The notes under the pieces are model-generated. The model was not told the DNA's origin and made no database searches. It saw only the letters and a program-made list of their open reading frames with translations. The position numbers and the translations under genes were made by a program. Shown in pieces: positions 1 to 64,000 of a DNA stretch of 64,000 bases. How positions within the stretch are numbered: position 1 is the first letter of the stretch; the number at the start of each line of letters is the position of its first letter. The stretch comes from a bacterium (GTDB lineage Bacteria; UBA8248), in assembly GCA_965199855.1 (NCBI GenBank), contig OZ241326.1, positions 2,211,908-2,275,907 of the forward strand. Direction: 5' to 3'.

Positions 1-465
1 CGCCATGCTCATGTTCTCGGCGCCCGTCCCCTTGGCGGCGAAGTAGAGCTTCAGGCGATCCCCGGCGACGACGCGGTAGTGGATGACGGCGGGCGTGTTG
101 TCCTTCGTGTTCACGCGCCGGAGCGGGTCGTTCACCACCGAGCCGCGCAGGTAGCCGTCCCGGTAGCCCTGGCGAATCCCCTCGTTGATGGCGTCCTCCA
201 GAAGCCCGCCCGTCACGCGGACGTCCTGCCCCAGCTCGACGAACACGATGGAGACGCCCGTGTCCTGGCAGTAGGGCACGCGCTCGGCGGAGGCGAGCGC
301 CGCGTTCTCGGTGATCTGGTCGAGCACCATGAGGCCGAGGGCGGAGGTCTCGCGGCCCTTCGCCTCCTCGACCTTCGCCACGTAGGCGGGATCGACGCGG
401 TAGTTCGACTCGATGGCCATCTCGCGGATCCTGGCCGTCACCTCGCCCGCGTCTATCGTTCGCAT
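1..465 (-). CDS. Fumarate hydratase class I (Fe-S hydro-lyase, alpha/N-terminal region). 5'-partial; the gene continues beyond the window start.
   Basis: Manual minus-strand translation from ATG at 465 gives MRTIDAGEVTARIREMAIESNYRVDPAYVAKVEEAKGRETSALGLMVLDQITENAALASAERVPYCQDTGVSIVFVELGQD... The PYCQDTG motif and surrounding region are typical of the class I fumarase / tartrate dehydratase alpha N-terminus. There is no stop before window position 1, so it is not in the ORF track. Confidence 0.6.
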   Translation of the reverse strand, partial: MRTIDAGEVTARIREMAIESNYRVDPAYVAKVEEAKGRETSALGLMVLDQITENAALASAERVPYCQDTGVSIVFVELGQDVRVTGGLLEDAINEGIRQGYRDGYLRGSVVNDPLRRVNTKDNTPAVIHYRVVAGDRLKLYFAAKGTGAENMSMA

Positions 466-514
466 GGCCCGCCCGTCCCCAAGGCGCTCGCCGCCCGCCG
501 CGGAGGCGGCGCGC

Positions 515-4133
<3,619 letters not shown>

Positions 4134-4259
4134 TCGATATTTCGATTGGGTTGTTGTTCTTTGATACGCCGCTATAATCGGATCGAGCCGATCCTCCAGC
4201 TCGCTTCGGCTGACCAGAAACGCCTTGTTTTCATCGCAGGACCGGCGAAGATTGAAGCC

Positions 4260-6392
4260 TCATGTCCCTCCCGCCTCGACGGCTTCAATGAAGCGGGCGA
4301 GCTCCTCGCCGATGCCTTCCAGCTCGTTATTGTCTGTCGGTCTCCCCGCGGCGTCATAGCCGATATCCCCGGCTACCGCCATGAATACCGGAGAATCGCC
4401 CAATACGCTTCGCTTTCGCTCCGCATATTCCCGCTCCATGGTTTCCCGGAGCGCATCGATTTTTCCCCGGCATTCGGCGCCGACCCGCTTTTTCCATTCC
4501 CTATAGTCTTCGGACAGGCTCAACGCTTTGCCTTCCAGCCCTTCCGGATTGTCAAAGCCTCTGAGTTCCTTGATCCGCCGCTTCTTCTCCGCGTCAATCT
4601 CCCGCAACTGCTCCGGAAAATCATGCTCTTCCCTGATTTCGTCCCGTATCTCCGCTTTCCGGTTGCGGATCTCGGCGGTTGCTTCCGAAGTCCGCTTTTT
4701 CAGGAACAGCACCGAGGTTTTCACCCCCGCCCCTTTCGCCTGAAACGCGGTTTGGGGCATGGACGCCACCGCCACGAGGCGGAAATTCTCCTCCATGCCC
4801 TCCCGCGCGTATTGGAGGCTGGAGTTGGTCAGGATGCCGTCGGGTATGACGATCGCCAGATAGCCTCCCTCGGCGAGAAACCTGTGGCATTGCTCGATAA
4901 ACAGAATTTCGGAGCTCTGGCTGTCCCGGACTGTTTCCTTGCTCTTCGGGTTCAGCCAGTCGGCTTTCTTGAGCGCGTAATCGTAGTGGCGCATGTAGGC
5001 TTGCTCGGTTCGCTTGATCTGGGAGCCGAACGGCGGATTCGTGATGATGAAGTGGAAGCGTCCGTAAACGAATCCGTTGTTTCTCGTGAGAGAAAAAATA
5101 TCGTCAGCGGACATCAGCCCGTCGGCGGCGATCACGTTCGTATGGCCGTCATCGTGGAGAATCATGTTCATCTTGGCGGTTCTGGCGATTCGATCGTTGA
5201 TTTCGATGCCGAATATGTTTTTTTCCGCGAAGCTGCGCCAGTGCCTGTCATAGTCTCTTGATTCCGCCAGATCTGCTTCAAAATTCGGATAGTATTCACT
5301 CGCCTGCCGCCTGACCTTGTCAAGCGCGTGAAGCAGAAACCCGCCGCTGCCGCAGGAGGTATCCAGAACCAGCGAGTCATTGGTTATCGGCAGCGCGTCC
5401 ACGATGAACTTCACGATGGGGCGAGGGGTGAAGAACTGCCCGAACTCTCCACGAAAATAAGAACCCATGAAAGTTTCAAAGGCCTTGCCCCTGCTGTCCA
5501 GATCGGTTTTTCCAAAATCGACGCCTTCCAGATAGCCGACGACGGTGCGCAACTTTTCGCAGCCGAGGCGAATATCCTCCTGAAAGACTTCGGGGTCTTT
5601 TTGCCGCCCCTCGGCATACAGGGCGCGGACGCGCTTTTGCAGTCCCTTGTTCGTCTTGTCTTCCGTGCTTTCGGTGAACACCTGAAAATCGTAGGGTTCC
5701 CCCTTTCTCCTGGGCTTTTTCTCGTCCCACATTTTGCAGAAAATCAGCTTGTTCAACTCGTCGAAGGCTAGCGAGGGGTCGAGTTGCCCACCCCCCCAAA
5801 GCGCCTGATGCGCCTGTCTGAACCTTCTCGTCAGCGCGTCTTCCGTTATGGCTTCGAGCTCGAACAGCCTTTGTCCGTTGGCGGAACCCCCGCCCCGGGC
5901 GTATTTGAACCTGGCGAGCCGGCTGACGCCGTATTGCGGGATATCGGGAATGGGCAAGCGCTTCTTCGGCTCTTTTTCGGGAATCTCGAAGCAGGCGTCT
6001 TTTATTCGGGAGGTTACCCAGAAATACCTGGCCCGGACTGTTCCCGTGGCGGCGTAGCTGAAAGCCTGGGCGACGGCCTGCTCGAACTCGGCTTCGGAGA
6101 CGTCCTCCGCCTTGCACTCGACGACGATATGGGCGGATTCACGCTCATCGTCGTTATAGACGATAATATCCGCCTCTCTGGTGTCCGCGCCGATTTTTAC
6201 CGGAACGAACTGCTCTATGCGCTCCGGGGCGTAGCGATAAACCAGAACCAGTTTGAGGAACGTCTCCGCCTGGACGGACTCTTCCGGCCGCGCGTAATTT
6301 CGCCTCTTGCCCTGGCGAACGTAGGTGATGTATTTCCCGTCGTCATCAAACGCGATCAAGCCTTTGTCTATTCCTTCGCGCAACAGATCCAT
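4260..6392 (-). CDS. hsdM: Type I RM N6-adenine DNA methyltransferase HsdM, 710 aa, with an N-terminal HsdR_N-like PD-(D/E)xK domain and a C-terminal coiled-coil extension.
   Basis: N6_Mtase core with the ITNPPFG (motif IV, NPPF) and SAM-binding LDTSCGSGGFL (motif I). The first ~150 aa carry D…(D/E)xK (EADIIVYNDDERESAHIVVECK), resembling the HsdR N-terminal nuclease-like domain. No hsdR gene is adjacent. Confidence 0.85.
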   Translation of the reverse strand: MDLLREGIDKGLIAFDDDGKYITYVRQGKRRNYARPEESVQAETFLKLVLVYRYAPERIEQFVPVKIGADTREADIIVYNDDERESAHIVVECKAEDVSEAEFEQAVAQAFSYAATGTVRARYFWVTSRIKDACFEIPEKEPKKRLPIPDIPQYGVSRLARFKYARGGGSANGQRLFELEAITEDALTRRFRQAHQALWGGGQLDPSLAFDELNKLIFCKMWDEKKPRRKGEPYDFQVFTESTEDKTNKGLQKRVRALYAEGRQKDPEVFQEDIRLGCEKLRTVVGYLEGVDFGKTDLDSRGKAFETFMGSYFRGEFGQFFTPRPIVKFIVDALPITNDSLVLDTSCGSGGFLLHALDKVRRQASEYYPNFEADLAESRDYDRHWRSFAEKNIFGIEINDRIARTAKMNMILHDDGHTNVIAADGLMSADDIFSLTRNNGFVYGRFHFIITNPPFGSQIKRTEQAYMRHYDYALKKADWLNPKSKETVRDSQSSEILFIEQCHRFLAEGGYLAIVIPDGILTNSSLQYAREGMEENFRLVAVASMPQTAFQAKGAGVKTSVLFLKKRTSEATAEIRNRKAEIRDEIREEHDFPEQLREIDAEKKRRIKELRGFDNPEGLEGKALSLSEDYREWKKRVGAECRGKIDALRETMEREYAERKRSVLGDSPVFMAVAGDIGYDAAGRPTDNNELEGIGEELARFIEAVEAGGT

Positions 6393-6742
6393 TCGCTTCT
6401 CATTTTCAGGAGGGGCTCGACACTATACGGGGGACGGGAGGGCGGATTCGACCATGCCATGAAAGCGAACCCGGTCGCCCCTTCCATATCACGTTCGCGC
6501 GGCTGACGCCAACCCGATCGGCGGAAATTTTCGATTCCGATGGAGTTTCGCCCCTCGGCTGTGGTAGGGTGGCCGCGCGTCAGCGGGAGGCGCCGCCCTT
6601 GCTCTCGTCACAGCCGCTTCCCGGTTCTTCGCCCGCGAAACGGCGAACCGGCCCGAAAGGCCCGCCGCCCGCGCGCCGATGAGCAAAGTCCGCAGAATCA
6701 ACCCGTTGCGCTCTCCTCCCCCGGCCCGAGGCACGGCCCGCC

Positions 6743-7573
6743 ATGACGCGCCCCGCCAGACGAAGGCTCGGCCAGCATTTCCTGCACGAGAAGAGGTATC
6801 TCTCGCAAATCATTGATTTGGCTGAAATCGCGCCTGGAGAGGACGTGCTGGAAATCGGCGTCGGCGAAGGGGCGCTCACGCGCTTCCTCCTTGACGCGGG
6901 CGCGCGCGTCCACGGCGTGGAGATAGACGACGCGCTCATCCCCCCCCTGCGCTCCCTCGAAGCCGCCAGCGAGCGCTTCCGCCTGATTCACGCAGACGCC
7001 CTCGCCCTCGACTACGACGCGTTGCCCGCCAGGATGAAGGTGGCGGCGAACCTTCCCTACCAAATCGCATCAGGCATCATCCTGCAACTCATTGAAAAAT
7101 ATGAGAAATTTCCCTTCATGATCCTCATGGCGCAGCGCGAGGCGGGCGAGCGGATCTGCGCGGAGCCGGGCGGGAAGGACTACGGCGCGCTCACCCTGCG
7201 GGTGGGCTACCGCTTCGAGGCGCGGCTGTGCGGGACGGTTCCTCCGGGGGCGTTCCGCCCCCCGCCCGGGGTGGATTCCGCCCTCGTCCGCCTCAAGGCG
7301 AGAGAAGCCCCCCAGGTGGAGGTGGGGGACGAGAGCCTCTATTTCCGGCTCATCCGGGCGGGCTTCGCCCACCGCAGAAAGACGCTGCTCAACAATCTCA
7401 GGTCGCTGGATTCGGGCGGGCTTGAGAAAGGAGAGCGCCGGGGCTTGCGCCCGGAGGACTGGCGAGGTCTCCTCGAAGGGCTGGGAATCGACCCCGGAAG
7501 GCGCGCCGAGACCCTCTCGGCCGGCGAGTTCGCGCGAATCGCCCGCGCCGTCGAGTCGAGGGGGCGGCCTTGA
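6743..7573 (+). CDS. rsmA: 16S rRNA (adenine1518/1519-N6)-dimethyltransferase RsmA/KsgA.
   Basis: 276 aa. Contains GQHFL, VLEIGVGEGALT (SAM motif) and NLPYQI (motif IV), diagnostic of KsgA/Dim1. Confidence 0.9.
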   Translation: MTRPARRRLGQHFLHEKRYLSQIIDLAEIAPGEDVLEIGVGEGALTRFLLDAGARVHGVEIDDALIPPLRSLEAASERFRLIHADALALDYDALPARMKVAANLPYQIASGIILQLIEKYEKFPFMILMAQREAGERICAEPGGKDYGALTLRVGYRFEARLCGTVPPGAFRPPPGVDSALVRLKAREAPQVEVGDESLYFRLIRAGFAHRRKTLLNNLRSLDSGGLEKGERRGLRPEDWRGLLEGLGIDPGRRAETLSAGEFARIARAVESRGRP

Positions 7574-8475
7574 GCGGCGGAATCCTGATCTACCGCATGG
7601 GGGCGTTCGGGGACACGCTCCTGCTCGCGCCGCTGCTCGGACGCCTGCGGGAGGCGCGCCCGGGCGTTCGCCTCACCCTGGCGGCGAACCCCGCATACGC
7701 CGCTCCCCTGCTCGACGCGGGGCTGGCGGAGGAGATTCTGGACGGGGGCGCGCCTCCCTTTCATCTTCTCTATGACGGGCGGCCATCGGAGAACGACGCG
7801 CTCGCCCGGCTCATCCGGCGGCATGACGCCTGCGTCTTCTACACCGCCGACCGCTCGGGAGAGCTGGCGAGGCGGCTGCGTTCATCGAGGCCGGAGAAAT
7901 GCCGCGTCCACCCCCCTTTCCCGCCGGAGGGGGAGAGCGTTCACGTCTGCGCGTGGATGACGCGGGCGTGGCCCGGCCTGAGCGCGTCCGCGCCTGAAAG
8001 CATGAAGCTGACGCCTTCGGAAAACAGCCTGTCTGAGGCGGACAACCTATTGAAAAAAAATGGCTTGCGACCTTCCCGCTTCTTCATCCTCCATCCCGGC
8101 GGAGGGGGCGAGAGAAAATGGCCGCCGCCCGACGTTCTCGCGGAGATGGGCCGCGCCCTCGCGCGCGAAACGGGGCATCAGCCGGTCGTGGCGGAAGGGC
8201 CGGCGGATTCGATCGCCAGCGAGAATTTCCAGAAGCTCCCGGGCGCGCCCCTGCCGGTCCTCAGGGAAACGCCGCCCGTCATCCTGGGCGCCCTGCTCTC
8301 GAGGTCGTCCGGGTATATCGGGGGCGATTCCGGCGTCTCCCATCTCGCCTCTCTCTACGCGCCGCGCGCCTCGATACTGTATGGCCCCCATTCCGACATG
8401 AGGGTCTGGCGACCGATAGGCTCCCGAACGCGCTGCCTGTCCTGGGAGGCGGAGCGGAGGAGCGCGTTCGGGTGA
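7570..8475 (+). CDS. Glycosyltransferase family 9 (LPS heptosyltransferase-like).
   Basis: 301 aa. N-terminal ILIYRMGAFGDTLL and C-terminal …GYIGGDSGVSHLA are GT9 (RfaF/WaaC-like) hallmarks. The TTG start overlaps the rsmA stop (TTGA). Confidence 0.7.
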   Translation: MSGGILIYRMGAFGDTLLLAPLLGRLREARPGVRLTLAANPAYAAPLLDAGLAEEILDGGAPPFHLLYDGRPSENDALARLIRRHDACVFYTADRSGELARRLRSSRPEKCRVHPPFPPEGESVHVCAWMTRAWPGLSASAPESMKLTPSENSLSEADNLLKKNGLRPSRFFILHPGGGGERKWPPPDVLAEMGRALARETGHQPVVAEGPADSIASENFQKLPGAPLPVLRETPPVILGALLSRSSGYIGGDSGVSHLASLYAPRASILYGPHSDMRVWRPIGSRTRCLSWEAERRSAFG

Positions 8476-8558
8476 CGGCGCGATCGGCGCGCGTCGGGAG
8501 ATTTCCCGTCCCGCGGCGTTCATTCCGGCGGGGAGAGACTGCCGCGGCGCGGCGGGCC

Positions 8559-9269
8559 TCAGCCGAGGATGTTCGCCAGCCTGCCCCAGCGCGGCGAGCC
8601 CGAATCCCCGTTCCATGACCAGTAGATCATGAAGGCGGAGCCCCGAATCTTGTCGTCCCAGCAGGGCGCGGACCACAGCGAGCAGGGAAAGGGCAGGCCG
8701 AAGGAGTAATCCCAAAAGCGTATGGGGATGTGATCCGCGCGCTCGCCCACCTTCAGAAAGCCCCAGAAGCGGCTGTCCTGGCTGTTGTTGCGGTTGTCGC
8801 CCAGCATGAAGAGGTGGCCCGGCGGGACCTTGCGGGGGCCCCATTCGCTCTCGAGGCTCCCGGCGGCGCCGTTGGGCTTGAAGCGCGCGTATTTCTCCTC
8901 CAGCGGCTCGCAGTTTCGGGGCGCGTCCGGCGTCGCGCAGTTGATGAAGACCCTTTTTCCGCGAACCATCACCACCTCGCCCGGCAGCGCGACCACCCGC
9001 TTGATGAAGTCCCGCCGCTCATCCTTGGGAAAGCGGAACACGATGATGTCCCCGCGCCTCGGCTTCCGCAGCCAGTAGATGAACTTGTTGACGAGTATGT
9101 GGTCTCCGACGAGGAGGGTGTTCTCCATGGAGCCGGAGGGTATCTTGAACGCCTGCACGACGAAGGCGCGCACGAACAGCGCCAGCAGCAGGGCGATGAC
9201 GATCGCCTCGGCGTATTCCCGAAAAACGGATTTCGACTTTCGCCCGCGCCCCGCCTTCTCGTCCGACAC
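8559..9269 (-). CDS. lepB: Signal peptidase I (LepB).
   Basis: 236 aa. N-terminal TM segment, catalytic Ser box (IPSGSMENTL) and GDNRNNSQDSR box. Sits immediately downstream of lepA, the classical lepA-lepB arrangement. Confidence 0.9.
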   Translation of the reverse strand: MSDEKAGRGRKSKSVFREYAEAIVIALLLALFVRAFVVQAFKIPSGSMENTLLVGDHILVNKFIYWLRKPRRGDIIVFRFPKDERRDFIKRVVALPGEVVMVRGKRVFINCATPDAPRNCEPLEEKYARFKPNGAAGSLESEWGPRKVPPGHLFMLGDNRNNSQDSRFWGFLKVGERADHIPIRFWDYSFGLPFPCSLWSAPCWDDKIRGSAFMIYWSWNGDSGSPRWGRLANILG

Positions 9270-9273
9270 GCCC

Positions 9274-11076
9274 CTACTCCTTGCCCACGTCCAGAACCGC
9301 CATGAACGCCTCCTGGGGCACCTCGACGGTGCCGATGTTCTTCATGCGCTTCTTGCCCTCGCGCTGCTTTTCCAGCAACTTTCGCTTCCGCGTAATGTCG
9401 CCGCCGTAGCATTTCGCCGTAACGTCCTTCCGCAGCGCGCGAATCGTCTCCCGCGCGATCACCCGGTTGCCGACCGCCGCCTGAATGACCACCTCGAACA
9501 TCTGCTTCGGGATGATCTCCTTCATCTTCCGCACCAGCGCGCGGCCGTGATAATAGGCCTTCTCCTTGTGGATGATGGTGGAAAACGGGTCGATGGGCTG
9601 TCCGTTCAGCAGGACGTCCAGCTTCACCATCTCCGCCGGACGGTAGTCGAGGCGCTCGTAGTCGAAACTCGCGTATCCCCGGGAGGCGGACTTCAGCTTG
9701 TCGTAGAAATCGAAGAGTATCTCGCTGAAGGGCAGCTCATAGACGATCTGCACGGTATTCGTATCGATGTATTCCATGGAGCGCTGCGCGCCGCGCTTCT
9801 CCTGCGCCAGCCTGAGAACGCCGCCCACGTATTCGGCGGGCGCGAGGATGGTGCCCAGAATGAAGGGCTCCTCGATGGCCTCGATTCTCGACAGTTCGGG
9901 CAGCTTCGCGGGACTGTCGATTTCCGCGACCGTCGAATCGCTCAGCAGGACGCGGAAAATCACCGTCGGCGCCGTGATGATGAGCGTGAGGTCGTATTCG
10001 CGCTCGAGCCTCTCGCGGATGATCTCCATGTGCAGAAGCCCCAGGAACCCGCACCGGAAGCCGAACCCCAGAGCGACCGAGGTTTCCGGCTCGTAGGTGA
10101 AGGCCGAATCGTTGAGCCGGAGCTTCTCCAGCGCCGTCCTCAAGTCCTCATACTCGGCGCTGTCCGCCGCATACAGGCCGCTGTAGACCATCGCCTTCGG
10201 CTCCCGGAAGCCCTGAATGGCCTCGCGCGCGGGGTTTTTCGCCAGCGTGATGGTGTCGCCCACCCGGGTGTCGCTCACCTCCCGTATCGAAGCGGACAGG
10301 ATGCCCACCTCGCCCGGCCCGATTTCCTCTCTCCTGATCTCGCGGGGCGTGAACGCGCCCAGACTCAGCACCTGGTATTCCTTGCCGGTGGCCATGAAGC
10401 GGACGCCGTCGCCCTTGCGAATGGTTCCCTCGAACATGCGAAACAGCGGGATGGCGCCCTGGTAGGAATCATACCAGGAATCTATCACGAGCCCCCGCGG
10501 GGAGGCTTCCGGCTCTCCGCCCGGAGGCGGAATCCGCTCCACGATCGCCTCGAGGAGCGCGTCCACGCCCTCCCCCTGCTTCGCGCTCACCGTCAGGCAC
10601 TCCTCCGCGGCGATGCCGATGACGTCCTCCACCTGCCGCATCACGCGATCGGGGTCGGCCGCCGGCAGGTCGATCTTGTTGATCACCGGTATGATGACCA
10701 AGTCCTGCTCCAGCGCCAGATAGGCGTTCGCCATCGTCTGCGCCTGGATGCCCTGGGTGGCGTCAACGAGCAGCAGGGCGCCCTCGCAGGCCTGGAGGCT
10801 TCGGGAAACCTCGTAGCTGAAGTCCACGTGGCCGGGCGTATCGATGAGGTTGAAGACGTATTCCCCGCCCTTCGGCGACCTGTAGAGGATGCGGACCGTG
10901 GCCGCCTTGATGGTGATGCCCCGCTCCTGCTCCAGCGCCATCGAATCCAGCACCTGGGAGGACATCTCGCGCTCTGAAAGCGCTCCCGTCGTTTCGAGAA
11001 TGCGATCCGCCAGGGTGGATTTTCCATGGTCGATATGCGCGATGATGGAAAAGTTTCTGATTCTCTCGATGCTCAC
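9274..11076 (-). CDS. lepA: Elongation factor 4 (LepA).
   Basis: 600 aa. [21 protein letters not shown]-domain, [12 protein letters not shown], and the LepA-specific C-terminal domain. Confidence 0.95.
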
Positions 11077-11362
11077 GGCCGGGAAAAATCTCTCAGGGAA
11101 GGCGAATGGCGCGAATGCCGGAACCGCGTGACGTCAGCTGAAAGCACCGCCCCTCACCTTCGGTTCCCGCGCGGATGACGAAAAGCGACGCCGAAAGAGG
11201 CGCTGAACCCCCCGGCATCGGGCGAACACGCTATATCAGACTTCTCCGCGCCCGGTCAAATGGATTGCCCCCCGGGAACGCGCGGTGCTAGGATGCGCGA
11301 AGGGGCGCGCCTCGCTCACCCGCGCGCATTTCGCACCCGACGGAGCGGGATACCTTCAGCCC

Positions 11363-12760
11363 ATGCGTCGCCGCGGCCGAGACACCCTCATCCGCTTTTC
11401 CCTGCTGTCCGCCTTCGTCCTGTGCGCGCCGCCCGCGTCGGCGGAGAAGGAGCGCCCCTTCGGCGGACGCCTCATCATCGAAGCGGTCAGGAAGCTGCGG
11501 CCCTCCGTCGCGCATATCCGCGCGAAGCCGGGAGGCGCCGCGGCGAATCCCCTGCTCGACTTCTTCGGCAGGGGCAGGCGAAGGGAGGGCCCGCCCCGGT
11601 TCGATCAGGACGAGGCCGCCTACGGCGTAGGCGCGGGGATCATCGTCTCGAAAGAAGGGCACATCCTGACGAACCACCACGTCGTCAGGAACGCCCAGGA
11701 GATTCTGGTCAAACTCCACCGGGGCGAGGAATTCCCGGCCCGCCTGCTCGGCGTGGACGAGAAAACCGACCTCGCCCTCCTGAAGATCAAGCCTCCCGCG
11801 GACCTCCGGCCGGCAACTCTCGGCGATTCCGACAAAGCGGAGGTCGGCCAGTGGGTTCTGGCGATCGGCAGCCCTTTCGGCCTGGCGAATTCCGTATCCG
11901 TAGGCGTCATCAGCGGCAAGGAGCGGGATTTGAAGGAAGGCCCCTTTGACGAGTATCTCCAGACGGACGCCTCCATCAACCCGGGCAATTCCGGCGGGCC
12001 GCTCGCCGACGCGAAAGGCGCCGTCATCGGCGTCAACACGGCGATATTCTCCCGCGGCTCGCGCGCCTGGAGCCTGGGCGTCGGCTTCGCCATTCCGATA
12101 AACCAGGCCAGGGCCGTCATCGACTCCCTGCGCCACAGGGGCTATCCGATACGGGGCCGGCTGGGGGCGGCCGTGGCCGCCGTCCCCCCGAAGGAGGGGA
12201 AAGACCTGGGGCTGGCCCGCTCCCAGGGCGCGAAGCTCGCCGAGGTCGCGCGCGGCGGCCCCGCCCACCACGCCGGCCTGCGCCGGGGGGACGTGGTGGT
12301 CGAATTCGACGGCAAGCCGGTGAGCACCTGGCAGAGCCTTCCCCGCATCGTCGCCCGCGCGAAGCCGGATTCCCTCGTCCAGGTGAAGTTTTACCGCGAA
12401 AAGCGCCTGGAGAGCGTCTATGTCCGCCTGGGGAGCCGGCCCGAGGCGCCGCATTCCCGAAAGACGCCGGGCCGGACGAGCCTGGGCATGAAGGTCGAGG
12501 CGCTCACCCCGCACCTCGCCCGCCGCTTCGGGCTGGATTACGGCGAGAGCAAACTGGTGGTTTCCTCGATTCTGCGGGGCGGGGCGGCGGAGCGCGGCGG
12601 AATCAGGCCGGGCGACGAGATAGCGGAAGCGAACCACAAGCCCGTCCGGACGATAGAGGAGCTTCGGGAGGCCATCGACGCGTCCCGGCTCGACGGCTTC
12701 GTCCTCCTCCTTCTCAAGCGAAAAGGAACCAACCTCTTCGCCGCCCTCCAAATCAAATAG
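11363..12760 (+). CDS. htrA: Periplasmic serine endoprotease DegP/HtrA (trypsin domain plus two PDZ domains).
   Basis: Catalytic triad context (HILTNHHVV; DLALLKI; GNSGGPL). Two C-terminal PDZ-like regions. Signal peptide after MRRRGRDTLIRFSLLSAFVLCAPPASA. ORF track starts at 11285; the preferred ATG is at 11363. Confidence 0.85.
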   Translation: MRRRGRDTLIRFSLLSAFVLCAPPASAEKERPFGGRLIIEAVRKLRPSVAHIRAKPGGAAANPLLDFFGRGRRREGPPRFDQDEAAYGVGAGIIVSKEGHILTNHHVVRNAQEILVKLHRGEEFPARLLGVDEKTDLALLKIKPPADLRPATLGDSDKAEVGQWVLAIGSPFGLANSVSVGVISGKERDLKEGPFDEYLQTDASINPGNSGGPLADAKGAVIGVNTAIFSRGSRAWSLGVGFAIPINQARAVIDSLRHRGYPIRGRLGAAVAAVPPKEGKDLGLARSQGAKLAEVARGGPAHHAGLRRGDVVVEFDGKPVSTWQSLPRIVARAKPDSLVQVKFYREKRLESVYVRLGSRPEAPHSRKTPGRTSLGMKVEALTPHLARRFGLDYGESKLVVSSILRGGAAERGGIRPGDEIAEANHKPVRTIEELREAIDASRLDGFVLLLLKRKGTNLFAALQIK

Positions 12761-13113
12761 CGCCTTCAGGACAGGCCCGGGCCGGCGCCCGCCGAACGGA
12801 CGGCTTTCGCAGGGACAACCCCCGTGGTTGTCCCTCGCCGCGTTCGCGTCCCGACGACGCGCAACCATCCCGTAGGGGGCGTTCGGGAACGCCCCGCCGC
12901 CGCCGATGCGAATCTTTCCTGAAAACGGGCGGCCCCGGGGCCCCGCCCTTGCGGAACCGGCGCCCATGGGCGACCCACCCAAACGGGCGGTTCCCGAATT
13001 GCGGGGCGGCCTCGGGGAGGGGTCGCCCCTACGGAACCGTCGCCATCTCCCGCCGTCATTCCGGCGAAGGCCGGAATCCAGGGGATTGTGATCGTTCCCC
13101 ATCGTCAATGAGA

Positions 13114-13835
13114 GACAACCATAGGGGGTTGTTCCTGCGAAATGATGAAACCCGCGGCCCCATGCCGAAGGACGGGCGGGGCGCATGAATGCGCCCCCTA
13201 CGAAGGCGGGATCGCCGCCCGCCCCCGGAAAACCGGTTGCCTCGACCGTAGGGGACGCATTCATGCGTCCCGTTTCGATCGGTGGCCACGCGCGGGCGGT
13301 TCACGAACCGCCCCTACGGGAACCGTAGCCGCCCTCACCCATAGGGACGCCCCCCTGGGTCGCCCGACAATTCGGGAGCCGCCCGCGCGGGAAAATTCGC
13401 CGGGCGGAGGCGTTTCCCCGGGCGTTTGGAGAAGAACCGCCCGCTCGCCGAAAAGCCGCGCGTGAATGTCTACGAATTTCTGCAAAATCAGACAAATTCA
13501 CGGCCTTATCCCGCAAATAGAGAGCTGTTTTCCACCTTTTTAGAGACCCCTTTGACCATCCCGCCCGGTCCCCGATTCTTCCGTCTTCCTTCCCTCCGGA
13601 GGCGCAATTCCCCCACGCCGGAAATATAACCCGACCCGGCCGCCCCCGCGGAAGCGCAGATGCGCGCAAATGCGGGCAGGCGCGCGCGATTGTTCCACGT
13701 GGAACAATTCGGACGCGGAATTTTCGGAGGAAGCGTCCGGTTTTCGGCGCGGCCGCCGCTCCGCAAGCCTCGAAAAGGCGCGGTTCGCCCCGCCCGGCTC
13801 CGCTTTGCTGGCCATGCCCGCCGCCTACGCGCCGG
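13114..13835. repeat. Inverted repeat copy A (~722 bp), non-coding, hairpin-rich. Partner is at 20006..20726.
   Basis: Six-frame ORFs here have reverse-complement twins of identical amino-acid sequence in the 19970..20579 region (for example 13261..13485(-) = 20355..20579(+); 13426..13629(+) = 20211..20414(-)). That gives ~99-100% nucleotide identity in inverted orientation. Confidence 0.85.
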
Positions 13836-13952
13836 GAGGCTTCCGTCCCGCGCGCGCCGCCTCCGCCTGATTGACATTCGGGCGTGGTGTCGTAATCTGC
13901 GGGGCGTTTCGGGGCTACACGGGAGCGGACGAACGGACGGCGGGGAGCGGAC

Positions 13953-14603
13953 ATGAAGATTTTCATCGATACGGCGAGTCTGGAGGAAATCGAGGAGGCG
14001 GCCTCCACCGGCATCCTGGACGGCGTGACGACGAACCCCTCGCTCATCGCGAAGGAAGGCGCCGACCACCACGCGAGAATCAGGGAAATCTGCGGGCTGG
14101 TGGACGGGCCGGTGAGCGCGGAGGTGATCGCCGTGAAGTGGGAGGAGATGGTCGAGGAGGGGCGGGCGCTGGCCGCCATCCACGAGAACGTGGTGGTGAA
14201 GGTTCCGGTGGGCGTGGAGGGGCTGCGCGCCGTCAAGGCGCTGCGCGAGGAGAGCGTCGACACGAACGTCACCCTCATCTTCAGCCCCGCCCAGGCCATG
14301 CTGGCGGCGAAGGCGGGCGCCTCGTTCGTGAGTCCCTTCGTGGGGCGGCTGGACGACGTCTCAAACCCCGGCATGGAGATGGTGAGCGACATCGCCCGGA
14401 TTTTTCACAACTACGACTACGCCGCCCAGGTTCTGGTGGCGAGCGTGCGCTCGCCGATTCACCTGCTCGAGGCGGCGAAGATGGGGGCGGACGCGGCGAC
14501 GGTTCCCTTTCAGGTCATCGCCCAGCTGCTCAAGCATCCGCTGACGGATATCGGGCTGGAGAAATTCCTGGCGGACTGGCGCCGCGCCGGCGAGATGCGC
14601 TGA
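13953..14603 (+). CDS. tal: Transaldolase (short Tal / fructose-6-phosphate aldolase family).
   Basis: 216 aa. [13 protein letters not shown]…TTNPSL…VKVP, with the catalytic Lys context typical of small transaldolases. Confidence 0.9.
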
Positions 14604-14622
14604 CTTTCAGGGAGGTTCAGGG

Positions 14623-14853
14623 ATGATGCCGATGTATGAATTTCTGTGCGGAAGCTGCGAGAAGGATTTTGAGAAAATCGTGGCGTCCGTCGAGGCCGCC
14701 GACCGCGTGGAGTGTCCCGAATGCGGCTCGCGCGAGGCGCGCCGGAAACTCTCCCTGTTCGCCAAATCCGCATCGGGCGCCGCGGCCCAGGCCTCGGCCT
14801 TCAGCGGCTACTCCGCCGGCGGCGGCTGCGGCGGGGCGTGCTCGTGCCACTAG
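14623..14853 (+). CDS. FmdB-family zinc-ribbon protein (putative regulatory).
   Basis: 76 aa. CGSC…CPECG double CxxC zinc ribbon at the N-terminus, with a Gly/Ala/Cys-rich tail. Confidence 0.65.
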   Translation: MMPMYEFLCGSCEKDFEKIVASVEAADRVECPECGSREARRKLSLFAKSASGAAAQASAFSGYSAGGGCGGACSCH

Positions 14854-14937
14854 CCCCGCGGGGGCGCTGAATCCGCGCTTCCGCCGGGCCGATTCGCGCG
14901 CGATCCTTCGGGAATCTTTCAGCAGGGAGGAGAGACC

Positions 14938-16188
14938 ATGCCGCAAGAGGAGCAGGTCAGCGTCTTCGAGACCGCGAGCGCGCAGTTCGACGAGGCGGCG
15001 GCGCACGTCGATCTGGACGATGAGGTTCGCCACCTCCTCAAGACGCCCTTCCGCGAGGTGAAGGTAGAAATCCCCATCCGCAGGGACGACGGCTCTCTCG
15101 GCGTCTGGGAGGGATACCGCATCCAGTTCAACGGCGCGCGGGGGCCGTTCAAGGGCGGAATCCGCTACCACCACGAGGTGGACCCGGACGAGGTGCGCGG
15201 CCTCTCCGCGCTCATGGCGTGGAAGACGGCGCTCGTCAACATTCCGTTCGGGGGCGGCAAGGGCGGCATCTGCGTCAACGTGGGGGAGCTCAGCCGCTTC
15301 GAGCTGGAGCGGCTCACGAGAAAATACACCGCGCGCATCGGGCGCGTCCTGGGGCCCTACCGCGACATTCCCGCCCCCGACGTGAACACGAACGCGCAGG
15401 TGATGGCGTGGATTTTCGATGAATACAGCAGCCGCCACGGCTACGCGCCGGCCTGCGTCACGGGAAAGCCCGTGTCCATGGGCGGCTCCCCGGGGCGCGA
15501 GGCCGCCACCGGGCGGGGCGCCGTGATGGCGTTCGGGGAGGTCGCCAAAAAGGAGGGCTGGGAGCCCGCCACCATGACGGCGGCGATTCAGGGCTTCGGG
15601 AACGTGGGCGCCTTCGCCGCCAGGTTCATCGGCGATCTGGGGGTGAAGGTGGTGGCGATATCGGGCAGCCGGGGCGCCTGCTTCAACGGGGACGGCGTCG
15701 ACGTCGAGGCGGCCGCCGCCCACCGCAGGGAGCACGGGACGCTGGAGGGCCTCGCGGGAGCGGAGGAGATCACCAACGAGGAGCTTCTCGCCCTCGACGT
15801 GGACGTCCTGGTTCCGGCGGCTCTCGGCGGCGCGATTCACGCGGGCAACGCGGCGGACGTGAAGGCGCGCGTCATCGTGGAAGGGGCGAACGCTCCCGTA
15901 ACCGACCGGGGCGAGAAGACGCTGGCCGAGAGCGGCCGCGTCGTGGTGATACCCGACGTGCTGGCGAGCGCGGGCGGCGTCACGGTCTCCTACTTTGAAT
16001 GGGCGCAGAACATCCAGCAGTTCGCCTGGGACGAGGAGCGGGTGAACGCCGAGCTGGGCAGAATCATGGCGCGCGCCACGGCCGAGGTGCATGAGCTGGC
16101 GAAGGAGAAAGGCGTCTCGCTGCGCGCGGCGGCCTTCATCATCGCGATTGAAAGGGTGGCGGAGGCGGAGCGCCTTCGCGGCGTATAG
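14938..16188 (+). CDS. Glutamate dehydrogenase (Glu/Leu/Phe/Val dehydrogenase family).
   Basis: 416 aa. KGGIRYH, NIPFGGGKGG (active-site Lys box), and a GFGNVG Rossmann motif. Confidence 0.9.
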   Translation: MPQEEQVSVFETASAQFDEAAAHVDLDDEVRHLLKTPFREVKVEIPIRRDDGSLGVWEGYRIQFNGARGPFKGGIRYHHEVDPDEVRGLSALMAWKTALVNIPFGGGKGGICVNVGELSRFELERLTRKYTARIGRVLGPYRDIPAPDVNTNAQVMAWIFDEYSSRHGYAPACVTGKPVSMGGSPGREAATGRGAVMAFGEVAKKEGWEPATMTAAIQGFGNVGAFAARFIGDLGVKVVAISGSRGACFNGDGVDVEAAAAHRREHGTLEGLAGAEEITNEELLALDVDVLVPAALGGAIHAGNAADVKARVIVEGANAPVTDRGEKTLAESGRVVVIPDVLASAGGVTVSYFEWAQNIQQFAWDEERVNAELGRIMARATAEVHELAKEKGVSLRAAAFIIAIERVAEAERLRGV

Positions 16189-16214
16189 CGTCCGCCGCCC
16201 CGCTGGAGCTTTCG

Positions 16215-17129
16215 TTGGCTGGTCTCGTCATAGACGCCCGGGGCATCGAAAAATCCTTCGGAACCCTCCGGGCCGTCGCCGGCGTCTCGCTCCAGGTGGA
16301 GCCCGGAGAGTGCTTCGGCATTCTGGGCCCCAACGGCGCGGGCAAAACCACGACAATCAAGATGCTGCACGGCGCCGTTCAGCCCGACGCGGGCGTCCTG
16401 CGGGTGCTCGGCCTCGACGTGGCGACCCAGAGCCGGCTCGTTCGGGAGGGGATGGGCGTCGTATCGCAGGAGGACACGCTGGACCGCGATTTGACGGTAT
16501 ATGAGAACCTCTGGGTCTATGCGGGATTTTTCGGCATCTCGAGGAAGGCGTCGCTCTCCCGCATCGAGCATCTGCTCGACTTCCTGCAGCTTCGGGAAAA
16601 GTGGGACTCGAAGATCAAGACCCTCTCGGGCGGAATGAAGCGCCGCCTCCACATCGCGCGCGCCCTGATCCATGAGCCGAAGTTCCTGATTCTGGACGAA
16701 CCCACCACGGGCCTCGATCCGCAGGCGAGGCATCTCGTCTGGCGCAGGCTCCGGGAGCTCGGCGACCGGGGGCTGACCATTCTTCTCACCACCCATTACA
16801 TGGAAGAGGCGGCGCGGATGTGCGATCGCATCGGCATCATGGACGGGGGGAGATTTCTTCTCGAAGGCGCGCCGCAGGCGCTGGTGCGCGAACATGTGGG
16901 CGATGAGGCGTATGAACTCAAGGGCGGCGCGCCGCGGGAACTGCTCGACTCCCTGAAAAGCCTCCACGTCGGCGCCGAGGTCGCCGCGGACAGGCTGTAT
17001 CTCTACAGCCGCAACGGAGCGGGGCTGATGGAGCGCCTGATCGCCTCGGGGCGGAAGGATTTTCTGAGAAGGCCCGCGACCCTGGAGGATTTGTTCCTGC
17101 GGCTCACGGGCAGGGAATTGAGGGATTGA
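16215..17129 (+). CDS. ABC transporter ATP-binding protein (ABC-2 / NodI-DrrA type).
   Basis: Walker A GILGPNGAGKTT, signature LSGGMKRRL, Walker B LILDEPTTGLD. Confidence 0.85.
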   Translation: MAGLVIDARGIEKSFGTLRAVAGVSLQVEPGECFGILGPNGAGKTTTIKMLHGAVQPDAGVLRVLGLDVATQSRLVREGMGVVSQEDTLDRDLTVYENLWVYAGFFGISRKASLSRIEHLLDFLQLREKWDSKIKTLSGGMKRRLHIARALIHEPKFLILDEPTTGLDPQARHLVWRRLRELGDRGLTILLTTHYMEEAARMCDRIGIMDGGRFLLEGAPQALVREHVGDEAYELKGGAPRELLDSLKSLHVGAEVAADRLYLYSRNGAGLMERLIASGRKDFLRRPATLEDLFLRLTGRELRD

Positions 17130-17902
17130 CGCTCCTCCCCCAGGCTCCGAGCCGCCGCGCCCTCCGCGTCTGGGTTCGCCATCTGGTCTATTACCGCTCC
17201 TTCTATCTGGCGGAATGGGCGGGCAATCTGGGGGAGCACGTTCTGTGGCTCGTGGCGTTCGGCTACGGGCTGGGCAGGCTGGTGCCGAGCCTGGACGGCG
17301 TCTCATACGCGCAGTTCATCGGCCCCGGGCTGATGGTTTCCGTCGCGATGTGGAACGCGACGTATGAATCCACCTACGGCGCCTATTCGAGAATGCGGAT
17401 TCAGAACATCTACGAGTCCATGCTGATGGCCCCGCTCACGGTGGGCGACATCGTGCTGGGCGATCTTCTCTGGTGCGCGAGCCGCGCGCTGATCGGCTCG
17501 ACGCTGATGCTGCTCGTCCTGAGCCTGTTCGGGCTGGTCGGCTCGTGGTGGGCGGCGGCGATCCTTCCGGTTCTGTTCGTCGAGGCGGTGATGTTCGCGG
17601 CCCTGGGGCTGATCGCGACCTCGCTGGCGCCCAGCTTCTCGTTCTTCAACTTTTACTTCTCCGCCGTCGTCATGCCCATGTTTTTCTTCGCGGGCGCCCT
17701 GTTTCCCATCAAGGGCCTGCCGGCGTGGGTGGAGCGCATATCCGACGCCCTCCCGCTGACCCACGCCGTGAGAATCTCGCGCGGCCTGTTCCTTTACGGG
17801 CGGGTCGAGCATTTTCTCTGGCACTTTTCCTTCCTGCTCGGCTTCACGCTCCTGTTTCTCGCGGTCGCCTGCTTTCTGGTGGGCAGGCGCATGGCGGAAT
17901 GA
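17126..17902 (+). CDS. ABC-2 family transporter permease.
   Basis: 258 aa, six predicted TM helices, ABC-2 (NodJ-like) architecture. Start overlaps the ATPase stop. Confidence 0.75.
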   Translation: MTLLPQAPSRRALRVWVRHLVYYRSFYLAEWAGNLGEHVLWLVAFGYGLGRLVPSLDGVSYAQFIGPGLMVSVAMWNATYESTYGAYSRMRIQNIYESMLMAPLTVGDIVLGDLLWCASRALIGSTLMLLVLSLFGLVGSWWAAAILPVLFVEAVMFAALGLIATSLAPSFSFFNFYFSAVVMPMFFFAGALFPIKGLPAWVERISDALPLTHAVRISRGLFLYGRVEHFLWHFSFLLGFTLLFLAVACFLVGRRMAE

Positions 17903-18870
17903 GCGTGGGCGCCGCGGCGAAAATCCTGCATCCGCCGGAGCCGTTCCTGTTCCATGAGAGTCTGCTGCGCTTTCGCGCGTCGAGCGGGGAGCTCGTCAAT
18001 TCCTACGCGGACGGGGCGTATCGCAGGGTGGTGGAGACCGCCGCCGGCGCGCTGGTTCTCCTGGAGGCCAGGAGCGGGGAGGAGGGGCGAGGCGGCCCGA
18101 TTCGGCTTCAGATGACCGCCGAGGGACGGATGAGCGAATCGCTCCAAGGCGCGGGGCTGGACGCCATCAGGCACATTCTGGCTTTTGATCTCGATTTGAA
18201 GCCGTTTTACGGGATGGCGGGGCGCGACGCCGACCTGGCGCCGATTGCGAGGAAATTCAGGGGTCTCAGGCCGGTGCGCTACCCGAGCGCGTTCGAGGCG
18301 CTCGTTACGGCGATTACGGCGCAGCAGGTGAACCTGACCTTCGCCGGGACGATACGCGGGCGCATGGTGAAGCGATGGGGCGGAAAGCTGCGCGTCGGCG
18401 GACGGACGCGCTACGCCTTTCCGCGCCCGGAGCGCCTGGCGCGGGCGCGCGTCTCCACCCTGCGCGCCATGCAGTTCTCGGAGCGAAAGTCGGAATACGT
18501 GATTGGCGTGGCGCGCGCCGCCCTGGAAGGACGGCTGGACGAGGGCGAGCTGCGCGCTCTGCCCGTTGAGGAGGCGGTGGCCCGGCTCGCCGGAATACGG
18601 GGCGTGGGCCGCTGGACGGCGGAGCAGACGCTGTTTCGGGCGCTTGGCCGCGTGGAGGTTTTCCCCGGGGGCGACCTGGGGGTGCGGAAGGTCGTGGCGC
18701 GCTATTGCTTCGGAGAGGAGCGCGTGGACGAGGAGCGCGCGCGCGGGCGGGCGGACGCATGGCATCCCTGGGCTTCGCTGGCGACGACCTATCTGTTCGC
18801 CGCGTGGCGCGCGGGCGTTGCGCCCGCGGGCGAAGCGAAACGGCGCATCGGGAATCGGGCGCGCGGATGA
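17899..18870 (+). CDS. DNA-3-methyladenine glycosylase II-like (AlkA / HhH-GPD base-excision glycosylase).
   Basis: 323 aa from MSVGAAAKIL… HhH-GPD region (…LAGIRGVGRWTAEQTLFRALGR… with catalytic Asp context …FPGGDLG…). The ATG overlaps the permease stop (ATGA). The ORF track lists a longer out-of-frame-overlapping 17473 start that is unlikely. Confidence 0.7.
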   Translation: MSVGAAAKILHPPEPFLFHESLLRFRASSGELVNSYADGAYRRVVETAAGALVLLEARSGEEGRGGPIRLQMTAEGRMSESLQGAGLDAIRHILAFDLDLKPFYGMAGRDADLAPIARKFRGLRPVRYPSAFEALVTAITAQQVNLTFAGTIRGRMVKRWGGKLRVGGRTRYAFPRPERLARARVSTLRAMQFSERKSEYVIGVARAALEGRLDEGELRALPVEEAVARLAGIRGVGRWTAEQTLFRALGRVEVFPGGDLGVRKVVARYCFGEERVDEERARGRADAWHPWASLATTYLFAAWRAGVAPAGEAKRRIGNRARG

Positions 18871-20015
18871 GCGGCTTTCGGGCCTCCATCGAACGGCGGG
18901 AAGAAGAGCTGCTGGCGCCCTGCGCGGCGCGCAGCGCCGAGAGTCTCGGGCGAAGGCACCCGGAAGCCGAGCACGGGATGCGGACGGCGTTTCAGCGCGA
19001 TCGCGACCGGATCATCCACACGCAGGCCTTCCGGAGGCTTGAATACAAGACCCAGGTCTTCGTGAACCACGAAGGGGACCATTACCGGACGCGCCTGACG
19101 CACACCATAGAGGTGAGCCAGATCGCGCGCTCCATCGCCCGCGCGCTCTCCCTGAACGAAGACCTCGCCGAAGCGGTCGCGCTCGCGCACGATTTGGGCC
19201 ACCCCCCCTTCGGCCACGCCGGGGAGAAGGTTCTGGACGCCCTCATGGAGGAGCGCGGCGGGTTCGAGCACAACCTGCAGGCGCTGCGGATCGTCGAGGC
19301 GCTGGAGAGGCGCTACCCCGCCTTTCCGGGCCTGAACCTGACGTGGGAGACGCGCGAGGGAATCATCAAGTATCTGGATCGCTATGACGGCCCGATGCCC
19401 CGGGGGCTGACGAACGCGATCGCCCCCGGCCTGGAGGCCCAGGTGGTCGACGCGGCGGACGAGATCGCCTACAACAACCACGACCTGGACGACGGCCTCT
19501 CCTCCCGGCTGTTCGGCCTTGAAGACTTGCGGGACGCCCGCCTTTGGCGCGAACACCACGAAAACTCGAAGAAAGCCTTTCCCGAAGCTCCCCGGCGGGA
19601 GCGCAAGCACGACGTCATCCGCCGCATCATCAACGCGCAGGTTCAGGACATCATCGCGTCCGCGCGCGAGCGCGTTCGGCGCCGGGGGCTGCGCCGCATC
19701 TCGGACGTGCGGGAAGGCGGGCATGACGCGGTTGTCTTCAGCGAGGAGATGCGCGGGAAGAACGCCGAGCTCAAGCGCTTCCTGATGGAGCGGATGTACC
19801 GGAACGAGCGGGTGCTGAGACTGGAGGAAAGCGCCCGGGAAACGCTGAGCGGGCTGTTTCGCCTCTACGTCGCCGAGCCTCGCAGGATACCGGAGCACGC
19901 CCGCAGGCGCGAGGAAACGGACGGCCGGCATCGAATGGTCTGCGACTACGTCGCCGGCATGACGGACCGCTACGCCCTCCAGCAGCACGAGCGGTGGCTG
20001 GGCGCCGGCGCGTAG
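18867..20015 (+). CDS. dgt: dGTP triphosphohydrolase-like protein (HD domain).
   Basis: 382 aa from MSGFRASIERR… Contains RTRLTHTIEVSQIARSIA and HDLGHPPFGH (HD motif) in a Dgt-like fold. The ATG overlaps the alkA-like stop (ATGA). The 3' end runs ~10 nt into IR copy B. Confidence 0.85.
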   Translation: MSGFRASIERREEELLAPCAARSAESLGRRHPEAEHGMRTAFQRDRDRIIHTQAFRRLEYKTQVFVNHEGDHYRTRLTHTIEVSQIARSIARALSLNEDLAEAVALAHDLGHPPFGHAGEKVLDALMEERGGFEHNLQALRIVEALERRYPAFPGLNLTWETREGIIKYLDRYDGPMPRGLTNAIAPGLEAQVVDAADEIAYNNHDLDDGLSSRLFGLEDLRDARLWREHHENSKKAFPEAPRRERKHDVIRRIINAQVQDIIASARERVRRRGLRRISDVREGGHDAVVFSEEMRGKNAELKRFLMERMYRNERVLRLEESARETLSGLFRLYVAEPRRIPEHARRREETDGRHRMVCDYVAGMTDRYALQQHERWLGAGA

Positions 20016-20726
20016 GCGGCGGGCATGGCCAGCAAAGCGGAGCCGGGCGGGGCGAACCGCGCCTTTTCGAGGCTTGCGGAGCGGCGGCCGCGCCGAAAAC
20101 CGGACGCTTCCTCCGAAAATTCCGCGTCCGAATTGTTCCACGTGGAACAATCGCGCGCGCCTGCCCGCATTTGCGCGCATCTGCGCTTCCGCGGGGGCGG
20201 CCGGGTCGGGTTATATTTCCGGCGTGGGGGAATTGCGCCTCCGGAGGGAAGGAAGACGGAAGAATCGGGGACCGGGCGGGATGGTCAAAGGGGTCTCTAA
20301 AAAGGTGGAAAACAGCTCTCTATTTGCGGGATAAGGCCGTGAATTTGTCTGATTTTGCAGAAATTCGTAGACATTCACGCGCGGCTTTTCGGCGAGCGGG
20401 CGGTTCTTCTCCAAACGCCCGGGGAAACGCCTCCGCCCGGCGAATTTTCCCGCGCGGGCGGCTCCCGAATTGTCGGGCGACCCAGGGGGGCGTCCCTATG
20501 GGTGAGGGCGGCTACGGTTCCCGTAGGGGCGGTTCGTGAACCGCCCGCGCGTGGCCACCGATCGAAACGGGACGCATGAATGCGTCCCCTACGGTCGAGG
20601 CAACCGGTTTTCCGGGGGCGGGCGGCGATCCCGCCTTCGTAGGGGGCGCATTCATGCGCCCCGCCCGTCCTTCGGCATGGGGCCGCGGGTTTCATCATTT
20701 CGCAGGAACAACCCCCTGTGGTTGTC
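20006..20726. repeat. Inverted repeat copy B (~721 bp), reverse complement of 13114..13835.
   Basis: Mirrored ORF set identical in amino-acid sequence to copy A. Boundaries were located by manual alignment: inner ends at ccggcgcgtagg, outer ends at the GACAACC…GGTTGTC hairpin. Confidence 0.85.
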
Positions 20727-20760
20727 CTTCGCCGCGTTCGCCAGTCCGGGCGTTTCCCCC

Positions 20761-21042
20761 TTACCCGAACCGCCCGGCATTCAGCCGCCAATAGACCTCC
20801 GTCCCCTTGAGCGCGGCGTTCTCTTTGGCGTGATGCCACGGCGTCTTGCCCTCTTTATCCTCCGCCGCGGGATCGGCTCCGGCGGCGAGCAACGCTTCCG
20901 CGACCGCGGGGGTTTTGCTGAACTTCGCCGCCGCCACATGCAGGGGCGTCCGTCCATCCTTGATCCGCGCGTTCGGGTTCGCCCCGGCGGCGAGCAAGCC
21001 TCCTCCGCCGCCCGCTCCCCCGCCGAAGAAGAAGTAAGGCAT
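20761..21042 (-). CDS. Small ankyrin-repeat protein.
   Basis: 93 aa. DGRTPLHVAA…AEALLAAGADPAAEDKEGKTPWHHA matches two ANK repeat consensus units, followed by a Gly-rich tail. Confidence 0.65.
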   Translation of the reverse strand: MPYFFFGGGAGGGGGLLAAGANPNARIKDGRTPLHVAAAKFSKTPAVAEALLAAGADPAAEDKEGKTPWHHAKENAALKGTEVYWRLNAGRFG

Positions 21043-21084
21043 CCGGTTCGGGAGGCTGAAGGGAGGAAGAACGCCCCCGCCCCC

Positions 21085-21345
21085 CTACTCCTCCGGCGGG
21101 CCGCCCCTTCGGGCGAACTTCTCCGCGCAGGCGCCGCTGCAGAAGGCGCGCCTGCCGCCGCCCGCCCGTCTGGAGACGCCCATGCGGGAGGGGAAGAAGG
21201 TCGCGCATTCGGGGCAGTTCAGCATTTCGTCGTCCACGTCCTCCCCCGCTTCGGGGGCGACCGCGCTCCCCGCGCCGGCGAACAGGCCGCGGACGAGGCG
21301 GTAAATCCCCCAGGCCACCGCCATATAGAGCAGAAGTCGAAGCAT
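21085..21345 (-). CDS. Small membrane-anchored zinc-ribbon protein (hypothetical).
   Basis: 86 aa. N-terminal TM helix, then CPECATFF…FCSGAC (a four-Cys ribbon). Confidence 0.45.
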   Translation of the reverse strand: MLRLLLYMAVAWGIYRLVRGLFAGAGSAVAPEAGEDVDDEMLNCPECATFFPSRMGVSRRAGGGRRAFCSGACAEKFARRGGPPEE

Positions 21346-21475
21346 GGGCCTCAGCCTCGCCGCTTCTTCCGGGAACGGGGAGATTTCATCGCGCGTCCCG
21401 GCGTCCTCGGGCGGGCGGGGCCGCTCCGCGCGCGCTCCCTGAAAGGCGTTCGCCCCGGAAACTCCGGAAACCCTC

Positions 21476-21921
21476 TCATCGATACGTCTTTCCGCGATGG
21501 CGTATCCAGCCGCCCGCGCGCCCGCCCCTCGGGTCCCGGTGCGTCCAGTGGAGAACCCCGCCCTTGCGGTTCCACTCGTAGAGACCGCGCATCACCACCT
21601 CGCTGCCCGCTTCCACCGGAACGCGGGGCGCCAGGTCGATGTTGTGCGCGGCGAGCAGGGTATGTCCGTCGGCAAGGCGCACGATGAAGCGCTGGTGCCG
21701 CCTCCCCCGGAGGTCGTCCTTCAAGATTCTGACGACCTCCCCGCGCGCGGTGAGCCAGACGCGCGAGCGGCGCGCCTCGAAGAGCGCGCGGGCGCGGGAG
21801 ACTTCGCGCGCGGCGGGCGCGGCGGGAGGCTCGGCCGCCCGGGCGGGGTGAAGCGCGGCCGCCGACGCGAGAGCGAAGAGCAGGAGGCGCGCGGCGAGGC
21901 GGCCGGGGCTCGGAGGCGCCC

Positions 21922-21925
<4 letters not shown>
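21476..21925 (-). CDS. DUF3465-family secreted protein.
   Basis: 149 aa. Signal peptide, then …[38 protein letters not shown]…[19 protein letters not shown]…[11 protein letters not shown], which matches DUF3465 conserved blocks from memory. Confidence 0.55.
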
Positions 21926-25173
<3,248 letters not shown>

Positions 25174-25279
25174 GGGCTACCTCCCCCCGGCCGGAGAGGA
25201 CGCGGAAGCCTCCCCGCCCGGAAGAGGCCTTCCCCGCCCCGGCTTCGTCGAACCCGCGCGCGTCCGCCCGCCCACGGGC

Positions 25280-26371
25280 TCACTCCCCCACGCAGAAGCT
25301 GAAGAATTCGTCGAACAGCGCGCCCGCGTCATGCGGGCCGGGGCGGGCCTCGGGGTGATACTGCACGCTGAAGACTTTGGGGGCGTCCGAGCGAAGCCCC
25401 TCGCAGGTTCCGTCGTTCAGGGAGGAATGCGTGACGGCGACGCCCGCCGGCAGGCTTTCGGGGTCCACGGCGAAGGAGTGGTTCTGGGAGGTGATGGCCA
25501 CCTTCCGCGTGGCCGCGTCCCGGACGGGGTGGTTCGCCCCGTGGTGGCCGAACTTGAGCTTGTAGGTTCTGCCGCCCAGCGCCCGGGCGAGGATTTGATG
25601 CCCCAGGCAGATGCCCACGACGGGAACCCGGCCGATGATGCGCCGCGCGCTCTCGACGACGTAGCCGAGGGCGGCGGGGTCTCCCGGGCCGTTCGAGAGG
25701 AAAACGGCCGCGGGCCTCCTCGCCAGGACGCTGTCCGCCTCCTCGGAGGCCGGCACGACCTCCAGGTCGAACCTTCGGCTGAGCTCCCGGAAGATGTTGT
25801 CCTTCGCGCCCAGGTCGTAGGCCACGCAGAGCGGGCGGCCCCTTCTCTCGCCGTAGGCGCGCGCGGCGGCGCAGGTCACGTCCTTCACCAGGTCGCGCCC
25901 GTCCAGCCCGGGGCTCTCCCTGGCGCGCCTGACGAGGCCGTCCTCGTCCGGCTCCCGCGTGGAGAGCGCGGCGCGCAGGGCGCCCGCCTCCCGGATGTGG
26001 CGCGTGAGCGCGCGGGTGTCCACGCCCTCGATGCCGGGGACGCCCTCCCTCTTCAGGTAGGCGTCCAGGCTCTCGCTCGCCCGGAAGTTGCTGTGCCGCC
26101 GGCAGACCTCCTTCACGATGAACGCCTCGACCCAGACGCGGCGGGATTCCCCGTCGCCCGGAATGACGCCGTAGTTCCCGACGTGGGGATAGGTCATCAC
26201 CACCATCTGGCCGCGGTAGGAGGGATCGGTGAGCGTCTCCTGATAGCCCGTCATCGCCGTGTTGAAGACGAGCTCGCCCTCGGCGTCCGCCTCCGCCCCG
26301 AAGCCCGCGCCCCGGAAGACCCTGCCGTCCTCCAGCGCCAGGAGCGCCGGCCTGGCTTTTCGCCCCCTCAT
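25280..26371 (-). CDS. carA: Carbamoyl-phosphate synthase small subunit (glutamine amidotransferase).
   Basis: 363 aa from MRGRKARPALLALEDG… Contains CPSase_sm_chain plus a class I GATase with GICLGHQ catalytic Cys and HPE. The start overlaps pyrC's 3' end by 4 nt. Confidence 0.9.
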   Translation of the reverse strand: MRGRKARPALLALEDGRVFRGAGFGAEADAEGELVFNTAMTGYQETLTDPSYRGQMVVMTYPHVGNYGVIPGDGESRRVWVEAFIVKEVCRRHSNFRASESLDAYLKREGVPGIEGVDTRALTRHIREAGALRAALSTREPDEDGLVRRARESPGLDGRDLVKDVTCAAARAYGERRGRPLCVAYDLGAKDNIFRELSRRFDLEVVPASEEADSVLARRPAAVFLSNGPGDPAALGYVVESARRIIGRVPVVGICLGHQILARALGGRTYKLKFGHHGANHPVRDAATRKVAITSQNHSFAVDPESLPAGVAVTHSSLNDGTCEGLRSDAPKVFSVQYHPEARPGPHDAGALFDEFFSFCVGE

Positions 26372-27690
26372 GGCGCGAGCGCCCCCCGCGCGGAGATTCG
26401 GAGCTCCCCGTCGAGCCGGCTCATCCGCACCTCTCCGCCGACGACGGCGGCCGCGGCGCAGCCCCTGAGCCTCCAGCCCGCGAAGGGCGTGTTCCTGCCG
26501 CGGCTCTCGAAGGCGTCCGGCTCCACGACCACCTCGCGCGCGGGGTCGAGCAGGGTCGCGTCCCCGGGCGCGCCCTCCCGCAGGGTGCCGTAGGGCAGGC
26601 CCAGCGCCTCGCAGGGCCCGGTGGTGAACTTCGCTATCATCTCGGCGAGGGTGAGCGCGCCCGCGCCCACCAGCCTGTCCAGGGCGAGGGAGACGGCCGT
26701 CTCCAGCCCCACGACGCCGAACGGCACGGCGTCGAACTCCCGCTGGGTCTCCGCCTCGTAGTGCGGGGCGTGGTCGGAGGCGATGACGGAGATGGTCCCG
26801 TCCTTCAGGCCCTCCAGGAGCGCGCGCCTGTCCTCCTCGCCGCGGAGCGGAGGCGCCATCTTCGCGGAGGAGTCGAACCCGCGCGTCGCCTCGTCCGTGA
26901 GGGAGAAGTGGTGCGGCGTCGCCTCGCCCGTCACCCGGAGGCCGCGCGCCCGCGCCCGGCGAACCATGTCCACCGCGCCGGCGGAGGAGAGATGCAGGAG
27001 GTGGAGCTTGCCCCCCGTCAGCTCCGCCAGCCGGATGTCCCGATAGACGCAGATGTCCTCGCTCGCCGCCGGGTTTCCGGCCAGGCCGAGCATGGTGGAC
27101 ACCGCGCCCTCGTTCATCACCCGGCCGGCCGAAAGCGAGGCGTCCTCCGCGTGGTCGAGCACGCTCACCCCCAGCATTCCGGCGTATTCGAGCGCGGAGC
27201 GCATGAGCGCGGCCGTCCGCACCGGCACGCCGTCGTCGCTGAAGGCCACCGCGCCGGCCTCCACCTGCTCGGCCATCTCGCTCAGCGCCTCTCCCTCCAG
27301 CCCCACCGAAACCGAGCCGACGGGAAACACGCGGCACGCCCCCACCTCGCGCGCGCGCTTGAGGATGCGCTCGGTGATCGAACTCGTGTCGTTCACCGGG
27401 TCGGTGTTCGCCATGCACGCCACGCCGGTGAAGCCGCCGGCGGCCGCGGCGCGGGTGCCGCTTTCGATGTCCTCCTTGTATTCCTGCCCCGGCTCGCGGA
27501 AGTGGACGTGCATGTCGATGAAGCCGGGCGCCACGACGAGGCCCGCGGCGTCGAGCACCTCGTCCCCCTCGCGCGGGGCGATGCTCCTCTCCCTGCGCGC
27601 GACCCTGCCCTCCTCTATCAGGAGGTCGCTCTCCTCATCGACACCCTGGGAGGGATCGACGACGCGCCCGCCCTTAATGAGCAACGGCAT
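26368..27690 (-). CDS. pyrC: Dihydroorotase (multimeric DHOase type).
   Basis: 440 aa from MPLLIKGGRVVDPSQG… Metal-binding motifs (DMHVHFREPG…; ASDHAPH). The ORF track's upstream 119 codons are read-through. Confidence 0.85.
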   Translation of the reverse strand: MPLLIKGGRVVDPSQGVDEESDLLIEEGRVARRERSIAPREGDEVLDAAGLVVAPGFIDMHVHFREPGQEYKEDIESGTRAAAAGGFTGVACMANTDPVNDTSSITERILKRAREVGACRVFPVGSVSVGLEGEALSEMAEQVEAGAVAFSDDGVPVRTAALMRSALEYAGMLGVSVLDHAEDASLSAGRVMNEGAVSTMLGLAGNPAASEDICVYRDIRLAELTGGKLHLLHLSSAGAVDMVRRARARGLRVTGEATPHHFSLTDEATRGFDSSAKMAPPLRGEEDRRALLEGLKDGTISVIASDHAPHYEAETQREFDAVPFGVVGLETAVSLALDRLVGAGALTLAEMIAKFTTGPCEALGLPYGTLREGAPGDATLLDPAREVVVEPDAFESRGRNTPFAGWRLRGCAAAAVVGGEVRMSRLDGELRISARGALAP

Positions 27691-28693
27691 CCCGCGCCCC
27701 CCTTCGCGCCCTCTCCGGGGCGGCGTCCGCCTCCCCATCCGGCTCCGCCTCCTCCCGCTCCTCCTCCCTCCTGCCCGAGAGGAGATAGAGAATCGCCATG
27801 CGGCAGGCGACCCCGTATTCGACCTGCTCCAGAATGACGGAGAAGGGGCCGTCGGCCACGTCGGGAGCCATCTCCACCCCCCGGTTGATCGGCCCCGGGT
27901 GCATGATGAGCAGGTCCCGCCCGGCGTCCCGCAGCTTCTTCCTGGTGATCCCGTAGGAGCTGGCGTATTCGCGCTCGCTGGGAAAGGCGCCGCCGGCACC
28001 CCTCTCCAGCTGGATTCTGAGGGCGATGAGGACGTCCGCCCCGTCAATCGCCTCGTCGATCCGCGTCGTCGCGCGCGCGCCCAGGCATTCGACCTCGGCC
28101 GGCAGCATCGTGGAGGGGCCGCAGAAGGTGACCTCGGCGCCGAGCTTCAGGAGGCCGGCCGCGTTCGAGCGCGCCACGCGGCTGCGCGCGATGTCTCCCA
28201 CGATGGAGACGCGGAGCCCCTCGAACTTCTCCTTGTGCGCCCGGATGGTGTAGAGGTCGAGGAGCGCCTGGGTGGGATGCTCGTGGCAGCCGTCGCCCGC
28301 GTTCACGACGGCGCACCCGAGTTCGCGGCCCAGATAGGCGGGCGCGCCGGACGCCCAATGCCGCACGACGAGGACGTCCGTGGCCATCGCCTCGATGTTT
28401 CTCGCCGTGTCCCGCAGGGTCTCCCCCTTGCTCGCCGAGCTCGCGGCGACGGAGAGGTTGATGACGTCCGCCGAGAGGCGCTTGCCGGCGATCTCGAAGG
28501 AGGCGCGCGTCCTCGTGCTGTTCTCGAAGAACAGGTTGACGATCGTCTTGCCCCGCAGGGTGGGAACCTTCTTGACGGCGCGCTCGTTGATCTCGCGGAA
28601 GGAATCCGTCTGGTCGAGGAGAAACAATATCTCCCCGGGCTCGAGCTCCCGAATCGAGAGCAGATCCTTTCTCCGGTACGGCTCCGTTTTCAT
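27674..28693 (-). CDS. pyrB: Aspartate carbamoyltransferase catalytic subunit.
   Basis: 339 aa from MKTEPYRRKDLLSIREL… STRTR carbamoyl-phosphate site, HPTQ, and an HPGP…INRG Asp-binding half. Confidence 0.9.
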   Translation of the reverse strand: MKTEPYRRKDLLSIRELEPGEILFLLDQTDSFREINERAVKKVPTLRGKTIVNLFFENSTRTRASFEIAGKRLSADVINLSVAASSASKGETLRDTARNIEAMATDVLVVRHWASGAPAYLGRELGCAVVNAGDGCHEHPTQALLDLYTIRAHKEKFEGLRVSIVGDIARSRVARSNAAGLLKLGAEVTFCGPSTMLPAEVECLGARATTRIDEAIDGADVLIALRIQLERGAGGAFPSEREYASSYGITRKKLRDAGRDLLIMHPGPINRGVEMAPDVADGPFSVILEQVEYGVACRMAILYLLSGRREEEREEAEPDGEADAAPERARRGARDAVAH

Positions 28694-28715
28694 GGCGTCT
28701 CCCCCGCGGGCGTTT

Positions 28716-29252
28716 TCATTCCGGCTGCCGGAATCGCTTGAAGACGGCGTCCTCGCCGTCGGTCTCCTCAAGATGCACCCGCACCTCCTCGCCCCGCGCC
28801 GCCTCGACGTTCCTGCCGACGAAATCGGCGCGAATCGGCAGTTCGCGCCCCCCCCTGTCCACCAGAATCGCGAGCCGCGCCCTGCGGGGCCGGCCGAAGC
28901 TGACCAGCGCCGCCAGGGCGGCGCGCGCCGTCCGCCCCGTGCAGAGCACGTCGTCGACGAGAATCACGTCCTTCCCCTCGCAGGAGAAGGGAAGCTCCGT
29001 CTTCTTGAGCTTCGTCCGCGCGCCGCCGCCCCGGTTCAGGTCGTCCCGATAGAGGGTGACGTCGAGCGCGCCCACCGGCGGGCGCGAACCCGCCAGCGCG
29101 CGCAGCTCCCCGGCCAGCCTCTCGGCGAGCGGCGCGCCCCTCGTGCGGATGCCGATGAGCGCGAGCGCCGGCAGCTCCGCCGTCTGCTCGAGAATCTCGT
29201 GCGCGAGGCGCCTCAGCGTCCGCCTCAGCTGCCCGCCGTCGAGCTGCTTCAT
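28716..29252 (-). CDS. pyrR: Bifunctional pyrimidine operon regulator / uracil phosphoribosyltransferase PyrR.
   Basis: 178 aa from MKQLDGGQLRRTL… PRTase motif VILVDDVLCTGRTARAA; B. subtilis PyrR-like overall. It is the first gene of the pyrR-pyrB-pyrC-carA-carB operon. Confidence 0.85.
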   Translation of the reverse strand: MKQLDGGQLRRTLRRLAHEILEQTAELPALALIGIRTRGAPLAERLAGELRALAGSRPPVGALDVTLYRDDLNRGGGARTKLKKTELPFSCEGKDVILVDDVLCTGRTARAALAALVSFGRPRRARLAILVDRGGRELPIRADFVGRNVEAARGEEVRVHLEETDGEDAVFKRFRQPE

Positions 29253-29290
29253 CTTCGGGGCGAAGGCCGCCGGCCTGCCGGCCGCGCGCG

Positions 29291-29324
29291 AAAAAAAACG
29301 CCACGCCCCGGGGGGCATGGCGTT
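29291..29324 (-). terminator. Intrinsic terminator / attenuator hairpin in the pyrR 5' leader (about 40 nt upstream of the pyrR start).
   Basis: RNA-sense (minus strand) AACGCCAUGCCCCCCGGGGCGUGGCG followed by UUUUUUUU. It forms an ~10-bp GC-rich stem (one G-U pair) plus an 8-U tract. Confidence 0.65.
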
Positions 29325-29369
29325 CGGACGATGAGCGAAAAGACACCGGGCATCCGCGCTTCCTCCTTC

Positions 29370-29383
29370 GCCGCCTCACGGGA
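29370..29383 (-). promoter_or_regulatory. Candidate PyrR-binding loop (PyrR RNA element) in the pyr operon leader.
   Basis: RNA sense GUCCCGUGAGGCGG matches the PyrR binding-loop core consensus UCCNGNGAGGYU. It lies ~50 nt upstream of the attenuator hairpin, the arrangement of Bacillus-type pyr attenuation. Confidence 0.5.
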
Positions 29384-29487
29384 CGGCATTAAAGGGGAAT
29401 CCCACGCTGTTCTCGTTCGGCGGCGGGCGCGCCGAGACTATTTGGCCGAACCTAGCAGTATTCTCCGCCGGGGGCAAGCGGAATTCC

Positions 29488-29802
29488 TTACGCGCGCTTC
29501 AGAAAATCCATCGCCTCGCCCGAAGCCTCCCCGCGCGCGTCCGCCGGGGGGGCGGATTCCTCCAGAATCTCGAACAGGGCGGCGGCTTCTTTCTTCGACA
29601 TCCGGCGTCCGGCCTCGCCCAGCACCCGAACGCGCAGCGTCCTGCTTTCGAGCCGCACCCTCAGCACGTCCCCGACCTCGACCCGCGAGGAGGCTTTCGC
29701 CGCCCTTCCGTCGATGAGAACGGCGCCCTCATCCACGAGGCTCCTGGCCGCCGAGCGCCGCTTCACCAGGCGGCTGTCGCGCAAAAAGCGATCCAGGCGC
29801 AT
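29488..29802 (-). CDS. S4-domain RNA-binding protein (Hsp15/RqcP-like).
   Basis: 104 aa. MRLDRFLRDSRLVKRRSAARSLVDEGAVLIDGRAAKASSRV is a canonical S4 motif. Confidence 0.6.
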   Translation of the reverse strand: MRLDRFLRDSRLVKRRSAARSLVDEGAVLIDGRAAKASSRVEVGDVLRVRLESRTLRVRVLGEAGRRMSKKEAAALFEILEESAPPADARGEASGEAMDFLKRA

Positions 29803-29811
29803 CGCGCGCCG

Positions 29812-31290
29812 TCACCGGGAGATTGCTTTCGGGTCCGCCGAGATGCTGCGCGTCCTCTCCACCTCCGCCTCGAACTCGAACCGCGCGGAGCCGGTGTCCG
29901 TGCCGAACGCGAGATTCCTCTTTCCCTCGCCGTCGGCCCGCAGCGAGAACGCTTTGATGACGTCCGCGAAGCTTATCTTCCCCATATACGTGTTCGGCAG
30001 CAGGTAGCTGTGCCGGAACAGGTAGAGATTCGCGGCGGGGCTGGGGTTGACGAACAGCCGGTGCTTCGCGCCCAGCGCGTCGATGGCGTCCTTGTCCAGG
30101 CTGAGGGCGCGGCCCACGGTCAGCCTGTCGGACCGCCAGCGCGGGCTTTTCCGGTTCGAGCCATACGCCCAGAAAATCCTGCCCTGACCGAGAAGGGCCC
30201 CGCCCTTCGCCTCGGCGAGGGTGATTCCGACCAGACGGAAGGATATCTGCTCGCGCACGTCCCGGAAAAGGGAGGCGAGCCCGCCGCTCGCCGCGCCGGG
30301 GTCGTAGTTGATTTCCAGAAAGGCGCCCCGCCTGAGATCCGCCACCCACTCGCGGCGGCGCTTCGTGAATTTCTCGCCGAAAATCTTGCCGCGGATTTCG
30401 CCCGCCACGCGATCCAGGGTGACCGGCCGCCCCGGATTCACCTTCTCGACGCGGATGACGTGATAGCCGACCCTCGTTCTCGTGGGCCGGCTCGTCCCGC
30501 CCTCCTCCGTCGAGAAGACGAGCTGCTCCAGTTCCGGGAAAACCTCGCCCTTCTTCAGGGCGCCCAGCAGCCCGCCCCGGCTCGCGGCGGGGCCCTCGGA
30601 GGCCTTCCGCGCCACTTCGGCGAAATCCGCGCCGGGCGCGGCGGCCCGCTCGTAGGCGCGCTGCGCCTTCGCGCGCTGCGCCTCCGCGTCGGCGGCGGAG
30701 GCCCCCTCGGCGAGAGGAAAGAAAATCTGGCGCGCCACCCGGGTCTCGCCCTCGCGGTAGTCCTCCGAATGGGCGGCGTAGTAGTCCGCGACTTCCTGCT
30801 CGCCCACGGAGACGCGCGAGCCGACCTCCATGCGCTCCACCTTGCGCGCCAGCATCCTCCTGCGCATCTCCTCGCGGTATTTCTCGAACGACGTCCCCCG
30901 CGTCGAGAGGTAGCGGCGCAGCTGGGCGGTCGTCATCTTGTTCTTGCGGAGCATGTCCGCGATGGCGCTCTCGAGCTCCTTCTCATCGACCTCCGCGCGG
31001 ATGGCGGCGGCGCGCGCCAGGATGAGCTTGTTCTCCACCATGGCGTCGAGCGCCCGGAGCTCCAGTTCGCGGACGCGGCGGTTCAGCTCCTCTCCCTTGT
31101 AGGCTTTCTTCAGCTTGTCGGCGTTCGGCTTGACCAGATCCTGAAGCTCGGACAGCGTGATGATCTCGTCGTTCACCTTGGCGATGATCCTCTCGATCGT
31201 CACCAGCGCCGGCATCGCCGGCGCTGGCGCTCCCGCGAGAGCGCACATCGCCATCCCCAGAATCCGGAGCCGCCTAGCCCGATGCGCCAT
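29812..31290 (-). CDS. SurA-like periplasmic chaperone / parvulin PPIase with a long C-terminal extension.
   Basis: 492 aa. Signal peptide, SurA N-terminal-like helical region, and a parvulin domain (…VARQIFF…GGLLGALKKGEVFPELEQLVFS…VGYHVIRVEKV). Confidence 0.7.
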   Translation of the reverse strand: MAHRARRLRILGMAMCALAGAPAPAMPALVTIERIIAKVNDEIITLSELQDLVKPNADKLKKAYKGEELNRRVRELELRALDAMVENKLILARAAAIRAEVDEKELESAIADMLRKNKMTTAQLRRYLSTRGTSFEKYREEMRRRMLARKVERMEVGSRVSVGEQEVADYYAAHSEDYREGETRVARQIFFPLAEGASAADAEAQRAKAQRAYERAAAPGADFAEVARKASEGPAASRGGLLGALKKGEVFPELEQLVFSTEEGGTSRPTRTRVGYHVIRVEKVNPGRPVTLDRVAGEIRGKIFGEKFTKRRREWVADLRRGAFLEINYDPGAASGGLASLFRDVREQISFRLVGITLAEAKGGALLGQGRIFWAYGSNRKSPRWRSDRLTVGRALSLDKDAIDALGAKHRLFVNPSPAANLYLFRHSYLLPNTYMGKISFADVIKAFSLRADGEGKRNLAFGTDTGSARFEFEAEVERTRSISADPKAISR

Positions 31291-32260
31291 TTTCGAGATT
31301 TTCCCAATGATATTGAACGTTCGCGCTTCGCCTCAGTTTCCCGATCCAGTCCTTGAGCCTCTCCCTGCCCTTCTCGGCCAGCAGCCGCTTCCGGATATCC
31401 TCGCGCGCGGACGCCAGCGTCCGCAAGCTCGGCAGCCTTCTCTCCGAAACCTCCAGCAGGTGGAAGCCCAGGGGACTCTTGAATACCCGGCTCGTCCCGC
31501 CCTGCTTCAGGGACTTCACCACGCTTTCGATGTTCTCGGGCAACTCCCCTCTCTCAAAATACCCCAAATCGCCGCCCGCGTCACGCCCGGGGCCGCGGGA
31601 ATGCCTTCGCGCGAGAGAGGCGAACGACTCGCCATCCAGAATCCGCTTCCTCAATTCGGAAGCCACCTTGCGCGAGCCGACGATGATCTGGCGGATCCGC
31701 CAGCGCCGCCCGACCCGGAATTCCTCCCTGTTCCGCTCGTAGTAGGCCGCTATCTCGGCCTCGGAGACGCTCAGGCCGGAATACACCTCTCTCTCCAGGA
31801 GCTGCTCGATCTCCAGCGTCTCGCGCATGGCCCTGAGCCACCGCTCCCTGTCGATTCCCTCCTCCTTCATCACCGCGTCCAGGTTCCGGCCGCCATACTG
31901 GCGGCGAACGAACTCGACGAAGCGCTCCACTTTGCCCTCGCTCACGTATTCGCCCGTCTCCCGGAAGCGCTGAAGCAGAAGGCGCTTCTCCACGAGCTGC
32001 TCCACCGGGACCCTGGCGGCGGAGCCTCCGGCCGCGCCCGCGCGCCCGCCCCGCGCCATCAGGTGCGCGCGCACGTCCGCCCTGGTGATCGGCTCGCCGT
32101 TCACCTCCGCGACCAGCTCGCCCCCGCTCCCCGTCCGAAGCGGGGAGTCGCACCCGGCCAGCGCGAGCGGCGCCGCCAGGCAGAGGCGCGCCGCCCAGGC
32201 GCCGCCGCGCGAAAGCAGGCGCCGCGCGGCGATCCCGCCTTTCGATGACGCGATCCTCAT
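31274..32260 (-). CDS. Parvulin-type peptidyl-prolyl isomerase lipoprotein (PrsA/SurA-like).
   Basis: 328 aa. Lipobox LALAGC. Parvulin domain (…IRQIIVGS…GGDLGYFERGELPENIESVVKSLKQGGTSRVFKSPLGFHLLEV). Confidence 0.7.
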   Translation of the reverse strand: MRIASSKGGIAARRLLSRGGAWAARLCLAAPLALAGCDSPLRTGSGGELVAEVNGEPITRADVRAHLMARGGRAGAAGGSAARVPVEQLVEKRLLLQRFRETGEYVSEGKVERFVEFVRRQYGGRNLDAVMKEEGIDRERWLRAMRETLEIEQLLEREVYSGLSVSEAEIAAYYERNREEFRVGRRWRIRQIIVGSRKVASELRKRILDGESFASLARRHSRGPGRDAGGDLGYFERGELPENIESVVKSLKQGGTSRVFKSPLGFHLLEVSERRLPSLRTLASAREDIRKRLLAEKGRERLKDWIGKLRRSANVQYHWENLENGASG

Positions 32261-35200
32261 GCCTCCTCCGCCGCCAATTCCTCCCCGGAGACCCTGCGCA
32301 TCTCCAAAGCATCCATGACCTGGACGAGAAAGTCAAAATCCTCCGCCCAGCGCCCCCGGACGCCCGCGCGGAAGGCGCGCGCGTCGATGGGCTCCACCCC
32401 CGGCGCGTCCAGGAAGGCGGCCGCCAGCTCGTAGTCTCCCGGAAAAACCTCGAAGCGCGCCTCCTTCCCGCGCACGTGGATCGCCTTGATTCCGCAAAGG
32501 CGGGCGCGCAGGCGGATTTCCCCCAGCTGCAGGAGGTGGAGGGCGCGCGCGGGCAGCTCGCCGAACTTGTCCCGCAGCTCGACCGCCAGCTCCCGCAGCT
32601 CGCCCGGCGCTCGCGCGGACGCGATTCTCCGATAGACCTCCAGGCGCTCGGCCCGCGCCGGAATCCACGAGGAAGGCAGCGCGCCCGCCACCGGCGCGAC
32701 GACGTCGGGCTCGAGGCGCTCGACGGCCTCGCCCTTCGTCTCCTGAACGACCTCCTCCAGCAGCCGGCAATACATGTCGAACCCCACGGCCGAGATTTGC
32801 CCCGACTGCCGATGCCCCAGCAGATGCCCGGCGCCGCGAATCTCCAGATCGCGCATGGCGAGCCTGAAGCCGCCCCCCAGCTCGCTCAGCTCCTCGAGCG
32901 CGCGCAGCCGCTCCTTCGCCCGCCTCGTCAGGGATTCCGCCGCCGAGACCAGCAGATAGGCGTGCGCCTGGAACCTGTCGCGCCCCACCCGGCCGCGCAG
33001 CTGGTAGAGCTGCGCCATGCCGAAGGTGTCCGCCCGGTTGATCATGATGGTGTTCACCGAGGGAATGTCGAGGCCGCTCTCGATGATCGTCGTGCAGAGC
33101 AGGACGTCGGCCCGGCGGGTGACGAACCGCTCCATCACCTCCTCGAGCTCCTTTTCCTTCATCTGTCCGTGCCCCACCAGAATGCGCGCGTCCGGCAGAA
33201 GCCTCGCCAGAAGCCTGCGCATGGCGGGCAGGCTGGTCACCCGGTTGTGCACGAAAAACGCCTGGCCGCCGCGGTCGATCTCCTTCGTGATGGCCTCCCG
33301 TATCAGCTTCTCGCTGAAGCGCGAGATGTAGGTGCGCGGCGCGACCCTGTGGAGCGGGGGCGTTTCGATGACGCTCAGGTCCCGCGCGCCGGAAAGCGCC
33401 ATCTGCATGGTTCGGGGAATGGGCGTCGCGGTCAGGGTGAGAACGTCCACGGCCACGCGGAGCTTCTTGAGCTTCTCCTTGTGGGAGACGCCGAAGCGGT
33501 GCTCCTCGTCGACGATCAGCAGCCCCAGGTCGCGGAACGCCACGTCCTTCTGCAGGAGGCGGTGGGTGCCGATGACGATGTCCACGCTTCCATGGGCGAG
33601 GCCCTCCGCCACCTCCTTCTGCTCCTTCCGGCTCCGGAAGCGCGAGAGCGTCTCCACGCGGACGGGCAGCGGCTCGAAGCGCTTCCCGAAGGTTTCGCGG
33701 TGCTGATGCGCCAGCAGCGTCGTCGGCACGACGACGGCGACCTGCTTGCCCGCCGAAACCGCCCGGGCGGCGGCGCGGAGCGCCACCTCCGTCTTCCCGT
33801 AGCCCACGTCCCCGCAAACGAGGCGATCCATCGGCCGGGCGCGCTCCATGTCCTCGAGCACGTCGCGAATCGCCTGATCCTGATCCGGCGTCTCCTCGAA
33901 CTCGAAGCCGGCGGATATTTCCCGGTCGAACGCCCCCTCCCCCGAAAAGGCGTGCCCCCGGGCGGCGCTTCGCTCGGAGTAGAGGCGCACCAGGTCGCGC
34001 GCGATGCCCCGGAGCGACTTCTTGACGCTGTTCTTCGTCCTGCCCCAGCGGGTTCCCCCCAGCCTGTCCAGAGGCGGAGCGGCGCCCGCCCCGTGATACT
34101 TGTGGATGCGCTCCACGTCGTCCATCGGCACGTAGAGCCTGTCGCCGCCCGCGTATTGCAGGGTGAGAAACTCATCCTCCCCGTCCCGGTGCTCGATCAC
34201 GCGCGTGCCCACGTAGCGCCCCACGCCGTGCTCCGCGTGCACCACCAGGTCGTTCTCGCTCAAGTCCCTGAAGCCCTCGCCGGGCCTCAAGCGGGGCGCG
34301 CTGCGGGCGCTCCCCCCCGGGGCGCCGGCCAGCAAATCCTCCGCGCGGAAGAACACCCTCCCCTCGTCGGGCAGCCGGAAGCTGGCGCCGAGCCTGCCCT
34401 CGACCAGGGCGGCGTCGCGGCGCTCGTCCAGCAGCGGGGCGCCCCTGGGCAGAATCTCCACGCCCAGCTCGTGTTCGCGCAGGAGCGTCCGGACTCTCAG
34501 GGCGAGGGTCTTCTCCCCGGCCGCGATGACGACGCTTTCGTCCCGCTCGCGCCACGCGCGCAACTGCCGGACGAACGCCTCCACGCGCCCCCGGAAGGGA
34601 TTGATGATTTCCGCGGAAAAAGTCTCGCCCGCCTCCGGCGCCTCCTCCCCGCCGCCGGAGTCCAGCCCCAGGGAGTCGAACGCGAGGCGCGGCCAGATGG
34701 AGAGCTCCTCCCGAACCTCCTCCGGCCCGAGCCACAGGAGGCCCGGCTCGAAGGAGACGAGGCCCCGCTCGGGCGCGAGCCGCAGCTCCTCGTTCACCTC
34801 CTCCCACAGGCGCTCCACCGCCTCGTTCAGGCTTTCCGGCTCGTTCAGAACCCACAGCGCGTCGCCGGGCGCGGCGTCGAACAGCGTGCTCATCTCGGCG
34901 AGAAACATCGGCGCGAGGCCCTCGATGCCCGAAAAGCGCCCCTCCGCCTCCAGGTGATCGAGGAGGCGCTCTACCCTCGCGCCCGTCCCGGCGCCGGCGG
35001 CCTCCATGAGCGCGCGGCGGCCGTCTTCGAGCTCCTCCGGCGAGAGAACGATCTCCCGGGCGGGGAAAGCCTCGACGCTCCGCCGCGTGTTCAGGTTGCG
35101 CTGCGTCTGGGGATGGAAATCCCGCAGGGAGTCGAGCTCGTCGCCGCGAAACTCCAGGCGCGTCGGCCAGGCGCTCTGGGGGGAGAAGAAATCCAGAATG

Positions 35201-35727
35201 CCGCCCCTCACCGCGTATTCGCCGGGAGATTCCACGACCGATCTTCTCAGATACGTCAGCGACTCGAGCGAGCCGATGAACCCGTCGCGATCCAGCTCCA
35301 TCCCCTCGCGCAGGGGAATCACGGCGGCGTCCAGCCGGGCGGGCGGAGGGATGCGCGTCGCCATCGCGGCGGCCGTCGTCAGGACGACGCCCCGCCCCCC
35401 GCCGCGCAGAAGCCGCAACGCGGCCATCCTCGCGCCGACGACCTCGCTGGAGGGCGACAGCCTCGAAAACGGATACGCATCCCACGCCGGGAAGCTCGCC
35501 GCCGGCAGGCCGGGCGCGCCCGGGTCGCCCACGAACAGCCTCATGCCCGCCTCTATCGTCTTGAGGCGGCGCGCGTCCTCCTCCACGAAAACGACGGGGC
35601 CCTCGCGCTCGCGCGCGATTCCCGCCAGCCACCAGGCGATGGCCGCCCCGTTCGCCCCCCGCAGGCGAACGCGCTTCTCCCCCTCGAACGCCCACCGAGA
35701 GGCCGGGGGCTTATCCGCCACGCGCAT
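32257..35727 (-). CDS. mfd: Transcription-repair coupling factor Mfd.
   Basis: 1156 aa. UvrB-homology N-terminus, RNAP-interacting domain, superfamily-2 translocase motifs (LVCGDVGYGKTEVA; DEEHRFGV; TATPIPRT) and a TRG motif. Confidence 0.95.
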   Translation of the reverse strand: MRVADKPPASRWAFEGEKRVRLRGANGAAIAWWLAGIAREREGPVVFVEEDARRLKTIEAGMRLFVGDPGAPGLPAASFPAWDAYPFSRLSPSSEVVGARMAALRLLRGGGRGVVLTTAAAMATRIPPPARLDAAVIPLREGMELDRDGFIGSLESLTYLRRSVVESPGEYAVRGGILDFFSPQSAWPTRLEFRGDELDSLRDFHPQTQRNLNTRRSVEAFPAREIVLSPEELEDGRRALMEAAGAGTGARVERLLDHLEAEGRFSGIEGLAPMFLAEMSTLFDAAPGDALWVLNEPESLNEAVERLWEEVNEELRLAPERGLVSFEPGLLWLGPEEVREELSIWPRLAFDSLGLDSGGGEEAPEAGETFSAEIINPFRGRVEAFVRQLRAWRERDESVVIAAGEKTLALRVRTLLREHELGVEILPRGAPLLDERRDAALVEGRLGASFRLPDEGRVFFRAEDLLAGAPGGSARSAPRLRPGEGFRDLSENDLVVHAEHGVGRYVGTRVIEHRDGEDEFLTLQYAGGDRLYVPMDDVERIHKYHGAGAAPPLDRLGGTRWGRTKNSVKKSLRGIARDLVRLYSERSAARGHAFSGEGAFDREISAGFEFEETPDQDQAIRDVLEDMERARPMDRLVCGDVGYGKTEVALRAAARAVSAGKQVAVVVPTTLLAHQHRETFGKRFEPLPVRVETLSRFRSRKEQKEVAEGLAHGSVDIVIGTHRLLQKDVAFRDLGLLIVDEEHRFGVSHKEKLKKLRVAVDVLTLTATPIPRTMQMALSGARDLSVIETPPLHRVAPRTYISRFSEKLIREAITKEIDRGGQAFFVHNRVTSLPAMRRLLARLLPDARILVGHGQMKEKELEEVMERFVTRRADVLLCTTIIESGLDIPSVNTIMINRADTFGMAQLYQLRGRVGRDRFQAHAYLLVSAAESLTRRAKERLRALEELSELGGGFRLAMRDLEIRGAGHLLGHRQSGQISAVGFDMYCRLLEEVVQETKGEAVERLEPDVVAPVAGALPSSWIPARAERLEVYRRIASARAPGELRELAVELRDKFGELPARALHLLQLGEIRLRARLCGIKAIHVRGKEARFEVFPGDYELAAAFLDAPGVEPIDARAFRAGVRGRWAEDFDFLVQVMDALEMRRVSGEELAAEEA

Positions 35728-35808
35728 TTTCGGATTCGGCGCGGCGGCGCGCGGGAAGAGAGAGCGGGCGGATCGTTTCTGGCGGCATGAAAATTTCCCG
35801 GAACCGGC

Positions 35809-36933
35809 CTAGTTCAGCGATTTTCTGGTGATGACGAAATCCCGAAGCACGTTGGAGGGGTTTTTGGGCAGGGCGACGTTCGCGCCGTTCAGCGATACCC
35901 GCGCTCCCGCGATGTTTCCCAGGGTGAGGGTGAATTTCCCGGACGCCCTCCAGCTCTTCTCCTCGCCCGCCAGCAAAAGGAATTCTTCCACGCCTTCCGC
36001 GTCGGCGATGATCCGCACCCACGTATCCCCGAGGGCGAAAATCCTCAGCGTGAGCGGAAAAGCGGCGGTCTCCGGGGTTCGACGCTCCCGCGGCGCGCCG
36101 GCAGCGGGAGGGTTCTCCCGCGTCGGGGGATTCCCGCCGGCCGGCGCGCTCGCCGCCGGGGGAGCGTCTTGAGCGGCAGGCGTCTTCTCCGCCGGGGCCC
36201 GCTCCGCGGGCGGAGAATTTCCCGGCGGGGCGCTTTCCCCGCCCGAAGCGTCCTCCCGCGCCCGCGGAGGCGCGCCGGGCGACGGGTTCTCCTTCTCCTC
36301 ACCAGGGGACGCCTGCGGCGCGGCCGGGAGGGAGGAGCGAGCCCGCTCCGGCGCCTGCTCCTTCACCACGGAGGCGGTCGCCTCCCGCTCCCGCGCGTCC
36401 CGGCCGCCGTCCGCCTTCGTCATCAAGGGGGGAGCGTTGGCGGCGGGCGTGAGCGCGGCCCTGATTCTGGCGGGGAGCGACCCGACGAAAGCGAGCGGGT
36501 TCGTCTCTCCCTTCACGAGCCAGAGAGCCCCGCCGCCGGCGAGAAGAAAAAGCAGCACGGGCAGGGCGGCCGCCACGAATTTGACGCGCTGCTGCCGGCG
36601 GGAAGGACTGAAGCGGGCCTGGAGGTCGGAATCCGCCCCCGGCCGGTTCAACGCGGGGCCGAGCCCGATTTCCCGCCTGAAGGCGGCGGCCGCGGCGTCG
36701 GCGTCCACGCCAATCTCCTCCGCGAAGGCGCGAACGAACCCCACGCCGACCGGGCCCCTCGGCAGTCGGTCGAAAGACCCGCTTTCGATGCCTTCGAGAT
36801 AATACGATCGGATTCGCGTCCGGTCGGATATGACGCGAAGGGACAGCGCCTTCTCCTCGCGGGCGCTCCGCAGGAAAGGCCCTATCCCCTCCTCTTCCAT
36901 CCGCGCCATGATTTCCGGGTCGGTTTCCGCCAT
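35809..36933 (-). CDS. rodZ: RodZ-like cytoskeleton protein (XRE-type HTH, TM helix, Pro/Ala-rich linker, C-terminal DUF4115).
   Basis: HTH at …LSLRVISDRTRIRSYYLEGIESGSF… A single TM (VAAALPVLLFLLAGGGALWLV). Low-complexity P/A linker, then a conserved C-terminal domain. Preferred start is MAETDPEIM at 36933. Confidence 0.65.
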   Translation of the reverse strand: MAETDPEIMARMEEEGIGPFLRSAREEKALSLRVISDRTRIRSYYLEGIESGSFDRLPRGPVGVGFVRAFAEEIGVDADAAAAAFRREIGLGPALNRPGADSDLQARFSPSRRQQRVKFVAAALPVLLFLLAGGGALWLVKGETNPLAFVGSLPARIRAALTPAANAPPLMTKADGGRDAREREATASVVKEQAPERARSSLPAAPQASPGEEKENPSPGAPPRAREDASGGESAPPGNSPPAERAPAEKTPAAQDAPPAASAPAGGNPPTRENPPAAGAPRERRTPETAAFPLTLRIFALGDTWVRIIADAEGVEEFLLLAGEEKSWRASGKFTLTLGNIAGARVSLNGANVALPKNPSNVLRDFVITRKSLN

Positions 36934-37081
36934 CACCCGTCCCCTCTTCTCGAAGCCCAACGAAACAAGTCGGGGCCGGAAGGAGCAGTATACGCGCAAG
37001 GAGGCCGAAAGTCAACGCTCGGGAGGCGCCGCCCCTTCGCGTCGGGGAGAATCCCCCCCGCGCGGCGCGCGAAGCGGCGGC

Positions 37082-37951
37082 TCAGGGAAGGATGGAGAGA
37101 ATCGCGGGCGTCACGTCGCGGATGCTGGGGTTCGCCGCGTCCGCGAGCAGGACGTCGGCGTGTTTGCCGTAGAGCAGTATCGGGACGGGGTTTTTCGTGT
37201 GGGAGGAGGTCGAGGCGTCCTCCACGTTTCCGTGATCGCTGCTCAGGACGAACGTATCCTCCCCCGCGTCGAGCCGCCGCAGCGCGGCGCGCAAAAACCC
37301 GTTCAAATCCCTTAAAACCTCGAAGGCGTCGTCCGCGCCTCCGCGGTGGCCGACGTGGTCGGTGTGAAAAAACTCGTAGATCAGCAAATCCCTTCTCTTC
37401 GCCAGTTTTCCGAGGCGATCGCCCGCCTCCGCGGCGTCGAGCCCCGCCACCTCGTGGCCCTGCTCCGCCGCGATCCCGTTCGTGTAGTCCCGATAGACGG
37501 CCTCTCCCCGCGCGAGATCCTCCAGGCGGTTCAGGGGGATTCCCGCGCTTTCGGCCATCACCGTGGTCACGGAGCGTCTGCGGGCGCGCCCGCGCGCGAA
37601 GAAAGGGGGCGTATAGGCGTTGGCGAACCCGACGAGCGCGCCCCGCTCCCGCGCGCGCCTGAGCAGGCCGCTTCGGCAGACGAGGCGGCGCAGGCGCTCG
37701 TTCGGCAGCCCCTGGCGGTGGCCGCCCTCCAGTTCGGGCGCGTTCGCGCCCGTGAACAGCGCGGCGCCTCCCGTCGCGCTCTGGGGAACGCCCCCGACGC
37801 CGAGGCGGGCGTCCGCCTCGATGAGCCTGAAGCCGGGCGCCCGCCCGCCGCGCAAAAGCGCCAGCGGCGGCTCCTCCAGCCCCGAGAGGGGATTGTCCGG
37901 CCCCGGCGGGGCGACGCCCAGGCCGTCCACGAACACGAAAAGAACGGCCAT
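37082..37951 (-). CDS. Alkaline-phosphatase-superfamily metalloenzyme (cofactor-independent phosphoglycerate mutase / phosphopentomutase-like).
   Basis: 289 aa. N-terminal VLFVFVDGLG and C-terminal …EFFHTDHVGH…VLSSDHGN metal-binding blocks are typical of the metalloenzyme (iPGM/ApgM) family. Confidence 0.55.
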   Translation of the reverse strand: MAVLFVFVDGLGVAPPGPDNPLSGLEEPPLALLRGGRAPGFRLIEADARLGVGGVPQSATGGAALFTGANAPELEGGHRQGLPNERLRRLVCRSGLLRRARERGALVGFANAYTPPFFARGRARRRSVTTVMAESAGIPLNRLEDLARGEAVYRDYTNGIAAEQGHEVAGLDAAEAGDRLGKLAKRRDLLIYEFFHTDHVGHRGGADDAFEVLRDLNGFLRAALRRLDAGEDTFVLSSDHGNVEDASTSSHTKNPVPILLYGKHADVLLADAANPSIRDVTPAILSILP

Positions 37952-37952
37952 G

Positions 37953-38972
37953 CTAGAGCGTTCGTCCGACGGCCTCTGCGAACGCCCGCAGCTCCCCGAG
38001 CAGGGCGGCGAACCGCTCGGGCTTGAGCGACTGCGGCCCGTCGCTCATCGCCTTTTCGGGCTCGGGGTGGAGTTCGAGCATCAGGCCGTCCGCCCCGACG
38101 GCCACGGCCGCCTTCGCCAGGGGCGCGACGAACCGCCAGGCACCCGCCGCGTGGCTCGGGTCCACCACCACCGGCAGGTGCGTCTGCTCCTTGAGCACCG
38201 GCACGGCGCTGATGTCCAGCGTGTTGCGCGTGGCCGTCTCGAAGGTTCGTATCCCCCGCTCGCACAGCACCACGTTCGGGTTTCCCTGGCTCATGACGTA
38301 TTCCGCCGACATCAGGAACTCCTCGATCGTCGTGGACATGCCGCGCTTGAGGAAGATGGTCTTGTTCGTCCGGCCGACCTTCTTCAGCAGGGAGAAGTTC
38401 TGCACGTTGCGCGCGCCGATCTGCAGGACGTCCGCGTAGGCGCAGCACGCCGCGATGTCCTCGGAGTCCATCACCTCCGTCTGGACGGGAAGCCCCGTCC
38501 TCTCGCGCGCCTCCGCGAGGAGCCTGAGGCCCTCCTCCGCCATGCCCTGGAAGCTGTAGGGCGAGGTGCGCGGCTTGTAGGCGCCGCCCCGCAGCACGTG
38601 GCCGCCGCCCGCCTTCACGGCCTCGGCGGACTTCAGTATCTGCTCCCGGTTCTCCACCGAGCACGGCCCGCCGATGACGACGATGCGCTCGCCGCCGATT
38701 TCCACCCCCTCGCCCATCGGCAGACGGCTGGGCTCGGACCTGCCCTCCGCGCTCGCCAGCTTGAAGGGCTTGAGAATGGGCGTCACGCTCTCCACGCCGT
38801 TCAGCGAGACGAGCGACTCCAGCATGTATTTTCCGCGCTCGTCCCCGATGGCGCCGATCACCGTGCGCTCCACCCCTTCCATGACGTGTTCCTTGTAGCC
38901 GAGTTCGTTGATGCTCCTGATGGCGTTTTTCACCTCATCCTTCGTCGCGCCGCGCTTCATCACGATAATCAA
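37953..38972 (-). CDS. 3-deoxy-7-phosphoheptulonate (DAHP) synthase, class I-beta with an N-terminal ACT/FL regulatory domain.
   Basis: Near-colinear with Thermotoga-type DAHPS (…[11 protein letters not shown]…[18 protein letters not shown]…[10 protein letters not shown]…[10 protein letters not shown]…VVDPSH…). Probable TTG start ([18 protein letters not shown]) 6 nt after an AGGAGG RBS. The ORF track has ATG at 38960. Confidence 0.85.
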
Positions 38973-39195
38973 GCCGAACCTCCTTCCATCCGCGCGGAAC
39001 CCGCGCGCGTCTCCCCAAAAAAATCGCCGCGAGGCCGGAAGCCCACGGCGAACGTTCCTGCTCAGCGTCCGGTGGCGGGCGGCTCGTCCGCCCCCCGCCG
39101 CTCGGGTCTTACGAAACGGCGGGCGGACGGACGGTGATAAAGCCGAAAAAGAAGCGCCCGCCAATCGCCCGCATCGCGTCCGTCTCCCGGAAATT

Positions 39196-40566
39196 TCATC
39201 TTTCGCCGAAAAACAAGGGCTTACGATAATCCCGAAGGGAGGGAGCGTCAACCCCCGACGGCGGCGATTCCCGGATGGGCGGCGAGGGGGGCGATCCCCG
39301 GTCATCGCCCCGCGCCCGAGGAGCCGCCGGAAAAGAGACGGGTTCGGGAGAAAAGCCGCCCGCCCGCGCGTGAAAAAACGGTCGGACGCGCGAACCCCCG
39401 CGCGCTATTTCCTCGTTCTTCCCGCTCCGGCGGCTCCGCCCCGCCCGGGGCGGCCGGACGAGCCTGCCGCCCAGAACCACGTGCGCGGCCTCGAGCATCC
39501 GGCTCCCCGCGCGCCGCGCCCCCATGCAGTCCTCGAAGGAGAACCTGCCCTCCTTCATCCGGAACACGGCGACGTCGCCCCGGGCGCCCTTCTTGAGCGT
39601 CCCCACCTCGTCTTTCAGGCCAATCCACTCCGCCGCCGTCTGCGCGCTGAGCCGCACCACCTCGGAGAGGGGAAAGCCGAGCGCCAGAAACTTGCTCATC
39701 AGGGTCGGAAAGTCATACACCGGCCCATGAAGGCAGTGGGCATGGAGGTCGGTGCTCAGGTTGCCCGGCATGAGGCCCTGGGCCATGGCCCTCTCCAGAA
39801 TCTCGAAGCTGAAGCTCGAGCGCCCGTGGGCTACGTCGAGCAGGACGCCCGCATCCCGCGCCTCCCACACCGCGCGGCGCACCCGGCCCCGCCTGTCCAG
39901 AATGTTCTCGCGCCGGCCGTGAAACGCATGGGTGAGCACGTCGCCCGGGCGGAGTTTCCTGAGAATTCTCGAGAGGGGGACGGGCGTATCCCCCACGTGC
40001 GCCATGAGCGGAACCTTGAGGAACTCCGCCGCCTCGAGCGCCGCGTCCAGGGGCCTGGCGCCGCTGCCCTCCACCACGTTGCGGCTCAGGCGCACCTTCA
40101 TGCCGATGAGATGCTCGCGGTTCCTCTCGTAGCACTCCACCGCCCTGTCCACCCGAAGCGCGCGCATGTCGACGTTCTCGCCCAGGCCGTCGATGAGAAG
40201 CCCGCCCTCGGAGATGTTCAGATAGGCGCGAACCGTCGGCCGCGCCTTCTCCAGGAACCATTTCCGGAAGGCCGGATAGGTCTGCGCGCCGGCGCTGCCC
40301 GTGTCCACCGCCGTCGTCACCCCGCGCGCGAGCATCGCCGCCTCCAGGCTCACGCCGTAGTGGGTCACGCCCTCGTAGAAGTGGCAGTGGAGATCGACCA
40401 GGCCCGGTGTGACGATTTTCCCCGCGGCGTTCAGGGCGCGCCTCCCCGCGGGATCGATGCGGGGCGCCACCCTCCGCACGCGGCCGCCGGCGATTTCCAC
40501 GTCCATCGTCCCCTCCAGCCCCTGGGAGGGATCGATGACGTAGCCGCCGCGTATGACGATGTCCAT
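39196..40566 (-). CDS. Amidohydrolase-family metallohydrolase (dihydroorotase/deacetylase-like, EF_0837-type).
   Basis: From [16 protein letters not shown]… HxH metal site (DLHCHF) and downstream His/Asp ligands. The C-terminal ~70 aa are low complexity, so the true stop may be as listed but is uncertain. Confidence 0.65.
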
Positions 40567-40748
40567 CCCCGAAGCTCCCCGGAGAAGCGAGGCGCGCGCC
40601 GGAATCCCCGGCGAGGCCCGGCGCAATCCCGAATCGCCGGGACGCGGCGCCGCTCCGCCGGGCGCGTTGACACGCAATCGCCGCAGGGTGGATCATGGCG
40701 GGCGTCGAGCGCAACCATCATCCCAAACCAGCCTGCGGGAGCCGCGAG

Positions 40749-41921
40749 ATGAGCCTGCAAACCGAAGCCGCGCTTCAGTTCGACCTGGACGACACGCAAA
40801 AGATGCTTCGCCGGACGGTGCGGGAGCTCTCCGAGCGCCACATCGCCCCGCGCGCCGCCGAAATCGACGAGAACGAGGAATACCCCGAAGACATCTATCA
40901 GATGCAGAAGGAGCACGGCCTCCTCGGCATCTTCTTCCCCGAGGAATACGGCGGCGGCGGAATGGGCTTTCTGGGCGGCTGCGTCGCCATCGAGGAGATC
41001 GCGCGCTTCTGCTCGAACTCCCCGCTCTTCATCGTGCTCAACATGCTCTCGAGCCGCGTCATCGACCTGAGCGGCACGCCGGAGCAGAAGACGCATTATA
41101 TGACGGGCCTCGCCAGGGGCGAACTTCGGGGCTCCTACGCCCTCACGGAGCCCCACGCGGGCTCCGACGCCGGGAACATCCGCACGCGCGCCGTCCGGGA
41201 GGGCGAGGAGTGGGTCATCAACGGGACGAAATGCTTCTGCACGGGACCCGACAAGGCGGACTTCATCACCGTCGCCGCCAAGACCGACCCCGGCGCGGGC
41301 GCGCGGGGCATCACCTACTACGTCGTCCCCACGGACGCGCCCGGCTTCAGCATCGACAAGCACGAGCGCAAGATGGGGATGCGCGGCATCTCGACCTGCA
41401 TGCTGCGCTTCGACAGCGTGGCCGTGCCCCTCGAGAACCAGATCGGCGAGCTGAACCAGGGCTTCAGAACCGCGATGATCGGCTTCAACCAGATGCGGCC
41501 CGCCATCGGCGCGCGCGCGGTCGGCCTCGCCCAGGGGTGCCTCGACTACGCCGCGGGCTACGCGAAGGAGCGCGAGGCCTTCGGGAAGCCCATCGCCCGC
41601 CACCAGGCCGTCCAGTTCATGCTCGCCGACATGTTCATGGACATCGAGGCGTCGCGCCTGCTCGTCTATCGCGCCGCCTCGATGGTGGACGCCGGACAAA
41701 TCGGCAAGGAGAACGCCCGGTATTTCTCGACGGCCAAGACCTACGCGGCCGACATGGCGATGAAGTGCGCGATAGACGGCATCCAGGTGCTGGGCGGGGC
41801 GGGCTACATGAAGGATCACCCGCTCGAGCGCTTCATGCGCGACGCCAAGCAGATCCAGATCGTCGAGGGGACGAGCCAGATTCAGCGGATCATCATCGCC
41901 CGCAACCTGCTCGACCTCTAG
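40749..41921 (+). CDS. Acyl-CoA dehydrogenase (paralog 1).
   Basis: From MSLQTEAALQF… ACAD N-terminal, middle and C-terminal domains (…YALTEPHAGSD…GQKCFCTG…QIVEGTSQIQR…). Confidence 0.85.
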   Translation: MSLQTEAALQFDLDDTQKMLRRTVRELSERHIAPRAAEIDENEEYPEDIYQMQKEHGLLGIFFPEEYGGGGMGFLGGCVAIEEIARFCSNSPLFIVLNMLSSRVIDLSGTPEQKTHYMTGLARGELRGSYALTEPHAGSDAGNIRTRAVREGEEWVINGTKCFCTGPDKADFITVAAKTDPGAGARGITYYVVPTDAPGFSIDKHERKMGMRGISTCMLRFDSVAVPLENQIGELNQGFRTAMIGFNQMRPAIGARAVGLAQGCLDYAAGYAKEREAFGKPIARHQAVQFMLADMFMDIEASRLLVYRAASMVDAGQIGKENARYFSTAKTYAADMAMKCAIDGIQVLGGAGYMKDHPLERFMRDAKQIQIVEGTSQIQRIIIARNLLDL

Positions 41922-41933
41922 GAGCGCGCGGAG

Positions 41934-43103
41934 GTGGGGCCGGGGGCGGAGCCGCCCGCCGCGTTCGGGCTGAGCCGGGCGCAGCGAGCGCTGGGAGAGA
42001 GGGTCTATGCGCTGAGCCGCCGCCGCGTCGCGCCCCGCGCCGCCGACATCGACGAAAGCGGGGAATACCCCGAGGATATTTTCCAGCTCCTGAAGTCCCG
42101 CGGCCTCCTCGGCCTCTACGTCCCCGAAGAATACGGCGGGGCGGGCCTCGGCGTCCTGGAGACGTGCGTCGCCATCGAGCAGATGGCGCGCTTCTGCTCG
42201 AACTCTCCCCTTTTCTTCTCCGTCCACCTGCTCGCCACCCGCGCCGTCGCCATAGGCGGAACCGGGGCGCAGAAGAGCGTCTGGCTCCGCGGCGTAGCCC
42301 GGGGCGAGCTGCGCCCCGCCTTCTCGCTCACCGAGCCGCACGCGGGCTCCGACGCCGCGAACATATCGGCGCGCGCGGCGCGGGAGGGGGACTCGTGGGT
42401 CATCAACGGCCAGAAGTGCTACTGCACCGGCGCGAGCGTCGCCGACTTCCTCACCGTGGCGGCGAAGACCGAGGCCGGGGCGGGGGCGCGCGGCGTCTCC
42501 TTCTTCATCGTTCCCAAGGGCGAATTCCGGGTGGGCCGCCGCGAGAGGAAGATGGGGATGCGGGGAATCCCCACCTGCGAGGTGTTTTTGGAGAACGCCC
42601 ACGTCCCCCTCGAAAACATCATCGGCGATCGGGCGACGGGCTTCAGAACCGCCATGCTCGGCTTCAACCAGGCGCGGCCCGCCATCGGCGCGCGCGCGGT
42701 CGGCCTCGCCCAGGGGTGCCTCGACCACGCCGCGGGCTACGCCAAGGAGCGCGAGGCCTTCGGGAAGCCCATCGCCCGCCATCAGGCCGTCCAGTTCATG
42801 CTCGCCGACATGTTCATGGACGTCGAGGCGTCGCGCCTGCTCGTTTACCGCGCCGCCTCGATGGTGGATAATGGGCGCTATCAAAAGGAGGACGCGCATT
42901 TCATCTGCGCCGCGAAGTGCTTCGCGTCCGACGCGGCCATGAAGGCGGCCGTGGACGCGGTTCAGACCCTGGGCGGGGCGGGCTATACGAGGGATCACCC
43001 GCTCGAGCGGTTTATGAGAGACGCCAAGCAGCTGCAAATCATCGAGGGGACGAACCAGATTCAGCGCATGGCGATCGCCCGGAATCTGCTGGGCCTGAAC
43101 TGA
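41934..43103 (+). CDS. Acyl-CoA dehydrogenase (paralog 2, tandem duplicate).
   Basis: 389 aa. Long stretches identical to paralog 1 (RPAIGARAVGLAQGCLD…AAGYAKEREAFGKPIARHQAVQFMLADMFMD). Confidence 0.85.
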   Translation: MGPGAEPPAAFGLSRAQRALGERVYALSRRRVAPRAADIDESGEYPEDIFQLLKSRGLLGLYVPEEYGGAGLGVLETCVAIEQMARFCSNSPLFFSVHLLATRAVAIGGTGAQKSVWLRGVARGELRPAFSLTEPHAGSDAANISARAAREGDSWVINGQKCYCTGASVADFLTVAAKTEAGAGARGVSFFIVPKGEFRVGRRERKMGMRGIPTCEVFLENAHVPLENIIGDRATGFRTAMLGFNQARPAIGARAVGLAQGCLDHAAGYAKEREAFGKPIARHQAVQFMLADMFMDVEASRLLVYRAASMVDNGRYQKEDAHFICAAKCFASDAAMKAAVDAVQTLGGAGYTRDHPLERFMRDAKQLQIIEGTNQIQRMAIARNLLGLN

Positions 43104-43133
43104 CGCCTCGCTTCCCGCCGCCGGAGGTTACGG

Positions 43134-43754
43134 ATGAGCCGGACCATTGAAATTCTCACGCCCACCTCGTTCGTCCGCGCGGGCGATCATCCCCTGGCGG
43201 CGCGGCCGGGAGAGCTCGGCGGACTCAGAATCGGCTTTTTCCACAACAACAAGCCGAACGCCGACGCCCTCCTGGAGCGCATCGAGGAGCTCCTCGCGCG
43301 GGAGGACGAAACCCTCCGCTTCGTCCGCTGGGGAAAGCCGAACCCGACGCTGCCGGAGGCGCGCCTCGGCGAGTTCATCAAGCAGGTGGACGCGGCCGTC
43401 TGCGCGGTGGGCGACTGAGGCAGCTGCACGTCGTGGAGTATCCACGACGCGGTGGAGATGGAGAAAGCGGGGATTCCGACGGCCACGTTCTGCTCCAGCG
43501 AATTCTCCGCCCTGGGCGCGAACGAGCGGGTCGCCCTGGGGATGCCGGGCCTTCCGATAGTCGTCGTGCCGCACCCCGTGGGGGGGATTCCGCCCGAACG
43601 GGCGCGCGCCCTGGGGGACGCGGCGCTGGACGAGGTTCGGCGCGTCCTCACGGAGGACGCGGAATCGCTGCGAAGGGAATACCGCGAGCGCGCCTACGCC
43701 CCGCCCCGCCGGACGGTGCGCCACAAGGCGCTTTTCGCCCGGGGGTCGGCGTGA
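43134..43754 (+). CDS. Putative selenoprotein, UGSC-type (UxxC redox motif). The gene reads through an in-frame UGA at 43416..43418.
   Basis: ORFs 43134..43418 and 43452..43754 share one frame, separated only by TGA. Joined, the translation reads …AAVCAVGD-U-GSCTSWSIHDAVEMEKAGIPTATFCSSEF… The TGA is followed after 10 nt by the hairpin CGUCGUGG-AGUAU-CCACGACG. Confidence 0.7.
43428..43449 (+). ncRNA. SECIS-like mRNA hairpin (cis element), 11 nt downstream of the in-frame UGA.
   Basis: Perfect 8-bp stem cgtcgtgg/ccacgacg with a 5-nt loop AGUAU containing GU. Position and size match bacterial SECIS requirements. Confidence 0.6.
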
Positions 43755-43800
43755 GACGCCGGACGGACGGGAGCGCGCGCGGCGCAAGCGGGAGCGCGGC

Positions 43801-44892
43801 ATGAGCGATCCCTCCTCCGAAGCGCCTCCAGAAGCGGCGTCCCTCCCGAGCGAGCGGGTGAAGGTTCGGGACGCGCCCGAGGCGCTCGCGCGTCTCCTCG
43901 AGGCGAGGGGATGGGGCGACGGCCTGCCCGTCGTTCCCCCCACGCCCGGGCGCGTCGCCCGCATGGTGGAGGGGGCGGGGCTGGCCGCTGGGGAGGAAAT
44001 CGGCCGGATGCCGCCCCGCCAGGGAGTCGTCACGGTCGAGGCGCTCGCCGTCAACGCCGTGATGGCCGGATGCCTCCCGGCCTACATGCCCGTTCTCGTG
44101 GCGGCGGCGCGGGGGGCGCTCCAGCCGGAATTCTCGCTCCACGCGCTCCAGGCGACGACCCACCCGGTGGCGCCCCTGATCATCGTGAACGGCCCCGTCG
44201 CCGCGAGAATCGACATGAACGCGGCGTATGGATGCTTCGCCCCCGGAAACCGGGCGAACGCGACGATTGGCCGCGCGATGCGCCTGACGCTCCTGAACGT
44301 AGGCGGGGCGAGCCCGGGCGTTCTGGATCGCGCCACCCAGGGCTCGCCCGCGAAATACGCATTCTGCATCGCCGAGAACGAGGAGGAATCCCCCTGGGAG
44401 CCGCTGCACGTCGAGCGCGGCTTCGCGCCCGGGGAGAGCGCCGTCACGGTCGTGGGCTGCGAGGGGCCCCACAACGTCAACGATCACGTGAGCCACGCGG
44501 CGGAGGGCATTCTCGCCGCCGCCGCCGACACGATGTCCGTCATGGGCGGCAACAACTTCTATCTGAGGGGCGAGCCGCTCCTCGCGCTCGGCCCCGAGCA
44601 CGCGGCGACGATAGCGGGGGACGGGCTGTCGAAGGCGGACGTGAAGCGAAGGATTTTCGAGCTCGCCCGAAAGCCCGCGCGCCAGCTCCGGCGCGGCGCC
44701 ATGTGGGGGATGCAGACCTGGGGGGAGGAGATAGCGAGAAACGAGGGAGATGACGACTACGAGATTCCGCTTCTGGATCGGCCCGAAGACCTCATCGTCA
44801 TCGTGGCGGGCGGCGCCGGCAAGCACTCCTCCTACCTGCCGACGTTCGGCCCCACGCGCTCGGTGACCACCCGGGTCGATTCGCCGGCCTGA
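43801..44892 (+). CDS. Conserved hypothetical protein (363 aa), immediately downstream of the selenoprotein.
   Basis: Clean ORF with normal codon bias. No family recognised with confidence from sequence alone. Confidence 0.55.
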   Translation: MSDPSSEAPPEAASLPSERVKVRDAPEALARLLEARGWGDGLPVVPPTPGRVARMVEGAGLAAGEEIGRMPPRQGVVTVEALAVNAVMAGCLPAYMPVLVAAARGALQPEFSLHALQATTHPVAPLIIVNGPVAARIDMNAAYGCFAPGNRANATIGRAMRLTLLNVGGASPGVLDRATQGSPAKYAFCIAENEEESPWEPLHVERGFAPGESAVTVVGCEGPHNVNDHVSHAAEGILAAAADTMSVMGGNNFYLRGEPLLALGPEHAATIAGDGLSKADVKRRIFELARKPARQLRRGAMWGMQTWGEEIARNEGDDDYEIPLLDRPEDLIVIVAGGAGKHSSYLPTFGPTRSVTTRVDSPA

Positions 44893-45069
44893 GCGAAAGC
44901 GGGAAAACGAGGCTTCGTCCCCGCCGGGAGCGCCCCCCCTCTCGCCCGGCTTCACGGATTCCCCAAAATCCCGCTCCGCGCGCGGCCCGCGAATTGCGTC
45001 TTCGCGTTGCCCGCGGCTTCGCCTCCGTGCTAGATTCCCGCTTCCGTAGAGCCTCAGAGGGAGAAAGCC

Positions 45070-45471
45070 ATGCCGAAGCAGCAGATCGACTCGGAGAAGG
45101 TGAGGCCGGTGGCCGCGTATTCCACGGGCTGGAAGGTGTCGAACGGGCATCTCGTCATGCTGGCGGGCCAGGTGGCGACCGACACGGAGGGCCGCACCGT
45201 CGGCGGAGACGACATCAAGGCCCAGGCGCGGCAGGTCTATGAGAACGTCAAGGCCGCGCTCGAGGCCGCCGGCGCCGGAATGGAGGACGTCATCCGCCTC
45301 ACCGTCTATCTCACGGATCGGGCGAATTTTCCGGGAAGCGCGGAGGTGCGGCAAGCCTACTTCAGCCCGCCCTATCCGGCGAGCACGCTCCTCATCGTGA
45401 GCGGACTGGCGAACCCGGAATGGCTCATCGAAATCGACGCCGTCGCCTTCGTGGAGGACGGGACGCCGTGA
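45070..45471 (+). CDS. RidA/YjgF/TdcF-family reactive-intermediate (enamine/imine) deaminase.
   Basis: 133 aa. …AAYSTGWKVSNGHLVMLAGQVA… and C-terminal …RLTVYLTD…PASTLLIVSGLANPEWLIEIDAVA match the YjgF signature. Confidence 0.85.
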   Translation: MPKQQIDSEKVRPVAAYSTGWKVSNGHLVMLAGQVATDTEGRTVGGDDIKAQARQVYENVKAALEAAGAGMEDVIRLTVYLTDRANFPGSAEVRQAYFSPPYPASTLLIVSGLANPEWLIEIDAVAFVEDGTP

Positions 45472-46325
45472 GAGGCGGCAGGGCGGTTTCCGAGACGCTC
45501 GTTCTCGTGAAGGGGGGCGGCGACCTCGCCACCGGCGCGGCGCACCGCCTGCGCCGCTCGGGCTTTCCCGTGATGATGACGGAAATCGAGCGTCCGACCA
45601 TGGTCCGCCGCGCCGTCTCCTTCGCCGAATGCCTCTACGCCGGCGAATGGCGGGTGGAGGGCGTGGCTTCCGCGAGGGCGGAGGGCGGCTCCCTGGAGGA
45701 GAAAATCGCCGGCGCGCGCGCGCTGATGGAGGCGGGCGCCGTTCCCGTGATGGTCGATCCGCGCGCCGAGGCGGTCGCCCGCGTCCGGCCCGCCGTCGTG
45801 ATCGACGCGATTCTCGCCAAGCGAAACCTCGGCACCCGCATCGAGGACGCCGAGGTGGTCATCGGCCTGGGGCCCGGCTTCACGGCGGGGGTCGATTGCC
45901 ACGCCGTCATCGAGACCGCCCGGGGGCACGACCTGGGGCGGGTGATACTCGAAGGGGCGGCGAAGCCGGACACGGGCGCGCCGGGCGCCATCGCGGGCTA
46001 CGCCGCCGAGCGGCTGCTGCGCGCCCCGCGCGCCGGCGCGTTCGCCTCCGCCGCCCGCATCGGGGACGCGGTGCGGGCGGGACAGGCCGTCGCCCGGGTG
46101 GACGGGGAGGAGGTGACGGCCCGCATCGACGGCGTCCTGCGCGGCCTGCTCAGGGACGGCATCGAGGTGAGCGCGGGCTTCAAGGTGGGCGACGTCGACC
46201 CCAGGGCCGAGCCTTCCCACTGCGTGACGATATCGGACAAGTCGCGCGCCGTCGGCGGCGGCGCGCTCGAGGCCGTCATGATGTTCCTGTTCGGCGTCTC
46301 CCCGGCCGCGGAGCGCGCGAATTGA
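45468..46325 (+). CDS. YqeB-family protein (selenium-dependent molybdenum hydroxylase system accessory protein).
   Basis: N-terminal LVLVKGGGDLATGAAHRL dinucleotide-fold motif and overall similarity to the YqeB (TIGR03309-type) family. A likely GTG start overlaps the ridA stop (GTGA). The ORF track start 45420 overlaps ridA. Confidence 0.6.
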   Translation: MRGGRAVSETLVLVKGGGDLATGAAHRLRRSGFPVMMTEIERPTMVRRAVSFAECLYAGEWRVEGVASARAEGGSLEEKIAGARALMEAGAVPVMVDPRAEAVARVRPAVVIDAILAKRNLGTRIEDAEVVIGLGPGFTAGVDCHAVIETARGHDLGRVILEGAAKPDTGAPGAIAGYAAERLLRAPRAGAFASAARIGDAVRAGQAVARVDGEEVTARIDGVLRGLLRDGIEVSAGFKVGDVDPRAEPSHCVTISDKSRAVGGGALEAVMMFLFGVSPAAERAN

Positions 46326-47206
46326 GTCCCGACATTCTGGCGGAAACGGTGGAAAGCGGCGCCTACCGCATCGGGCGCAGCGAAATCCCGATCAACCAGG
46401 CGAACGGCAACGCCTTCGTCCCCCCCGCGCAGTTCTATCTGGCGGCGGGCGACGCGCTCGAGCGCATCGCGTGGGCGGTGAGCCAGAACCTCCCCGTCCT
46501 GCTCGTCGGAGAGACCGGCGTCGGCAAGACGCTCTCGGTGCGCTACCTCGCCCACATGACGAACAACGGCTTCAGGCGCGTGAACCTCAACGGCATGACC
46601 ACGGTCGATGAATTCGTGGGCAAGCTGATGATCAACGAGCAGGGCACCTACTGGGTGAACGGCATCCTGATCGACGCGATGCAGTCGGGAGACTGGCTGC
46701 TCATCGACGAGATCAACGCCTGCCTGCCCGAAATCGCCTTCTGCCTCCACAGCCTGCTCGACGACGACCGCATGATCGTCCTCTCGGAGTATGACGGCCG
46801 CGTCGTCAAGCCCCATCCGGACTTCAGGCTCTTCGCCAGCATGAACCCCCACGAGGACAGGAGATACGGCGGCACGAAGCCCCTGAACGAGGCGCTTCTG
46901 GATCGCTTCCCCGTCACCGTGAGGATGGACTACCTGCCCTTCGAGGCGGAGGTCGAGGTCATCATGCGGCAGAGCGGGAACGGCGACGAGGAGCTCGTCC
47001 GGCGCATGGTGCGCGTGGGCCACGACGCGCGCGAGGCCATGAGGAACGAAAAGGTGTTCTGCACCTTCAGCACCCGGCGCCTGATTGACTGGGCGCGCAT
47101 GGCGGCGCGGTTCGACCCCATGGAGGCCGCCGTCTCGACCATCTTCAGCAAGGTCAACTCGTTCGACGCCAAGGTGCTCGAGGACATCGTGGACAACCAC
47201 TTCTAG
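46322..47206 (+). CDS. MoxR/CoxD-like AAA+ ATPase (AAA_5, CbbQ/NirQ/NorQ family).
   Basis: Walker A LLVGETGVGKT, Walker B LLIDEINA, and MoxR-type sensor regions. A probable TTG start overlaps the yqeB stop (TTGA). It lies in the long 45629..47206 ORF. Confidence 0.75.
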   Translation: MSPDILAETVESGAYRIGRSEIPINQANGNAFVPPAQFYLAAGDALERIAWAVSQNLPVLLVGETGVGKTLSVRYLAHMTNNGFRRVNLNGMTTVDEFVGKLMINEQGTYWVNGILIDAMQSGDWLLIDEINACLPEIAFCLHSLLDDDRMIVLSEYDGRVVKPHPDFRLFASMNPHEDRRYGGTKPLNEALLDRFPVTVRMDYLPFEAEVEVIMRQSGNGDEELVRRMVRVGHDAREAMRNEKVFCTFSTRRLIDWARMAARFDPMEAAVSTIFSKVNSFDAKVLEDIVDNHF

Positions 47207-47221
47207 CCGGGAGACGCAGGC

Positions 47222-48991
47222 ATGGAGCGCCGACGCGCCCGCCTCGAGACCCTCGCGCAGGTGACGGCGCGCGACTACGGCCTCGCCCTGCTGTTCGGCT
47301 CCCGGACGGAGACCGGGGACGACGCCGTCCTCGTCGAGGACCCGGAGCGGACCCTGGCGCGCCTGGGCGGCGGCCTCGACGACGAGCGCGTCCTGCGATA
47401 CCAGAAGGGCATGACGCTCATCGAGGTGGCCCGCAGGCTCCAGGGGACGCTTCGCTGGGCGGGCCGCGCGGCCCTCGCCAACCGGGAGACGCCGGGCCTT
47501 TTCCACCTCTGGCGCGCCCTCGAGGACGCCAGATGCGAGAACCGCCTCGCCGAGTCGCTGCCCGGCACGAGAAAGAATTTCCGCGCCTTCGTCCGTCCCG
47601 CGATCGAGGACGCCGAGCGAAGCCACGCGCGGGGGGAGCTCCCCCTGCTTCTCCAGATTCAATGGGGCATCTACCTCGCCGGCGTCGGCCAGACGCCCGG
47701 CGCCGCCTCCTCAAGGCCCGGGGATTTGCCCTCGGCCTGGTTCGATTCCGTCATCGCCCAGATTCTTCAGAGGCTCGTCCCGATCATCGACCGCGCCTGC
47801 GCGGCCAAAGAGCCGAAGACCGCCTTCGACTGCGCGAACGAAATCTACGACGCCGTGCGGCGCTTCCTCACCGAGGAGCAGCTCGCGCAGATGCGCGAGA
47901 GCGAGGAGCTCTCGGAGCTTCCGGATGAAATTCTGGAGAAAATCGAGAACCAGAAACTCCAGGGGGAGGAGTCCGAGTCGCCGGAGGCGCTCCACCCGGA
48001 GGCGCTCGACGAGGTGGACGCGGACGAGGGCGAGCAGGTCGAGCTCACGCCCGAGGAGCTCGCCGCCCTGGGCCGCTGGGCGTCTCCCTGGTTCGAGATG
48101 GAGGGCGGCGGGAAGGAAGTCCACCCGACGGCGGAGCATCCCGACGAGCGCACCATCGTCCTGCCCCCGGAGGGCAAGGCGGAGGAATACGCGGCGATCA
48201 TGGACGGCGCGGGCAGCCACATCAAGGTGCTGGCGTGGAAGCTCACGCAGATCATTCAGGAGAGAGCCTACGCCCGCTTCAGCGGCTCGCACCGCTCCGG
48301 CAAGCTGAACGTCCCGAAGCTCTGGAAGCAGCGCCTGGGCAAATTTCATCTTTTTCACCGCAAGGAGGAGCCCGAGAAGCTCGACGTCTGCTTCACCCTC
48401 CTCGTGGACGAGAGCGGCAGCATGAACCGCGAATCGAAATACGTAGCCGCCAGGGAGGCGACCGTGTTCTTCGCGGAAGTCCTCGACCGGCTGGACGTGC
48501 CCTTCGAGGTGATCGGCTACTCCACCGAGAGCTCGGAGGCGGCCATGGCGGCCGCGCTCGGCCACATCCCCGCCTTCAAGTTCAGGCACATCCGGCACTC
48601 CCCCCTTCAGCACCGCATCTACAAGGGCTTCGAGGACGCCTTCCCCCAGGTCAAGAACCGTCTCGTCAACATTTATCCGCGCTTCAACAACTGGGACGAG
48701 GAGCATCTGCTGTTCGCCTACCGAAGGCTCAGCCAGCGGCCCGAGGAGGAGAAGATCATCATCATCACCTCGGACGGCCAGCCCAACGGCGACGCGGCCC
48801 ACCTCGTGAGCGCGGTCGGCCGCCTCCAGGCGCTCGGCGTGCGGATCATCGGCGTCGGCGTGGTGGACCCCTTCGTCGAGCAGATCTACCCGAACCACAT
48901 CGTGGTGCAGGACCTCTCCCAGCTCTCCACGGAGCTGGTGAACATTCTGCGGCGCGAGCTGCTCGGGGGGGCGGAGGGCCGCCCTTGGTAG
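47222..48991 (+). CDS. von Willebrand factor A (VWA) domain protein, CoxE/NorD-like partner of the MoxR ATPase.
   Basis: 589 aa. C-terminal VWA domain with MIDAS motif (LLVDESGSM…T…SDG). Has the typical MoxR-VWA gene-pair architecture. Confidence 0.8.
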   Translation: MERRRARLETLAQVTARDYGLALLFGSRTETGDDAVLVEDPERTLARLGGGLDDERVLRYQKGMTLIEVARRLQGTLRWAGRAALANRETPGLFHLWRALEDARCENRLAESLPGTRKNFRAFVRPAIEDAERSHARGELPLLLQIQWGIYLAGVGQTPGAASSRPGDLPSAWFDSVIAQILQRLVPIIDRACAAKEPKTAFDCANEIYDAVRRFLTEEQLAQMRESEELSELPDEILEKIENQKLQGEESESPEALHPEALDEVDADEGEQVELTPEELAALGRWASPWFEMEGGGKEVHPTAEHPDERTIVLPPEGKAEEYAAIMDGAGSHIKVLAWKLTQIIQERAYARFSGSHRSGKLNVPKLWKQRLGKFHLFHRKEEPEKLDVCFTLLVDESGSMNRESKYVAAREATVFFAEVLDRLDVPFEVIGYSTESSEAAMAAALGHIPAFKFRHIRHSPLQHRIYKGFEDAFPQVKNRLVNIYPRFNNWDEEHLLFAYRRLSQRPEEEKIIIITSDGQPNGDAAHLVSAVGRLQALGVRIIGVGVVDPFVEQIYPNHIVVQDLSQLSTELVNILRRELLGGAEGRPW

Positions 48992-49011
48992 CGGAAGGCG
49001 GCCTCGCGCGG

Positions 49012-49812
49012 ATGATCGGCGCCCGAGCGGGGCGGATCGTCGCGGCGGTCGGGGCGGGGGGGAAAACGAGCCTGCTCACGGCGCTCGCCCGGGAGTTTCA
49101 CGCCCGAAGCGGCGCGCCCGCCCTCCTCACGACGACCACCAGAATTTTCGCGCCCCTGCCGGAGGAGGGGATTCCCCTCGCCCTGGGCGACGCCGCCGCC
49201 CTCTCGAGGAGGCTGCGCCCCTACATGAGAGCCTGCGGCGTCTCCTGGCTCGCCCGCGGACGCGAGGGCCGCGCGCCGGTTCCGGGCCGGGAGGGCGAGC
49301 GCCGCATGAAGCTGCGCGGCTTCGCGCCCTCCGAAATCGAGGGATTGCGTCTCGCGGAGGGCCTCACCCTCATCGAGGCGGACGGGGCGAGGCGCCTGCC
49401 CGTCAAGGCGCCCGGCGCGCGGGAGCCCGTCCTGCCCGAAGGCGTGGACGCCGTGCTGGGCGTCGTGGGGCTGGACGCCCTGGGCGCGCCCCTGGACGAG
49501 GCCCATGCGTTCCGCCCGGAGCTGCTCTCGCGGATATGCCGCCTGGACGCCGGCGCGGAGATCACGGCGGAGGCGATCGGGGCGCTGTGCGCGCACCCCG
49601 AGGGGCTGTTTCGCAAGGCGGACGGCGGCGCGCGCAGGTGGATCGTCCTCAACAAGGCCGATTTGGAAGCCTCGCTGGAAAAACGAAGAAAGATCGCCTA
49701 TACTATCCGGGAAATGGCGGGAAAGCCCCATGGGCCGGCGGACGGGGTTCTCCTGACCTCCTGCCTGAAGAACAGGCCGGAAGTTTTGCTGCGAATCGGG
49801 CCGGACGCCTGA
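49012..49812 (+). CDS. YqeC-family P-loop protein (probable selenium-dependent hydroxylase accessory protein).
   Basis: 266 aa from MIGARAGRIVAAVGAGGKTSLLTALA… with a P-loop GAGGKTS. Matches the YqeC (TIGR03172-type) family. Confidence 0.65.
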   Translation: MIGARAGRIVAAVGAGGKTSLLTALAREFHARSGAPALLTTTTRIFAPLPEEGIPLALGDAAALSRRLRPYMRACGVSWLARGREGRAPVPGREGERRMKLRGFAPSEIEGLRLAEGLTLIEADGARRLPVKAPGAREPVLPEGVDAVLGVVGLDALGAPLDEAHAFRPELLSRICRLDAGAEITAEAIGALCAHPEGLFRKADGGARRWIVLNKADLEASLEKRRKIAYTIREMAGKPHGPADGVLLTSCLKNRPEVLLRIGPDA

Positions 49813-49842
49813 GAGGAGGCGGCCCGCCTGCGCGGAGGAGAG

Positions 49843-50988
49843 ATGAGCGAGGACGTTTTCAGGGAAATGGCGAGGATGAAGGAGAAGGGGCAGGCGGGCG
49901 CGCTCGCCACCGTCGTGGCCCGCAAGGGCTCCGCGCCCATGAGCGGCGACGCGAAGATGCTCGTGCGCGAGGACGGCAGCGCCGAGGGCACCGTCGGGGG
50001 CGGCTGCCTGGAGGCCGAGGTCTGGGAGACCGCGATGAGCGTCCTCGAAACGGGCGCGCCCGAGAAGCTCTCCTTCGACCTCACCCAGAAGGAGGCGGAG
50101 GACAGCGGCCACATCTGCGGCGGCGTGGTGGAGATACTGGTGGAGCCGCTCCGGGCGTTTCCCCGGGAGCTGCTCGATGAGATCAACCGCGTGAAAAACC
50201 GGGGCGGAAGTGCCGCGCTGGCGACCATCGTCCAGCCGGGGGCGCTCGACATCCCGAAGCCCGAGGCCGGGAAAATGCTCTTCAGGCGCGACGGCAGCTC
50301 CGTGGGGGAAATTCCGCGCTATTCGGCGGAAGTCTGGGCGGAGAGCGCGCAGGTGATTCGCCAGGGCAGCCCCACCCTCCTGCACTTCAGCCAGGGCGCC
50401 GCGCGCGGCGGAGGAAAGAAGCCCGCGCCCGGCGAGGCGACCGAAATTTTCGTGGAGCCCATCTCCGGCCAGCCGCTCGTCTATATCTTCGGCGGCGGGC
50501 ACGTATCCTTCTGCGTCGCGCAGGCGGCCTGGCTCGCCGGCTTCCGGGTCGCCATCGTGGAGGACAGACCCTCCTTCGCCAACAAGGAGCGCTTCCCGAT
50601 GGCCGAGGCGTTCCACGTGGGCGATTTCCCGGAAGTTTTCAGGGAAATTCCGGTGGACGAGGCGGACTACCTGGCCATCATCACCCGGGGCCACGCGAAC
50701 GACGAGGTCGTCCTCGAATGGGCGATGAAGACGAAGGCGCGCTACATCGGGATGATCGGCTCGAAGAGCAAGGTGCTGCTCACCTACCGCCATCTTCAGG
50801 AGAAGGGCTTCGCGCGGAGCGAGCTCATCGAGCGCGTCCACGCGCCCATCGGCCTGGACATCGGCGCCGACACGCCGGGCGAGATCGGAATCGCCATCGC
50901 CGCCGAGTTCGTCCGCCATCGCCGCCGGGGCGAGGCGGAAAGCGAGGGCGCGGGCAGCAAGCGGGTGCGCCTGGGAAGAAAGGCGTAA
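49843..50988 (+). CDS. xdhC: XdhC/CoxI-family molybdenum hydroxylase maturation factor.
   Basis: 381 aa. XdhC_CoxI N-terminal domain (…ALATVVARKGSAPMSGDAKMLV…GTVGGGCLE…) plus a Rossmann-like XdhC_C (…VYIFGGGHVS…). Confidence 0.8.
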   Translation: MSEDVFREMARMKEKGQAGALATVVARKGSAPMSGDAKMLVREDGSAEGTVGGGCLEAEVWETAMSVLETGAPEKLSFDLTQKEAEDSGHICGGVVEILVEPLRAFPRELLDEINRVKNRGGSAALATIVQPGALDIPKPEAGKMLFRRDGSSVGEIPRYSAEVWAESAQVIRQGSPTLLHFSQGAARGGGKKPAPGEATEIFVEPISGQPLVYIFGGGHVSFCVAQAAWLAGFRVAIVEDRPSFANKERFPMAEAFHVGDFPEVFREIPVDEADYLAIITRGHANDEVVLEWAMKTKARYIGMIGSKSKVLLTYRHLQEKGFARSELIERVHAPIGLDIGADTPGEIGIAIAAEFVRHRRRGEAESEGAGSKRVRLGRKA

Positions 50989-51032
50989 AAGCCTCTCGCC
51001 TCCGGCCCCCGAGCGGGATTCGCCCGAACGCC

Positions 51033-51845
51033 ATGAGCCACCTGCGCGCGCTCGCCGCGGCGGCGACGGACTTCCTCATCCCCCCGAAATGCCTTTTGTG
51101 CGCGAGCGCCCTGGAAATCGGCGGCGCGCGGACGATATGCGCGCCCTGCGACGAGGCGCTCGATCGCTTCGAGCCGCCCTGGTGCCCCAGGTGCGGCGCG
51201 CCCTTCCCCTCCCACGCCGCCCTGTCGCACTCCCCCGCCCACCACTGCGCGGAGTGCGCGGAAAACGTCTTTCACTTCGACGGGGCGCGCGCCGTCGGCG
51301 CCTTCAAGGGCTCTCTCCGGGAGCTGGTCCACCTGTTCAAATACGGAGGCGTCACCAAGCTGGCGCACGAGTTCGCCCCCCGGCTCGCCGCGCTCGCCGC
51401 GGACGAGCTGGGCGTCGGGCGGGACGATCCGGACGTGATCGTAACCCACGTGCCGATAGCGTCCGCGCGCTGGCGGGAGCGGGGCTTCGATCAAACGCGC
51501 CTGCTCGCGCTCCGGACGGCGAAGAGCCTCGGAGCGCCGCACGCGGACTGTCTGGAGCGCGCGAAGGAGACCCGTCCGCAAACCGGGCTCTCCGCGAGCG
51601 AGCGGCGCCGCAACGTACGGGGCGCCTTCCGGGCGCGCCCGAAGGCGGCGCGGATGCTCGAAGGGAAGACGTGCATCCTCCTCGACGACGTCATCACCAC
51701 CGGCTTCACCGCCTCGGCCTGCGCCCGCGAGCTCAAGCGGGCGGGCGCCGCCGCCGTGCACGCGCTCACCATCTGCCGCTCGCGAGGGCCCGCGCCCCCG
51801 CCGCGCGCGGAGGGGGTCAACGAGAGGGCTACGCATAACCTGTAA
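51033..51845 (+). CDS. ComF-family protein (double zinc ribbon plus phosphoribosyltransferase domain).
   Basis: From MSHLRAL… N-terminal CxxC…CxxC pairs and a C-terminal PRTase motif ILLDDVITTGFTASA. Confidence 0.8.
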   Translation: MSHLRALAAAATDFLIPPKCLLCASALEIGGARTICAPCDEALDRFEPPWCPRCGAPFPSHAALSHSPAHHCAECAENVFHFDGARAVGAFKGSLRELVHLFKYGGVTKLAHEFAPRLAALAADELGVGRDDPDVIVTHVPIASARWRERGFDQTRLLALRTAKSLGAPHADCLERAKETRPQTGLSASERRRNVRGAFRARPKAARMLEGKTCILLDDVITTGFTASACARELKRAGAAAVHALTICRSRGPAPPPRAEGVNERATHNL

Positions 51846-51873
51846 TTTTTCCCGCCCGTCAGGAGGAGCAAAA

Positions 51874-52680
51874 ATGCAGGATCGATACACGGGCGACGTA
51901 GGGGATTTCGGCAAATACGGACTGCTCCGCGCCATCACCCGGCCCGGGATTACGAAAAAAGACGGCCAGGAGACATTGAGCCTCGGCGTCGTGTGGTATC
52001 GCCATCCCGACGAGAAAGACACGAACGACGGCGAGCATATCGACTATCTCGGCCCTTCCGGGCGCGAGAATTTTCGGAAGTGCGATCCTGAACTATATGA
52101 TTGCCTGAGCAAGATCGTCAGATATGACTCCAAAACCAGGAAGGCAAAGGGTCGCAGGGCGATATCGAAGATCGAGAATAGCGAGATACTCGGTTCGCAA
52201 ACTCGTTTTTTCGGCAGGCGATGTCCTTATGACGCGGATGCTCGTAAAAAATGGCGCCGAGAAGCGTTGAACGAAATGAAGGGATGCGATTTGGTATTCC
52301 TCGACCCGGACAACGGGCTCAGGTGCAACCAGAACCTTGACAGCGGAAAACACGCCTACCTTGAGGAAGTCTTGAGCTTTGTTCTTCAAGGCAGCGCAGT
52401 AATTTTCTATCATCATCCTGACAGGTGAAAAACGCATAATGAACAAATCAGAAAACTCGCTCAATATATTGCTCGCAAGTTGGATAAAAATCACCGCGTA
52501 TCCGCTTTCCGTTACCGCAGAGGGAACTCCCGGGCGTTTTTCATCATTTGGCCGCGGGATCGGCAGAAAGTATTCAAGCCCCGCATGAAGGCGATTCGTG
52601 ATGGCCTGTGGGGCCGGGAATGTCGCTTTGAACTCACGGCGCGTTCCATCTCCGGCAAAAGCAGGGGCAACCCGAGTTAG
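51874..52680 (+). pseudogene. Hypothetical gene in a low-GC islet, interrupted by a single in-frame TGA (52426..52428). Candidate pseudogene.
   Basis: ORFs 51874..52428 and 52480..52680 are in the same frame with no other stop between them. No SECIS-like hairpin follows this TGA. GC content here is far below the genome background. Confidence 0.4.
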
Positions 52681-52704
52681 ATAAAGGGTTCCGCGCGTTT
52701 CCCC

Positions 52705-53784
52705 TCACCTCCTCCCGCTCCCGGCCATGCGGGCGGCGAGGAGGAGGGCGTCCACCATGCTGGCGTGATCCGCCGCGCCCTCCCCCGCGATGGGAAACCC
52801 CGTCCCGTGCTCCACCGAGGTTCTGACGATGGGCAGGCCCAGCGTCACGTTGACGCCGCGCACGGCGGCGCGCCCGCTCGCGTCGAAGCGAAAGCACATG
52901 AGCTTGCCGGGAATGTGTCCCTGGTCGTGATACATGGCCACGACGCCGTCGTAGCGTCCGCCCCGCAGCTCCGCGAAAATCGTGTCCGGCGGCGCGGGGC
53001 CATGCGCGTCAACCCCCGCCTCCCGCAAATCCGAGACGGCGGGGGCTATCTCCCGCGCCTCCTCCTCCCCGAACAGGCCGGATTCCCCCGCGTGGGGGTT
53101 GAGGCCCGCGACGCCGACGCGGGGCGCCCTGCGATCCAGCCGGCGCAGGGCGTCGGCCAGAACCCGCCCCACGTGGACGATTCGCTTCCTCTTCACGCGC
53201 CTGATCGCCTCCCGGAGCGGGCAGTGGGTGGAGAGGTGGGCGATGCGCATCCTCCCGCGCGCCAGCATCATGACGGGGCGCCCGCCGCCGCACAGGTCGG
53301 CGAGCATCTCGGTATGCCCCGGATAGTCGTAGCCGCCGGCGCGCAGGGCCTCCTTGCTTATCGGCGCGGTCGCCACGGCGTCCGCCAGACCCGCGCGCGC
53401 CATCGAGACGGCCGCCTCGACGCATTCTCCCGCCGCCCTGCCCAGTTCGGGCAGGACTTTTCCGAAAACCCGGCTCCCGGCGGGGACGTTCCCCAGGTCC
53501 ACCACCGGCGTCCGCGCGGACGCCGGACGCGGGGCGCGCGCCTCCTCGCGCGCGATGGATTCCAGCCGCGCGGGAATCCCCATCCTGCGGGCGTGCCTGC
53601 GAAGCGCCGCCACGTCGCCGACGATGAGGGGCGCGCATCTCTTCCGAACGCGGGGTTCGAGGACGGCTTTCAGGCACACCTCCGGCCCCACGCCCGCCGG
53701 ATCGCCCATGGTCATCGCTATGACGGGTCGTCCCTTCACGGCGGCCCCTTCCCTCCCTTCGCCCCCTCGGCTCCGGGAGCGCAT
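52705..53784 (-). CDS. pdxA: 4-hydroxythreonine-4-phosphate dehydrogenase PdxA.
   Basis: …IAMTMGDPAGVGPEV… with conserved His/metal-binding blocks (…LSTHC…; …MYHDQGHIP…). Start uncertain: ATG at 53784 or GTG at 53739. Confidence 0.85.
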   Translation of the reverse strand: MRSRSRGGEGREGAAVKGRPVIAMTMGDPAGVGPEVCLKAVLEPRVRKRCAPLIVGDVAALRRHARRMGIPARLESIAREEARAPRPASARTPVVDLGNVPAGSRVFGKVLPELGRAAGECVEAAVSMARAGLADAVATAPISKEALRAGGYDYPGHTEMLADLCGGGRPVMMLARGRMRIAHLSTHCPLREAIRRVKRKRIVHVGRVLADALRRLDRRAPRVGVAGLNPHAGESGLFGEEEAREIAPAVSDLREAGVDAHGPAPPDTIFAELRGGRYDGVVAMYHDQGHIPGKLMCFRFDASGRAAVRGVNVTLGLPIVRTSVEHGTGFPIAGEGAADHASMVDALLLAARMAGSGRR

Positions 53785-53876
53785 CGGGGGAAACCCTTGA
53801 CTTCGGCGGCGCGTCCTCCCCAAGATGCGCCTCGCACTATGAAGGCATCCGAAGCCCCCATCAAGAGGAAAACCCC

Positions 53877-54386
53877 TTGGGAGAGAAGGGCGCGAGCGCG
53901 CGGAGGACGACGCGCAAACTCCATGAGCTCGGCTTCACGCACGTCCTGATGATTCCGGACAGCGAGAGCCGGCTCCTTTACGAGGCGCTGGAGCGCGACG
54001 AGAGGATCGACCTCATCACCCCCTGCCGGGAGGGCGAGTCCGTCGCCATCGCCGCGGGGCTCTGGACGGGCGGCCAAAAGCCCCTGCTCGTGATTCAGAA
54101 CACCGGGCTGATGGAGGCGGGAGACGCCCTGCGGGGCTGCGGGACGGGCCCCGGGGCGCCTTTGCGGATGATGGTCGGCTGGCGGGGATACGGCGGGGCG
54201 ACCGCCGGAAAGCTGCCGATTGATTCGGCCTACGCCTTCACGGAGCCCCTGCTTGAGGCTTGGAGAATCCCGACCTGGCGGCTCATGTCCGACGACGACC
54301 TGGGGGCGCTCGACCTGATGGACGAGGCGGCGGCGTCCGCCTCCTACCCGGCGGCCGTCCTCACCGGCTACGGGTTCAGACCATGA
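53877..54386 (+). CDS. Sulfopyruvate decarboxylase alpha-subunit-like (ComD-type TPP enzyme N-terminal domain).
   Basis: 169 aa. The TPP_enzyme_N-like region carries the Glu context (…PCREGESVAIAAGL…). Confidence 0.65.
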   Translation: MGEKGASARRTTRKLHELGFTHVLMIPDSESRLLYEALERDERIDLITPCREGESVAIAAGLWTGGQKPLLVIQNTGLMEAGDALRGCGTGPGAPLRMMVGWRGYGGATAGKLPIDSAYAFTEPLLEAWRIPTWRLMSDDDLGALDLMDEAAASASYPAAVLTGYGFRP

Positions 54387-54399
54387 GGGGCGAATCCTC

Positions 54400-54984
54400 T
54401 TGATAGAGCGCATGGAGCTGTTCCGGGCGCTGGCCGCGCGCAGGACGGACGAAATCGTGGTGATGACCATGACCGCCACCCTCCAGTGGCCGCTGGTCTC
54501 GAAGAGCGACCTCGATTTCGACTTTCTGGCGTTCGGCATGGGCCACGCCGCCGACTTCGGCCTGGGTCTCGCCCTCGCGCGTCCCGAGCGGAAGACCATC
54601 GTCTGGAAAGGGGACGGGGGACTCCTGATGAGCCTGGGTTCGCTGGTGACGCTGGCGCGCTACGCGCCGGGAAACCTCGTCGTCTTCCTGCTCGAGAACA
54701 GGAGCTACGAGATGGTGGGCGGGCAGGCGCTTCCGCCCCGCGCCGATTTCGTGGAGCTGGCGCGCGCCTCGGGCTTCGAGGGCGGCGGCGCGACGGGCGC
54801 GGGCAAGGTCGCGCGCGTTGACTCTCTCGAAGGGTTTCAGGACGCCCTGCCGCGGATGCTCGCCGAGCAAGGCCCCCATTTCATCGTTCTTCCGGTCAAG
54901 AACAGCGAGGAGCTCCCGCCCGTGAACCATTCCGACCACGCCGGGAGAATCAGGACGCTGAGAGGGGCGCTGGGCGTCCAGTGA
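54400..54984 (+). CDS. Sulfopyruvate decarboxylase beta-subunit-like (ComE-type TPP-binding domain).
   Basis: 194 aa. TPP-binding GDG-X24-NN-like motif (GDGGLLMSLGSLVTLARYAPGNLVVFLLENRSYEMVGG). Confidence 0.65.
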   Translation: MIERMELFRALAARRTDEIVVMTMTATLQWPLVSKSDLDFDFLAFGMGHAADFGLGLALARPERKTIVWKGDGGLLMSLGSLVTLARYAPGNLVVFLLENRSYEMVGGQALPPRADFVELARASGFEGGGATGAGKVARVDSLEGFQDALPRMLAEQGPHFIVLPVKNSEELPPVNHSDHAGRIRTLRGALGVQ

Positions 54985-55027
54985 TCGGCGCGGGCGGAGA
55001 AAGCGCCCGGACCCGCGAGCCTGCGCC

Positions 55028-55717
55028 TCAGTCGAGAGTCAGGACGCTCTCCAGCTCGTCGAGCGAGCGGATTTCCGCGTCGATCTCGTGGGGAACGCGC
55101 TCTTTTTTCTGCGCGAGGCGATTCACCCAGACCACGCGGAACCCGAAGCAGGACGCGCCCGCAACGTCCCACCCGTTCGAGGAGAAGAAGCAGATTCTCC
55201 CGGCGGGAACGCCGAGCCTGTCCGCCGCCAGCCGATAGGCGTCGGGATGCGTCTTGAAAACGCCCGCCTCCTCCACGGAGAGGACGGCTTCGAGGTATTC
55301 CCCGATTCCGGCGCTTTCCACCGCGCTGGCGAGCATTTCGGGCGATCCGTTCGAGAGAATCGCCGCCCGCGCCCGCTTCTCCCTCAGCCTTTCCAGGACG
55401 CCCCGCACCTCGGGATACGCGCTCAGCCGCCCGTAGAGCGCCATGAGCTCCTCCCGAAGCTTCGGGTCGCCCACGTCCAGCGCGTCCAGGGCGAAATCGA
55501 GCGCGTCGCCCGTCACCCGCCAGAAATCCGCGTGGCGGCCCATCAGGCTCCTCAGCCACGAGTACTCGATCTGCTTCGCGCGCCAGAGCGAGGAGAGCTC
55601 CCGCCACCGCTCGCCCAGCTCCGCCCGCTTTTCCTCCGCCGCCGCGGATACGTCGAACAGCGTGCCGTAGGCGTCGAACACGCAGGCGTCAACTTCATGC
55701 TCGCCCAGCAGGATCAT
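55028..55717 (-). CDS. Haloacid dehalogenase type II (HAD superfamily).
   Basis: 229 aa. Motif I DACVFDAYGTL, with the downstream Ser/Lys/Asp motifs of L-2-haloacid dehalogenases. Confidence 0.8.
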   Translation of the reverse strand: MILLGEHEVDACVFDAYGTLFDVSAAAEEKRAELGERWRELSSLWRAKQIEYSWLRSLMGRHADFWRVTGDALDFALDALDVGDPKLREELMALYGRLSAYPEVRGVLERLREKRARAAILSNGSPEMLASAVESAGIGEYLEAVLSVEEAGVFKTHPDAYRLAADRLGVPAGRICFFSSNGWDVAGASCFGFRVVWVNRLAQKKERVPHEIDAEIRSLDELESVLTLD

Positions 55718-55751
55718 CTCGTCCTCCCCGCGTCGAGGCGCGCGCGCCCTC

Positions 55752-56726
55752 TCAAGGCGTCAGATTCACCTTGCCCAGAAACTTTTCGCCCAGCAGAAGC
55801 TCGTGGGAATCGTTCGCCCGCTCCAGGGGAAGTTCCCGCCCGACGTGGGGCTTGACGGCGCCTCTCTCCAGCAGGGGACGCAGGCGCTTGAGGATGCCCG
55901 GGACGAGCGGATTCAGATTCCCCGAGGAGAGCGCGAGAATCCTGGCGTCGCGGCCCATGGCCGCCGGCAGGGAAATCGCCGCGTCGGGCCCCTTGCCCGT
56001 CCCCGTTCCGACGACGACGATTCGGCCGTTGACGGCGATGAGCTCCAGGTCCGCGGGCAGGTTCTCGCAGGCCGCGGTTTCGACGACCACGTCCGCGCCG
56101 CGTCCGGCACTCAGCTCCATGACGCGCCCGGGGACGCTCTCCTCCCTGTAGTTGACGACCGCCCCGGCGCCCGCCGCGAGGCAGAAATCCGCCTTCTCCT
56201 TCGAGCTCGCGGTGGCGAATACCCGGCAGCCCATCGCGCGCGCCAGCTGAATCGCCAGGTGGCCCACGCCGCCCGCGCCCCCCTGGACGAGGACGCAGTC
56301 GCCCGGCGCCGCCTCTCCCTTGACGACCAGGGCGTTCCAGGCCGTGAGAAGCGGGATGGGCAGGGCGGCGCCCTCGGCGAAGGACATCGCGTCCGGGAGC
56401 CTCCCCGTGGAGGCCGCGGACAGGAGCGCCTTCCCGGCGTATGCCCCCGTCAGGGCGCGGCCCCACACCCGATCCCCCGGGGCGAACGCATCGACGCCCT
56501 CGCCCACCGCCTCCACCTCGCCGGCTACGTCCGTCCCGCACGTGTAGGGCGGGCGCATCTCGCGGGCGCGCGGATGCTTCCCCGAACGAATGGCGATTTC
56601 CAGGGGATTCACCCCGGCGGCCGCCACGCGCGCGAGAATTTCGCCCGCGCCGGGCCGCGGCTCCTCCGCGTCTTCGAGAACCATGGGATGCTCAAGTCCG
56701 AACCGCGTCACCCGCACCGCCTTCAT
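55752..56726 (-). CDS. NADPH:quinone oxidoreductase / zinc-type ADH-like MDR protein (paralog 1).
   Basis: 324 aa. GroES-like N-terminal and Rossmann domain VLVQGGAGGVG. Confidence 0.85.
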   Translation of the reverse strand: MKAVRVTRFGLEHPMVLEDAEEPRPGAGEILARVAAAGVNPLEIAIRSGKHPRAREMRPPYTCGTDVAGEVEAVGEGVDAFAPGDRVWGRALTGAYAGKALLSAASTGRLPDAMSFAEGAALPIPLLTAWNALVVKGEAAPGDCVLVQGGAGGVGHLAIQLARAMGCRVFATASSKEKADFCLAAGAGAVVNYREESVPGRVMELSAGRGADVVVETAACENLPADLELIAVNGRIVVVGTGTGKGPDAAISLPAAMGRDARILALSSGNLNPLVPGILKRLRPLLERGAVKPHVGRELPLERANDSHELLLGEKFLGKVNLTP

Positions 56727-56758
56727 GCCGCTCTCCTCATCGCGCCCGGCGCCGCGCC

Positions 56759-57733
56759 TTAGGGGATCAGGACGACCTTCCCGACGAACCGGCCCTCCAG
56801 CACGTGGTCGTGCGCCTCGTTCGCCTCCTCGAAGCGCGCCGTCCTGTCAACGTGGACGCGGAACGCGCCCTCGCGCAGCAGGGGCGCGAAGCGGCGCACC
56901 AGCTCCGGCAGCTTGGGAAACAGGTTCACCACGGCCAGCCCCAGCACCACGGCGTCCTTCGTCATCACGGCCGGAACCCGGAACTCCGCGCCCGGCCCCT
57001 TGCCCGTGCCCGTGCCGATGACGATGATTCTTCCGTCCACGCGGATGGCGTCCAGGTCCCTGTCGAAATTGTCGCACGCGCAAAGCTCGACGATGACGTC
57101 AACGCCGCGCCCGCCGGTGAGCTCCAGGCAGCGCGCGGCGAAGTCCTCCTCGCGGTAGTTGATCACCGCGTCCGCGCCCAGGCTCCGGCAGAATTCCGCC
57201 TTCTCCTCCGAGCTCACCGTCGCGAAAACGCGGCACCCCAGACGCCTGGCGAGCTGAATCGCCGCCATGCCGACGCCTCCCGCCCCGCCCTGCACCAGCA
57301 CCGTCTCGCCGGGGCCCGCCGCCGCCTTGATGACGAGCGCGTTCCAGGCCGTATAGAACGCCACCGTGACGCACGCTCCCTCCTCCCAGGAATAGGCGTC
57401 GGGCAGCTCCGCCGCGGCGTCGGCCGCAAGCCGGACGCGCTCGGCGTAGCTTCCGCCGACGGCGCGGCCATAGACGCGCTGGCCGACTCGCCAGTTCTCC
57501 ACCCCCTCGCCCAGGGCGATGACCTCCCCCGCCGCCTCGGCGCCGGGAACGTAGGGCGGCGAAACCAGTTTGGCGTAGGGGTGCCGGGCGGCGCGGATGG
57601 CCAGGTCCACCGGATTGACGCCCACTGCGCCGGTTCGTATCAGCACCTCGCCGGGCTGGGGCGCGGCGTCCTCCACGTCATCCACCCGCATGGGAACGTC
57701 CAGGTTGAATTCATGTACGCGCACCGCTTTCAT
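56759..57733 (-). CDS. NADPH:quinone oxidoreductase-like MDR protein (paralog 2, tandem).
   Basis: From MKAVRVHEF… Same architecture and motif VLVQGGAGGVG as paralog 1. The ORF track lists start 57787. Confidence 0.85.
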   Translation of the reverse strand: MKAVRVHEFNLDVPMRVDDVEDAAPQPGEVLIRTGAVGVNPVDLAIRAARHPYAKLVSPPYVPGAEAAGEVIALGEGVENWRVGQRVYGRAVGGSYAERVRLAADAAAELPDAYSWEEGACVTVAFYTAWNALVIKAAAGPGETVLVQGGAGGVGMAAIQLARRLGCRVFATVSSEEKAEFCRSLGADAVINYREEDFAARCLELTGGRGVDVIVELCACDNFDRDLDAIRVDGRIIVIGTGTGKGPGAEFRVPAVMTKDAVVLGLAVVNLFPKLPELVRRFAPLLREGAFRVHVDRTARFEEANEAHDHVLEGRFVGKVVLIP

Positions 57734-57829
57734 CAGCCGCTTCGCTCCTCCGTTCGGGAAATCGCCCCGCAAGCCGCCGGACGACAAAAGAGACCTGAAC
57801 CATATCCCATAACCGCGCGCGGGCGAAGC

Positions 57830-58699
57830 CTAGAACGCATCCGACCAGCTTCCGCGGCGGCGCTCGCCCGCGTCGCACGGCGGCGCCGCTCTCGACGCGG
57901 GGAGCGCTCCCGCCGCGGCCGCCGCTCCCGAAGCGAGAAGGGGGGTTCGCTTCGCGCTCCGCGCCGGGCGCGGAGCCGGCGCGCCGACGATCTCCAGCGC
58001 CAGCTTTCTCCTGACGGCGCGCCCGAAGGACCCGAAGCCGTCGGCGACCACCAGAAAGGAGCGCCTGCCCCCGATGACGCATTTTCGATAATACAAATCC
58101 AGGTTCGGCATCGGGGCTCTCCCCCAGGGGCTGGGCCGGCCGTTCATGATGGGGAGTCCGTTGATCGTCACCCCCGCGCGCAGGGCCTTCGCGCGCGCCG
58201 CGGTCACGAAGTCCCCGCTGTTGTTGGGGCCGTCGCCGGAGATGTCGATGACGCGGCGCTCCCCCCTGAAGCCGCTGCCCTCGAACAGCGTCAGCGCGAA
58301 CTCTATCGCGCCGCTTATGGAGGTGTAGGGCCCCCTGCCCACCGGCCTGCGGGCGAGGAGAGCGGCGAACGCCTCGGCACTCGCCCTGTCGTGAATCCCC
58401 CGCCAGCCCACCACGCTGGTCTGAAAATCGTAGCCTGCCCACTCCACGTAGGTCGCCGCGATGCGCTTTCGCCTGCCCGAGCGGATGGCGCGCAGGACGG
58501 AGGGGGAGCGAAAGGCGCTCACGTATCCCATGCGCTGGAGCTTCCCCTCTTCTTCGTCCACGCTGCCGGAGACGTCGATGGCGAGAACCAGCTCCAGGTC
58601 CACGGCGACCTCGGCGGAGCGCGCGAGACCCGCGTGAAGGGAGACAGCGAGCGCCGCCGCCAAAGCCGCCGGAGCGATTCGCGTGAAGGAGCGAGCCAT
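57830..58699 (-). CDS. Secreted DUF1194 (VWA-like) protein.
   Basis: 289 aa. Signal peptide, then LVLAIDVSGSVD (MIDAS-like) and conserved DUF1194 blocks. Confidence 0.55.
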   Translation of the reverse strand: MARSFTRIAPAALAAALAVSLHAGLARSAEVAVDLELVLAIDVSGSVDEEEGKLQRMGYVSAFRSPSVLRAIRSGRRKRIAATYVEWAGYDFQTSVVGWRGIHDRASAEAFAALLARRPVGRGPYTSISGAIEFALTLFEGSGFRGERRVIDISGDGPNNSGDFVTAARAKALRAGVTINGLPIMNGRPSPWGRAPMPNLDLYYRKCVIGGRRSFLVVADGFGSFGRAVRRKLALEIVGAPAPRPARSAKRTPLLASGAAAAAGALPASRAAPPCDAGERRRGSWSDAF

Positions 58700-58863
58700 C
58701 GCCTCTCCTGAAGCCTGCGCCTTTCCGCGCCGCGCGGGAACGGCCCGCTCCCCGCGGCGCGCCCCCGGCCGGACGCGGCGCCGGAGGCGCCCGGTTCGCT
58801 CGCGCCCGGAACCGGGCTATCGTAATATGAAACGCTGGGTTGCTTCACCATGGAGAGTTGGCG

Positions 58864-60255
58864 ATGCTCGACCTCAAGCCTCCCGACGCGGCGATCGAAA
58901 TCCTCCGCGCCCTGCGCGCCGCGGGCCACCGGGCGCTTCTCGCGGGAGGCTGCGTGCGCGACGCCCTCCTCGGCCGCGAGCCCAGGGACTGGGACATCGC
59001 CACGGACGCGGGCCCCGAAGCCGCGCGGACCCTCTTCGAGAAGACCGTGGCCGTGGGCGCGCGGTTCGGCGTCTCGCGCGTCCTGCTGGACGGCCGGGAG
59101 TTCGAGGTGGCGCAGTTCCGGCGGGACGGCGCCTACGAGGACGGCAGGCGGCCCGCCTCGGTTCTTCCCACCAGCGAGGAGGAGGACGCGAGGCGGCGCG
59201 ACTTCACCATCAACGGAATGTTCTACGACCCGTTCGAGCGCCGCGCGCTCGACTACGTCGGCGGCCTGCGCGACCTCGACGGAAAAATCATCCGCGCCAT
59301 CGGGGACCCGAACCTCCGCTTCCGGGAAGATCATCTGCGGATGATGCGGGCGGCGCGCTTCTCGGCGCGGTTCGGCTTCGACATCGAGCCGGCGACCGCC
59401 GCCGCCGTCCGCGCCAACGCCGGGCGCATCTCCAGAATAAGCCCCGAGAGGATTCAGGAGGAGCTGACGGCGATGCTCACCGGGGAGAATCCCCATCGCG
59501 CCCTCGCCGCGCTGGATTCGCTCGGACTCCTCGAATGCGTCCTGCCCGAGGTCGCCGCCATGAAGGGGGTGGCGCAGCCGCCGGAATTCCACCCCGAGGG
59601 CGACGTCTGGACGCACGTCCTCCTCATGCTGGCGCTCATGCGCGCCCCCTCGCCCGCGCTCGCCTGGGGCGTCCTGCTCCACGACGTCGGAAAGCCCGCC
59701 ACCTACGCGGAGGCCGACCGCATCCGCTTCAACGGGCACGACAGGGCGGGGGCGGAGATGAGCGCGAACGTCTGCGGCAGGCTGCGCATGTCCGGCGCGC
59801 GCGCGTCGAGGATTCGGGAGCTGGTCGCCAACCACATGCGCTTCATGCGCGTGGAGAAGATGCGGGAGAGCCGCCTGAAGCGGCTGCTCCGCGAGCCCTG
59901 CTTCGAGGAGCTCCTGGAGCTGCACCGCCTCGACTGCCTCGCCAGCCACGGCGATTTGAGAACCCATGAATTCTGCGTCCGGAAACGGCGCGCGCTCCGG
60001 GAGGAGGCCCTCCGCCCGCCGCGCCTGCTGGACGGCCGCGAACTGATGAAAATGGGCTATCCGCCGGGGCCGGGGCTGGGGGAGATTCTCGCCGCCATCG
60101 AGGACGCGCAGCTCGAGGGCCGCGTCTCCACCGCCGCGCAGGCCAGGGATTTCACGAGGCGAAACTTCGCCCTTCCGGAGACTCGCCCCTCCGGAAAGCC
60201 GCGCGCTCCCGCGCGGGCCGACCCGCCTCCCGGCGACCGCGGGGAGCGGCCATGA
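58864..60255 (+). CDS. cca: CCA tRNA nucleotidyltransferase (PolyA polymerase head domain plus HD domain).
   Basis: From MLDLKPPDAAIEIL… Nucleotidyltransferase motif …LAGGCVRDALLGREPRDWDIAT…; RDFTINGM; and a C-terminal HD region (LLHDVGK). Confidence 0.85.
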   Translation: MLDLKPPDAAIEILRALRAAGHRALLAGGCVRDALLGREPRDWDIATDAGPEAARTLFEKTVAVGARFGVSRVLLDGREFEVAQFRRDGAYEDGRRPASVLPTSEEEDARRRDFTINGMFYDPFERRALDYVGGLRDLDGKIIRAIGDPNLRFREDHLRMMRAARFSARFGFDIEPATAAAVRANAGRISRISPERIQEELTAMLTGENPHRALAALDSLGLLECVLPEVAAMKGVAQPPEFHPEGDVWTHVLLMLALMRAPSPALAWGVLLHDVGKPATYAEADRIRFNGHDRAGAEMSANVCGRLRMSGARASRIRELVANHMRFMRVEKMRESRLKRLLREPCFEELLELHRLDCLASHGDLRTHEFCVRKRRALREEALRPPRLLDGRELMKMGYPPGPGLGEILAAIEDAQLEGRVSTAAQARDFTRRNFALPETRPSGKPRAPARADPPPGDRGERP

Positions 60256-60785
60256 CGCGAACCTCCATCATGACGGCGCGCGAGCTCGAAATCTCCCTCG
60301 GAAGAATCGCTTCCGAGATGGCGGAGGCGCGCGCGGCGGACGCGGGTCTCGCCCTCGTCGGAATCCTCACGCGCGGCGAGCCGCTGGCGCGGAGGCTCCG
60401 CAGGCGCATTCAGGAGCTCGAGAACGTCGCGCCCGCCCTCGGCGCCCTCGACATCGGAATTCACCGCGACGACGCGGGACACCCCGCGAAGGGGCGCGGC
60501 TTCGAGCCGACGCTCATCGACTTCGACATCACCGACCGCCACGTCTTCCTGGTGGACGACGTGTTCTTCACGGGCCGAACCGCGCGCGCCGCCCTGGACG
60601 CCCTGATGGAGCTGGGGCGGCCGAAGCGCATCTGGCTCGCCGTCCTGATAGATCGGGGACACCGGGAGCTGCCCTTCCGCCCCGACTTCATCGGCAAGAG
60701 CGTGCCCACCTCGCTCGATGAGCGCGTCCAGGTGCGGATGCGGGAGGTGGACGGCGAGGACGGGGTATGGCTCGCGAAAGGATGA
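60252..60785 (+). CDS. PyrR-like regulator / uracil phosphoribosyltransferase (second paralog).
   Basis: 177 aa. PRTase motif VFLVDDVFFTGRTARAA, colinear with PyrR. Its ATG overlaps the cca stop (ATGA), so it is co-transcribed with cca. Confidence 0.8.
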   Translation: MTRTSIMTARELEISLGRIASEMAEARAADAGLALVGILTRGEPLARRLRRRIQELENVAPALGALDIGIHRDDAGHPAKGRGFEPTLIDFDITDRHVFLVDDVFFTGRTARAALDALMELGRPKRIWLAVLIDRGHRELPFRPDFIGKSVPTSLDERVQVRMREVDGEDGVWLAKG

Positions 60786-60948
60786 GCCGCTGCGGGGGAG
60801 AGGCGGCCGCGCTTCCCCAGGTTGCCTTTTTTATATTTTGAAGTCCAGGTCGATTTACGCACCCTCAATGCCCTGCAACCTGTCTCGCAGGGCCGCTCGC
60901 TGTTCAGGGGACATAGCCGCCGCTAACTTCTTGAATTCATGTATTTCT

Positions 60949-61422
60949 TTATCCTTTTTCATCCGAATAGGGCATTCTATCGAATCTCTTCAGTTCGACG
61001 TTGATCTTATCAATACGGAGGCAGTCTCCGCGCGATCTGACCATAAACTGATACTGATTTTCTCCTCCTAGTGGAGCTCGAGAAAATTCGTTTCTCGCAT
61101 TTACGAATGGAGCCAAACGTCCGCAGAACGCCTCAAGACTCCGCGTTTTAAGCTGGGCGATGACGAGCCTTCCCTCAATACGCGCTTGTTCTTCATCTTT
61201 CATCATCTCTTCTGGTATGCCGTGCCAATCCTTCTTTCCACCCAGAACCCACCAGTTTCGGCCTGATTCATCTTGCAACCACTTTTGGCGTTTCCCTACT
61301 GGCGTCAGGGTGACGTCGAATTTTGCGTGAATAGCATCTATGACGGGCCGCCTATCAAAATTGTTGAATTTTTCCGATGACTTCTTCATGCTTTCCTCTC
61401 CCAAGCGGCTTGAAAGCTCCAT
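60949..61422 (-). CDS. Hypothetical protein (157 aa) in a low-GC islet.
   Basis: ORF in a ~45-50% GC segment. No recognisable family. Start overlaps the upstream gene's stop by 1 codon spacing. Confidence 0.4.
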   Translation of the reverse strand: MELSSRLGEESMKKSSEKFNNFDRRPVIDAIHAKFDVTLTPVGKRQKWLQDESGRNWWVLGGKKDWHGIPEEMMKDEEQARIEGRLVIAQLKTRSLEAFCGRLAPFVNARNEFSRAPLGGENQYQFMVRSRGDCLRIDKINVELKRFDRMPYSDEKG

Positions 61423-61424
61423 CG

Positions 61425-61955
61425 CTAGTCCTCCTGTCTCTCTTCGTCCTCCTCTCCGGATTGATTGAGGGTCGCCGCGTCCAGCCCCGCTCCCAGGTTG
61501 TCGGCCAGCTCACCCCAGCCGTCCATAAAATCTCTTGCATCGTTGAACACGACGAAGGCAGCGCCGCCAGCCTCATAGAGCTGAGGAGCCGCCGCGAGTA
61601 GAGCGGCATCATCAAGGCTGGATATGTTGTCCGCCACAATCCGACCGACTGGCCCTTGAGTGTCGCAGACGGAATAGCTGGCCCCATTTTTGACGGGGAT
61701 CCAGCTCCGGGGCGGCCGTATGGATCGGCTCAACAGGACGCCGAACGCGAGCTTGGCCAGCACCGGAATCTTCTTGCCCGGCTTGAACCAACCGTTTATA
61801 GTGGTTTCGGGCACATCCAGAACCGCGCTGAGATTGCGTTGCCAGCCGCGTCGCCCGTATCTCCGCTCGAAAGCGGACCTGAGATCCATATCTTTCACAT
61901 AGTTGGTCAGCCCTTCCCGGAAATCAGCGTCGGCGATCATTCTCAAGTTGCCCAT
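61425..61955 (-). CDS. Hypothetical HTH-containing protein (176 aa) in a low-GC islet.
   Basis: Predicted helix-turn-helix around …LSAVLDVPETTINGWFKPGKKIPVLAKLAFGVL… with an acidic C-terminal tail. It is the upstream gene of a two-gene unit. Confidence 0.4.
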   Translation of the reverse strand: MGNLRMIADADFREGLTNYVKDMDLRSAFERRYGRRGWQRNLSAVLDVPETTINGWFKPGKKIPVLAKLAFGVLLSRSIRPPRSWIPVKNGASYSVCDTQGPVGRIVADNISSLDDAALLAAAPQLYEAGGAAFVVFNDARDFMDGWGELADNLGAGLDAATLNQSGEEDEERQED

Positions 61956-62101
61956 TCCATCAATCTCCCGCGTAAAATTACGAATCTCATTCTAAAAACT
62001 CTTGTAATACACGAAATTAAGTTTGTCAAGAATTAAAATAACATTTATTTAAGGAATTTCGGGTTTCAAGGGATTCCCCGGAATGAAATCAAAGATTTCC
62101 C

Positions 62102-63007
62102 CTACGCGCTCGCCCAGGCGATCATGATCGTGGCGAAGAACAGCAGGGCCGCCCCCGCCCACTTCTGCCAGGTCAGCCGCTCCTCCTCCCCCAGCCAGAC
62201 GCGCGCCAACGCGAGCGAGAACAGCGGCGCCGTATAGCTCAGGGGCATGACGACGAACACCTCCCCATACTGAAACGCCGAGAAGAACGCCAGATAGGCC
62301 GCGGCGTTGACGGCGCCCGCGACGAGGAGCCACCTCAGCCCGGCCGCGTCCATCCGGAAGCGCTCGGCGGCGGGCAGGGCGGGAGCGAGCAGCAGGAGCG
62401 TGGGCAACGAGACGGCGTTGGCGATGGTCGCGCCGATGAGGGGGTCGCCGTAGAGGAGCAGCCCGTAGCGCCGCAGGGTGGAGGCGAGCGCCATGACGAG
62501 GGCGTGAAGCAGGGGGAAGATCATGTGCGCGCGCCGCCAGTCGGCGTCTCCTTCCGGCTTCATGGTCAGGAACGCGCAGCCCGCCATCACGAAAAAAATG
62601 GCGATCCACGCCGCCGCGCCCGGCTCCTCTCCGAGCCACGCGATGGCCGCCAGGGTCGAGAGAAACGGGGTAATCGTCACCAGGGGCATGGTGCGGCCGA
62701 CGCCTATCGTCCTGAAGCCCAGAAAGAGGAGGAAGCGGCTGAACCCGGGCGCCAGGACGCCGCCGACGACGAACCAGAGCGCCGCCCGGGGCGAGAGCGC
62801 CCCCCAGTCCGAGAAGGCGAGAGAGAGGCCCCCCAGAAGCGGAATCCCCAGCCCCAGGCCGATGAGGGCGCCCACGTAGGGCGAGGTTCCCCCCAGCCCC
62901 TTGCGCGCGACGACGCTGAAGACGGCGAACAGAACCGAGGACGCCAGGCTCAGGCCCACGGCGAGATAATGCTCCAAGGCGTCCCCCTGCGGCGCGCGGG
63001 CGTCCAA
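62102..63007 (-). CDS. EamA/DMT-family transporter.
   Basis: 301 aa, ~10 TM helices, duplicated EamA-like halves. Confidence 0.8.
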   Translation of the reverse strand: MDARAPQGDALEHYLAVGLSLASSVLFAVFSVVARKGLGGTSPYVGALIGLGLGIPLLGGLSLAFSDWGALSPRAALWFVVGGVLAPGFSRFLLFLGFRTIGVGRTMPLVTITPFLSTLAAIAWLGEEPGAAAWIAIFFVMAGCAFLTMKPEGDADWRRAHMIFPLLHALVMALASTLRRYGLLLYGDPLIGATIANAVSLPTLLLLAPALPAAERFRMDAAGLRWLLVAGAVNAAAYLAFFSAFQYGEVFVVMPLSYTAPLFSLALARVWLGEEERLTWQKWAGAALLFFATIMIAWASA

Positions 63008-63090
63008 AAAAGCCGGGGCGGAAGGCTCGCCCCTCCGCCCCGGCGCGTCAAACGCTCAGGCTTCCGCCCGATTCGGCGATTCCCGCTCCC

Positions 63091-63981
63091 CTAGTAATAC
63101 GCCTGCCCGGGCGCCACCGGCGGCGTCCACTCGCAATCGCCGAAGGGCCCGTCCCCGTTCTCCTTCACGTAGGCGACGCGCGCGTCGCTCACGCTCTCAT
63201 CCATCAGGGCGCGGCGGAGCCAGTCCAGGATGTACTGGTGATTGTCCATGCCGCCCAGGTTCGTGAGGCTCACCAGGGGATGAAACTGGTTCTCGAACAC
63301 CCACAGCTCTTTCCTGCAGGTGAGGTCCTCATACACCTCGATGGCGTCCTCGAGCGGGCAAAGCGGGTCGAACTCGCCCGTCACCAGCAGGGTGGGGCAC
63401 TGTATCTTGTCCATGTAGCCCTTGACGGTCATCGCGCGCGCCATCTCGTCGAACTCGTCCTCATCCTTCATGCCCGCCATGTACATGAAAATCTGCTTGA
63501 AGCGCGGCGAGGACTGCGTGAAGATGGTGTTGTTGGGGTTGAAGCAGGCCACCGCGCTCGCCACCGCCGCCGCCCGGTGGTCGTAGCTCGCCAGACGAAG
63601 CGACCAGAAGCTGCCCATGCTGATGCCGTAGATGCCGATTTTCGTCGGCTCGACTTCCTCGCGGCCCAGCAGGTGGTCGATCACCGCGGCGCCGGCGCGC
63701 TCGTAGTTGTCCCCGACGGCGCGTATCTTCTGCATGTTGGAGTTGCCCTGCCCCGGGCCGTCCATCGCCAGCACGTGAAAGCCCCGCTCGGCGGCGACGT
63801 TGCGCCTCGCGTGGGGAAACACCTCTTTCGTCTGGTCCATGCCCGGCACGTAGATCACGCAGGGCGCCTTTCGGCGATCCGGCAGAAGGTGCAGGAGGCA
63901 CGAGATGGTCTTGCCGTCGTCGAAGGGAACCTCGACGCGCTCGATGGGGTAGGCGGCCGTCTCGGATCGCCTGTCCACCAT
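63091..63981 (-). CDS. Alpha/beta hydrolase (dienelactone-hydrolase / S9-like). The start may lie beyond the window end.
   Basis: 296 aa. Nucleophile elbow GISMGS, with downstream Asp/His in an alpha/beta-hydrolase arrangement. Confidence 0.7.
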   Translation of the reverse strand: MVDRRSETAAYPIERVEVPFDDGKTISCLLHLLPDRRKAPCVIYVPGMDQTKEVFPHARRNVAAERGFHVLAMDGPGQGNSNMQKIRAVGDNYERAGAAVIDHLLGREEVEPTKIGIYGISMGSFWSLRLASYDHRAAAVASAVACFNPNNTIFTQSSPRFKQIFMYMAGMKDEDEFDEMARAMTVKGYMDKIQCPTLLVTGEFDPLCPLEDAIEVYEDLTCRKELWVFENQFHPLVSLTNLGGMDNHQYILDWLRRALMDESVSDARVAYVKENGDGPFGDCEWTPPVAPGQAYY

Positions 63982-64000
63982 CTCCCCGAGCTTGTTGTTG

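Follow-up and report, generated by a model that had tools for sequence, protein, structure and literature searches.

GTAG-tagged REPs are defined in PMC3733652 as palindromic units of 20-40 bp, made of an unpaired tag next to a stem of 6-13 bp with a short loop, with GYAG and GTRG accepted as variants of the tag. The same survey describes loops of 2-4 nt, units that pair head-to-head or tail-to-tail or gather in clusters, and sub-families set apart by complementary stem changes; according to published observations, the GTAG termini of REPs often provide stop codons. GTAG REPs are extragenic, as a rule behind the 3' ends of genes, and a genome has many of them in dispersed positions. One form of these repeats goes with TnpA_REP subclass 2.4, or RAYT group 4 (PMC3733652, PMC6006769, PMC5581495): there, GTAG is joined directly to a stem of 9 bp that has a GGG foot and closes in a loop of 2 nt, and the subclass is described as having 'canonical long REPs', whose stem foot consists of three G-C pairs. 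It also has 'double-foot' forms and REPs placed in frame inside the Y1 transposase gene, after the HUH motif (PMC6006769). The cognate HUH/Y1 transposase gene of such a system is in the same genome as the REPs and has them at its flanks or inside it. A second type, the CGTC-1 REPs, of which dRS3 of Neisseria is an example, consists of a CGTC tag, a stem of 8 bp that starts with AT, a loop of 4 nt and a CCA tail (PMC3733652); the CGTC superfamily has no known dedicated transposase.

REPs are also found in larger arrangements. In the REPINs of Pseudomonas fluorescens (PMC3116915), two REPs in inverted orientation, a short spacer apart, make up one long hairpin, and near-identical doublets of this kind form a replicating population across the genome. 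The BIMEs of Escherichia coli and the intergenic mosaics of Neisseria mix REP types in alternating orientation within long intergenic regions that vary between strains, and E. coli BIMEs are described as binding IHF and gyrase.

The window analysed here, a stretch of 64 kb of DNA taken as a whole, comes from an uncultured Nitrospinota-related host, a lineage apparently not among the hosts named in the surveys of GTAG REPs (PMC3733652, PMC6006769, PMC5581495). Between its degP and tal genes lies a gap of 1,192 nt (12761-13952) that is very probably a mosaic, BIME-like cluster of REPs, part of it mirror-duplicated around a segment that recombination would have flipped. Both neighbours are on the plus strand and were assigned with Pfam: degP (11285-12760) encodes a DegP/HtrA-type protease and tal (13953-14603) a transaldolase. 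An earlier note on this DNA had singled out a dense cluster of hairpins in a non-coding gap of 1.2 kb, and both halves of that description hold. The third-position GC bias that is strong in every flanking gene is absent across 12761-13952, so the gap is non-coding. Seven perfect hairpins with a stem of at least 8 bp fall within 12811-13708, against some 33 in the other ~62 kb (~0.5 per kb).

Across the window there are 11 cases of GTAG directly abutting a perfect hairpin, compared with 0.49 ± 0.66 in 100 dinucleotide shuffles (maximum 2); seven of these 11 are units of the gap (four) or their copies in the mirrored arm (three). The octamer CCCTACGG/CCGTAGGG, of which five or six copies had been noticed, is found seven times in 64 kb where 1.37 are expected, a number that none of the 100 shuffles reaches: the gap has four of them and its mirrored copy two, and one, at 26588, is unrelated. 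Within the window, REPs are confined to the degP-tal gap and its mirrored locus; compared with published GTAG REPs, the copy density is thus low, one locus in 64 kb.

Four units of the gap, a, c, d and e, have a common anatomy: GTAG leads into a 9-bp stem that starts with GGG, and a loop of 2 nt separates the two complementary strands of this stem. Unit a (12872-12895, plus strand) reads GTAGGGGGCGTTCGGGAACGCCCC, that is, GTAG, then GGGGCGTTC, GG and GAACGCCCC. Unit c (13178-13201, minus strand) is GTAGGGGGCGCATTCATGCGCCCC, with the palindrome GGGGCGCATGAATGCGCCCC at 13178-13197; unit d (13248-13271, plus strand) is GTAGGGGACGCATTCATGCGTCCC, and unit e (13294-13317, minus strand) is GTAGGGGCGGTTCGTGAACCGCCC. 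Their perfect stems with 2-nt loops occupy 12876-12895, 13178-13197, 13252-13271 and 13294-13313. In form, all four match the canonical long REPs of subclass 2.4, with the same tag, stem length, foot and loop.

The GACAACC...GGTTGTC hairpins are, judged by their tag and stem, a GCAG-tagged sub-family of the GTAG-type REPs, GCAG being a GYAG variant. All three copies listed previously are present, with coordinates that we correct to 12811-12835, 13114-13135 and 20705-20726. As a REP, the first of them, H1 (12809-12833, plus strand), joins the GCAG tag to the hairpin GGACAACC / GGTTGTCC and forms with its flanks a unit of ~45 nt, TTTCGCAGG...TCGCCGCGTTCGC. H2 (13114-13138, minus strand) is H1 in inverse orientation, and H3 lies at 20702-20726. 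H1 and H2 have conserved flanks in common beyond the hairpin, in which they resemble REPINs. A homologue of the H hairpins that carries the GTAG tag occurs in a related genome, at L116:4120-4145 (L numbers denote the contigs and loci compared with the window).

The most REPIN-like structure of the gap is made of units c and d. The inverted pair previously put at ~25 bp is 26 nt long, at 13177-13202 and 13247-13272, 92% complementary and 44 nt apart; as REPs, c and d constitute a tail-to-tail heterodimer, with the tags inward and a spacer of 46 nt. Folded as DNA, the pair gives a single long hairpin of -40.4 kcal/mol (z = -5.08 relative to shuffles). This is the inverted REP doublet with a short spacer and one long hairpin (13177-13272) known from P. 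fluorescens. One position of the stem differs between c and d, on both sides at once (G-C in place of A-T or the reverse). In contrast to the P. fluorescens REPINs, the window holds a single doublet, plus its mirrored copy, whose halves differ at this compensated position, and the REP sequence is a different one.

A REP of another superfamily is inserted in the same series. The unit at 13054-13080 (plus strand) consists of CGTC, ATTCCGGC, GAAG, GCCGGAAT and CCA, in other words the tag, AT-first 8-bp stem, 4-nt loop and tail of the CGTC-1 REPs such as dRS3. It is the single copy in the window, inside the GTAG cluster, and is repeated elsewhere: copies also occur in L115, L278, L279 and L276. 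The only match of a BLAST search against plasmids, a weak one to repeats of N. gonorrhoeae, fits this CGTC-1/dRS3 type.

Degenerate or nested REPs are interspersed with these units. Between 12927 and 13032, on the minus strand, we recognise GGGCGG..CCGCCC followed by TTGC, a truncated GGGCGGTTCCCGAA, and GGGCGGCC..GGTCGCCC followed by CTAC, with the tail GGAACCGTCGCC. Further on, at 13340-13389 (plus strand), ATAG precedes GGACGCC..GGTCGCCC, next to an inverted partner of 12984-13017 (82% complementary). All three types of motif pointed out in the earlier note are therefore, unit by unit, REPs. The cluster has the short stem-loops, abutting tags, complementary stem changes between sub-families and extragenic 3' location of the GTAG superfamily: it follows the 3' end of degP, and in the ancestral orientation degP and dgt converge on it. 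It shares with BIMEs and Neisseria mosaics the mix of REP types, the alternating orientation and a long intergenic region that varies between strains; unlike in those, its units are irregularly spaced and lack defined linker motifs.

The same sub-families recur in related genomes. A scan of genome contigs with the tail motif CCCCTACGG-AACCGT-GCC gave 42 single matches, mostly chance or coding, and only two informative ones, the 8-kb loci L115 and L116, from large contigs of metagenome-assembled genomes. Both have clusters of units from these sub-families, among them GTAGGGGCCGCATACATGCGGCCC, GGGCGCTTCACGAAGCGCCCCTACGGAACCGTCGCC, CGTC-ATTCCGGC units and one that resembles H, in markedly differing gene contexts: mnmE and opuA in one, DUF169 and ankyrin genes in the other. 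In L278 and L279, on contigs of 4.2 and 3.9 Mb, whose DegP is 72-74% identical to that of the window, REP clusters of these sub-families occupy several other intergenic sites; the DegP cluster that contains L278 includes proteins named after Nitrospinota or Nitrospinae. Among the stem sub-families clustered in these unrelated intergenic loci of L115, L116, L278 and L279 are CGCAT..ATGCG, TTC..GAA, GGACAACC and CGTC-ATTCCGGC. Against viral contigs, a loose REP pattern gave scattered single matches only.

Beyond these relatives, we searched metagenomes with a pattern of 26 nt made from unit e, with 22 bases specified and four positions left free. Among the matches listed, this type occurs on over 120 metagenome contigs, whose GC contents span 0.37-0.71. 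Two free positions that face each other in the stem form Watson-Crick pairs in 126 of the 131 matches listed, compared with ~43% expected from the column frequencies; the pairs are G-C 74 times, A-T 38 times, C-G 12 times and T-A twice. About 44% of the matches listed also carry a 5' GTAG that the pattern did not ask for, which turns them into 28-nt 'double-foot' palindromes, one of the forms of the subclass 2.4 system. When 14 units are compared, some from the window and others from the relatives or the metagenomes, eight of the nine stem pairs change on both sides and the tag and the G-C pair at the foot are invariant; this count is partly circular, the units having been picked as hairpins, and the metagenome covariation test is not.

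This pattern of change bears on a different explanation, that the 20-bp palindromes are an array of operators bound by a dimeric protein, either a regulator or a nucleoid protein, and have no connection with transposases. Near-perfect palindromic 20-mers, several in a row, are what suggests it, as does the binding of IHF and gyrase described for E. coli BIMEs. An operator would conserve its bases, however, and what is conserved here is the pairing, with paired changes at eight of nine stem positions and only the tag and foot fixed. Moreover, copies vary between strains, and members of the family occur in widely differing organisms and within Y1 transposase genes. We therefore regard the protein-binding array, which the earlier note had offered as one option, as highly improbable, and keep to the reading of the palindromes as REPs.

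The transposase genes came to light when every ORF lying up to 1.2 kb from a metagenome match was included in a clustering. One ORF family recurs near the REPs, at 10 loci by clustering and at 12 of ~120 by tblastn, among the matches listed, and is marked by YDYS..GAYFVT, MPNH.H and WQR.YY.H. Of five such RAYT-like ORFs, four score above the Pfam threshold for Y1_Tnp. Their best match in NCBIfam is 'REP-associated tyrosine transposase', with E-values of 1e-16 to 3e-21 and scores of 61-76 bits, under the equivalog cut-off of 80; a PDB sequence search with such an ORF gave no match. In these metagenome genes a REP lies in frame directly after the HUH motif and encodes GGSRTAPT or similar, which is the pattern described for TnpA_REP subclass 2.4 (PMC6006769), and additional REPs adjoin the ends of the genes.

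By tblastn, neither the window nor 58 kb of related loci contains a RAYT-like gene. For this genome, the link to a RAYT is thus a putative one, drawn from the family as a whole and based on metagenome contigs of other organisms. The anatomy of the units, their recurrence in relatives and metagenomes, the covariation of their stems and this link to a RAYT-like Y1 enzyme at the level of the family together bear out the earlier suggestion of a REP/BIME-like family.

The same note had considered a structured non-coding RNA, and a related reading would make the region a cis-regulatory leader for tal. In the folding check that had been proposed, the hairpin region does fold strongly as RNA (z = -5.35 relative to shuffles of the whole region), and in the window it is positioned upstream of tal. 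Independent local palindromes nevertheless account for this fold energy. A search of the gap against Rfam, also proposed beforehand, returned no family at the gathering threshold; with permissive thresholds, the best sub-threshold match reached 28.9 bits where the gathering score is 84, and nothing was credible. An AT-richer conserved block at 13450-13570 has no significant fold on either strand. A scan of the gap for promoter and terminator consensus sequences found no sites, and the hairpins are therefore not classical T-tailed terminators.

A comparison of orthologous spacers, another check that had been suggested, argues further against the RNA. In L278 and L279 the gene order is lepA (minus strand), degP (plus strand), then dgt to tal on the minus strand, and the spacer between the convergent degP and dgt is only 87-94 nt long and free of REPs. 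In scaffold L001, which belongs to another strain of the window's species, the same spacer measures 1,069 nt and is composed of the outer REP cluster and one arm of an inverted repeat described below. The REP-rich DNA thus represents a lineage-specific enlargement of what was a short spacer. The would-be RNA is hence missing at the orthologous position of the relatives; the outer cluster lay ancestrally between two convergent 3' ends and not upstream of tal, and the stretch that is conserved near tal, 13860-13900, is outside the repeat.

The cluster also differs between close strains. L276, with a DegP 99% identical to that of the window, is devoid of a block of 238 nt that carries c, d and e and has the direct repeat CCCGCG at its edges; in the part corresponding to 12927-13032 it has one intact REP, GGGCGGTTCACGAACCGCCCCTAC, in place of ~85 extra, nested REP-like nucleotides of the window. 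The REP cluster thus continues to change between strains, and the presence or absence of whole blocks among 99%-identical strains adds to the case against a structured RNA or leader, which we hold to be extremely unlikely. In the expanded spacer, the end of dgt has moved as well: its stop codon in the window's species lies two residues beyond that of L279 and one beyond that of L278, within GCGTAGG. It is the TAG of a tag-like GTAG that ends dgt, as in published cases where GTAG provides the stop codon.

Part of the REP cluster is present a second time in the window, in opposite orientation. The mirroring noticed before between dgt and the ankyrin gene proves to be an inverted repeat of 722 nt, with its left arm at 13114-13835 and its right arm at 20005-20726. 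The last two and a half codons of dgt and its TAG stop, 10 nt in all, fall within the right arm, which also has REP copies at 20523-20546, 20569-20592 and 20639-20662 in addition to H3. The arms were reported as 100% complementary over 722 nt; direct reading gives a single mismatch, in a hairpin loop. As had been proposed, GACAACC hairpins mark the outer ends of the repeat: these fall in H2 on the left and H3 on the right, and the junction can be placed no more finely than the hairpin, because the hairpin is itself palindromic.

Sequence of the left arm is also found in the independent assemblies L001-L004. Metagenome contigs L003-L007 (~6,170-6,600 nt) terminate at or just inside the arm boundaries, L005-L007 covering 13835-20004, and L002 passes through the left arm to stop where the right arm begins. 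L001 carries both arms, 728 nt long and mutually identical; in L003 and in L004, portions of the two arms are present, and these are ~94% alike. From the contigs that end at its edges, and from the arms of L001, L003 and L004, it follows that the inverted repeat is real.

The perfect identity of the arms in the window and in L001 could result from recent conversion, or from a repeat collapsed in assembly. We do not put forward concerted evolution of the arms as a firm claim, given the ~94% in L003 and L004, where mixed strains are possible. Blastn of the inverted repeat against relatives matched the repeat units and the tal-proximal stretch only and marked neither arm as the original. Two further candidates for matches between the inverted repeat and the relatives' spacers, GAAATGATG and CGCAAATGCGGG, were discarded as no better than chance.

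The arms enclose a segment of 6,169 nt (13836-20004, plus strand) with tal, a Zn-ribbon gene, gdh, genes for an ABC ATPase, an ABC-2 permease and a HhH-GPD glycosylase, and dgt. In the window, degP is co-directional with this series from tal to dgt, whereas in L001, L278 and L279 it converges on dgt. With L001 and both relatives in the opposite orientation, the arrangement of the window is apparently the derived, inverted one. The inversion of the segment relative to the ancestral gene order had escaped the earlier note. GC skew was uninformative as a guide to the ancestral orientation, since it tracks the coding strand here.

Long inverted repeats can recombine and flip the DNA between them, as in the flip-flop of plastid inverted repeats and between inverted rRNA operons or IS copies. 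The locus resembles these systems in having near-identical arms around a segment found in both orientations. It differs from them in its arms, which are non-coding, rich in REPs and only 722 nt long, and in the segment, 6.2 kb of housekeeping genes. No recombinase, transposase or invertase was recognised among the Pfam domains of the genes in or beside the segment, and the arms are long; RecA-type recombination between them is therefore the likely mechanism of the inversion.

Near-identical inverted repeats of such length around a discrete segment might also form the ends of a composite mobile element carrying tal to dgt, or delimit a programmed invertase switch. Both are very hard to reconcile with the locus. 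The same genes adjoin degP without repeats in two relatives, the cargo is housekeeping genes, and neither a transposase nor an invertase or recombinase accompanies it; invertible switches have an adjacent recombinase and short specific sites, and here the repeats extend over 722 nt. Because the arms are identical, tal has the same 840 nt upstream either way; with the conserved 13860-13900 outside the repeat, the gene retains its own upstream DNA whichever way the segment lies.

Assembly could instead have produced both the inverted orientation seen in the window and the perfect match between its arms. The graph of flank, repeat, segment, repeat and flank permits both paths, and unless reads span the repeats an assembler can output either one; the sole other contig that spans an arm, L001, has the other orientation, and the arms of L003 and L004 tell that identical arms are not universal. 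Exact-protein look-ups with lepA and dgt yielded no further contig spanning an arm, and those with the window's degP and ankyrin proteins found none on record. The repeat itself, in contrast, is real: its edges are where contigs from several samples stop, exactly or nearly so, and the inner ends of the two arms occur together on single contigs. The relatives' contigs of 3.9-4.2 Mb, and one of more than 1 Mb with the exact tal protein, also suggest long reads, which are able to resolve a repeat of 722 nt. We consider an assembly artefact unlikely, and a live alternative for the orientation only; the working interpretation is a segment inverted in the chromosome.

The preferred account of the locus is the following. 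Judging from characterised REPs, such units may form hairpins in single-stranded DNA at replication forks, where a cognate HUH/Y1 enzyme (RAYT, or TnpA_REP) would read the tag and stem, cut and rejoin the strand, and so seed copies; REPs that are transcribed may serve as hairpins at the 3' end of the mRNA. In this species, REPs have enlarged the convergent degP/dgt spacer from ~90 nt to ~1.07 kb. A stretch of 722 nt, with a REP hairpin on its outer side, is now present a second time, in inverted orientation, beyond the tal-dgt segment, and homologous recombination between the two arms would have flipped the 6.2-kb segment.

A more specific scenario can be imagined, in which we place little confidence. 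The inverted pair of GACAACC REPs would have seeded the 722-nt duplication, by template switching or by break-induced copying from the hairpin, and the duplication would now be a substrate for recombination. The tal-dgt operon might then flip in natural populations, with conversion keeping the arms alike, and each flip would set which neighbour, degP or the ankyrin gene, reads through into the operon.

For annotation, the analysis means that an oddly long, hairpin-rich gap is ordinary REP DNA. The cluster belongs to a well-described kind of bacterial repeat, and its only unusual point is the part that is mirror-duplicated around the flipped 6.2-kb block. The GTAG and CGTC superfamilies are extended to an uncultured lineage related to Nitrospinota. 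The locus is also an example of REP turnover, with blocks gained or lost beside a flanking gene that is 99% identical and a spacer that went from 90 nt to about 1 kb. The inverted repeat accounts for the breaks, at exactly these points, in short-read assemblies of the organism. Finally, an inverted duplication bounded by REPs around an inverted segment offers a concrete case for REPs promoting chromosomal rearrangement.

The REP cluster (short tagged DNA hairpins) of the degP-tal intergenic region is a recurrent break point of short-read assemblies. Two large metagenome scaffolds of the same species as the window, scaffold_1431 (loci L151 and L277) and scaffold_4 (locus L276), end either 97 nt past degP, just beyond the GCAG-tagged hairpin REP H1 (12809-12833), or within an arm of the inverted repeat.

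In the strain comparison, the most strongly conserved stretch of the intergenic gap measures about 100 nt, is richer in AT and lies within the inverted repeat (13450-13570, mirrored at about 20270-20390). Its RNA fold is not significant on either strand, a scan for promoter consensus sequences found none, and no homologue of it was found in relatives. Each arm also holds one copy of a perfect 20-bp palindrome, ATTGTTCCACGTGGAACAAT (13689-13708 and 20132-20151), which is without variation across all aligned strains. Since it bears neither a GTAG nor a CGTC tag and is not REP-like, it is a candidate protein-binding site.

Elsewhere in the window, a restriction-modification locus forms a low-GC island (about 2850-6400, GC 0.47-0.57) with HSDR_N_2/N6_Mtase/Eco57I and a Methylase_S specificity gene. 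It varies by strain: L151 and L276 have separate genes for products of 710 aa and 381 aa, and L152 has a single fused gene of 957 aa. Two pairs of genes are tandem paralogues. One pair encodes acyl-CoA dehydrogenases (40695-41921 and 41934-43103), with long stretches of 75-87% nucleotide identity; the other encodes zinc-type alcohol dehydrogenases (55752-56726 and 56759-57787). An Rfam PyrR binding site on the minus strand (29291-29399; 56.3 bits vs a gathering score of 54) lies near the pyrimidine-related carB (21922-25173).

Two relatives, whose DegP is 72-74% identical, have REP clusters of their own, at 18900-21000 and 1100-1200 of locus L278 and at 18300-19100 and 930-1300 of locus L279. 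These hold GTAG units with the stems GGACAGG, CGCAT and the AT-rich CAGACATATATGTCTG, together with CGTC-ATTCCGGC units. One cluster of the relatives is situated upstream of tal; one occupies an equivalent intergenic position in the two genomes, the interval between a sucC-like gene and a fumarase gene.

RAYT-like genes (REP-associated Y1 transposases) are present at no fewer than 12 metagenome loci matched by a pattern from REP unit 'e' (L158, L161, L177, L195, L200, L205, L212, L214, L219, L242, L249 and L264), and additional REPs often stand at the gene ends. Inside these genes a REP lies in frame shortly past the HUH motif, encoding peptides such as GGSRTAPT or VGAIHESP; this arrangement agrees with the peculiarity published for subclass 2.4.

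Follow-up and report, generated by a model that had tools for sequence, protein, structure and literature searches.

Inverted duplicates of tal-upstream DNA as the probable substrate for gene conversion and inversion of a 6.2-kb bacterial operon

Two inverted, nearly identical copies of a non-coding sequence bracket a seven-gene operon, tal to dgt, and homologous recombination between them probably drives both their mutual conversion and the inversion of the 6.2-kb operon that they enclose. On sequence comparison, the arms are best explained as an old inverted duplication of native, non-coding regulatory DNA from upstream of tal. The locus is a clear but ordinary repeat-driven rearrangement of a known type, with no new mechanism.

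Structure of the repeat pair

The window is the whole 64-kb stretch of DNA that was analysed. Its host, a relative of Nitrospinota/Tectomicrobia MAGs, is an uncultured bacterium. A repeat search and direct comparison place the inverted arms at 13114-13835 and 20005-20726, each 722 nt long and 6169 nt apart. Arm A and the reverse complement of arm B match without gaps at 721 of 722 positions; the sole mismatch, T at 13122 against C at its counterpart 20718, falls in the loop of the terminal hairpin, 9 nt from the outer end. Beyond both arm ends the sequences are unrelated, and the arm boundaries are therefore sharp. The initial annotation had proposed such a near-identical inverted pair, and its coordinates hold for copy A on the plus strand; copy B, on the minus strand, starts at 20005 rather than 20006. 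Comparison of the window with itself recovered these two copies and no others in the 64 kb. The features of the locus are as follows.

12761..13113, no strand: spacer between degP and copy A, with motif M and REP-like units; adjoins the apparently derived outer junction of copy A
12805..12850, plus strand: motif M, 46 nt, the same hairpin as at the repeat end plus CTCGCCGCGTTCGC, just 3' of degP
13114..13835, plus strand: repeat copy A, in the degP-tal gap (outer end 13114, inner end 13835)
13114..13135 (mirror 20705-20726), no strand: terminal hairpin at the outer repeat end, GACAACC-loop-GGTTGT
13157..13380 (mirror 20460-20683), no strand: block of REP-like palindromic units (e.g., GGGGCGCATGAATGCGCCCCCTACG) in the outer repeat half
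13461..13520 (mirror 20320-20379), no strand: AT-rich core, imperfect palindrome CGTGAAT...ATTCACG
13690..13707 (mirror 20133-20150), no strand: perfect 18-bp palindrome TTGTTCCACGTGGAACAA, present in all strains
13871..13898, plus strand: putative tal operon promoter (TTGACA-N16-TAATCT), from sequence reading and alignment
13953..20015, plus strand: seven-gene cassette tal...dgt, order conserved in relatives, inverted here relative to them
13953-14603: tal
14623-14853: Zn_ribbon_8 zinc-ribbon gene
14938-16188: gdh
16215-17129: ABC ATPase (ABC-2 transporter)
17126-17902: ABC-2 permease
17899-18870: HhH-GPD glycosylase
18867-20015: dgt
20005..20726, minus strand: repeat copy B, in the gap between dgt and the ankyrin gene (inner end 20005, outer end 20726)
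20700..20745, plus strand: motif M on the ankyrin side, spanning the outer junction of copy B and running 19 nt past the boundary

The seven genes were assigned from Pfam and gene calls, in agreement with the gene content first read from the sequence (tal, zinc ribbon, gdh, ABC-2, glycosylase and dgt). The 3'-terminal 11 nt of dgt (20005-20015) lie in copy B, which provides the final three codons and the TAG stop; this bears out the earlier remark that the end of dgt lies within this copy. The Dgt C-terminus reads ...ERWLGAGA* in the window versus ...ERWLDA* and ...ERWLGS* in outgroups, and the repeat sequence appears to have extended it.

The repeat core is AT-richer, as previously described, with a GC content of 0.555-0.57 versus ~0.68. 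The earlier view of the repeats as non-coding also stands, because the ORFs inside them had no match in a Pfam scan and because between-strain indels in the repeat are not multiples of three. A structured non-coding RNA gene was considered as well and rejected: no Rfam match came near threshold, the fold z-scores of the repeat were -1.4 and +0.3, and compensatory pairs numbered 0 of 75 predicted.

REP-like character, meaning short, GC-rich, clustered intergenic palindromes with a shared motif and strain-variable presence, is seen only in the repeat's outer half. The block is present, absent or replaced depending on the strain; for example, the repeat of contig L178 lacks it, copy B of L184 carries different units, and a related unit is also found in outgroup L180. 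The sequence CCCCTACG occurs 11 times versus 1.4 expected, with 8 of the 11 occurrences at this locus. The AT-rich core, by comparison with outgroup sequence, is likely to be a regulator-binding region: it contains the boxes GCAAAAT, GACAAAT and CGCAAAT, is identical in all haplotypes and is homologous to outgroup motifs upstream of tal and of ksgA/icd. The palindrome TTGTTCCACGTGGAACAA, the same in all strains and confined to the repeat, is a candidate operator. Finally, the TTGACA-N16-TAATCT sequence, to which a promoter scan gave no score, is likely the promoter of the tal operon; it is part of the cassette, at a distance of 36 nt from the repeat, and outgroups retain it. Given this position, inversion would carry the promoter along with the operon.

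These features bear on whether the 722-nt unit could be a non-autonomous mobile element (MITE-like, IS-derived or dependent on a REP-associated transposase) that inserted twice in inverted orientation, in the manner of a composite transposon. The strain-variable REP-like units of the outer half would suit such an element, as would the fact that the unit begins at a hairpin recurring in the separate 46-nt motif near degP. Even so, this origin is very improbable. No transposase is encoded in the repeat or elsewhere among the ~45 window ORFs scanned against Pfam, in line with the initial annotation, and the outer end (GACAACC...) bears no relation to the inner one (...CGCGCCGG), so that the unit has no terminal inverted repeats. 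Neither copy is flanked by a target-site duplication, only two copies exist in 64 kb, the core shares homology with DNA resident upstream of tal in relatives, and relatives also have the cassette in synteny with degP-lepA.

Assembly and junctions

In metagenome assemblies, long repeats with near-perfect identity often call for caution, and a collapsed or chimeric repeat could in principle have created one copy. That reading is almost certainly wrong and was rejected on the evidence of independent assemblies, in which each of the four kinds of junction is found again. At least 15 other samples yielded contigs with these junctions: 6.17-kb contigs (L005-L007) end exactly at the inner repeat boundaries, flank contigs run into the repeat (L091-L096, L178, L179 and L188), and three contigs span it with their junctions (L001, L097 and L184). 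The L184 contig, a circular long-read contig of 3.03 Mb at 118x from the same species, has both copies at the corresponding positions, and their sequences are diverged. Short-read assemblies are, for the most part, interrupted at the repeat.

Orientation of the operon

In seven of seven outgroup loci (L011, L012, L180-L183), which represent at least four related species, dgt adjoins degP in convergent orientation, and none of the five checked for it (L011, L012, L180-L182) has such a repeat pair. In the window, degP is instead followed by tal, an order confirmed by two independent long-read-style contigs, L097 and L184. Because tal adjoins degP here whereas dgt does so in the outgroups, the inter-arm segment is inverted, and the window carries the inverted, derived orientation, in which tal lies by degP and dgt points towards the ankyrin gene.

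The ancestral order is also seen within the species, together with both repeats, in L001, a short-read scaffold of another strain (sample SAMN12290236) and the one contig that provides the within-species contrast; its difference from the window is exactly the orientation of the inter-arm segment. The strain of L001 is a separate one, marked by a repeat haplotype of its own and a 260-aa permease variant, and the scaffold is free of Ns. At 728 nt, the L001 repeat may be longer than the inserts of the library, and the identity of its two copies could come partly from assembler collapse. When the window, L097 and L184 are compared with L001 and the seven outgroup loci, the breakpoints of the inversion fall inside the arms. 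The initial suggestion that the segment is invertible thereby gains support.

Base composition points in a similar direction. The coding-strand GC skew of the cassette averages 0.078, close to that of minus-strand genes (0.077) and unlike that of plus-strand genes (0.019; P = 0.047 for the cassette versus plus-strand genes, a weak test with 7 genes). This skew, typical of the opposite strand class, suggests that the current orientation of the cassette is young.

Gene conversion between the arms

The two copies in L184 differ by 111 mismatches and 88 gap columns in 753. Over their inner 604 nt, both window copies show 0 differences from L184 copy A; their outer ~100 nt differ from L184 copy B at 5 of 96 positions and from L184 copy A by 20 mismatches and 9 gaps. 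The window copies are thus a mosaic of the diverged L184 copies, which supports gene conversion, rather than recent duplication, as the likely source of the near-identity of the arms. Both had been offered as explanations at the outset; conversion is favored by the mosaic, and recent duplication is contradicted by the strong divergence in L184.

Other strains add to this picture. L097 is 99.77% identical to the window over 14.7 kb, and the substitutions between them are located in the repeat's outer part; there L097 keeps an unconverted A-type segment. In L001, the copies are identical to each other at 727 of 728 positions but only 89.5% identical to the window copies, although the cassette and flanks outside the repeats match the window at 99.3% and 99.1%, respectively, a pattern that reads as concerted evolution of the copies. 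Conversion tracts are at least 600 nt long, with variable ends.

Origin of the two copies

The core motif of the repeat is common to the tal-upstream regions of outgroups. As relatives carry it upstream of tal, copy A, on the tal side, is taken to be the native upstream region, and copy B, on the dgt side, would be the derived copy. In the proposed history, one copy would have remained in front of tal, and its inverted duplicate would have arrived at the 3' end of dgt. The outer junction of copy B, on the ankyrin side, looks native, as motif M extends beyond it; the instance of motif M at 12805-12850 is a direct copy, ~89% identical, of 20700-20745. The outer junction of copy A is truncated exactly at the base of the hairpin.

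The duplication may have arisen together with the inversion in a single event, and it could be a by-product, not the cause, of the original inversion. Ranz et al. reportedly described in 2007 Drosophila inversions with inverted duplications at their breakpoints that stem from staggered breaks, and intramolecular replicative transposition of IS elements also yields inversions with inverted breakpoint duplications. Like such cases, the present locus has an inverted segment between two inverted copies of ancestrally single-copy breakpoint DNA, with fitting junctions; unlike the IS type, no IS or transposase was found here.

Taken to its full extent, this line of thought holds that the repeats are merely a footprint: one inversion, through staggered breaks or template switching at the terminal hairpin, would have duplicated the tal-upstream DNA simultaneously, the orientation would since have been fixed, L001 would be mis-resolved, and only conversion would have acted later. 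This account is unlikely, although far from negligible. A single event would turn the outgroup arrangement directly into that of the window, predicting native junctions between the ankyrin gene and the repeat and between the repeat and tal, and new junctions between the repeat and dgt and between the repeat and the degP spacer, as observed. The exact cut of copy A at the hairpin base, the window orientation of every recovered long-read-style contig (L097 and L184) and the breakage of short-read assemblies are likewise in keeping with it. Against it, SPAdes-type scaffolders normally stop at such repeats rather than guess, as they did in other samples, and yet L001 crosses without Ns in a distinct strain with its own haplotype and permease variant. 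The GC skew suggests a young orientation, yet the duplication is old enough for strong divergence in L184. Moreover, conversion tracts of this length show that the arms pair, and in tested systems a fraction of such pairing is resolved with crossover (PMC8262849).

Proposed mechanism

Recombination between the arms is therefore preferred as the driver of inversion as well as conversion. The inverted homology is uninterrupted and far above the RecA pairing minimum, the arrangements differ exactly by inter-arm orientation (within the species, in L001 only), and sequence has been exchanged between copies (the window/L184 mosaic, L097 and L001), all of which is expected of NAHR. The arms are long enough for general RecA-type homologous recombination to pair them. 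Pairing resolved without crossover would copy sequence from arm to arm, a proposed reason why the arms are nearly identical here and diverged in L184; pairing resolved with crossover would invert the 6.2-kb operon between them.

Since both flanks point towards the cassette, tal would follow a gene reading in its own direction, and dgt would meet a convergent gene, whichever way the cassette lies. With an equivalent context either way and its own promoter moving along, inversion of the operon is probably near-neutral. It does reverse the operon relative to the neighboring carA-carB gene run. The exchange may well depend on RecA, by analogy with known systems, and the segment may be reversible and still flipping; ongoing flipping in the population, on the basis of the single short-read scaffold, is plausible.

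A programmed, phase-variable inverton with a dedicated site-specific recombinase is an extremely improbable alternative. Site-specific invertons (Hin, Gin, FimBE and those of Bacteroides) have short repeats of ~10-50 bp and a dedicated recombinase, and they usually flip a promoter or coding end. The locus shares their general layout, in which a segment between inverted repeats can take two orientations, and the invariant palindromes of the repeat could be protein-binding sites. Here, though, each arm has 722 nt, not tens of bases; within 10 kb no serine or tyrosine recombinase was found, nor any recombinase or transposase among the ~45 window ORFs scanned with Pfam, nor a recombinase Pfam domain in the flanking genes of L097, L178 and L184. 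Because the promoter moves with the operon, flipping does not switch it on or off, and mosaic conversion tracts are a signature of homologous, not site-specific, exchange.

A selected architecture, with a mirrored regulatory module at both ends of the operon, is also improbable. The GAYAAAT-box core and TTGTTCCACGTGGAACAA that would form this module are perfectly conserved even between the otherwise strongly diverged L184 copies. Were it true, a regulator bound at both ends could insulate the operon, form it into a loop or send antisense transcription into dgt, and flipping would be a population-level switch of operon orientation relative to replication and neighboring transcription.

Comparison with known systems and significance

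Plastid inverted repeats undergo flip-flop recombination, as reportedly described by Palmer in 1983. The likeness lies in recombination between large inverted repeats, two orientations and copies kept identical; however, the plastid repeats span 10-25 kb with rRNA genes, and their isomers are equal in one organelle population, whereas coexistence here is putative.

A bacterial parallel is provided by the inverted tufA and tufB copies of Salmonella, for which PMC8262849 describes RecA/RecB-dependent gene conversion, with 8-25% of events leading to inversion (for this coupling it cites Abdulkarim & Hughes 1996 and Hughes 2000); RecA/RecBCD-type dependence for kan cassettes is likewise taken from PMC8262849. 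As at the present locus, two inverted copies, of ~1 kb, co-evolve by conversion on one chromosome, and some exchanges invert the interval between them. The tuf copies, in contrast, are an essential gene separated by hundreds of kb, while here the copies are non-coding regulatory DNA 6.2 kb apart and a single operon is inverted. Human Y palindromes such as P6 also have inverted arms around a unique spacer, with >99.9% identity kept by gene conversion in multi-kb tracts and occasional spacer inversion (PMC3723533). They differ in being eukaryotic, in the length of their arms (tens to hundreds of kb) and in that some strains here (L184) keep diverged, unconverted arms.

As a practical caution for metagenome assembly, nearly all short-read assemblies break at this repeat, and the orientation of the 6-kb unit is untrustworthy without long reads. 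The locus also offers a small natural test case in which the ends of conversion tracts can rewrite the C-terminus of a neighboring gene. Taken as a whole, different natural strains of this bacterium capture successive stages in the life of an inverted repeat: the origin of the duplication, divergence of its copies, bidirectional conversion between them and inversion of a housekeeping operon.

The inverted repeat pair

The window harbors a single long inverted repeat, the two arms of which (copy A on the degP/tal side and copy B on the dgt/ankyrin side) are 722 nt each and are separated by a spacer of 6169 nt.

Layout of the repeat locus (gene assignments from Pfam and external gene calls)
Left flank: lepB (-), lepA (-), degP (+)
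13114-13835: copy A
13461-13520: invariant block 1, an imperfect palindrome
13690-13707: the perfect 18-bp palindrome TTGTTCCACGTGGAACAA, part of invariant block 2
Inter-arm cassette, all (+): tal, Zn_ribbon_8, gdh, ABC ATPase, ABC-2 permease, HhH-GPD glycosylase, dgt
20005-20726: copy B
Right flank, all (-): short ankyrin gene, 86-aa TRASH-like gene, DUF3465, carB, carA

In a base-by-base, gap-free comparison the arms were identical at 721 of 722 positions, and the gene calls and Pfam matches agreed with the initial annotation as to what they enclose. The sole mismatch, T at 13122 versus C at the mirror position 20718, lies 9 nt inside the outer end, i.e., the end away from the cassette. Sequences past both arm ends are unrelated, so the repeat boundaries are sharp. 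The final 11 nt of dgt, TAG stop included, lie within copy B (about 10 nt had been proposed), and comparison of the 64-kb window with itself, as originally recommended, revealed no copies beyond the two arms.

As first supposed, the repeat is non-coding. None of five internal ORFs matched Pfam, gene callers predicted nothing within it on related contigs, and inter-strain indels of 1, 2, 4, 8, and 11 nt are not multiples of three; together, these results ruled out a protein-coding repeat. An RNA gene was likewise dropped from consideration, since Rfam searches at gathering and permissive thresholds returned sub-threshold noise only, and folding and RNAalifold gave neither unusual fold stability nor covariation. 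A consensus scan of 12700-14000 detected no promoters or terminators, and inspection of the AT-rich core yielded no convincing DnaA box or sigma-54 site.

Short REP-like palindromes sharing CCCCTACG are arrayed along the outer half of the repeat; this shared sequence occurs 11 times in the window versus 1.4 expected, with eight of these at the repeat locus. The units vary by strain, and copy B of L184, a same-species locus, carries other ones. A hairpin (GACAACC...GGTTGT) belonging to a 46-nt motif forms the outer end, and the inner half contains the two blocks that are invariant across all haplotypes. Repeat length is also strain-dependent, at about 500 nt in the degP-side contig L178 versus 722-728 nt; specifically, when L178:11477-12124 is compared with window 13157-13380, the L178 repeat lacks a 225-nt block of three REP-like units. 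A further palindromic unit, CGTCATTCCGGCGAAGGCCGGAATCCAG (window 13054-13085), is a lineage-wide dispersed REP-like element that also occurs in a related species, as an inverted pair in the outgroup locus L180 (19306-19449).

Recurrence in independent assemblies

Other assemblies of the locus were retrieved through exact-protein look-ups. Contigs L005-L007 (6171-6173 nt) terminate exactly at the inner arm boundaries, and both the degP-side contigs (L178, L179) and the carB-side contigs (L091-L096, L188, L190) enter the repeat and then end. Among contigs obtained with the 86-aa TRASH-like, LepB, P0001, Zn-ribbon, and DUF3465 proteins, many flank contigs end inside the repeat and only L097 and L184 span it. 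L097, a long-read-style contig, is 99.77% identical to window 1-14702 (14.7 kb), a span covering degP, copy A, and tal. L184 is part of a circular contig of 3,033,334 nt at 118x, and its two copies agree with those of the window in position and order. The locus therefore recurs in many independent assemblies, and the suggested check for an assembly artefact found none. Exact-protein look-ups with the ankyrin or DegP sequences returned no record. JGI metagenomes contained no match to a 28-nt core pattern of the repeat, and the closest tal match in them was 76% identical, indicating that the window species is absent there; likewise, the closest Dgt match among GTDB species genomes, at 80% identity, showed the species to be missing from that set too, and the search supplied outgroups instead.

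Orientation of the cassette

The outgroups comprised seven loci from at least four related species, including L011 and L012 (Dgt 80% and 78% identical to that of the window) and L180-L183, which were found via DegP homologues (72-74% identical). In all seven, tal...dgt is convergent with degP, followed by lepA-lepB, and none of the five checked for a comparable repeat pair (L011, L012, L180-L182) had one. The window, L097, and L184 instead read degP then tal, demonstrating that the segment between the arms has been inverted. The ancestral order, with both repeats, is seen in L001, an N-free 15-kb scaffold of a different strain that reads Ank-repeat-tal...dgt-repeat-degP; within the species this is the only scaffold to show it, and its 728-nt repeat may be too long for short reads to bridge. 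The idea that the arms render the cassette invertible is supported by its inverted state relative to the seven outgroup loci and L001.

Base composition weakly suggests that the flip was recent, in that cassette genes carry the coding-strand GC skew of the opposite strand class (cassette mean 0.078, versus 0.077 in minus-strand and 0.019 in plus-strand genes; cassette versus plus-strand genes, P 0.047). Linkage between repeat haplotype and flank was rejected as a means of deducing orientation in unresolved samples, as the haplotypes are too mosaic (L178 versus L184).

Gene conversion between the copies

Of 753 columns compared between copies A and B of L184, 111 are mismatches and 88 are gaps. 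Both window copies are identical to L184 copy A across the inner 604 nt; in the outermost stretch of roughly 100 nt, they are much closer to L184 copy B (5/96 differences) than to copy A (20 mismatches and 9 gaps). The window copies are therefore a mosaic, and in this lineage A overwrote the inner part of B, while B overwrote the outer part of A. The substitutions that separate L097 from the window are located in the outer repeat, in which L097 retains an A-type segment, so the B-to-A step is very recent. The L001 copies are 727/728 identical to one another but only 89.5% identical to those of the window and carry other-type markers; the cassette and flanks of the two strains are 99.3% and 99.1% identical, respectively. 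Judging from these haplotypes, conversion has run in opposite directions in different strains. Recent duplication and gene conversion had both been offered to explain the identity of the arms. Given the diverged copies of L184 and the strain-specific homogenization, the duplication is old, and only conversion stands.

The third-last residue of Dgt is Ala (GCC) in the window and L004, and Val (GTC) in L001, L003, and L184. The variable base sits at the repeat boundary (window 20004-20006) and the change lengthens the repeat by one base; it may represent a conversion tract that ended one base past the old boundary.

Origin of the copies

L180 has a 52-nt motif (…CGATAAATATCGATAAATTCACGG…CGATAAAT…) upstream of tal and, in inverted orientation, upstream of ksgA/icd; L011 also carries this motif. 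The core of the window repeat (…TGCAAAATCAGACAAATTCACGG…CCGCAAAT…) is this same motif, identifying the tal-side copy as the resident upstream region. Homology to outgroup tal-upstream DNA is detectable only via this short core; BLASTN returned nothing and global alignment was unconvincing. Relatives carry the AT-rich motif, with phased GAYAAAT boxes, both upstream of tal and between icd and ksgA (L180:5329-5380 and 17889-17940; L011:about 17330-17400), and the window species has kept it only inside the repeat (13461-13520). Such motif sharing suggests a common regulator for the tal operon and neighboring TCA-cycle or ksgA genes.

The dgt-side copy is derived: Dgt ends in ...ERWLGAGA in the window versus ...ERWLDA or ...ERWLGS in relatives, indicating that the repeat replaced the native dgt stop. 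At the ankyrin-side outer junction, which looks native, the 46-nt motif runs on past the repeat, and the degP-side outer junction is cut at the hairpin base. Were the segment inverted and the breakpoint sequence duplicated in one and the same event, the window arrangement would follow directly, with just this junction pattern, and the repeats might then be a footprint of the inversion and not its cause; we regard this as unlikely, and favor recombination between pre-existing arms.

The 46-nt motif (the hairpin plus CTCGCCGCGTTCGC) forms a direct repeat, about 89% identical, at 12805-12850 (just downstream of degP) and 20700-20745 (downstream of the ankyrin gene). Its two copies enclose the entire repeat-cassette-repeat region, and a truncated inverted copy constitutes the outer end of copy A. 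The motif may serve as a terminator, a REP-type element, or a breakpoint hotspot.

Neighboring features

The ankyrin gene beside copy B (20761-21042; junction about 20982-20988) is hypervariable. L184 (16334-17466), L093, L094, and L096 have about 1.1 kb extra relative to the window and L001, which accounts for a longer ankyrin gene together with a DUF6338 gene and a 45-aa ORF, and L091 (10364-10849) has a different ankyrin version, enlarged by about 485 nt of additional ankyrin repeats. In relatives, variable toxin-antitoxin and defense-like genes (HigA/HigB, ParD, and others) lie upstream of tal (L011:931-4344, L012:343-648, L180:18602-20325), making this side a gene-turnover hotspot across the lineage. 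A restriction-modification system (N6_Mtase/Eco57I-type enzyme plus specificity subunit) occupies the space between icd and ksgA in the window species (about 2840-6400), with equivalents at L097:8330-11881 and L178:1569-5096; outgroups L180 and L181 lack it there. Elsewhere, tandem paralogues encode acyl-CoA dehydrogenases (40695-41921 and 41934-43103; 75-87% identical at the nucleotide level along most of their length) and zinc-type alcohol dehydrogenases (55752-56726 and 56759-57787; a 166-nt stretch 75% identical). Finally, a PyrR binding site (Rfam; 29291-29399, minus strand; 56.3 bits versus a gathering threshold of 54) lies just upstream of a phosphoribosyltransferase-family gene (28716-29318, probable pyrR) at the head of a pyrimidine biosynthesis run.

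Mechanism and significance

Consistent with the initial annotation, Pfam scans found no transposase in the repeat ORFs, and neither a recombinase nor a transposase among the window ORFs scanned. Together with the 722-nt near-identical arms and the mosaic tracts with variable ends, this points to general homologous recombination. Pairing of the arms would homogenize them when resolved without crossover, and would invert the operon when resolved with crossover. The same dual outcome is known for inverted duplicates in Salmonella, where conversion and inversion at the tuf genes and test cassettes are RecA/RecB-dependent, and inversion accounts for 8-25% of events (PMC8262849).

Outgroups share the likely tal promoter (TTGACA-N16-TAATCT, 13871-13898), which sits within the cassette, close to its edge, and moves with it. 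The two flanking regions converge on the cassette, and in either orientation tal lies behind a co-directional gene and dgt faces a convergent one, leaving operon direction relative to the carA-carB run as the chief effect of a flip. We infer that the inversion is a near-neutral structural polymorphism, and the locus serves as a natural, well-resolved instance of a process already known.

Follow-up and report, generated by a model that had tools for sequence, protein, structure and literature searches.

A predicted PyrR-binding attenuator with a putatively translated leader ahead of the pyrimidine operon of a high-G+C bacterium

Introduction

The pyrimidine operon described here raises the question of how a hairpin of the type bound by PyrR, placed in the leader RNA of a high-G+C genome, might pass on its state to a downstream terminator. 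The operon lies on the minus strand of the 64-kb stretch of DNA that was analysed (hereafter the window), and all the features below are on that strand. A first-pass annotation had marked the interval 29253-29487, which is exactly the gap between the stop of an upstream S4-domain gene and the AUG of pyrR, as a Bacillus-type PyrR attenuation leader. The PyrR motif, the terminator and the operon that it named are all present, but on the minus strand, with the motif at 29383..29374. It had also presented the locus as a Firmicute mechanism at work in a high-GC genome. While PyrR-dependent attenuation stands, the surprise was overstated: this is a new PyrR-controlled leader among PyrR sites outside the Firmicutes that were already documented, the motif having been reported in Actinobacteria, Chloroflexi and Thermus-Deinococcus (PMC3766115, supplement) and a predicted element ahead of pyrRBC-carAB in Geobacter (PMC2700814).

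The pyr operon and its relatives

The gene order foreseen downstream of the leader, pyrR-pyrB-pyrC-carA-carB, is borne out by family matches for the first four genes and by the translation of the fifth. The first gene, pyrR (28716..29252), codes for a 178-aa RNA-binding regulator that matches the NCBIfam equivalog NF003549 with 214.8 bits (cut-off 138); among solved structures its closest relative is 1ufr (189.8 bits, E = 3.4e-55), with the Bacillus proteins at 153-169. It is followed by pyrB, for aspartate carbamoyltransferase (27674..28693; NF002032, 388.7 bits), pyrC, for dihydroorotase (26368..27690; TIGR00857, 399.4 bits, cut-off 279), carA, for the small subunit of carbamoyl-phosphate synthase (25280..26371; TIGR01368, 461.4 bits), and carB, for its large subunit (21922..25173), which was read from its 1083-aa translation alone. 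As pyrB starts 22 nt past the pyrR stop, there is no space for a second attenuator between them, and the hairpin pattern described below has no second match in the window. The public gene calls begin pyrR at ATG 29318, within the stem of the terminator; this start is wrong, its 22 extra residues are spurious, and we correct it to AUG 29252. From the terminator to that AUG there is no in-frame GUG or UUG.

A genome scan recovered one close relative of the locus (L001), with 68% identity in PyrR and the same upstream gene, all further relatives being at 59% or less; the metagenome scan likewise yielded no PyrR relative above 59% identity. The genome carrying L001 is classified in the candidate phylum UBA8248, formerly placed in Nitrospinota. 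Additionally, an exact-protein look-up retrieved ten near-identical strains, in which the leader is almost without variation.

The PyrR-binding hairpin

The comparison with the Rfam model that the first-pass annotation had proposed as a check was positive: the leader gives a full-length match to RF00515 at 29399..29291, covering model positions 1-115 of 115 with 56.3 bits (E = 4.6e-5) against a gathering score of 54. No other Rfam family reaches its own gathering score in the 64-kb window. The margin of 2.3 bits is narrow, and several clear homologues, among them those in L001 and in Thermus (L002), score below the RF00515 gathering score. In the Rfam alignment the PyrR-binding hairpin occupies 29362..29397, on the strand of pyrR and 110 nt ahead of its AUG, and when folded alone it has an energy of -19.0 kcal/mol. 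Its lower stem pairs CCCCUUU with AAGGAGG and is followed by an internal AAU; the upper stem pairs GCCGUC (29387-29382) with GGCGGC (29375-29370) around the loop CCGUGA (29381-29376). The loop-proximal recognition motif UCCCGUGAGG (29374..29383) lies inside GUCCCGUGAGGCGG.

Given the base composition of the region (68% G+C in the window), one has to ask whether a G+C-rich intergenic sequence merely happens to resemble a PyrR site. The window holds 39 copies of the bare 9-nt core CCNGNGAGG, counting both strands, and this short motif is thus meaningless by itself; together with the slim Rfam margin this is what speaks for a chance resemblance. The full hairpin pattern, UUUAA-stem-CCNGNGAGR-stem-AAGG, is found just once in the window, directly upstream of pyrR. 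The same motif precedes pyrR in 92 of the 160 loci that were fetched, a pattern into which the hairpin of the window fits, and in an alignment of 76 PyrR sites the CC-G-GAG is invariant and every invariant column is present in the window. In that alignment the upper stem is 97.8% paired, four of its six pairs change on both sides in a compensatory manner, and none of 500 shuffles reached the covariation score of the hairpin; covariation could be assessed for the binding hairpin only, the close relatives being too few for the expression platform. The hairpin is also nearly base-for-base identical in L001 and does not vary across the ten near-identical strains. We consider chance resemblance effectively refuted. 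The element has the anatomy of RF00515, with the UUUAA internal loop, the CC-G-GAG loop region, the AAGG in the 3' strand and the covarying upper stem.

Terminator and promoter

The first-pass annotation placed a GC hairpin with U8 about 50 nt past the motif and ahead of pyrR; we find an intrinsic terminator (29291..29325) that begins 48 nt past the motif and leaves 38 nt between its end and the pyrR AUG at 29252. Its stem (29325..29296; -23.3 kcal/mol) has 13 pairs, GAACGCCAUGCCC with GGGCGUGGCGUUU, eight of them G-C, closed by a loop of 4, and it is kept in all minimum-free-energy folds of the full leader. The U8 (29298..29291) is one of just two T or A runs of at least 8 in the 64 kb, where 0.06 would be expected. 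Between the binding hairpin and the terminator lies a central hairpin, CGGAUG ... CGUCCG (29325..29356), which corresponds to the middle hairpin that the Rfam alignment gives with low confidence.

Upstream of the binding hairpin, alignment with L001 points to a candidate promoter with a -35 hexamer TTGCCC (29472..29477; TTGTCC or TTGTTC in other strains) and a -10 hexamer TAGGTT (29449..29454; TAGATT in some strains), the arrangement TTGCCC-17 nt-TAGGTT aligning with TTGATC-17 nt-TAGATT in L001. The call is based on conservation only: the consensus promoter scanner returned no promoter, the candidate being below its threshold. Transcription is predicted to start at about 29441-29443, which gives a leader of 190 nt. 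Six of the seven columns that vary among the ten near-identical strains fall within 29474-29440, that is, in the candidate promoter and just past it; beyond 29440 the leader is unchanged save for a single synonymous change, GUC to GUU, in codon 4 of the leader reading frame discussed below.

These features bear on the possibility that the hairpin acts purely at the level of translation, as in Mycobacterium, while the terminator-like hairpin and U8 are unregulated, being either a leaky terminator or the terminator of the S4-domain gene. Many high-GC loci (actinobacterial, Binatia and Udaeobacter) do carry the hairpin 40-90 nt from pyrR and have no terminator, and the hairpin in the window is predicted to bury a Shine-Dalgarno sequence. 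However, 110 nt separate the buried Shine-Dalgarno from the pyrR AUG downstream, it would serve the leader frame instead of pyrR, and the -23.3 kcal/mol terminator with its U8 intervenes between the two. Moreover, since the candidate promoter, kept in L001, is placed past the upstream gene and ahead of the hairpin, the terminator appears to be inside the pyr leader rather than at the end of the upstream gene. We regard translational repression as the sole mechanism as improbable.

A PyrR-binding leader and an intrinsic terminator ahead of a pyr operon make PyrR-dependent attenuation the right class, as the first-pass annotation had held, in view of the RF00515 match, the terminator, the PyrR gene and the covarying hairpin. 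It is very probable, as a prediction from sequence, that this leader is a PyrR-binding attenuator.

Read-out of the attenuator

The second question is how binding of PyrR would be conveyed to the terminator. The 3' strand of the lower stem, AAGGAGG (29362..29368), doubles as a strong Shine-Dalgarno sequence: it is spaced by 8 nt from an AUG at 29353 that opens a 34-codon reading frame, MPGVFSLIVRTPCPPGRGVFFRARPAGRRPSPRR (29249..29353), which crosses the terminator and the U-tract. The UGA of this frame overlaps the pyrR AUG as AUGA (29252-29249). The predicted duplex with the anti-Shine-Dalgarno ACCUCCUUA amounts to -11.7 kcal/mol for the leader frame, as against -5.0 for pyrR and -8.6 for pyrB. 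The layout in L001 is the same, with AAGGAGG, 8 nt, an AUG and 45 codons up to a stop 5 nt past the GUG of pyrR, and loci of Thermus, Meiothermus and Deinococcota share it too. The leader AUG itself is part of the central hairpin, on its 5' strand, and after transcription of this hairpin it is predicted to be largely base-paired (unpaired probability 0.01-0.14).

This is the anatomy of a Thermus-type leader, with the Shine-Dalgarno in the 3' strand of the hairpin, a start codon at normal spacing, and a frame that spans the terminator and U-tract to stop at the start of pyrR, the last of these having P = 0.44 for the window alone. Among shuffled leaders of 68% G+C, 44% likewise contain a suitably spaced start codon whose frame stays open across the terminator, so that the open frame of the window, with a chance expectation of 0.44, is statistically uninformative on its own. 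Across phyla, the layout is enriched beyond the Firmicutes. Counting as the layout a start codon 1-13 nt after the AAGG with a frame open into the U-tract, we found it in 10 of the 14 leaders from other named phyla, where 3.1 were expected (P about 1e-4), and in 12 of the 17 metagenomic ones, where 3.7 were expected (P < 5e-5); among Firmicute leaders the count is 1 of 15, against 3.2 expected. The peptides encoded in the window and in L001 show no conservation; the FF that they share corresponds to the U-tract, and a PP or PPG motif is not general.

We posit that the attenuator is read out by a ribosome, in the Thermus manner, rather than by an RNA antiterminator, a model, with leader translation itself a prediction, to which we assign a probability of roughly 0.55. 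When pyrimidine nucleotides are low, PyrR would be unbound and a G+C-rich upstream box could open the hairpin. A ribosome might then load on the leader frame and trail the RNA polymerase, and by covering the 5' arm of the terminator it would block the terminator hairpin and permit read-through. Termination and reinitiation at the AUGA would in turn translate pyrR, the Shine-Dalgarno of which is weak. When UMP or UTP is high, PyrR would clamp the hairpin, bury the Shine-Dalgarno and leave the leader untranslated, upon which the terminator would form and the operon, including pyrR, would be shut down.

The upstream box in question, GCGCGCCCGCCGCC (29419..29432), is a predicted competitor of the binding hairpin. 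Given the predicted 5' end, its CGCCGCC (29425-29419) is predicted to pair with GGCGGCG (29375-29369), and the resulting fold (-35.8 kcal/mol) is nearly equal in energy to the one that retains the hairpin (-33.9). The AAGGAGG is predicted to be unpaired with a probability of 0.64 in the free RNA and of 0.15 when the hairpin is forced. In L001 such a competing box is not evidently conserved. All these structural arguments are thermodynamic predictions for a G+C-rich RNA with many alternative pairings.

Alternatively, the leader might be a Bacillus-type switch made of RNA only, in which an antiterminator helix joins the 5' arm of the terminator either to the central hairpin or to the 3' side of the PyrR-binding one; PyrR would act as an anti-antiterminator by stabilising its hairpin, after which the terminator would form, and the leader frame would be a by-product of high G+C, consistent with its frequency in shuffled leaders (44%). 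The Rfam model itself aligns the hairpin, the middle hairpin and the terminator end to end. A duplex of the hairpin 3' strand with the terminator 5' arm is possible at -11.0 kcal/mol, and in a transcript ending at 29305 the central hairpin can be extended, weakly, onto the terminator 5' arm by GCG/CGC and GG.GG/CCCC. L001, too, shows a moderate antiterminator signal (0.52). Yet the duplex is no better than that of shuffled arms (z = -0.62), and the predicted pairing of the terminator 5' arm with the hairpin is 0.15, as opposed to a Firmicute median of 0.72; for comparison, it is 0.73 in a Bacillus leader (L064) and 0.00 in Deinococcota and Meiothermus. The mutually exclusive antiterminator and terminator structures that the first-pass annotation had anticipated were not recovered in these computations, and its label "Bacillus-type" is not supported, the anatomy being that of the Thermus type instead. 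When the free RNA is modelled from the hairpin onward, the hairpin persists at 0.93, and when it is forced, the terminator arm changes its pairing very little (from 0.30 to 0.21). The best terminator-free structure is 18.7 kcal/mol worse, among the largest gaps of 49 leaders; as a discriminator between leader types this gap was dropped, because the medians of Firmicutes (11.75) and others (13.5 kcal/mol) do not separate. An RNA-only switch would further leave unexplained the strong Shine-Dalgarno with its AUG, the AUGA overlap and the weak Shine-Dalgarno of pyrR. We therefore hold the RNA-only switch to be rather unlikely for this leader.

A separate candidate was a long-range antiterminator enclosing the hairpin, formed by GCGUGG (29407-29402), a copy of the core of the terminator 3' arm; L001 has an analogous AGGCU/GGCCU pair. 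It was not adopted since a 6-bp match is expected by chance about once in three cases, on a rough estimate, and since this pairing can coexist with the PyrR hairpin.

Discussion

The leader combines elements that are found apart in better-known systems. With the pyr attenuators of Bacillus subtilis and RF00515 it shares the UUUAA, the CCNGNGAG loop region, the AAGG 3' strand and binding by PyrR, here predicted, as well as a downstream intrinsic terminator and the control of pyrimidine biosynthesis genes along with pyrR. It differs from them in having a single site rather than three and in having no convincing antiterminator between the hairpin 3' strand and the terminator 5' arm; moreover, its leader frame starts in the 3' flank of the hairpin, a feature seen in only 1 of 15 Firmicute leaders.

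The closest parallel is the leader of Thermus strain ZO5, for which Van de Casteele and colleagues reportedly proposed in 1997 that PyrR-dependent attenuation works through a translating ribosome instead of an antiterminator. There, too, the hairpin holds the Shine-Dalgarno in its 3' strand and a start codon follows within a few nucleotides; the frame, of about 30 codons, runs across the terminator and U-tract and reaches its stop at the start of pyrR or shortly beyond. Both genomes are high in G+C, and the PyrR of the window is most similar to the Thermus-type protein. The Thermus loci, however, have a strong Shine-Dalgarno of their own for pyrR (GGAGGUGA) and a leader frame that overlaps the first pyrR codons, whereas in the window pyrR has only a weak one and the two frames touch at AUGA; furthermore, the operon of the window extends into carA-carB, and its host is not one of the Deinococcota.

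Two other modes of control resemble parts of the proposed mechanism. Mycobacterial PyrR control was reported by Fields and Switzer in 2007 to be translational repression; as proposed for the window, a hairpin of a high-GC genome hides a ribosome-binding site when bound. The mycobacterial hairpin, however, coincides with the ribosome-binding site of the first pyr gene itself and has no terminator after it, while in the window the buried site would serve the leader frame and a strong terminator follows. In the attenuation known from E. coli, a ribosome on the leader peptide physically blocks an intrinsic terminator before pyrimidine genes, as we propose here; that system depends on UTP-sensitive polymerase pausing and has no RNA-binding protein, whereas in the window PyrR would gate the translation of the leader.

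Beyond this locus, it may be that PyrR-gated, ribosome-mediated antitermination is the prevailing form outside the Firmicutes, a generalization that we offer tentatively, at somewhat less than even odds. The groups concerned may include Deinococcota, Chloroflexota, Acidobacteriota, several former Deltaproteobacteria, Actinomycetes and UBA8248, along with the organism of the window. The window might then be an example with three layers, which would be the upstream box able to open the hairpin, the hairpin itself with PyrR as its clamp, and the coupling of pyrR translation to the leader through the AUGA.

In immediate terms, the analysis marks a regulatory leader and corrects the annotated start of pyrR. 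What is understood of PyrR itself is unchanged by it, as PyrR sites outside the Firmicutes had been catalogued before. It does point to a single protein-binding RNA hairpin that has seemingly been coupled to two read-outs, an RNA antiterminator in Firmicutes and a translated leader in many other phyla. This in turn suggests that what was proposed for Thermus in 1997 may be a widespread design and not an isolated curiosity.

Identification of the PyrR-binding leader and its operon

The 235-nt leader gap on the minus strand between the stop of an S4-domain gene (104 aa; 29488-29802) and the pyrR AUG (29252) matches the Rfam PyrR binding-site model, RF00515, across 115 of 115 model positions (29399..29291, minus; 56.3 bits against a gathering score of 54; E = 4.6e-5). 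This is the sole Rfam family at its gathering score in the 64-kb window, and the model recovered no second PyrR-site match in 15000-40000, even at E up to 10. A sub-threshold match to the Guanidine-III riboswitch (RF01763, 15163-15214, plus strand; 24.9 bits against a gathering score of 36, E = 0.17) is probably due to chance. The binding hairpin (29397-29362, minus; -19.0 kcal/mol) bears the loop motif UCCCGUGAGG (29383-29374, minus) and is followed by a terminator with a 13-bp stem, 8 G-C pairs and a loop of 4 (29325-29296, minus; -23.3 kcal/mol), whose stem runs into a U8 tract (29298-29291, minus). Downstream of pyrR, on the same strand, lie pyrB, pyrC, carA and carB. The first-pass annotation had noted such a leader with its terminator ahead of the operon and had named the Rfam model as a check; the observation is confirmed, and we place the probability that this leader is a PyrR attenuator at about 0.9.

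The PyrR protein itself (178 aa; NF003549, 214.8 bits against a cut-off of 138) finds its best solved-structure match in 1ufr, the Thermus thermophilus PyrR (189.8 bits; Bacillus proteins 153-169, the M. tuberculosis protein 139). In public gene calls, pyrR begins at the ATG at 29318, within the terminator 5' arm, and its product is 200 aa long, the first 22 residues being spurious (29252-29318, minus). This exact 200-aa protein is recorded on 19 contigs; an exact-protein look-up returned no record of the 178-aa form. Alignments with homologues begin only at residue 4-5 of the latter, and the N-terminus of 1ufr agrees with the Thermus-like loci. The host, a high-G+C bacterium, is uncultured; SurA-like and Mfd genes lie near the pyr operon. 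The nearest relative, whose PyrR is 68% identical (locus L001), is the MAG ODZ_NOB7a of candidate phylum UBA8248, earlier placed in Nitrospinota (PMC11373643); an identity of 68% is too low to carry this assignment over to the window.

With 39 occurrences in the window (68% G+C), the bare core CCNGNGAGG is uninformative alone; the full hairpin pattern occurs once, and T or A runs of eight number 2 in 64 kb against 0.06 expected. The only other such run, a minus-strand T8 at 8053-8060, may mark another intrinsic terminator. The same hairpin pattern lies 5' of pyrR in 92 of 160 loci drawn from genomes and metagenomes. Across 76 distinct aligned sites, CC-G-GAG and the 3'-strand AA-G are invariant, and the window hairpin has all the invariant positions. 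Pairing in the six-pair upper stem reaches 97.8%, with both-side changes at four pairs (21 to 40 sequences each), and the covariation score was matched by 0 of 500 shuffles. The hairpin is almost the same base for base in L001 and shows no variation among ten near-identical strains from metagenomes. PyrR sites beyond Firmicutes are already documented in Actinobacteria, Chloroflexi and Thermus-Deinococcus (PMC3766115 supplement), and in Geobacter the same pyrRBC-carAB operon has a predicted element ahead of it (PMC2700814).

In alignment with L001, the candidate promoter TTGCCC-17 nt-TAGGTT falls opposite TTGATC-17 nt-TAGATT, and the position of the former predicts a transcript start near 29442. 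Across a 261-nt region in the ten strains, 6 of 7 variable columns fall in or just past this promoter (29440-29477, minus), affecting the -35 (TTGCCC/TTGTCC/TTGTTC), one spacer position, the -10 (TAGGTT/TAGATT) and two positions where the transcript is predicted to start.

Search for a Bacillus-type antiterminator

The Bacillus mechanism requires an antiterminator formed by pairing of the binding-hairpin 3' strand with the terminator 5' arm. For 49 leaders, all having the hairpin and a strong terminator, we folded each transcript as far as the terminator loop, with and without forcing the hairpin, and computed the pairing of the terminator 5' arm to the hairpin region. The Firmicute median was 0.72 (0.73 in the Bacillus locus L064) and the Limnochordales locus L024 reached 0.92; the window leader gave 0.15, and the Deinococcota and Meiothermus loci (L003, L037) 0.00. 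In folding, the hairpin is usually absent from free RNA of Firmicute leaders and is kept at probability 0.93 in the window leader, where forcing it changes terminator-arm pairing by little, from 0.30 to 0.21. Paired directly with the terminator arm, the hairpin 3' strand forms at best a -11.0 kcal/mol duplex, no more stable than those of shuffled arms (z = -0.62). The defining antiterminator is not convincingly present, and the label "Bacillus-type" from the first-pass annotation is not supported. An RNA-only switch of Bacillus-like form could draw on the central hairpin (29356-29325), which can extend weakly onto the terminator arm; given the low arm-hairpin pairing, the hairpin already formed in free RNA and the unremarkable duplex, we consider it rather unlikely.

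Just 5' of the binding hairpin, GCGUGG (29402-29407, minus) copies the core of the terminator 3' arm and could pair with CCAUGC of the 5' arm; a comparable pair, AGGCU/GGCCU, exists in L001. This could be a long-range helix or chance.

A leader reading frame across the terminator

The hairpin 3' strand holds the leader Shine-Dalgarno, AAGGAGG (29368-29362, minus), and 8 nt past it an AUG (29353, minus) opens a 34-codon frame that crosses the terminator stem and U-tract, its UGA lying within AUGA (29252-29249) and overlapping the pyrR AUG. Predicted anti-Shine-Dalgarno pairing is -11.7 kcal/mol for this leader as against only -5.0 in the region 5' of pyrR. L001 is laid out alike (AAGGAGG, 8 nt, AUG, 45 codons over the terminator, stop 5 nt past the pyrR GUG), as are Thermus, Meiothermus and Deinococcota loci. 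Counting frames with a start codon 1-13 nt past AAGG that stay open into the U-tract, we found no enrichment in Firmicute leaders (1/15; expected 3.2), and an excess both in other named phyla (10/14; expected 3.1; P about 1e-4), a group that includes L024, with its frame and antiterminator both, and in metagenomic contigs (12/17; expected 3.7; P < 5e-5). Most of these frames stop within a few tens of nt or less of the pyrR start. Shuffled leaders yield such a frame in 44% of cases for the window, since stop codons are scarce at 68% G+C, and in 16% for L001; support for the window frame therefore comes from the class-level excess and layout homology, not from its own sequence. The sole strain difference in the transcribed leader (~190 nt), GUC to GUU at leader codon 4, is a synonymous third-position change and, as a single event, carries no weight as evidence.

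Pro-Pro-Gly is encoded in the window frame (CCC CCG GGG; 29308-29316, minus) right at the apex of the terminator hairpin, and the L001 frame places Pro-Pro on the terminator 5' arm; the other leader frames compared do not generally share the motif. Polyproline stretches slow ribosomes, and one paused here would cover the terminator.

Read-out of the PyrR hairpin

Van de Casteele et al. are reported to have proposed, in 1997, that PyrR-dependent attenuation in Thermus ZO5 proceeds without an antiterminator, a translating ribosome blocking terminator formation; the window arrangement, with its Shine-Dalgarno in the hairpin and frame over the terminator, is alike. We lean, by a narrow preference, towards a ribosome-mediated read-out. 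When uridine nucleotides are high, PyrR would clamp the hairpin and bury the Shine-Dalgarno, leaving the leader untranslated, so that the strong terminator would form and transcription end at about 29291. At low levels, the hairpin would open, and a ribosome translating close behind RNA polymerase would cover the terminator 5' arm, which begins 28 nt past the AUG, allowing read-through; pyrR would then be started via termination-reinitiation at AUGA.

Given the predicted 5' end, an upstream box, CGCCGCC (29425-29419), can pair with GGCGGCG of the hairpin 3' upper strand (29375-29369), the box fold (-35.8) and hairpin fold (-33.9) being within about 2 kcal/mol. The Shine-Dalgarno is predicted to be unpaired at 0.64 in the free ensemble and 0.15 with the hairpin forced. 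The pairing fits what a gate needs, and box and hairpin may form a PyrR-operated gate on leader translation; against this, the leader AUG is predicted to be mostly paired once the central hairpin, which contains it, has formed. The box has no evident conservation in L001.

Numerous high-GC loci (actinobacterial, Binatia, Udaeobacter and others; L013, L029, L050, L053, L058, L075, L093, L120, L153, L156) have the hairpin just 40-90 nt from pyrR and lack a terminator, consistent with translational control as a third read-out for the same hairpin. For the terminator-bearing window leader, translational repression alone is very improbable. The loop motif is duplicated in tandem in two metagenomic loci, L124 (about -90 to -60 relative to pyrR) and L155 (about -106 to -75), where the copies of CCCGTGAGGCCGG stand 18 nt apart. 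A tRNA gene is the immediate 5' neighbour of pyrR in two Calditrichia loci (L008, 2743-2816; L027, 2745-2818); the PyrR leader of L008 (Rfam match 2827-2957) starts about 10 nt past the tRNA gene, and the Rfam model detected no PyrR site upstream of pyrR in L027.

The added value of these results is modest: a corrected pyrR start, a corrected mechanism label and an indication, at the level of the class, that leaders built around such a frame are common beyond Firmicutes.

Follow-up and report, generated by a model that had tools for sequence, protein, structure and literature searches.

The interval between positions 43134 and 50988 of the window (the whole 64-kb stretch of DNA that was analysed) probably comprises two functionally distinct units that one lineage has come to carry side by side, namely a redox pair formed by a UGSC selenoprotein and a 363-aa partner, P363 (module A), and an operon for hydroxylase maturation (module B). 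The sequence-only reading had interpreted the row as a single cluster. Its YqeB/YqeC/XdhC maturation genes and its chaperone pair were retained, but the selenoprotein and the 363-aa protein as the head of that cluster were not. All eight genes of the row were recovered on the plus strand, with family calls that passed the HMM tests, and are listed here with their surroundings:

39196 to 40530, minus strand: divergent amidohydrolase/deacetylase-family metallohydrolase (syntenic context only)
40695 to 41921, plus strand: acyl-CoA dehydrogenase 1 (ACAD1; Pfam Acyl-CoA_dh_N/M/1), context for modules A and B
41934 to 43103, plus strand: acyl-CoA dehydrogenase 2 (ACAD2), a paralogue, 64-66% identical to ACAD1
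43134 to 43754, plus strand: UGSC selenoprotein, 206 aa, module A (NF041046, PF24696)
43429 to 43449, plus strand: SECIS hairpin of the UGSC gene (centroid fold)
43801 to 44892, plus strand: P363, 363 aa, obligate partner of UGSC, module A (without Pfam/NCBIfam family)
45070 to 45471, plus strand: RidA/YjgF-family protein (PF01042, 95.8 bits), which opens the module B transcription unit in this genome
45468 to 46325, plus strand: YqeB, selenium-dependent molybdenum cofactor biosynthesis protein, module B (TIGR03309, 347.6 bits)
46322 to 47206, plus strand: MoxR-class AAA+ ATPase, module B (AAA_5 and CbbQ_C)
47222 to 48991, plus strand: CobT-like VWA protein, 589 aa, module B (CobT_C, VWA)
48985 or 49012 to 49812, plus strand: YqeC, P-loop protein, module B (TIGR03172, PF19842)
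49843 to 50988, plus strand: XdhC-family Moco-insertion chaperone, module B (PF02625 and PF13478)
51033 to 51845, plus strand: ComF/GntX-like phosphoribosyltransferase, 3' of XdhC (context only)

The dN/dS values of all ten genes tested were between 0.10 and 0.30, which is indicative of purifying selection and thus implies that the genes are maintained. The metallohydrolase gene is conserved in loci L003, L004 and L086; its product is not SsnA and scored 366.8 bits for NF006689 (cutoff 371). The ComF/GntX-like gene is not kept at the same position in L086. The NCBIfam models nearest to ACAD1 are acryloyl-CoA reductase and cyclohexane-1-carbonyl-CoA dehydrogenase, both below cutoff.

The UGSC gene of module A contains an in-frame TGA (Sec) at 43416-43418, and translation by read-through yields the motif D-U-G-S-C-T-S-W. 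The protein scored 136.4 bits against NF041046 (cutoff 125) and 161.8 bits against PF24696. Ten nucleotides past the UGA begins a hairpin of 9 bp, CGUCGUGGA-GUA-UCCACGACG, and the homologues displayed from about 40 other genomes have the same hairpin 3' of the TGA. Its stem varies in a compensatory manner, e.g. with the pairs GUCAUGG/CCAUGAC and GUCGUGC/GCAUGAC. Among the 75 homologues that adjoin a P363 gene the Sec position is encoded by TGA in 72 and by a Cys codon in three, and wherever an in-frame stop occupied this position it was a TGA (80/80).

P363 did not match a single Pfam or NCBIfam family, and the PDB offered no fold relative for its AF2 model (pLDDT 84.5); nor did the protein resemble GrdE or PrdA. 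We recovered at least 7,991 homologues and 7,348 representatives at 50% identity, and the residues that are invariant in alignment A1 include C91, H121, C189, H224, D228, H229, H267 and H342. The genes for UGSC and P363 lay next to each other in 77 of 82 loci, in every case in the same orientation, and this arrangement occurs in many phyla, including archaea and Bacilli. The two also exist as full fusion proteins, and in one case P363 is fused to a TrxR-like domain bearing a CAVC motif; fusion of either to a maturation protein was not observed, the partners being each other or the TrxR-like domain. The selenoprotein of module A thus belongs to a known family, whereas its obligate partner is uncharacterised, and the pairing is very widespread and self-contained. 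The recurrent neighbours of the pair are genes for a CoA-transferase III, an ACAD, an enoyl-CoA hydratase, an SDR, MmgE/PrpD, TctC and a luciferase-like monooxygenase. ACADs, as found upstream in the window, are thus a typical neighbour type, and this genomic company points to a chemistry in organic-acid or acyl-CoA metabolism.

On this basis, module A (43134-44892) would constitute an independent two-component thiol/selenol redox enzyme, probably co-transcribed with the two acyl-CoA dehydrogenase genes that precede it. In UGSC, the U-x-x-C centre most likely alternates between the selenol/thiol and the selenenylsulfide form, with a thioredoxin-type system presumably re-reducing the oxidised centre, and P363 may carry the substrate site.

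The proposal that the selenoprotein and the 363-aa protein act as a redox or selenium-delivery part at the head of the cluster was not borne out by the synteny. YqeB, MoxR, VWA, YqeC and XdhC were found near UGSC-P363 only in L001-L004, which represent the lineage of the window, and YqeB, YqeC or XdhC did not occur within 10 kb of the pair in any of the 73 loci from other phyla. Conversely, the order ACAD-(RidA)-YqeB-MoxR-VWA-YqeC-XdhC recurs at the corresponding chromosomal site of sister lineages (L086, L093-L096 and L099-L101), there without UGSC and P363. At least eight class I loci thus possess the maturation genes and lack the pair; the distribution on the MoxR+VWA tree is patchy. In the closest relatives, L003 and L004, a divergent TetR-like gene splits the row between P363 and RidA.

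Could the row from ACAD to XdhC nevertheless be one operon and one integrated system, for which UGSC and P363 were recruited in this lineage as a redox or selenium-delivery front end? All genes share one orientation and are closely spaced, the 177 nt that separate P363 from RidA yielded a weak promoter-like match but no terminator-like site, and a U-x-x-C selenoprotein would be chemically suited to transfer selenium or sulfur. Moreover, two class I subclades have the pair immediately 5' of RidA or YqeB, one with the window, L003, L004, L090 and L091, and the other with L092, where UGSC-P363 precedes YqeB by about 80 nt on the same strand. The juxtaposition was thus either retained or acquired again, so that there may be a lineage-specific link, and transcription may read through from module A to module B in this genome. 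Against a single system, however, stand the many loci in which either unit occurs on its own, the TetR-like gene in L003 and L004 and the fusion partners. In addition, the pair usually keeps company with acyl-CoA/organic-acid genes of the same kind as these ACADs, which accounts for its location with no need for a role of YqeB. We consider integration very unlikely, and retain the reading of two separate units.

Module B is tightly packed, its genes being separated by gaps of at most 30 nt or overlapping by 4 nt, in contrast to the 177 nt that precede RidA, and this spacing also favours two separate units. The overlaps reported earlier, GTGA at RidA/YqeB (where the GTG start of YqeB overlaps the stop of RidA) and TTGA at YqeB/MoxR, are both real. 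YqeC can start at a TTG (48985) or an ATG (49012), and only with the former does its gene overlap that of the VWA protein. YqeB and YqeC, which had been put forward as markers of the labile-selenium Mo-hydroxylase trait, are true family members: YqeB, a short form without XdhC-like N-domain, exceeds the TIGR03309 cutoff of 220, and YqeC, with the P-loop GAGGKTS, scored 164.7 bits against TIGR03172 (cutoff 73) and 118 bits against PF19842. XdhC was likewise confirmed as an XdhC-family Moco chaperone by its two Pfam domains. It is closest to NF045664, 'XdhC family aldehyde oxidoreductase maturation factor' (303.8 bits, cutoff 350). RidA, which fell below the cutoff of TIGR00004, is the variable component, since only some class I loci have it 5' of YqeB.

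The MoxR-type ATPase (AAA_5 98.4 bits, CbbQ_C 37.4 bits) belongs to the CbbQ/NorQ/CobS subgroup. Both its Walker A (GETGVGKT) and Walker B (LLIDE) motifs are intact, and its closest solved relatives are CobS (4e-27), CbbQ (5e-22) and NorQ (1e-20). The VWA protein, part of a small distinct subfamily of about 64 proteins, scored 63.5 bits for CobT_C and 25.6 bits for VWA, with a profile match to CobT in the PDB at 3e-28; the score for VWA_CoxE, 15.9 bits, remained below the cutoff of 26.4. Its MIDAS (D396-x-S398-x-S400, T435, D518) is intact and consists of residues that are invariant in alignment A2. The pair had been described as CoxD/CoxE-like. A role as hydroxylase-maturation chaperone is plausible, but the family is CobS/CobT- and NorQ/NorD-like and not CoxD/CoxE.

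Given these relationships, the ATPase and VWA protein might be a CobS/CobT cobaltochelatase for aerobic B12 synthesis that was accidentally interleaved with yqeB and yqeC. CobS (TIGR01650) and CobT (TIGR01651) are the best NCBIfam matches as well as the best solved relatives, and NCBI names one homologue 'cobaltochelatase CobT-related protein'. Yet neither score comes anywhere near its equivalog cutoff (84.8 versus 558.6 for TIGR01650 and 51.4 versus 759.1 for TIGR01651), and CobN and other cob genes are absent from the window and from the loci whose gene tables were read. Furthermore, the pair shows translational coupling to YqeB and YqeC in the window, and its orthologues (VWA 34-39% identical) lie directly 3' of FAD/FeS/Mo-subunit genes in all 30 metagenomic loci that have upstream sequence, with XdhC 6-8 kb downstream in about 12 of these. 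A cobaltochelatase is thus extremely improbable. The position directly behind CoxM/S/L-type genes in about 30 distant loci supports a chaperone role like that of CoxD/E. Four loci, L083, L084, L088 and L104, retain YqeB-MoxR-VWA as a triad, and in L088 and L104 a hydroxylase is encoded about 6 kb away.

The absence of structural subunits and selD from the window was substantiated. Practically all ORFs of the 64 kb were annotated with Pfam and NCBIfam, and neither Mo-hydroxylase subunits nor selD, selA or selB came up; CoxM/S/L-type subunits used as tblastn queries against all six frames of the window gave no match; tRNAs (ARAGORN) and Moco riboswitches (Rfam) were not found in the window either. 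This absence had been regarded as unusual, which it is not. In C. difficile, yqeB is co-located with none of yqeC, selD and the hydroxylase (PMC11448449), and Haft and Self (2008) noted that selD is far from the YqeB gene in Sec-system genomes (PMC2276186). Since the genome decodes Sec, selD must presumably be encoded outside the window.

Most likely, module B supplies molybdenum cofactor and selenium to an enzyme whose genes lie in another part of the genome; we infer both the existence and the identity of the client hydroxylase. RidA-YqeB-MoxR-VWA-YqeC-XdhC (45070-50988) would then be a translationally coupled accessory operon that matures a xanthine-oxidase-family Mo hydroxylase encoded outside the window. 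XdhC would hold the molybdenum cofactor and then insert it, while YqeB, aided by the P-loop protein YqeC, may install the labile selenium ligand from SelD-derived activated selenium. The CobS-like AAA+ ring and the CobT-like VWA/MIDAS adaptor are proposed to dock on the folded apo-enzyme and, at the expense of ATP, to make its active site accessible for insertion, a step that would parallel CoxD/CoxE for CO dehydrogenase and NorQ/NorD for NO reductase.

Alternatively, module B might be an orphan or serve a non-canonical client, the class I clade lacking a selenium-dependent Mo hydroxylase and maturing a different enzyme. Candidates would be another Moco enzyme or an enzyme linked to the ACAD pathway, e.g. 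a CoA-thioester-acting hydroxylase/reductase of a different type. This would fit with the lack of a hydroxylase within 10 kb at 12 complete and 8 partial class I loci and in the 64 kb analysed here, with the ACAD that directly precedes YqeB in every class I locus, and with the XdhC score, which is below the cutoffs of both specific XdhC equivalogs. On the other hand, YqeB, YqeC and XdhC are under purifying selection, every visible client next to an orthologous MoxR-VWA or YqeB-MoxR-VWA is a CoxM/S/L-type hydroxylase, and scattered hydroxylase genes are normal for the trait (PMC11448449). We therefore deem this alternative unlikely and prefer a Mo hydroxylase as the client.

When compared with known systems, the selenoprotein of module A is an ordinary member of the UGSC-containing family (Zhang and Gladyshev 2008, PMC2398784; NF041046, PF24696), sharing its U-G-S-C motif, both models and the TGA with SECIS, without differences. 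The 'UGSC/Unknown_1' fusion noted in the same study fits the partner described here. What is added is the near-universal adjacency of P363, a protein without recognisable fold relative in the PDB, as well as its fusion to a TrxR-like domain and the acyl-CoA/organic-acid neighbourhood. GrdB/PrdB, selenoprotein B of the glycine/betaine/sarcosine/proline reductases (TIGR01917, TIGR01918), shows a weak local likeness at the U-x-x-C (UGSC 84-176 versus GrdB 336-416, E 1.3e-4). Both systems would pair a selenoprotein with a separate substrate-activating subunit and a reductant of the thioredoxin system, here suggested by the TrxR-like fusion, but UGSC measures only about 200 aa and is far below the family cutoffs (21 bits versus 602).

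Module B resembles the accessory set YqeB, YqeC and XdhC of the selenium-dependent Mo hydroxylases (SDMH), as defined by Haft and Self (2008; PMC2276186) and Zhang et al. (2008), in that YqeB and YqeC are well above equivalog cutoffs and adjoin an XdhC-family gene in a Sec-decoding, selenium-using organism. As in C. difficile, where yqeB has been tested genetically (PMC11448449), the genes lie away from selD and the hydroxylase structural genes; deletion of yqeC in that organism had no phenotype (PMC11448449), which makes the role assigned to YqeC weak. In contrast to the SDMH loci of E. coli, E. faecalis and C. difficile in those papers, a translationally coupled CobS-like AAA+ and CobT-like VWA pair is located between yqeB and yqeC. 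Other differences are that YqeB lacks the fused XdhC-like domain and that a YgfJ/MocA gene is not adjacent. Module B is thus a variant of a known maturation system, with a MoxR-VWA insertion that is absent from the loci of those three species described there.

The same logic is found in Oligotropha carboxidovorans, where CoxD (MoxR AAA+), CoxE (VWA) and CoxF (XdhC-like) mature the [CuSMoO2] site of CO dehydrogenase (PMC4240915, PMC3471820): genes for an AAA+ protein, a VWA/MIDAS protein and an XdhC-family protein lie together, and their products would act post-translationally on the active site of a folded Mo enzyme of the xanthine-oxidase family. The subfamilies differ, however, with an AAA_5 plus CbbQ_C ATPase and a CobT_C-type VWA protein that fails VWA_CoxE, the selenium markers YqeB/YqeC take the place of the copper-/sulfur-handling CoxF/CoxG, and coxMSL is not adjacent. 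The closest sequence relatives among solved structures, with a common domain layout and intact MIDAS, are NorQ/NorD, CbbQ/CbbO and CobS/CobT, MoxR-AAA+/VWA pairs for metal insertion into, or remodelling of, a dedicated client (PMC9976466; CobSTN preprint 10.64898/2026.07.21.739949). In place of NOR, Rubisco or CobN, none of which is nearby here, the genomic partners of the present pair are Mo-hydroxylase genes or YqeB/YqeC/XdhC.

The row of genes that the sequence-only reading had placed at 43134-50988, all on the forward strand, was upheld call by call in HMM searches, and the GTGA (RidA/YqeB) and TTGA (YqeB/MoxR) overlaps it claimed are real in the sequence. The row and the two genes preceding it are:

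40695-41921, forward strand, acyl-CoA dehydrogenase (ACAD), first copy
41934-43103, forward strand, ACAD, second copy
43134-43754, forward strand, UGSC selenoprotein
43801-44892, forward strand, P363, the 363-aa protein
45070-50988, forward strand, RidA, YqeB, MoxR, VWA, YqeC and XdhC

The observation behind that reading was confirmed as a whole; its interpretation was supported in part only, as the selenoprotein pair (UGSC and P363) is not part of the maturation system that runs from RidA to XdhC. The two proteins had been taken as the heads of a selenium-cofactor cluster, a picture that comes down to juxtaposition and not to a system. L086, a homologous locus with a 67% identical VWA protein, shares the whole neighbourhood of the window (rodZ, DAHP synthase, the divergent amidohydrolase, two ACADs, RidA-YqeB-MoxR-VWA-YqeC-XdhC, pdxA, the TPP enzyme, the alcohol dehydrogenases and cca) but lacks UGSC and P363, and the same holds for L093-L096 and L099-L101. 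In a neighbour-joining tree of MoxR+VWA the pair is present in the subclade of the window and in L092, and absent from the sister of L092 (L095) and from two other subclades. YqeB, YqeC or XdhC was found within 10 kb of the pair in none of the 78 loci for which its neighbours were counted.

The gap between P363 and RidA in the window measures 177 nt, and inside the maturation module genes overlap or lie at most 30 nt apart. No terminator-like site was found in this gap and the only promoter match, spotted by eye, was sub-threshold; the module boundary therefore rests on comparative evidence. In the nearest relatives, L003 and L004, a divergent TetR-like gene that is absent from the window separates P363 from RidA (11272-11916 and 11158-12030, respectively, both on the reverse strand). 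In L092 the pair lies directly before YqeB (~80 nt), without RidA, which is the sole observation that keeps a lineage-specific link between the modules alive. Purifying selection acts on each of the ten genes (dN/dS 0.10-0.30 versus L090 and L004). The simplest reading is that UGSC-P363 habitually accompanies acyl-CoA genes and here sits beside ACADs that in this clade abut the maturation operon.

The selenoprotein is a typical representative of an established family. It has an in-frame TGA at 43416-43418 with the read-through context D-U-G-S-C-T-S-W and passes NF041046 (136.4 bits versus 125) and PF24696 (161.8 versus 25). A SECIS-like hairpin of 9 bp begins 10 nt past the UGA and recurs, with compensatory base changes, after the UGA in the homologues of ~40 other genomes shown, and each of the 80 in-frame stops at the Sec codon is a TGA; therefore UGSC is a genuine selenoprotein gene. 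Among 80 species-level loci 75 UGSC genes were found, 72 with Sec and three with Cys. Five loci (L036, L043, L051, L055 and L062) carry two UGSC-type genes near a single P363 gene. Both have a TGA of their own, and a different hairpin, GCCCGC...GCGGGC, follows the second copy. Membership of GrdB/PrdB was rejected (TIGR01917/TIGR01918; 21 bits versus 602, 15 versus 65), with only the Sec region aligning. The U region nevertheless resembles GrdB weakly (E 1.3e-4), which suggests a chemistry related to that of the selenoprotein-B reductases. No significant relative of UGSC was found in the PDB. The family was named in the 2008 GOS paper, where a 'UGSC/Unknown_1' fusion was already mentioned (PMC2398784), and it is among the most abundant aquatic selenoprotein families, without an assigned function since 2008.

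P363 matches no Pfam or NCBIfam model. It belongs to a very large and wholly unannotated family, for which at least 7,991 hits were obtained among close relatives and, separately, 7,348 representatives at 50% identity. The Cys, His and Asp residues C91, H121, C189, H224, D228, H229, H267 and H342 are invariant in its alignment. A search of solved structures with a confident AF2 model (pLDDT 84.5, pTM 0.87) gave no convincing relative. A UGSC gene adjoins that for P363 in 77 out of 82 loci (80 species-level genome loci and two strain-level contigs), invariably on the same strand and mostly within ~150 nt, and in three of the five loci without an adjacent UGSC, P363 lies at a contig edge. These loci span haloarchaea, Thaumarchaeota, Bacilli, Chloroflexota, Binatia, Methylomirabilota, Acidimicrobiales and Proteobacteria. 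The predicted functional link between the two is made explicit by fusion proteins: full-length UGSC-P363 fusions exist (e.g. P0326, with CGSC), and there are Sec-type fusions whose gene calls stop short at the UGA. The family also includes P363-P363 tandems of ~700-740 aa (P0321, P0345, P0355, P0407, P0418), and in one case, P0343 (695 aa), P363 is followed by a C-terminal thioredoxin-reductase-like flavoprotein domain with a CAVC motif.

No further gene accompanies the pair everywhere. Within 78 loci its most frequent neighbours were a luciferase-like monooxygenase (16), a TctC receptor (15) and a family III CoA-transferase (12), followed by SDR (11), enoyl-CoA hydratase (8) and MmgE/PrpD (8); an ACAD neighbours the pair in 12 of the 82 loci. 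The setting of the pair is one of organic-acid and acyl-CoA metabolism, resembling the two ACADs directly upstream in the window. UGSC and P363 may together act on a small-molecule substrate, with the U-x-x-C centre, as the fusion suggests, being re-reduced by a thioredoxin-type system. For UGSC this would mean an obligate partner whose fold appears to be new, fusion-based evidence for an electron supply of the thioredoxin-reductase type, and a metabolic setting where substrates can be sought.

Within the maturation module, RidA scored 95.8 bits against PF01042 (threshold 27.3) and 79.9 against TIGR00004 (cutoff 106.25). The YqeB and YqeC calls, for which membership of unrelated families had been named as the refuting outcome, both pass curated cutoffs: YqeB at equivalog level (TIGR03309, 347.6 bits versus 220, over model positions 1-255 of 256) and YqeC with TIGR03172 (164.7 versus 73) and PF19842 (118.1 versus 27.6), its translation containing the P-loop GAGGKTS. 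No significant relative of YqeB was found in the PDB. XdhC exceeds the gathering scores of PF02625 (90.8 bits) and PF13478 (127 bits). Two narrower assignments, xanthine dehydrogenase XdhC (TIGR02964, 111.8 versus 161.6) and AOR maturation factor (NF045664, 303.8 versus 350), were rejected, and by these scores it is an XdhC-family protein to which the equivalogs assign no specific client.

The absence of Mo-hydroxylase subunits and selD from the window was fully confirmed by ORF annotation, which covered essentially all ORFs with the GC3 signature of the genome and the gaps between them. A six-frame search of the 64 kb, using the FAD, FeS and Mo subunits of related loci as queries, returned no hydroxylase subunit either. 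There is no hydroxylase near YqeB in the window, nor within 10 kb of it in class I loci. From the Sec decoding that UGSC requires, we infer that selD lies elsewhere in the genome. The combination had been considered unusual, but the absence has precedent. Phylogenetic profiling had led to the proposal of YqeB and YqeC as marker genes for the selenium-dependent Mo-hydroxylase trait (PMC2276186), and Haft and Self found selD far from the YqeB gene in genomes with Sec or selenouridine systems (PMC2276186). In C. difficile, yqeB lies apart from yqeC, from selD and from hydroxylase genes; its deletion phenocopies selD mutants on xanthine and urate, and deletion of yqeC gives no phenotype (PMC11448449). 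That neither selD nor a hydroxylase is present here is therefore to be expected and not an anomaly.

The window contains no tRNA (ARAGORN), and Rfam shows no Moco riboswitch or other known RNA upstream of the cluster; its sole match is a PyrR leader. The remaining content is housekeeping: carAB, pyrB, pyrC, pyrR, two surA-like genes, mfd, rodZ, DAHP synthase, pdxA, a split TPP decarboxylase, alcohol dehydrogenases, a CCA-adding enzyme, lepA, htrA, gdh, transaldolase, icd, fumarase and a low-GC restriction-modification island. SsnA as an identity for the divergent amidohydrolase was ruled out by its match to the generic NF006689 family. Further features of the window are:

2841-6422, reverse strand, low-GC island (GC 0.54-0.56 versus ~0.69 for the genome)
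2841-4259, reverse strand, type I R-M/MADS-like specificity subunit in this island
4260-6422, reverse strand, DNA methyltransferase in this island (MAD2-like, 288.7 bits, under cutoff)
13114-13835 and 20005-20726, arms of a 722-nt inverted repeat, 100% complementary
29291-29399, reverse strand, PyrR-binding leader (RF00515, 56.3 bits) upstream of pyrR-pyrB-pyrC-carA-carB
51874-52428, 184-aa ORF of lower GC directly after a ComF-like gene, without NCBIfam match
60800-62100, second low-GC patch (~0.61) with short unannotated ORFs only

The low-GC island is probably a horizontally acquired defence locus. The arms of the repeat contain no ORF with the codon signature of the genome. They enclose 6,169 nt that encode the transaldolase and glutamate dehydrogenase together with a pair of ABC-2 transporter proteins and an HD phosphohydrolase. 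Possible explanations are an invertible segment, a composite element and an assembly artefact.

The MoxR and VWA genes, 15 nt apart, encode an ATPase (AAA_5 98.4 bits, CbbQ_C 37.4 bits) with intact and invariant Walker A (GETGVGKT) and Walker B (LLIDE) motifs and a protein with CobT_C (63.5 bits) and an intact MIDAS of invariant residues (D396, S398, S400, T435, D518), and thus have the features of a MoxR-class AAA+/VWA chaperone pair (CbbQ/NorQ/CobS with CbbO/NorD/CobT). The closest solved relatives are CobS/CobT, CbbQ and NorQ. An identity as CobS/CobT cobaltochelatase was rejected on score (84.8 versus 558.6 for TIGR01650, 51.4 versus 759.1 for TIGR01651) and on context, CobN being found neither in the window nor in the related loci with gene tables read, which warns against labelling such MoxR-VWA proteins as cobaltochelatase. 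The pair had also been called CoxD/CoxE-like: the likeness holds for its presumed working but not for membership, as VWA_CoxE (PF05762) scores 15.9 bits versus 26.4 and no coxMSL-type genes are adjacent or elsewhere in the window.

The VWA subfamily is small (~64 full-length proteins, 34-99% identity), and the gene tables of seven members and 70 metagenomic loci define three context classes. Class I, with VWA proteins at least 53% identical, comprises 12 complete and eight partial loci, window included, in the order ACAD, optional UGSC-P363 and/or RidA, then YqeB-MoxR-VWA-YqeC-XdhC, and no hydroxylase subunits were found in its flanks. Down to 53% VWA identity, an ACAD always comes directly before YqeB, or before the UGSC-P363/RidA insert where there is one, as seen in L086, L090-L098, L101 and the window (40695-43103). 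Class II (L083, L084, L088, L104; 42-45%) has the YqeB-MoxR-VWA triad, followed ~6 kb downstream in L088 and L104 by a hydroxylase of CoxM/L/S type. In class III (34-39%), FAD, FeS and split Mo-subunit genes lie directly upstream of MoxR-VWA in all 30 loci with upstream sequence, XdhC follows 6-8 kb downstream in ~12 of the 30, and neither YqeB nor YqeC is found. Synteny thus ties the ATPase/VWA pair to Mo-hydroxylase structural genes as well as to YqeB. Related proteins carry the database labels Tectomicrobia, Nitrospinota or just 'bacterium'; in a set of 5.8 billion proteins the best 120 of more than 7,000 matches to the L088 large subunit were 53-55% identical, none of these 120 recognised from this lineage.

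According to the field's own authors, selenium-dependent molybdenum hydroxylases represent the least understood mode of selenium incorporation, and genetic support in their maturation concerns yqeB only. We tentatively propose, as a possible rather than a probable reading, that the YqeB-MoxR-VWA triad with YqeC and XdhC might be the engine so far lacking for the installation of the labile selenium ligand, a CobS/CobT-like AAA+/MIDAS motor acting on the folded Mo hydroxylase for ATP-dependent insertion of YqeB-delivered selenium. In the mechanism proposed for the module, which is the favoured reading of its role, XdhC would bind and insert Moco. Selenium from SelD-made selenophosphate would be supplied by YqeB, perhaps aided by the P-loop protein YqeC. 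The VWA/MIDAS protein would hold the AAA+ hexamer on the folded apo-hydroxylase, a client predicted to be encoded elsewhere in the genome, and ATP hydrolysis would open the site. If the engine reading is true, the coupling conserved in classes I and II would provide the first candidate mechanism and protein handle for this selenium route. The coupled unit, with orthologues behind hydroxylase genes, makes ATP-driven opening for Se/Moco insertion (cf. CoxD/E and NorQ/D) a testable idea, the module gives a testable lead for selenium-cofactor insertion, and the unit offers a protein set for pull-downs.

For selenium-dependent molybdenum hydroxylases, no CoxD/E-like step of this kind has been reported so far. 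The nearest functional analogue of the pair is CoxD/CoxE/CoxF of CO dehydrogenase (PMC4240915, PMC3471820), and its nearest sequence relatives are pairs of the NorQ/NorD, CbbQ/CbbO and CobS/CobT types (PMC9976466). In C. difficile, yqeB likewise has no hydroxylase gene close by. Compared with the descriptions in PMC2276186 and PMC11448449, what appears to be new is the insertion of the AAA+/VWA pair between yqeB and yqeC and, in a broader sense, the conserved YqeB-MoxR-VWA unit.
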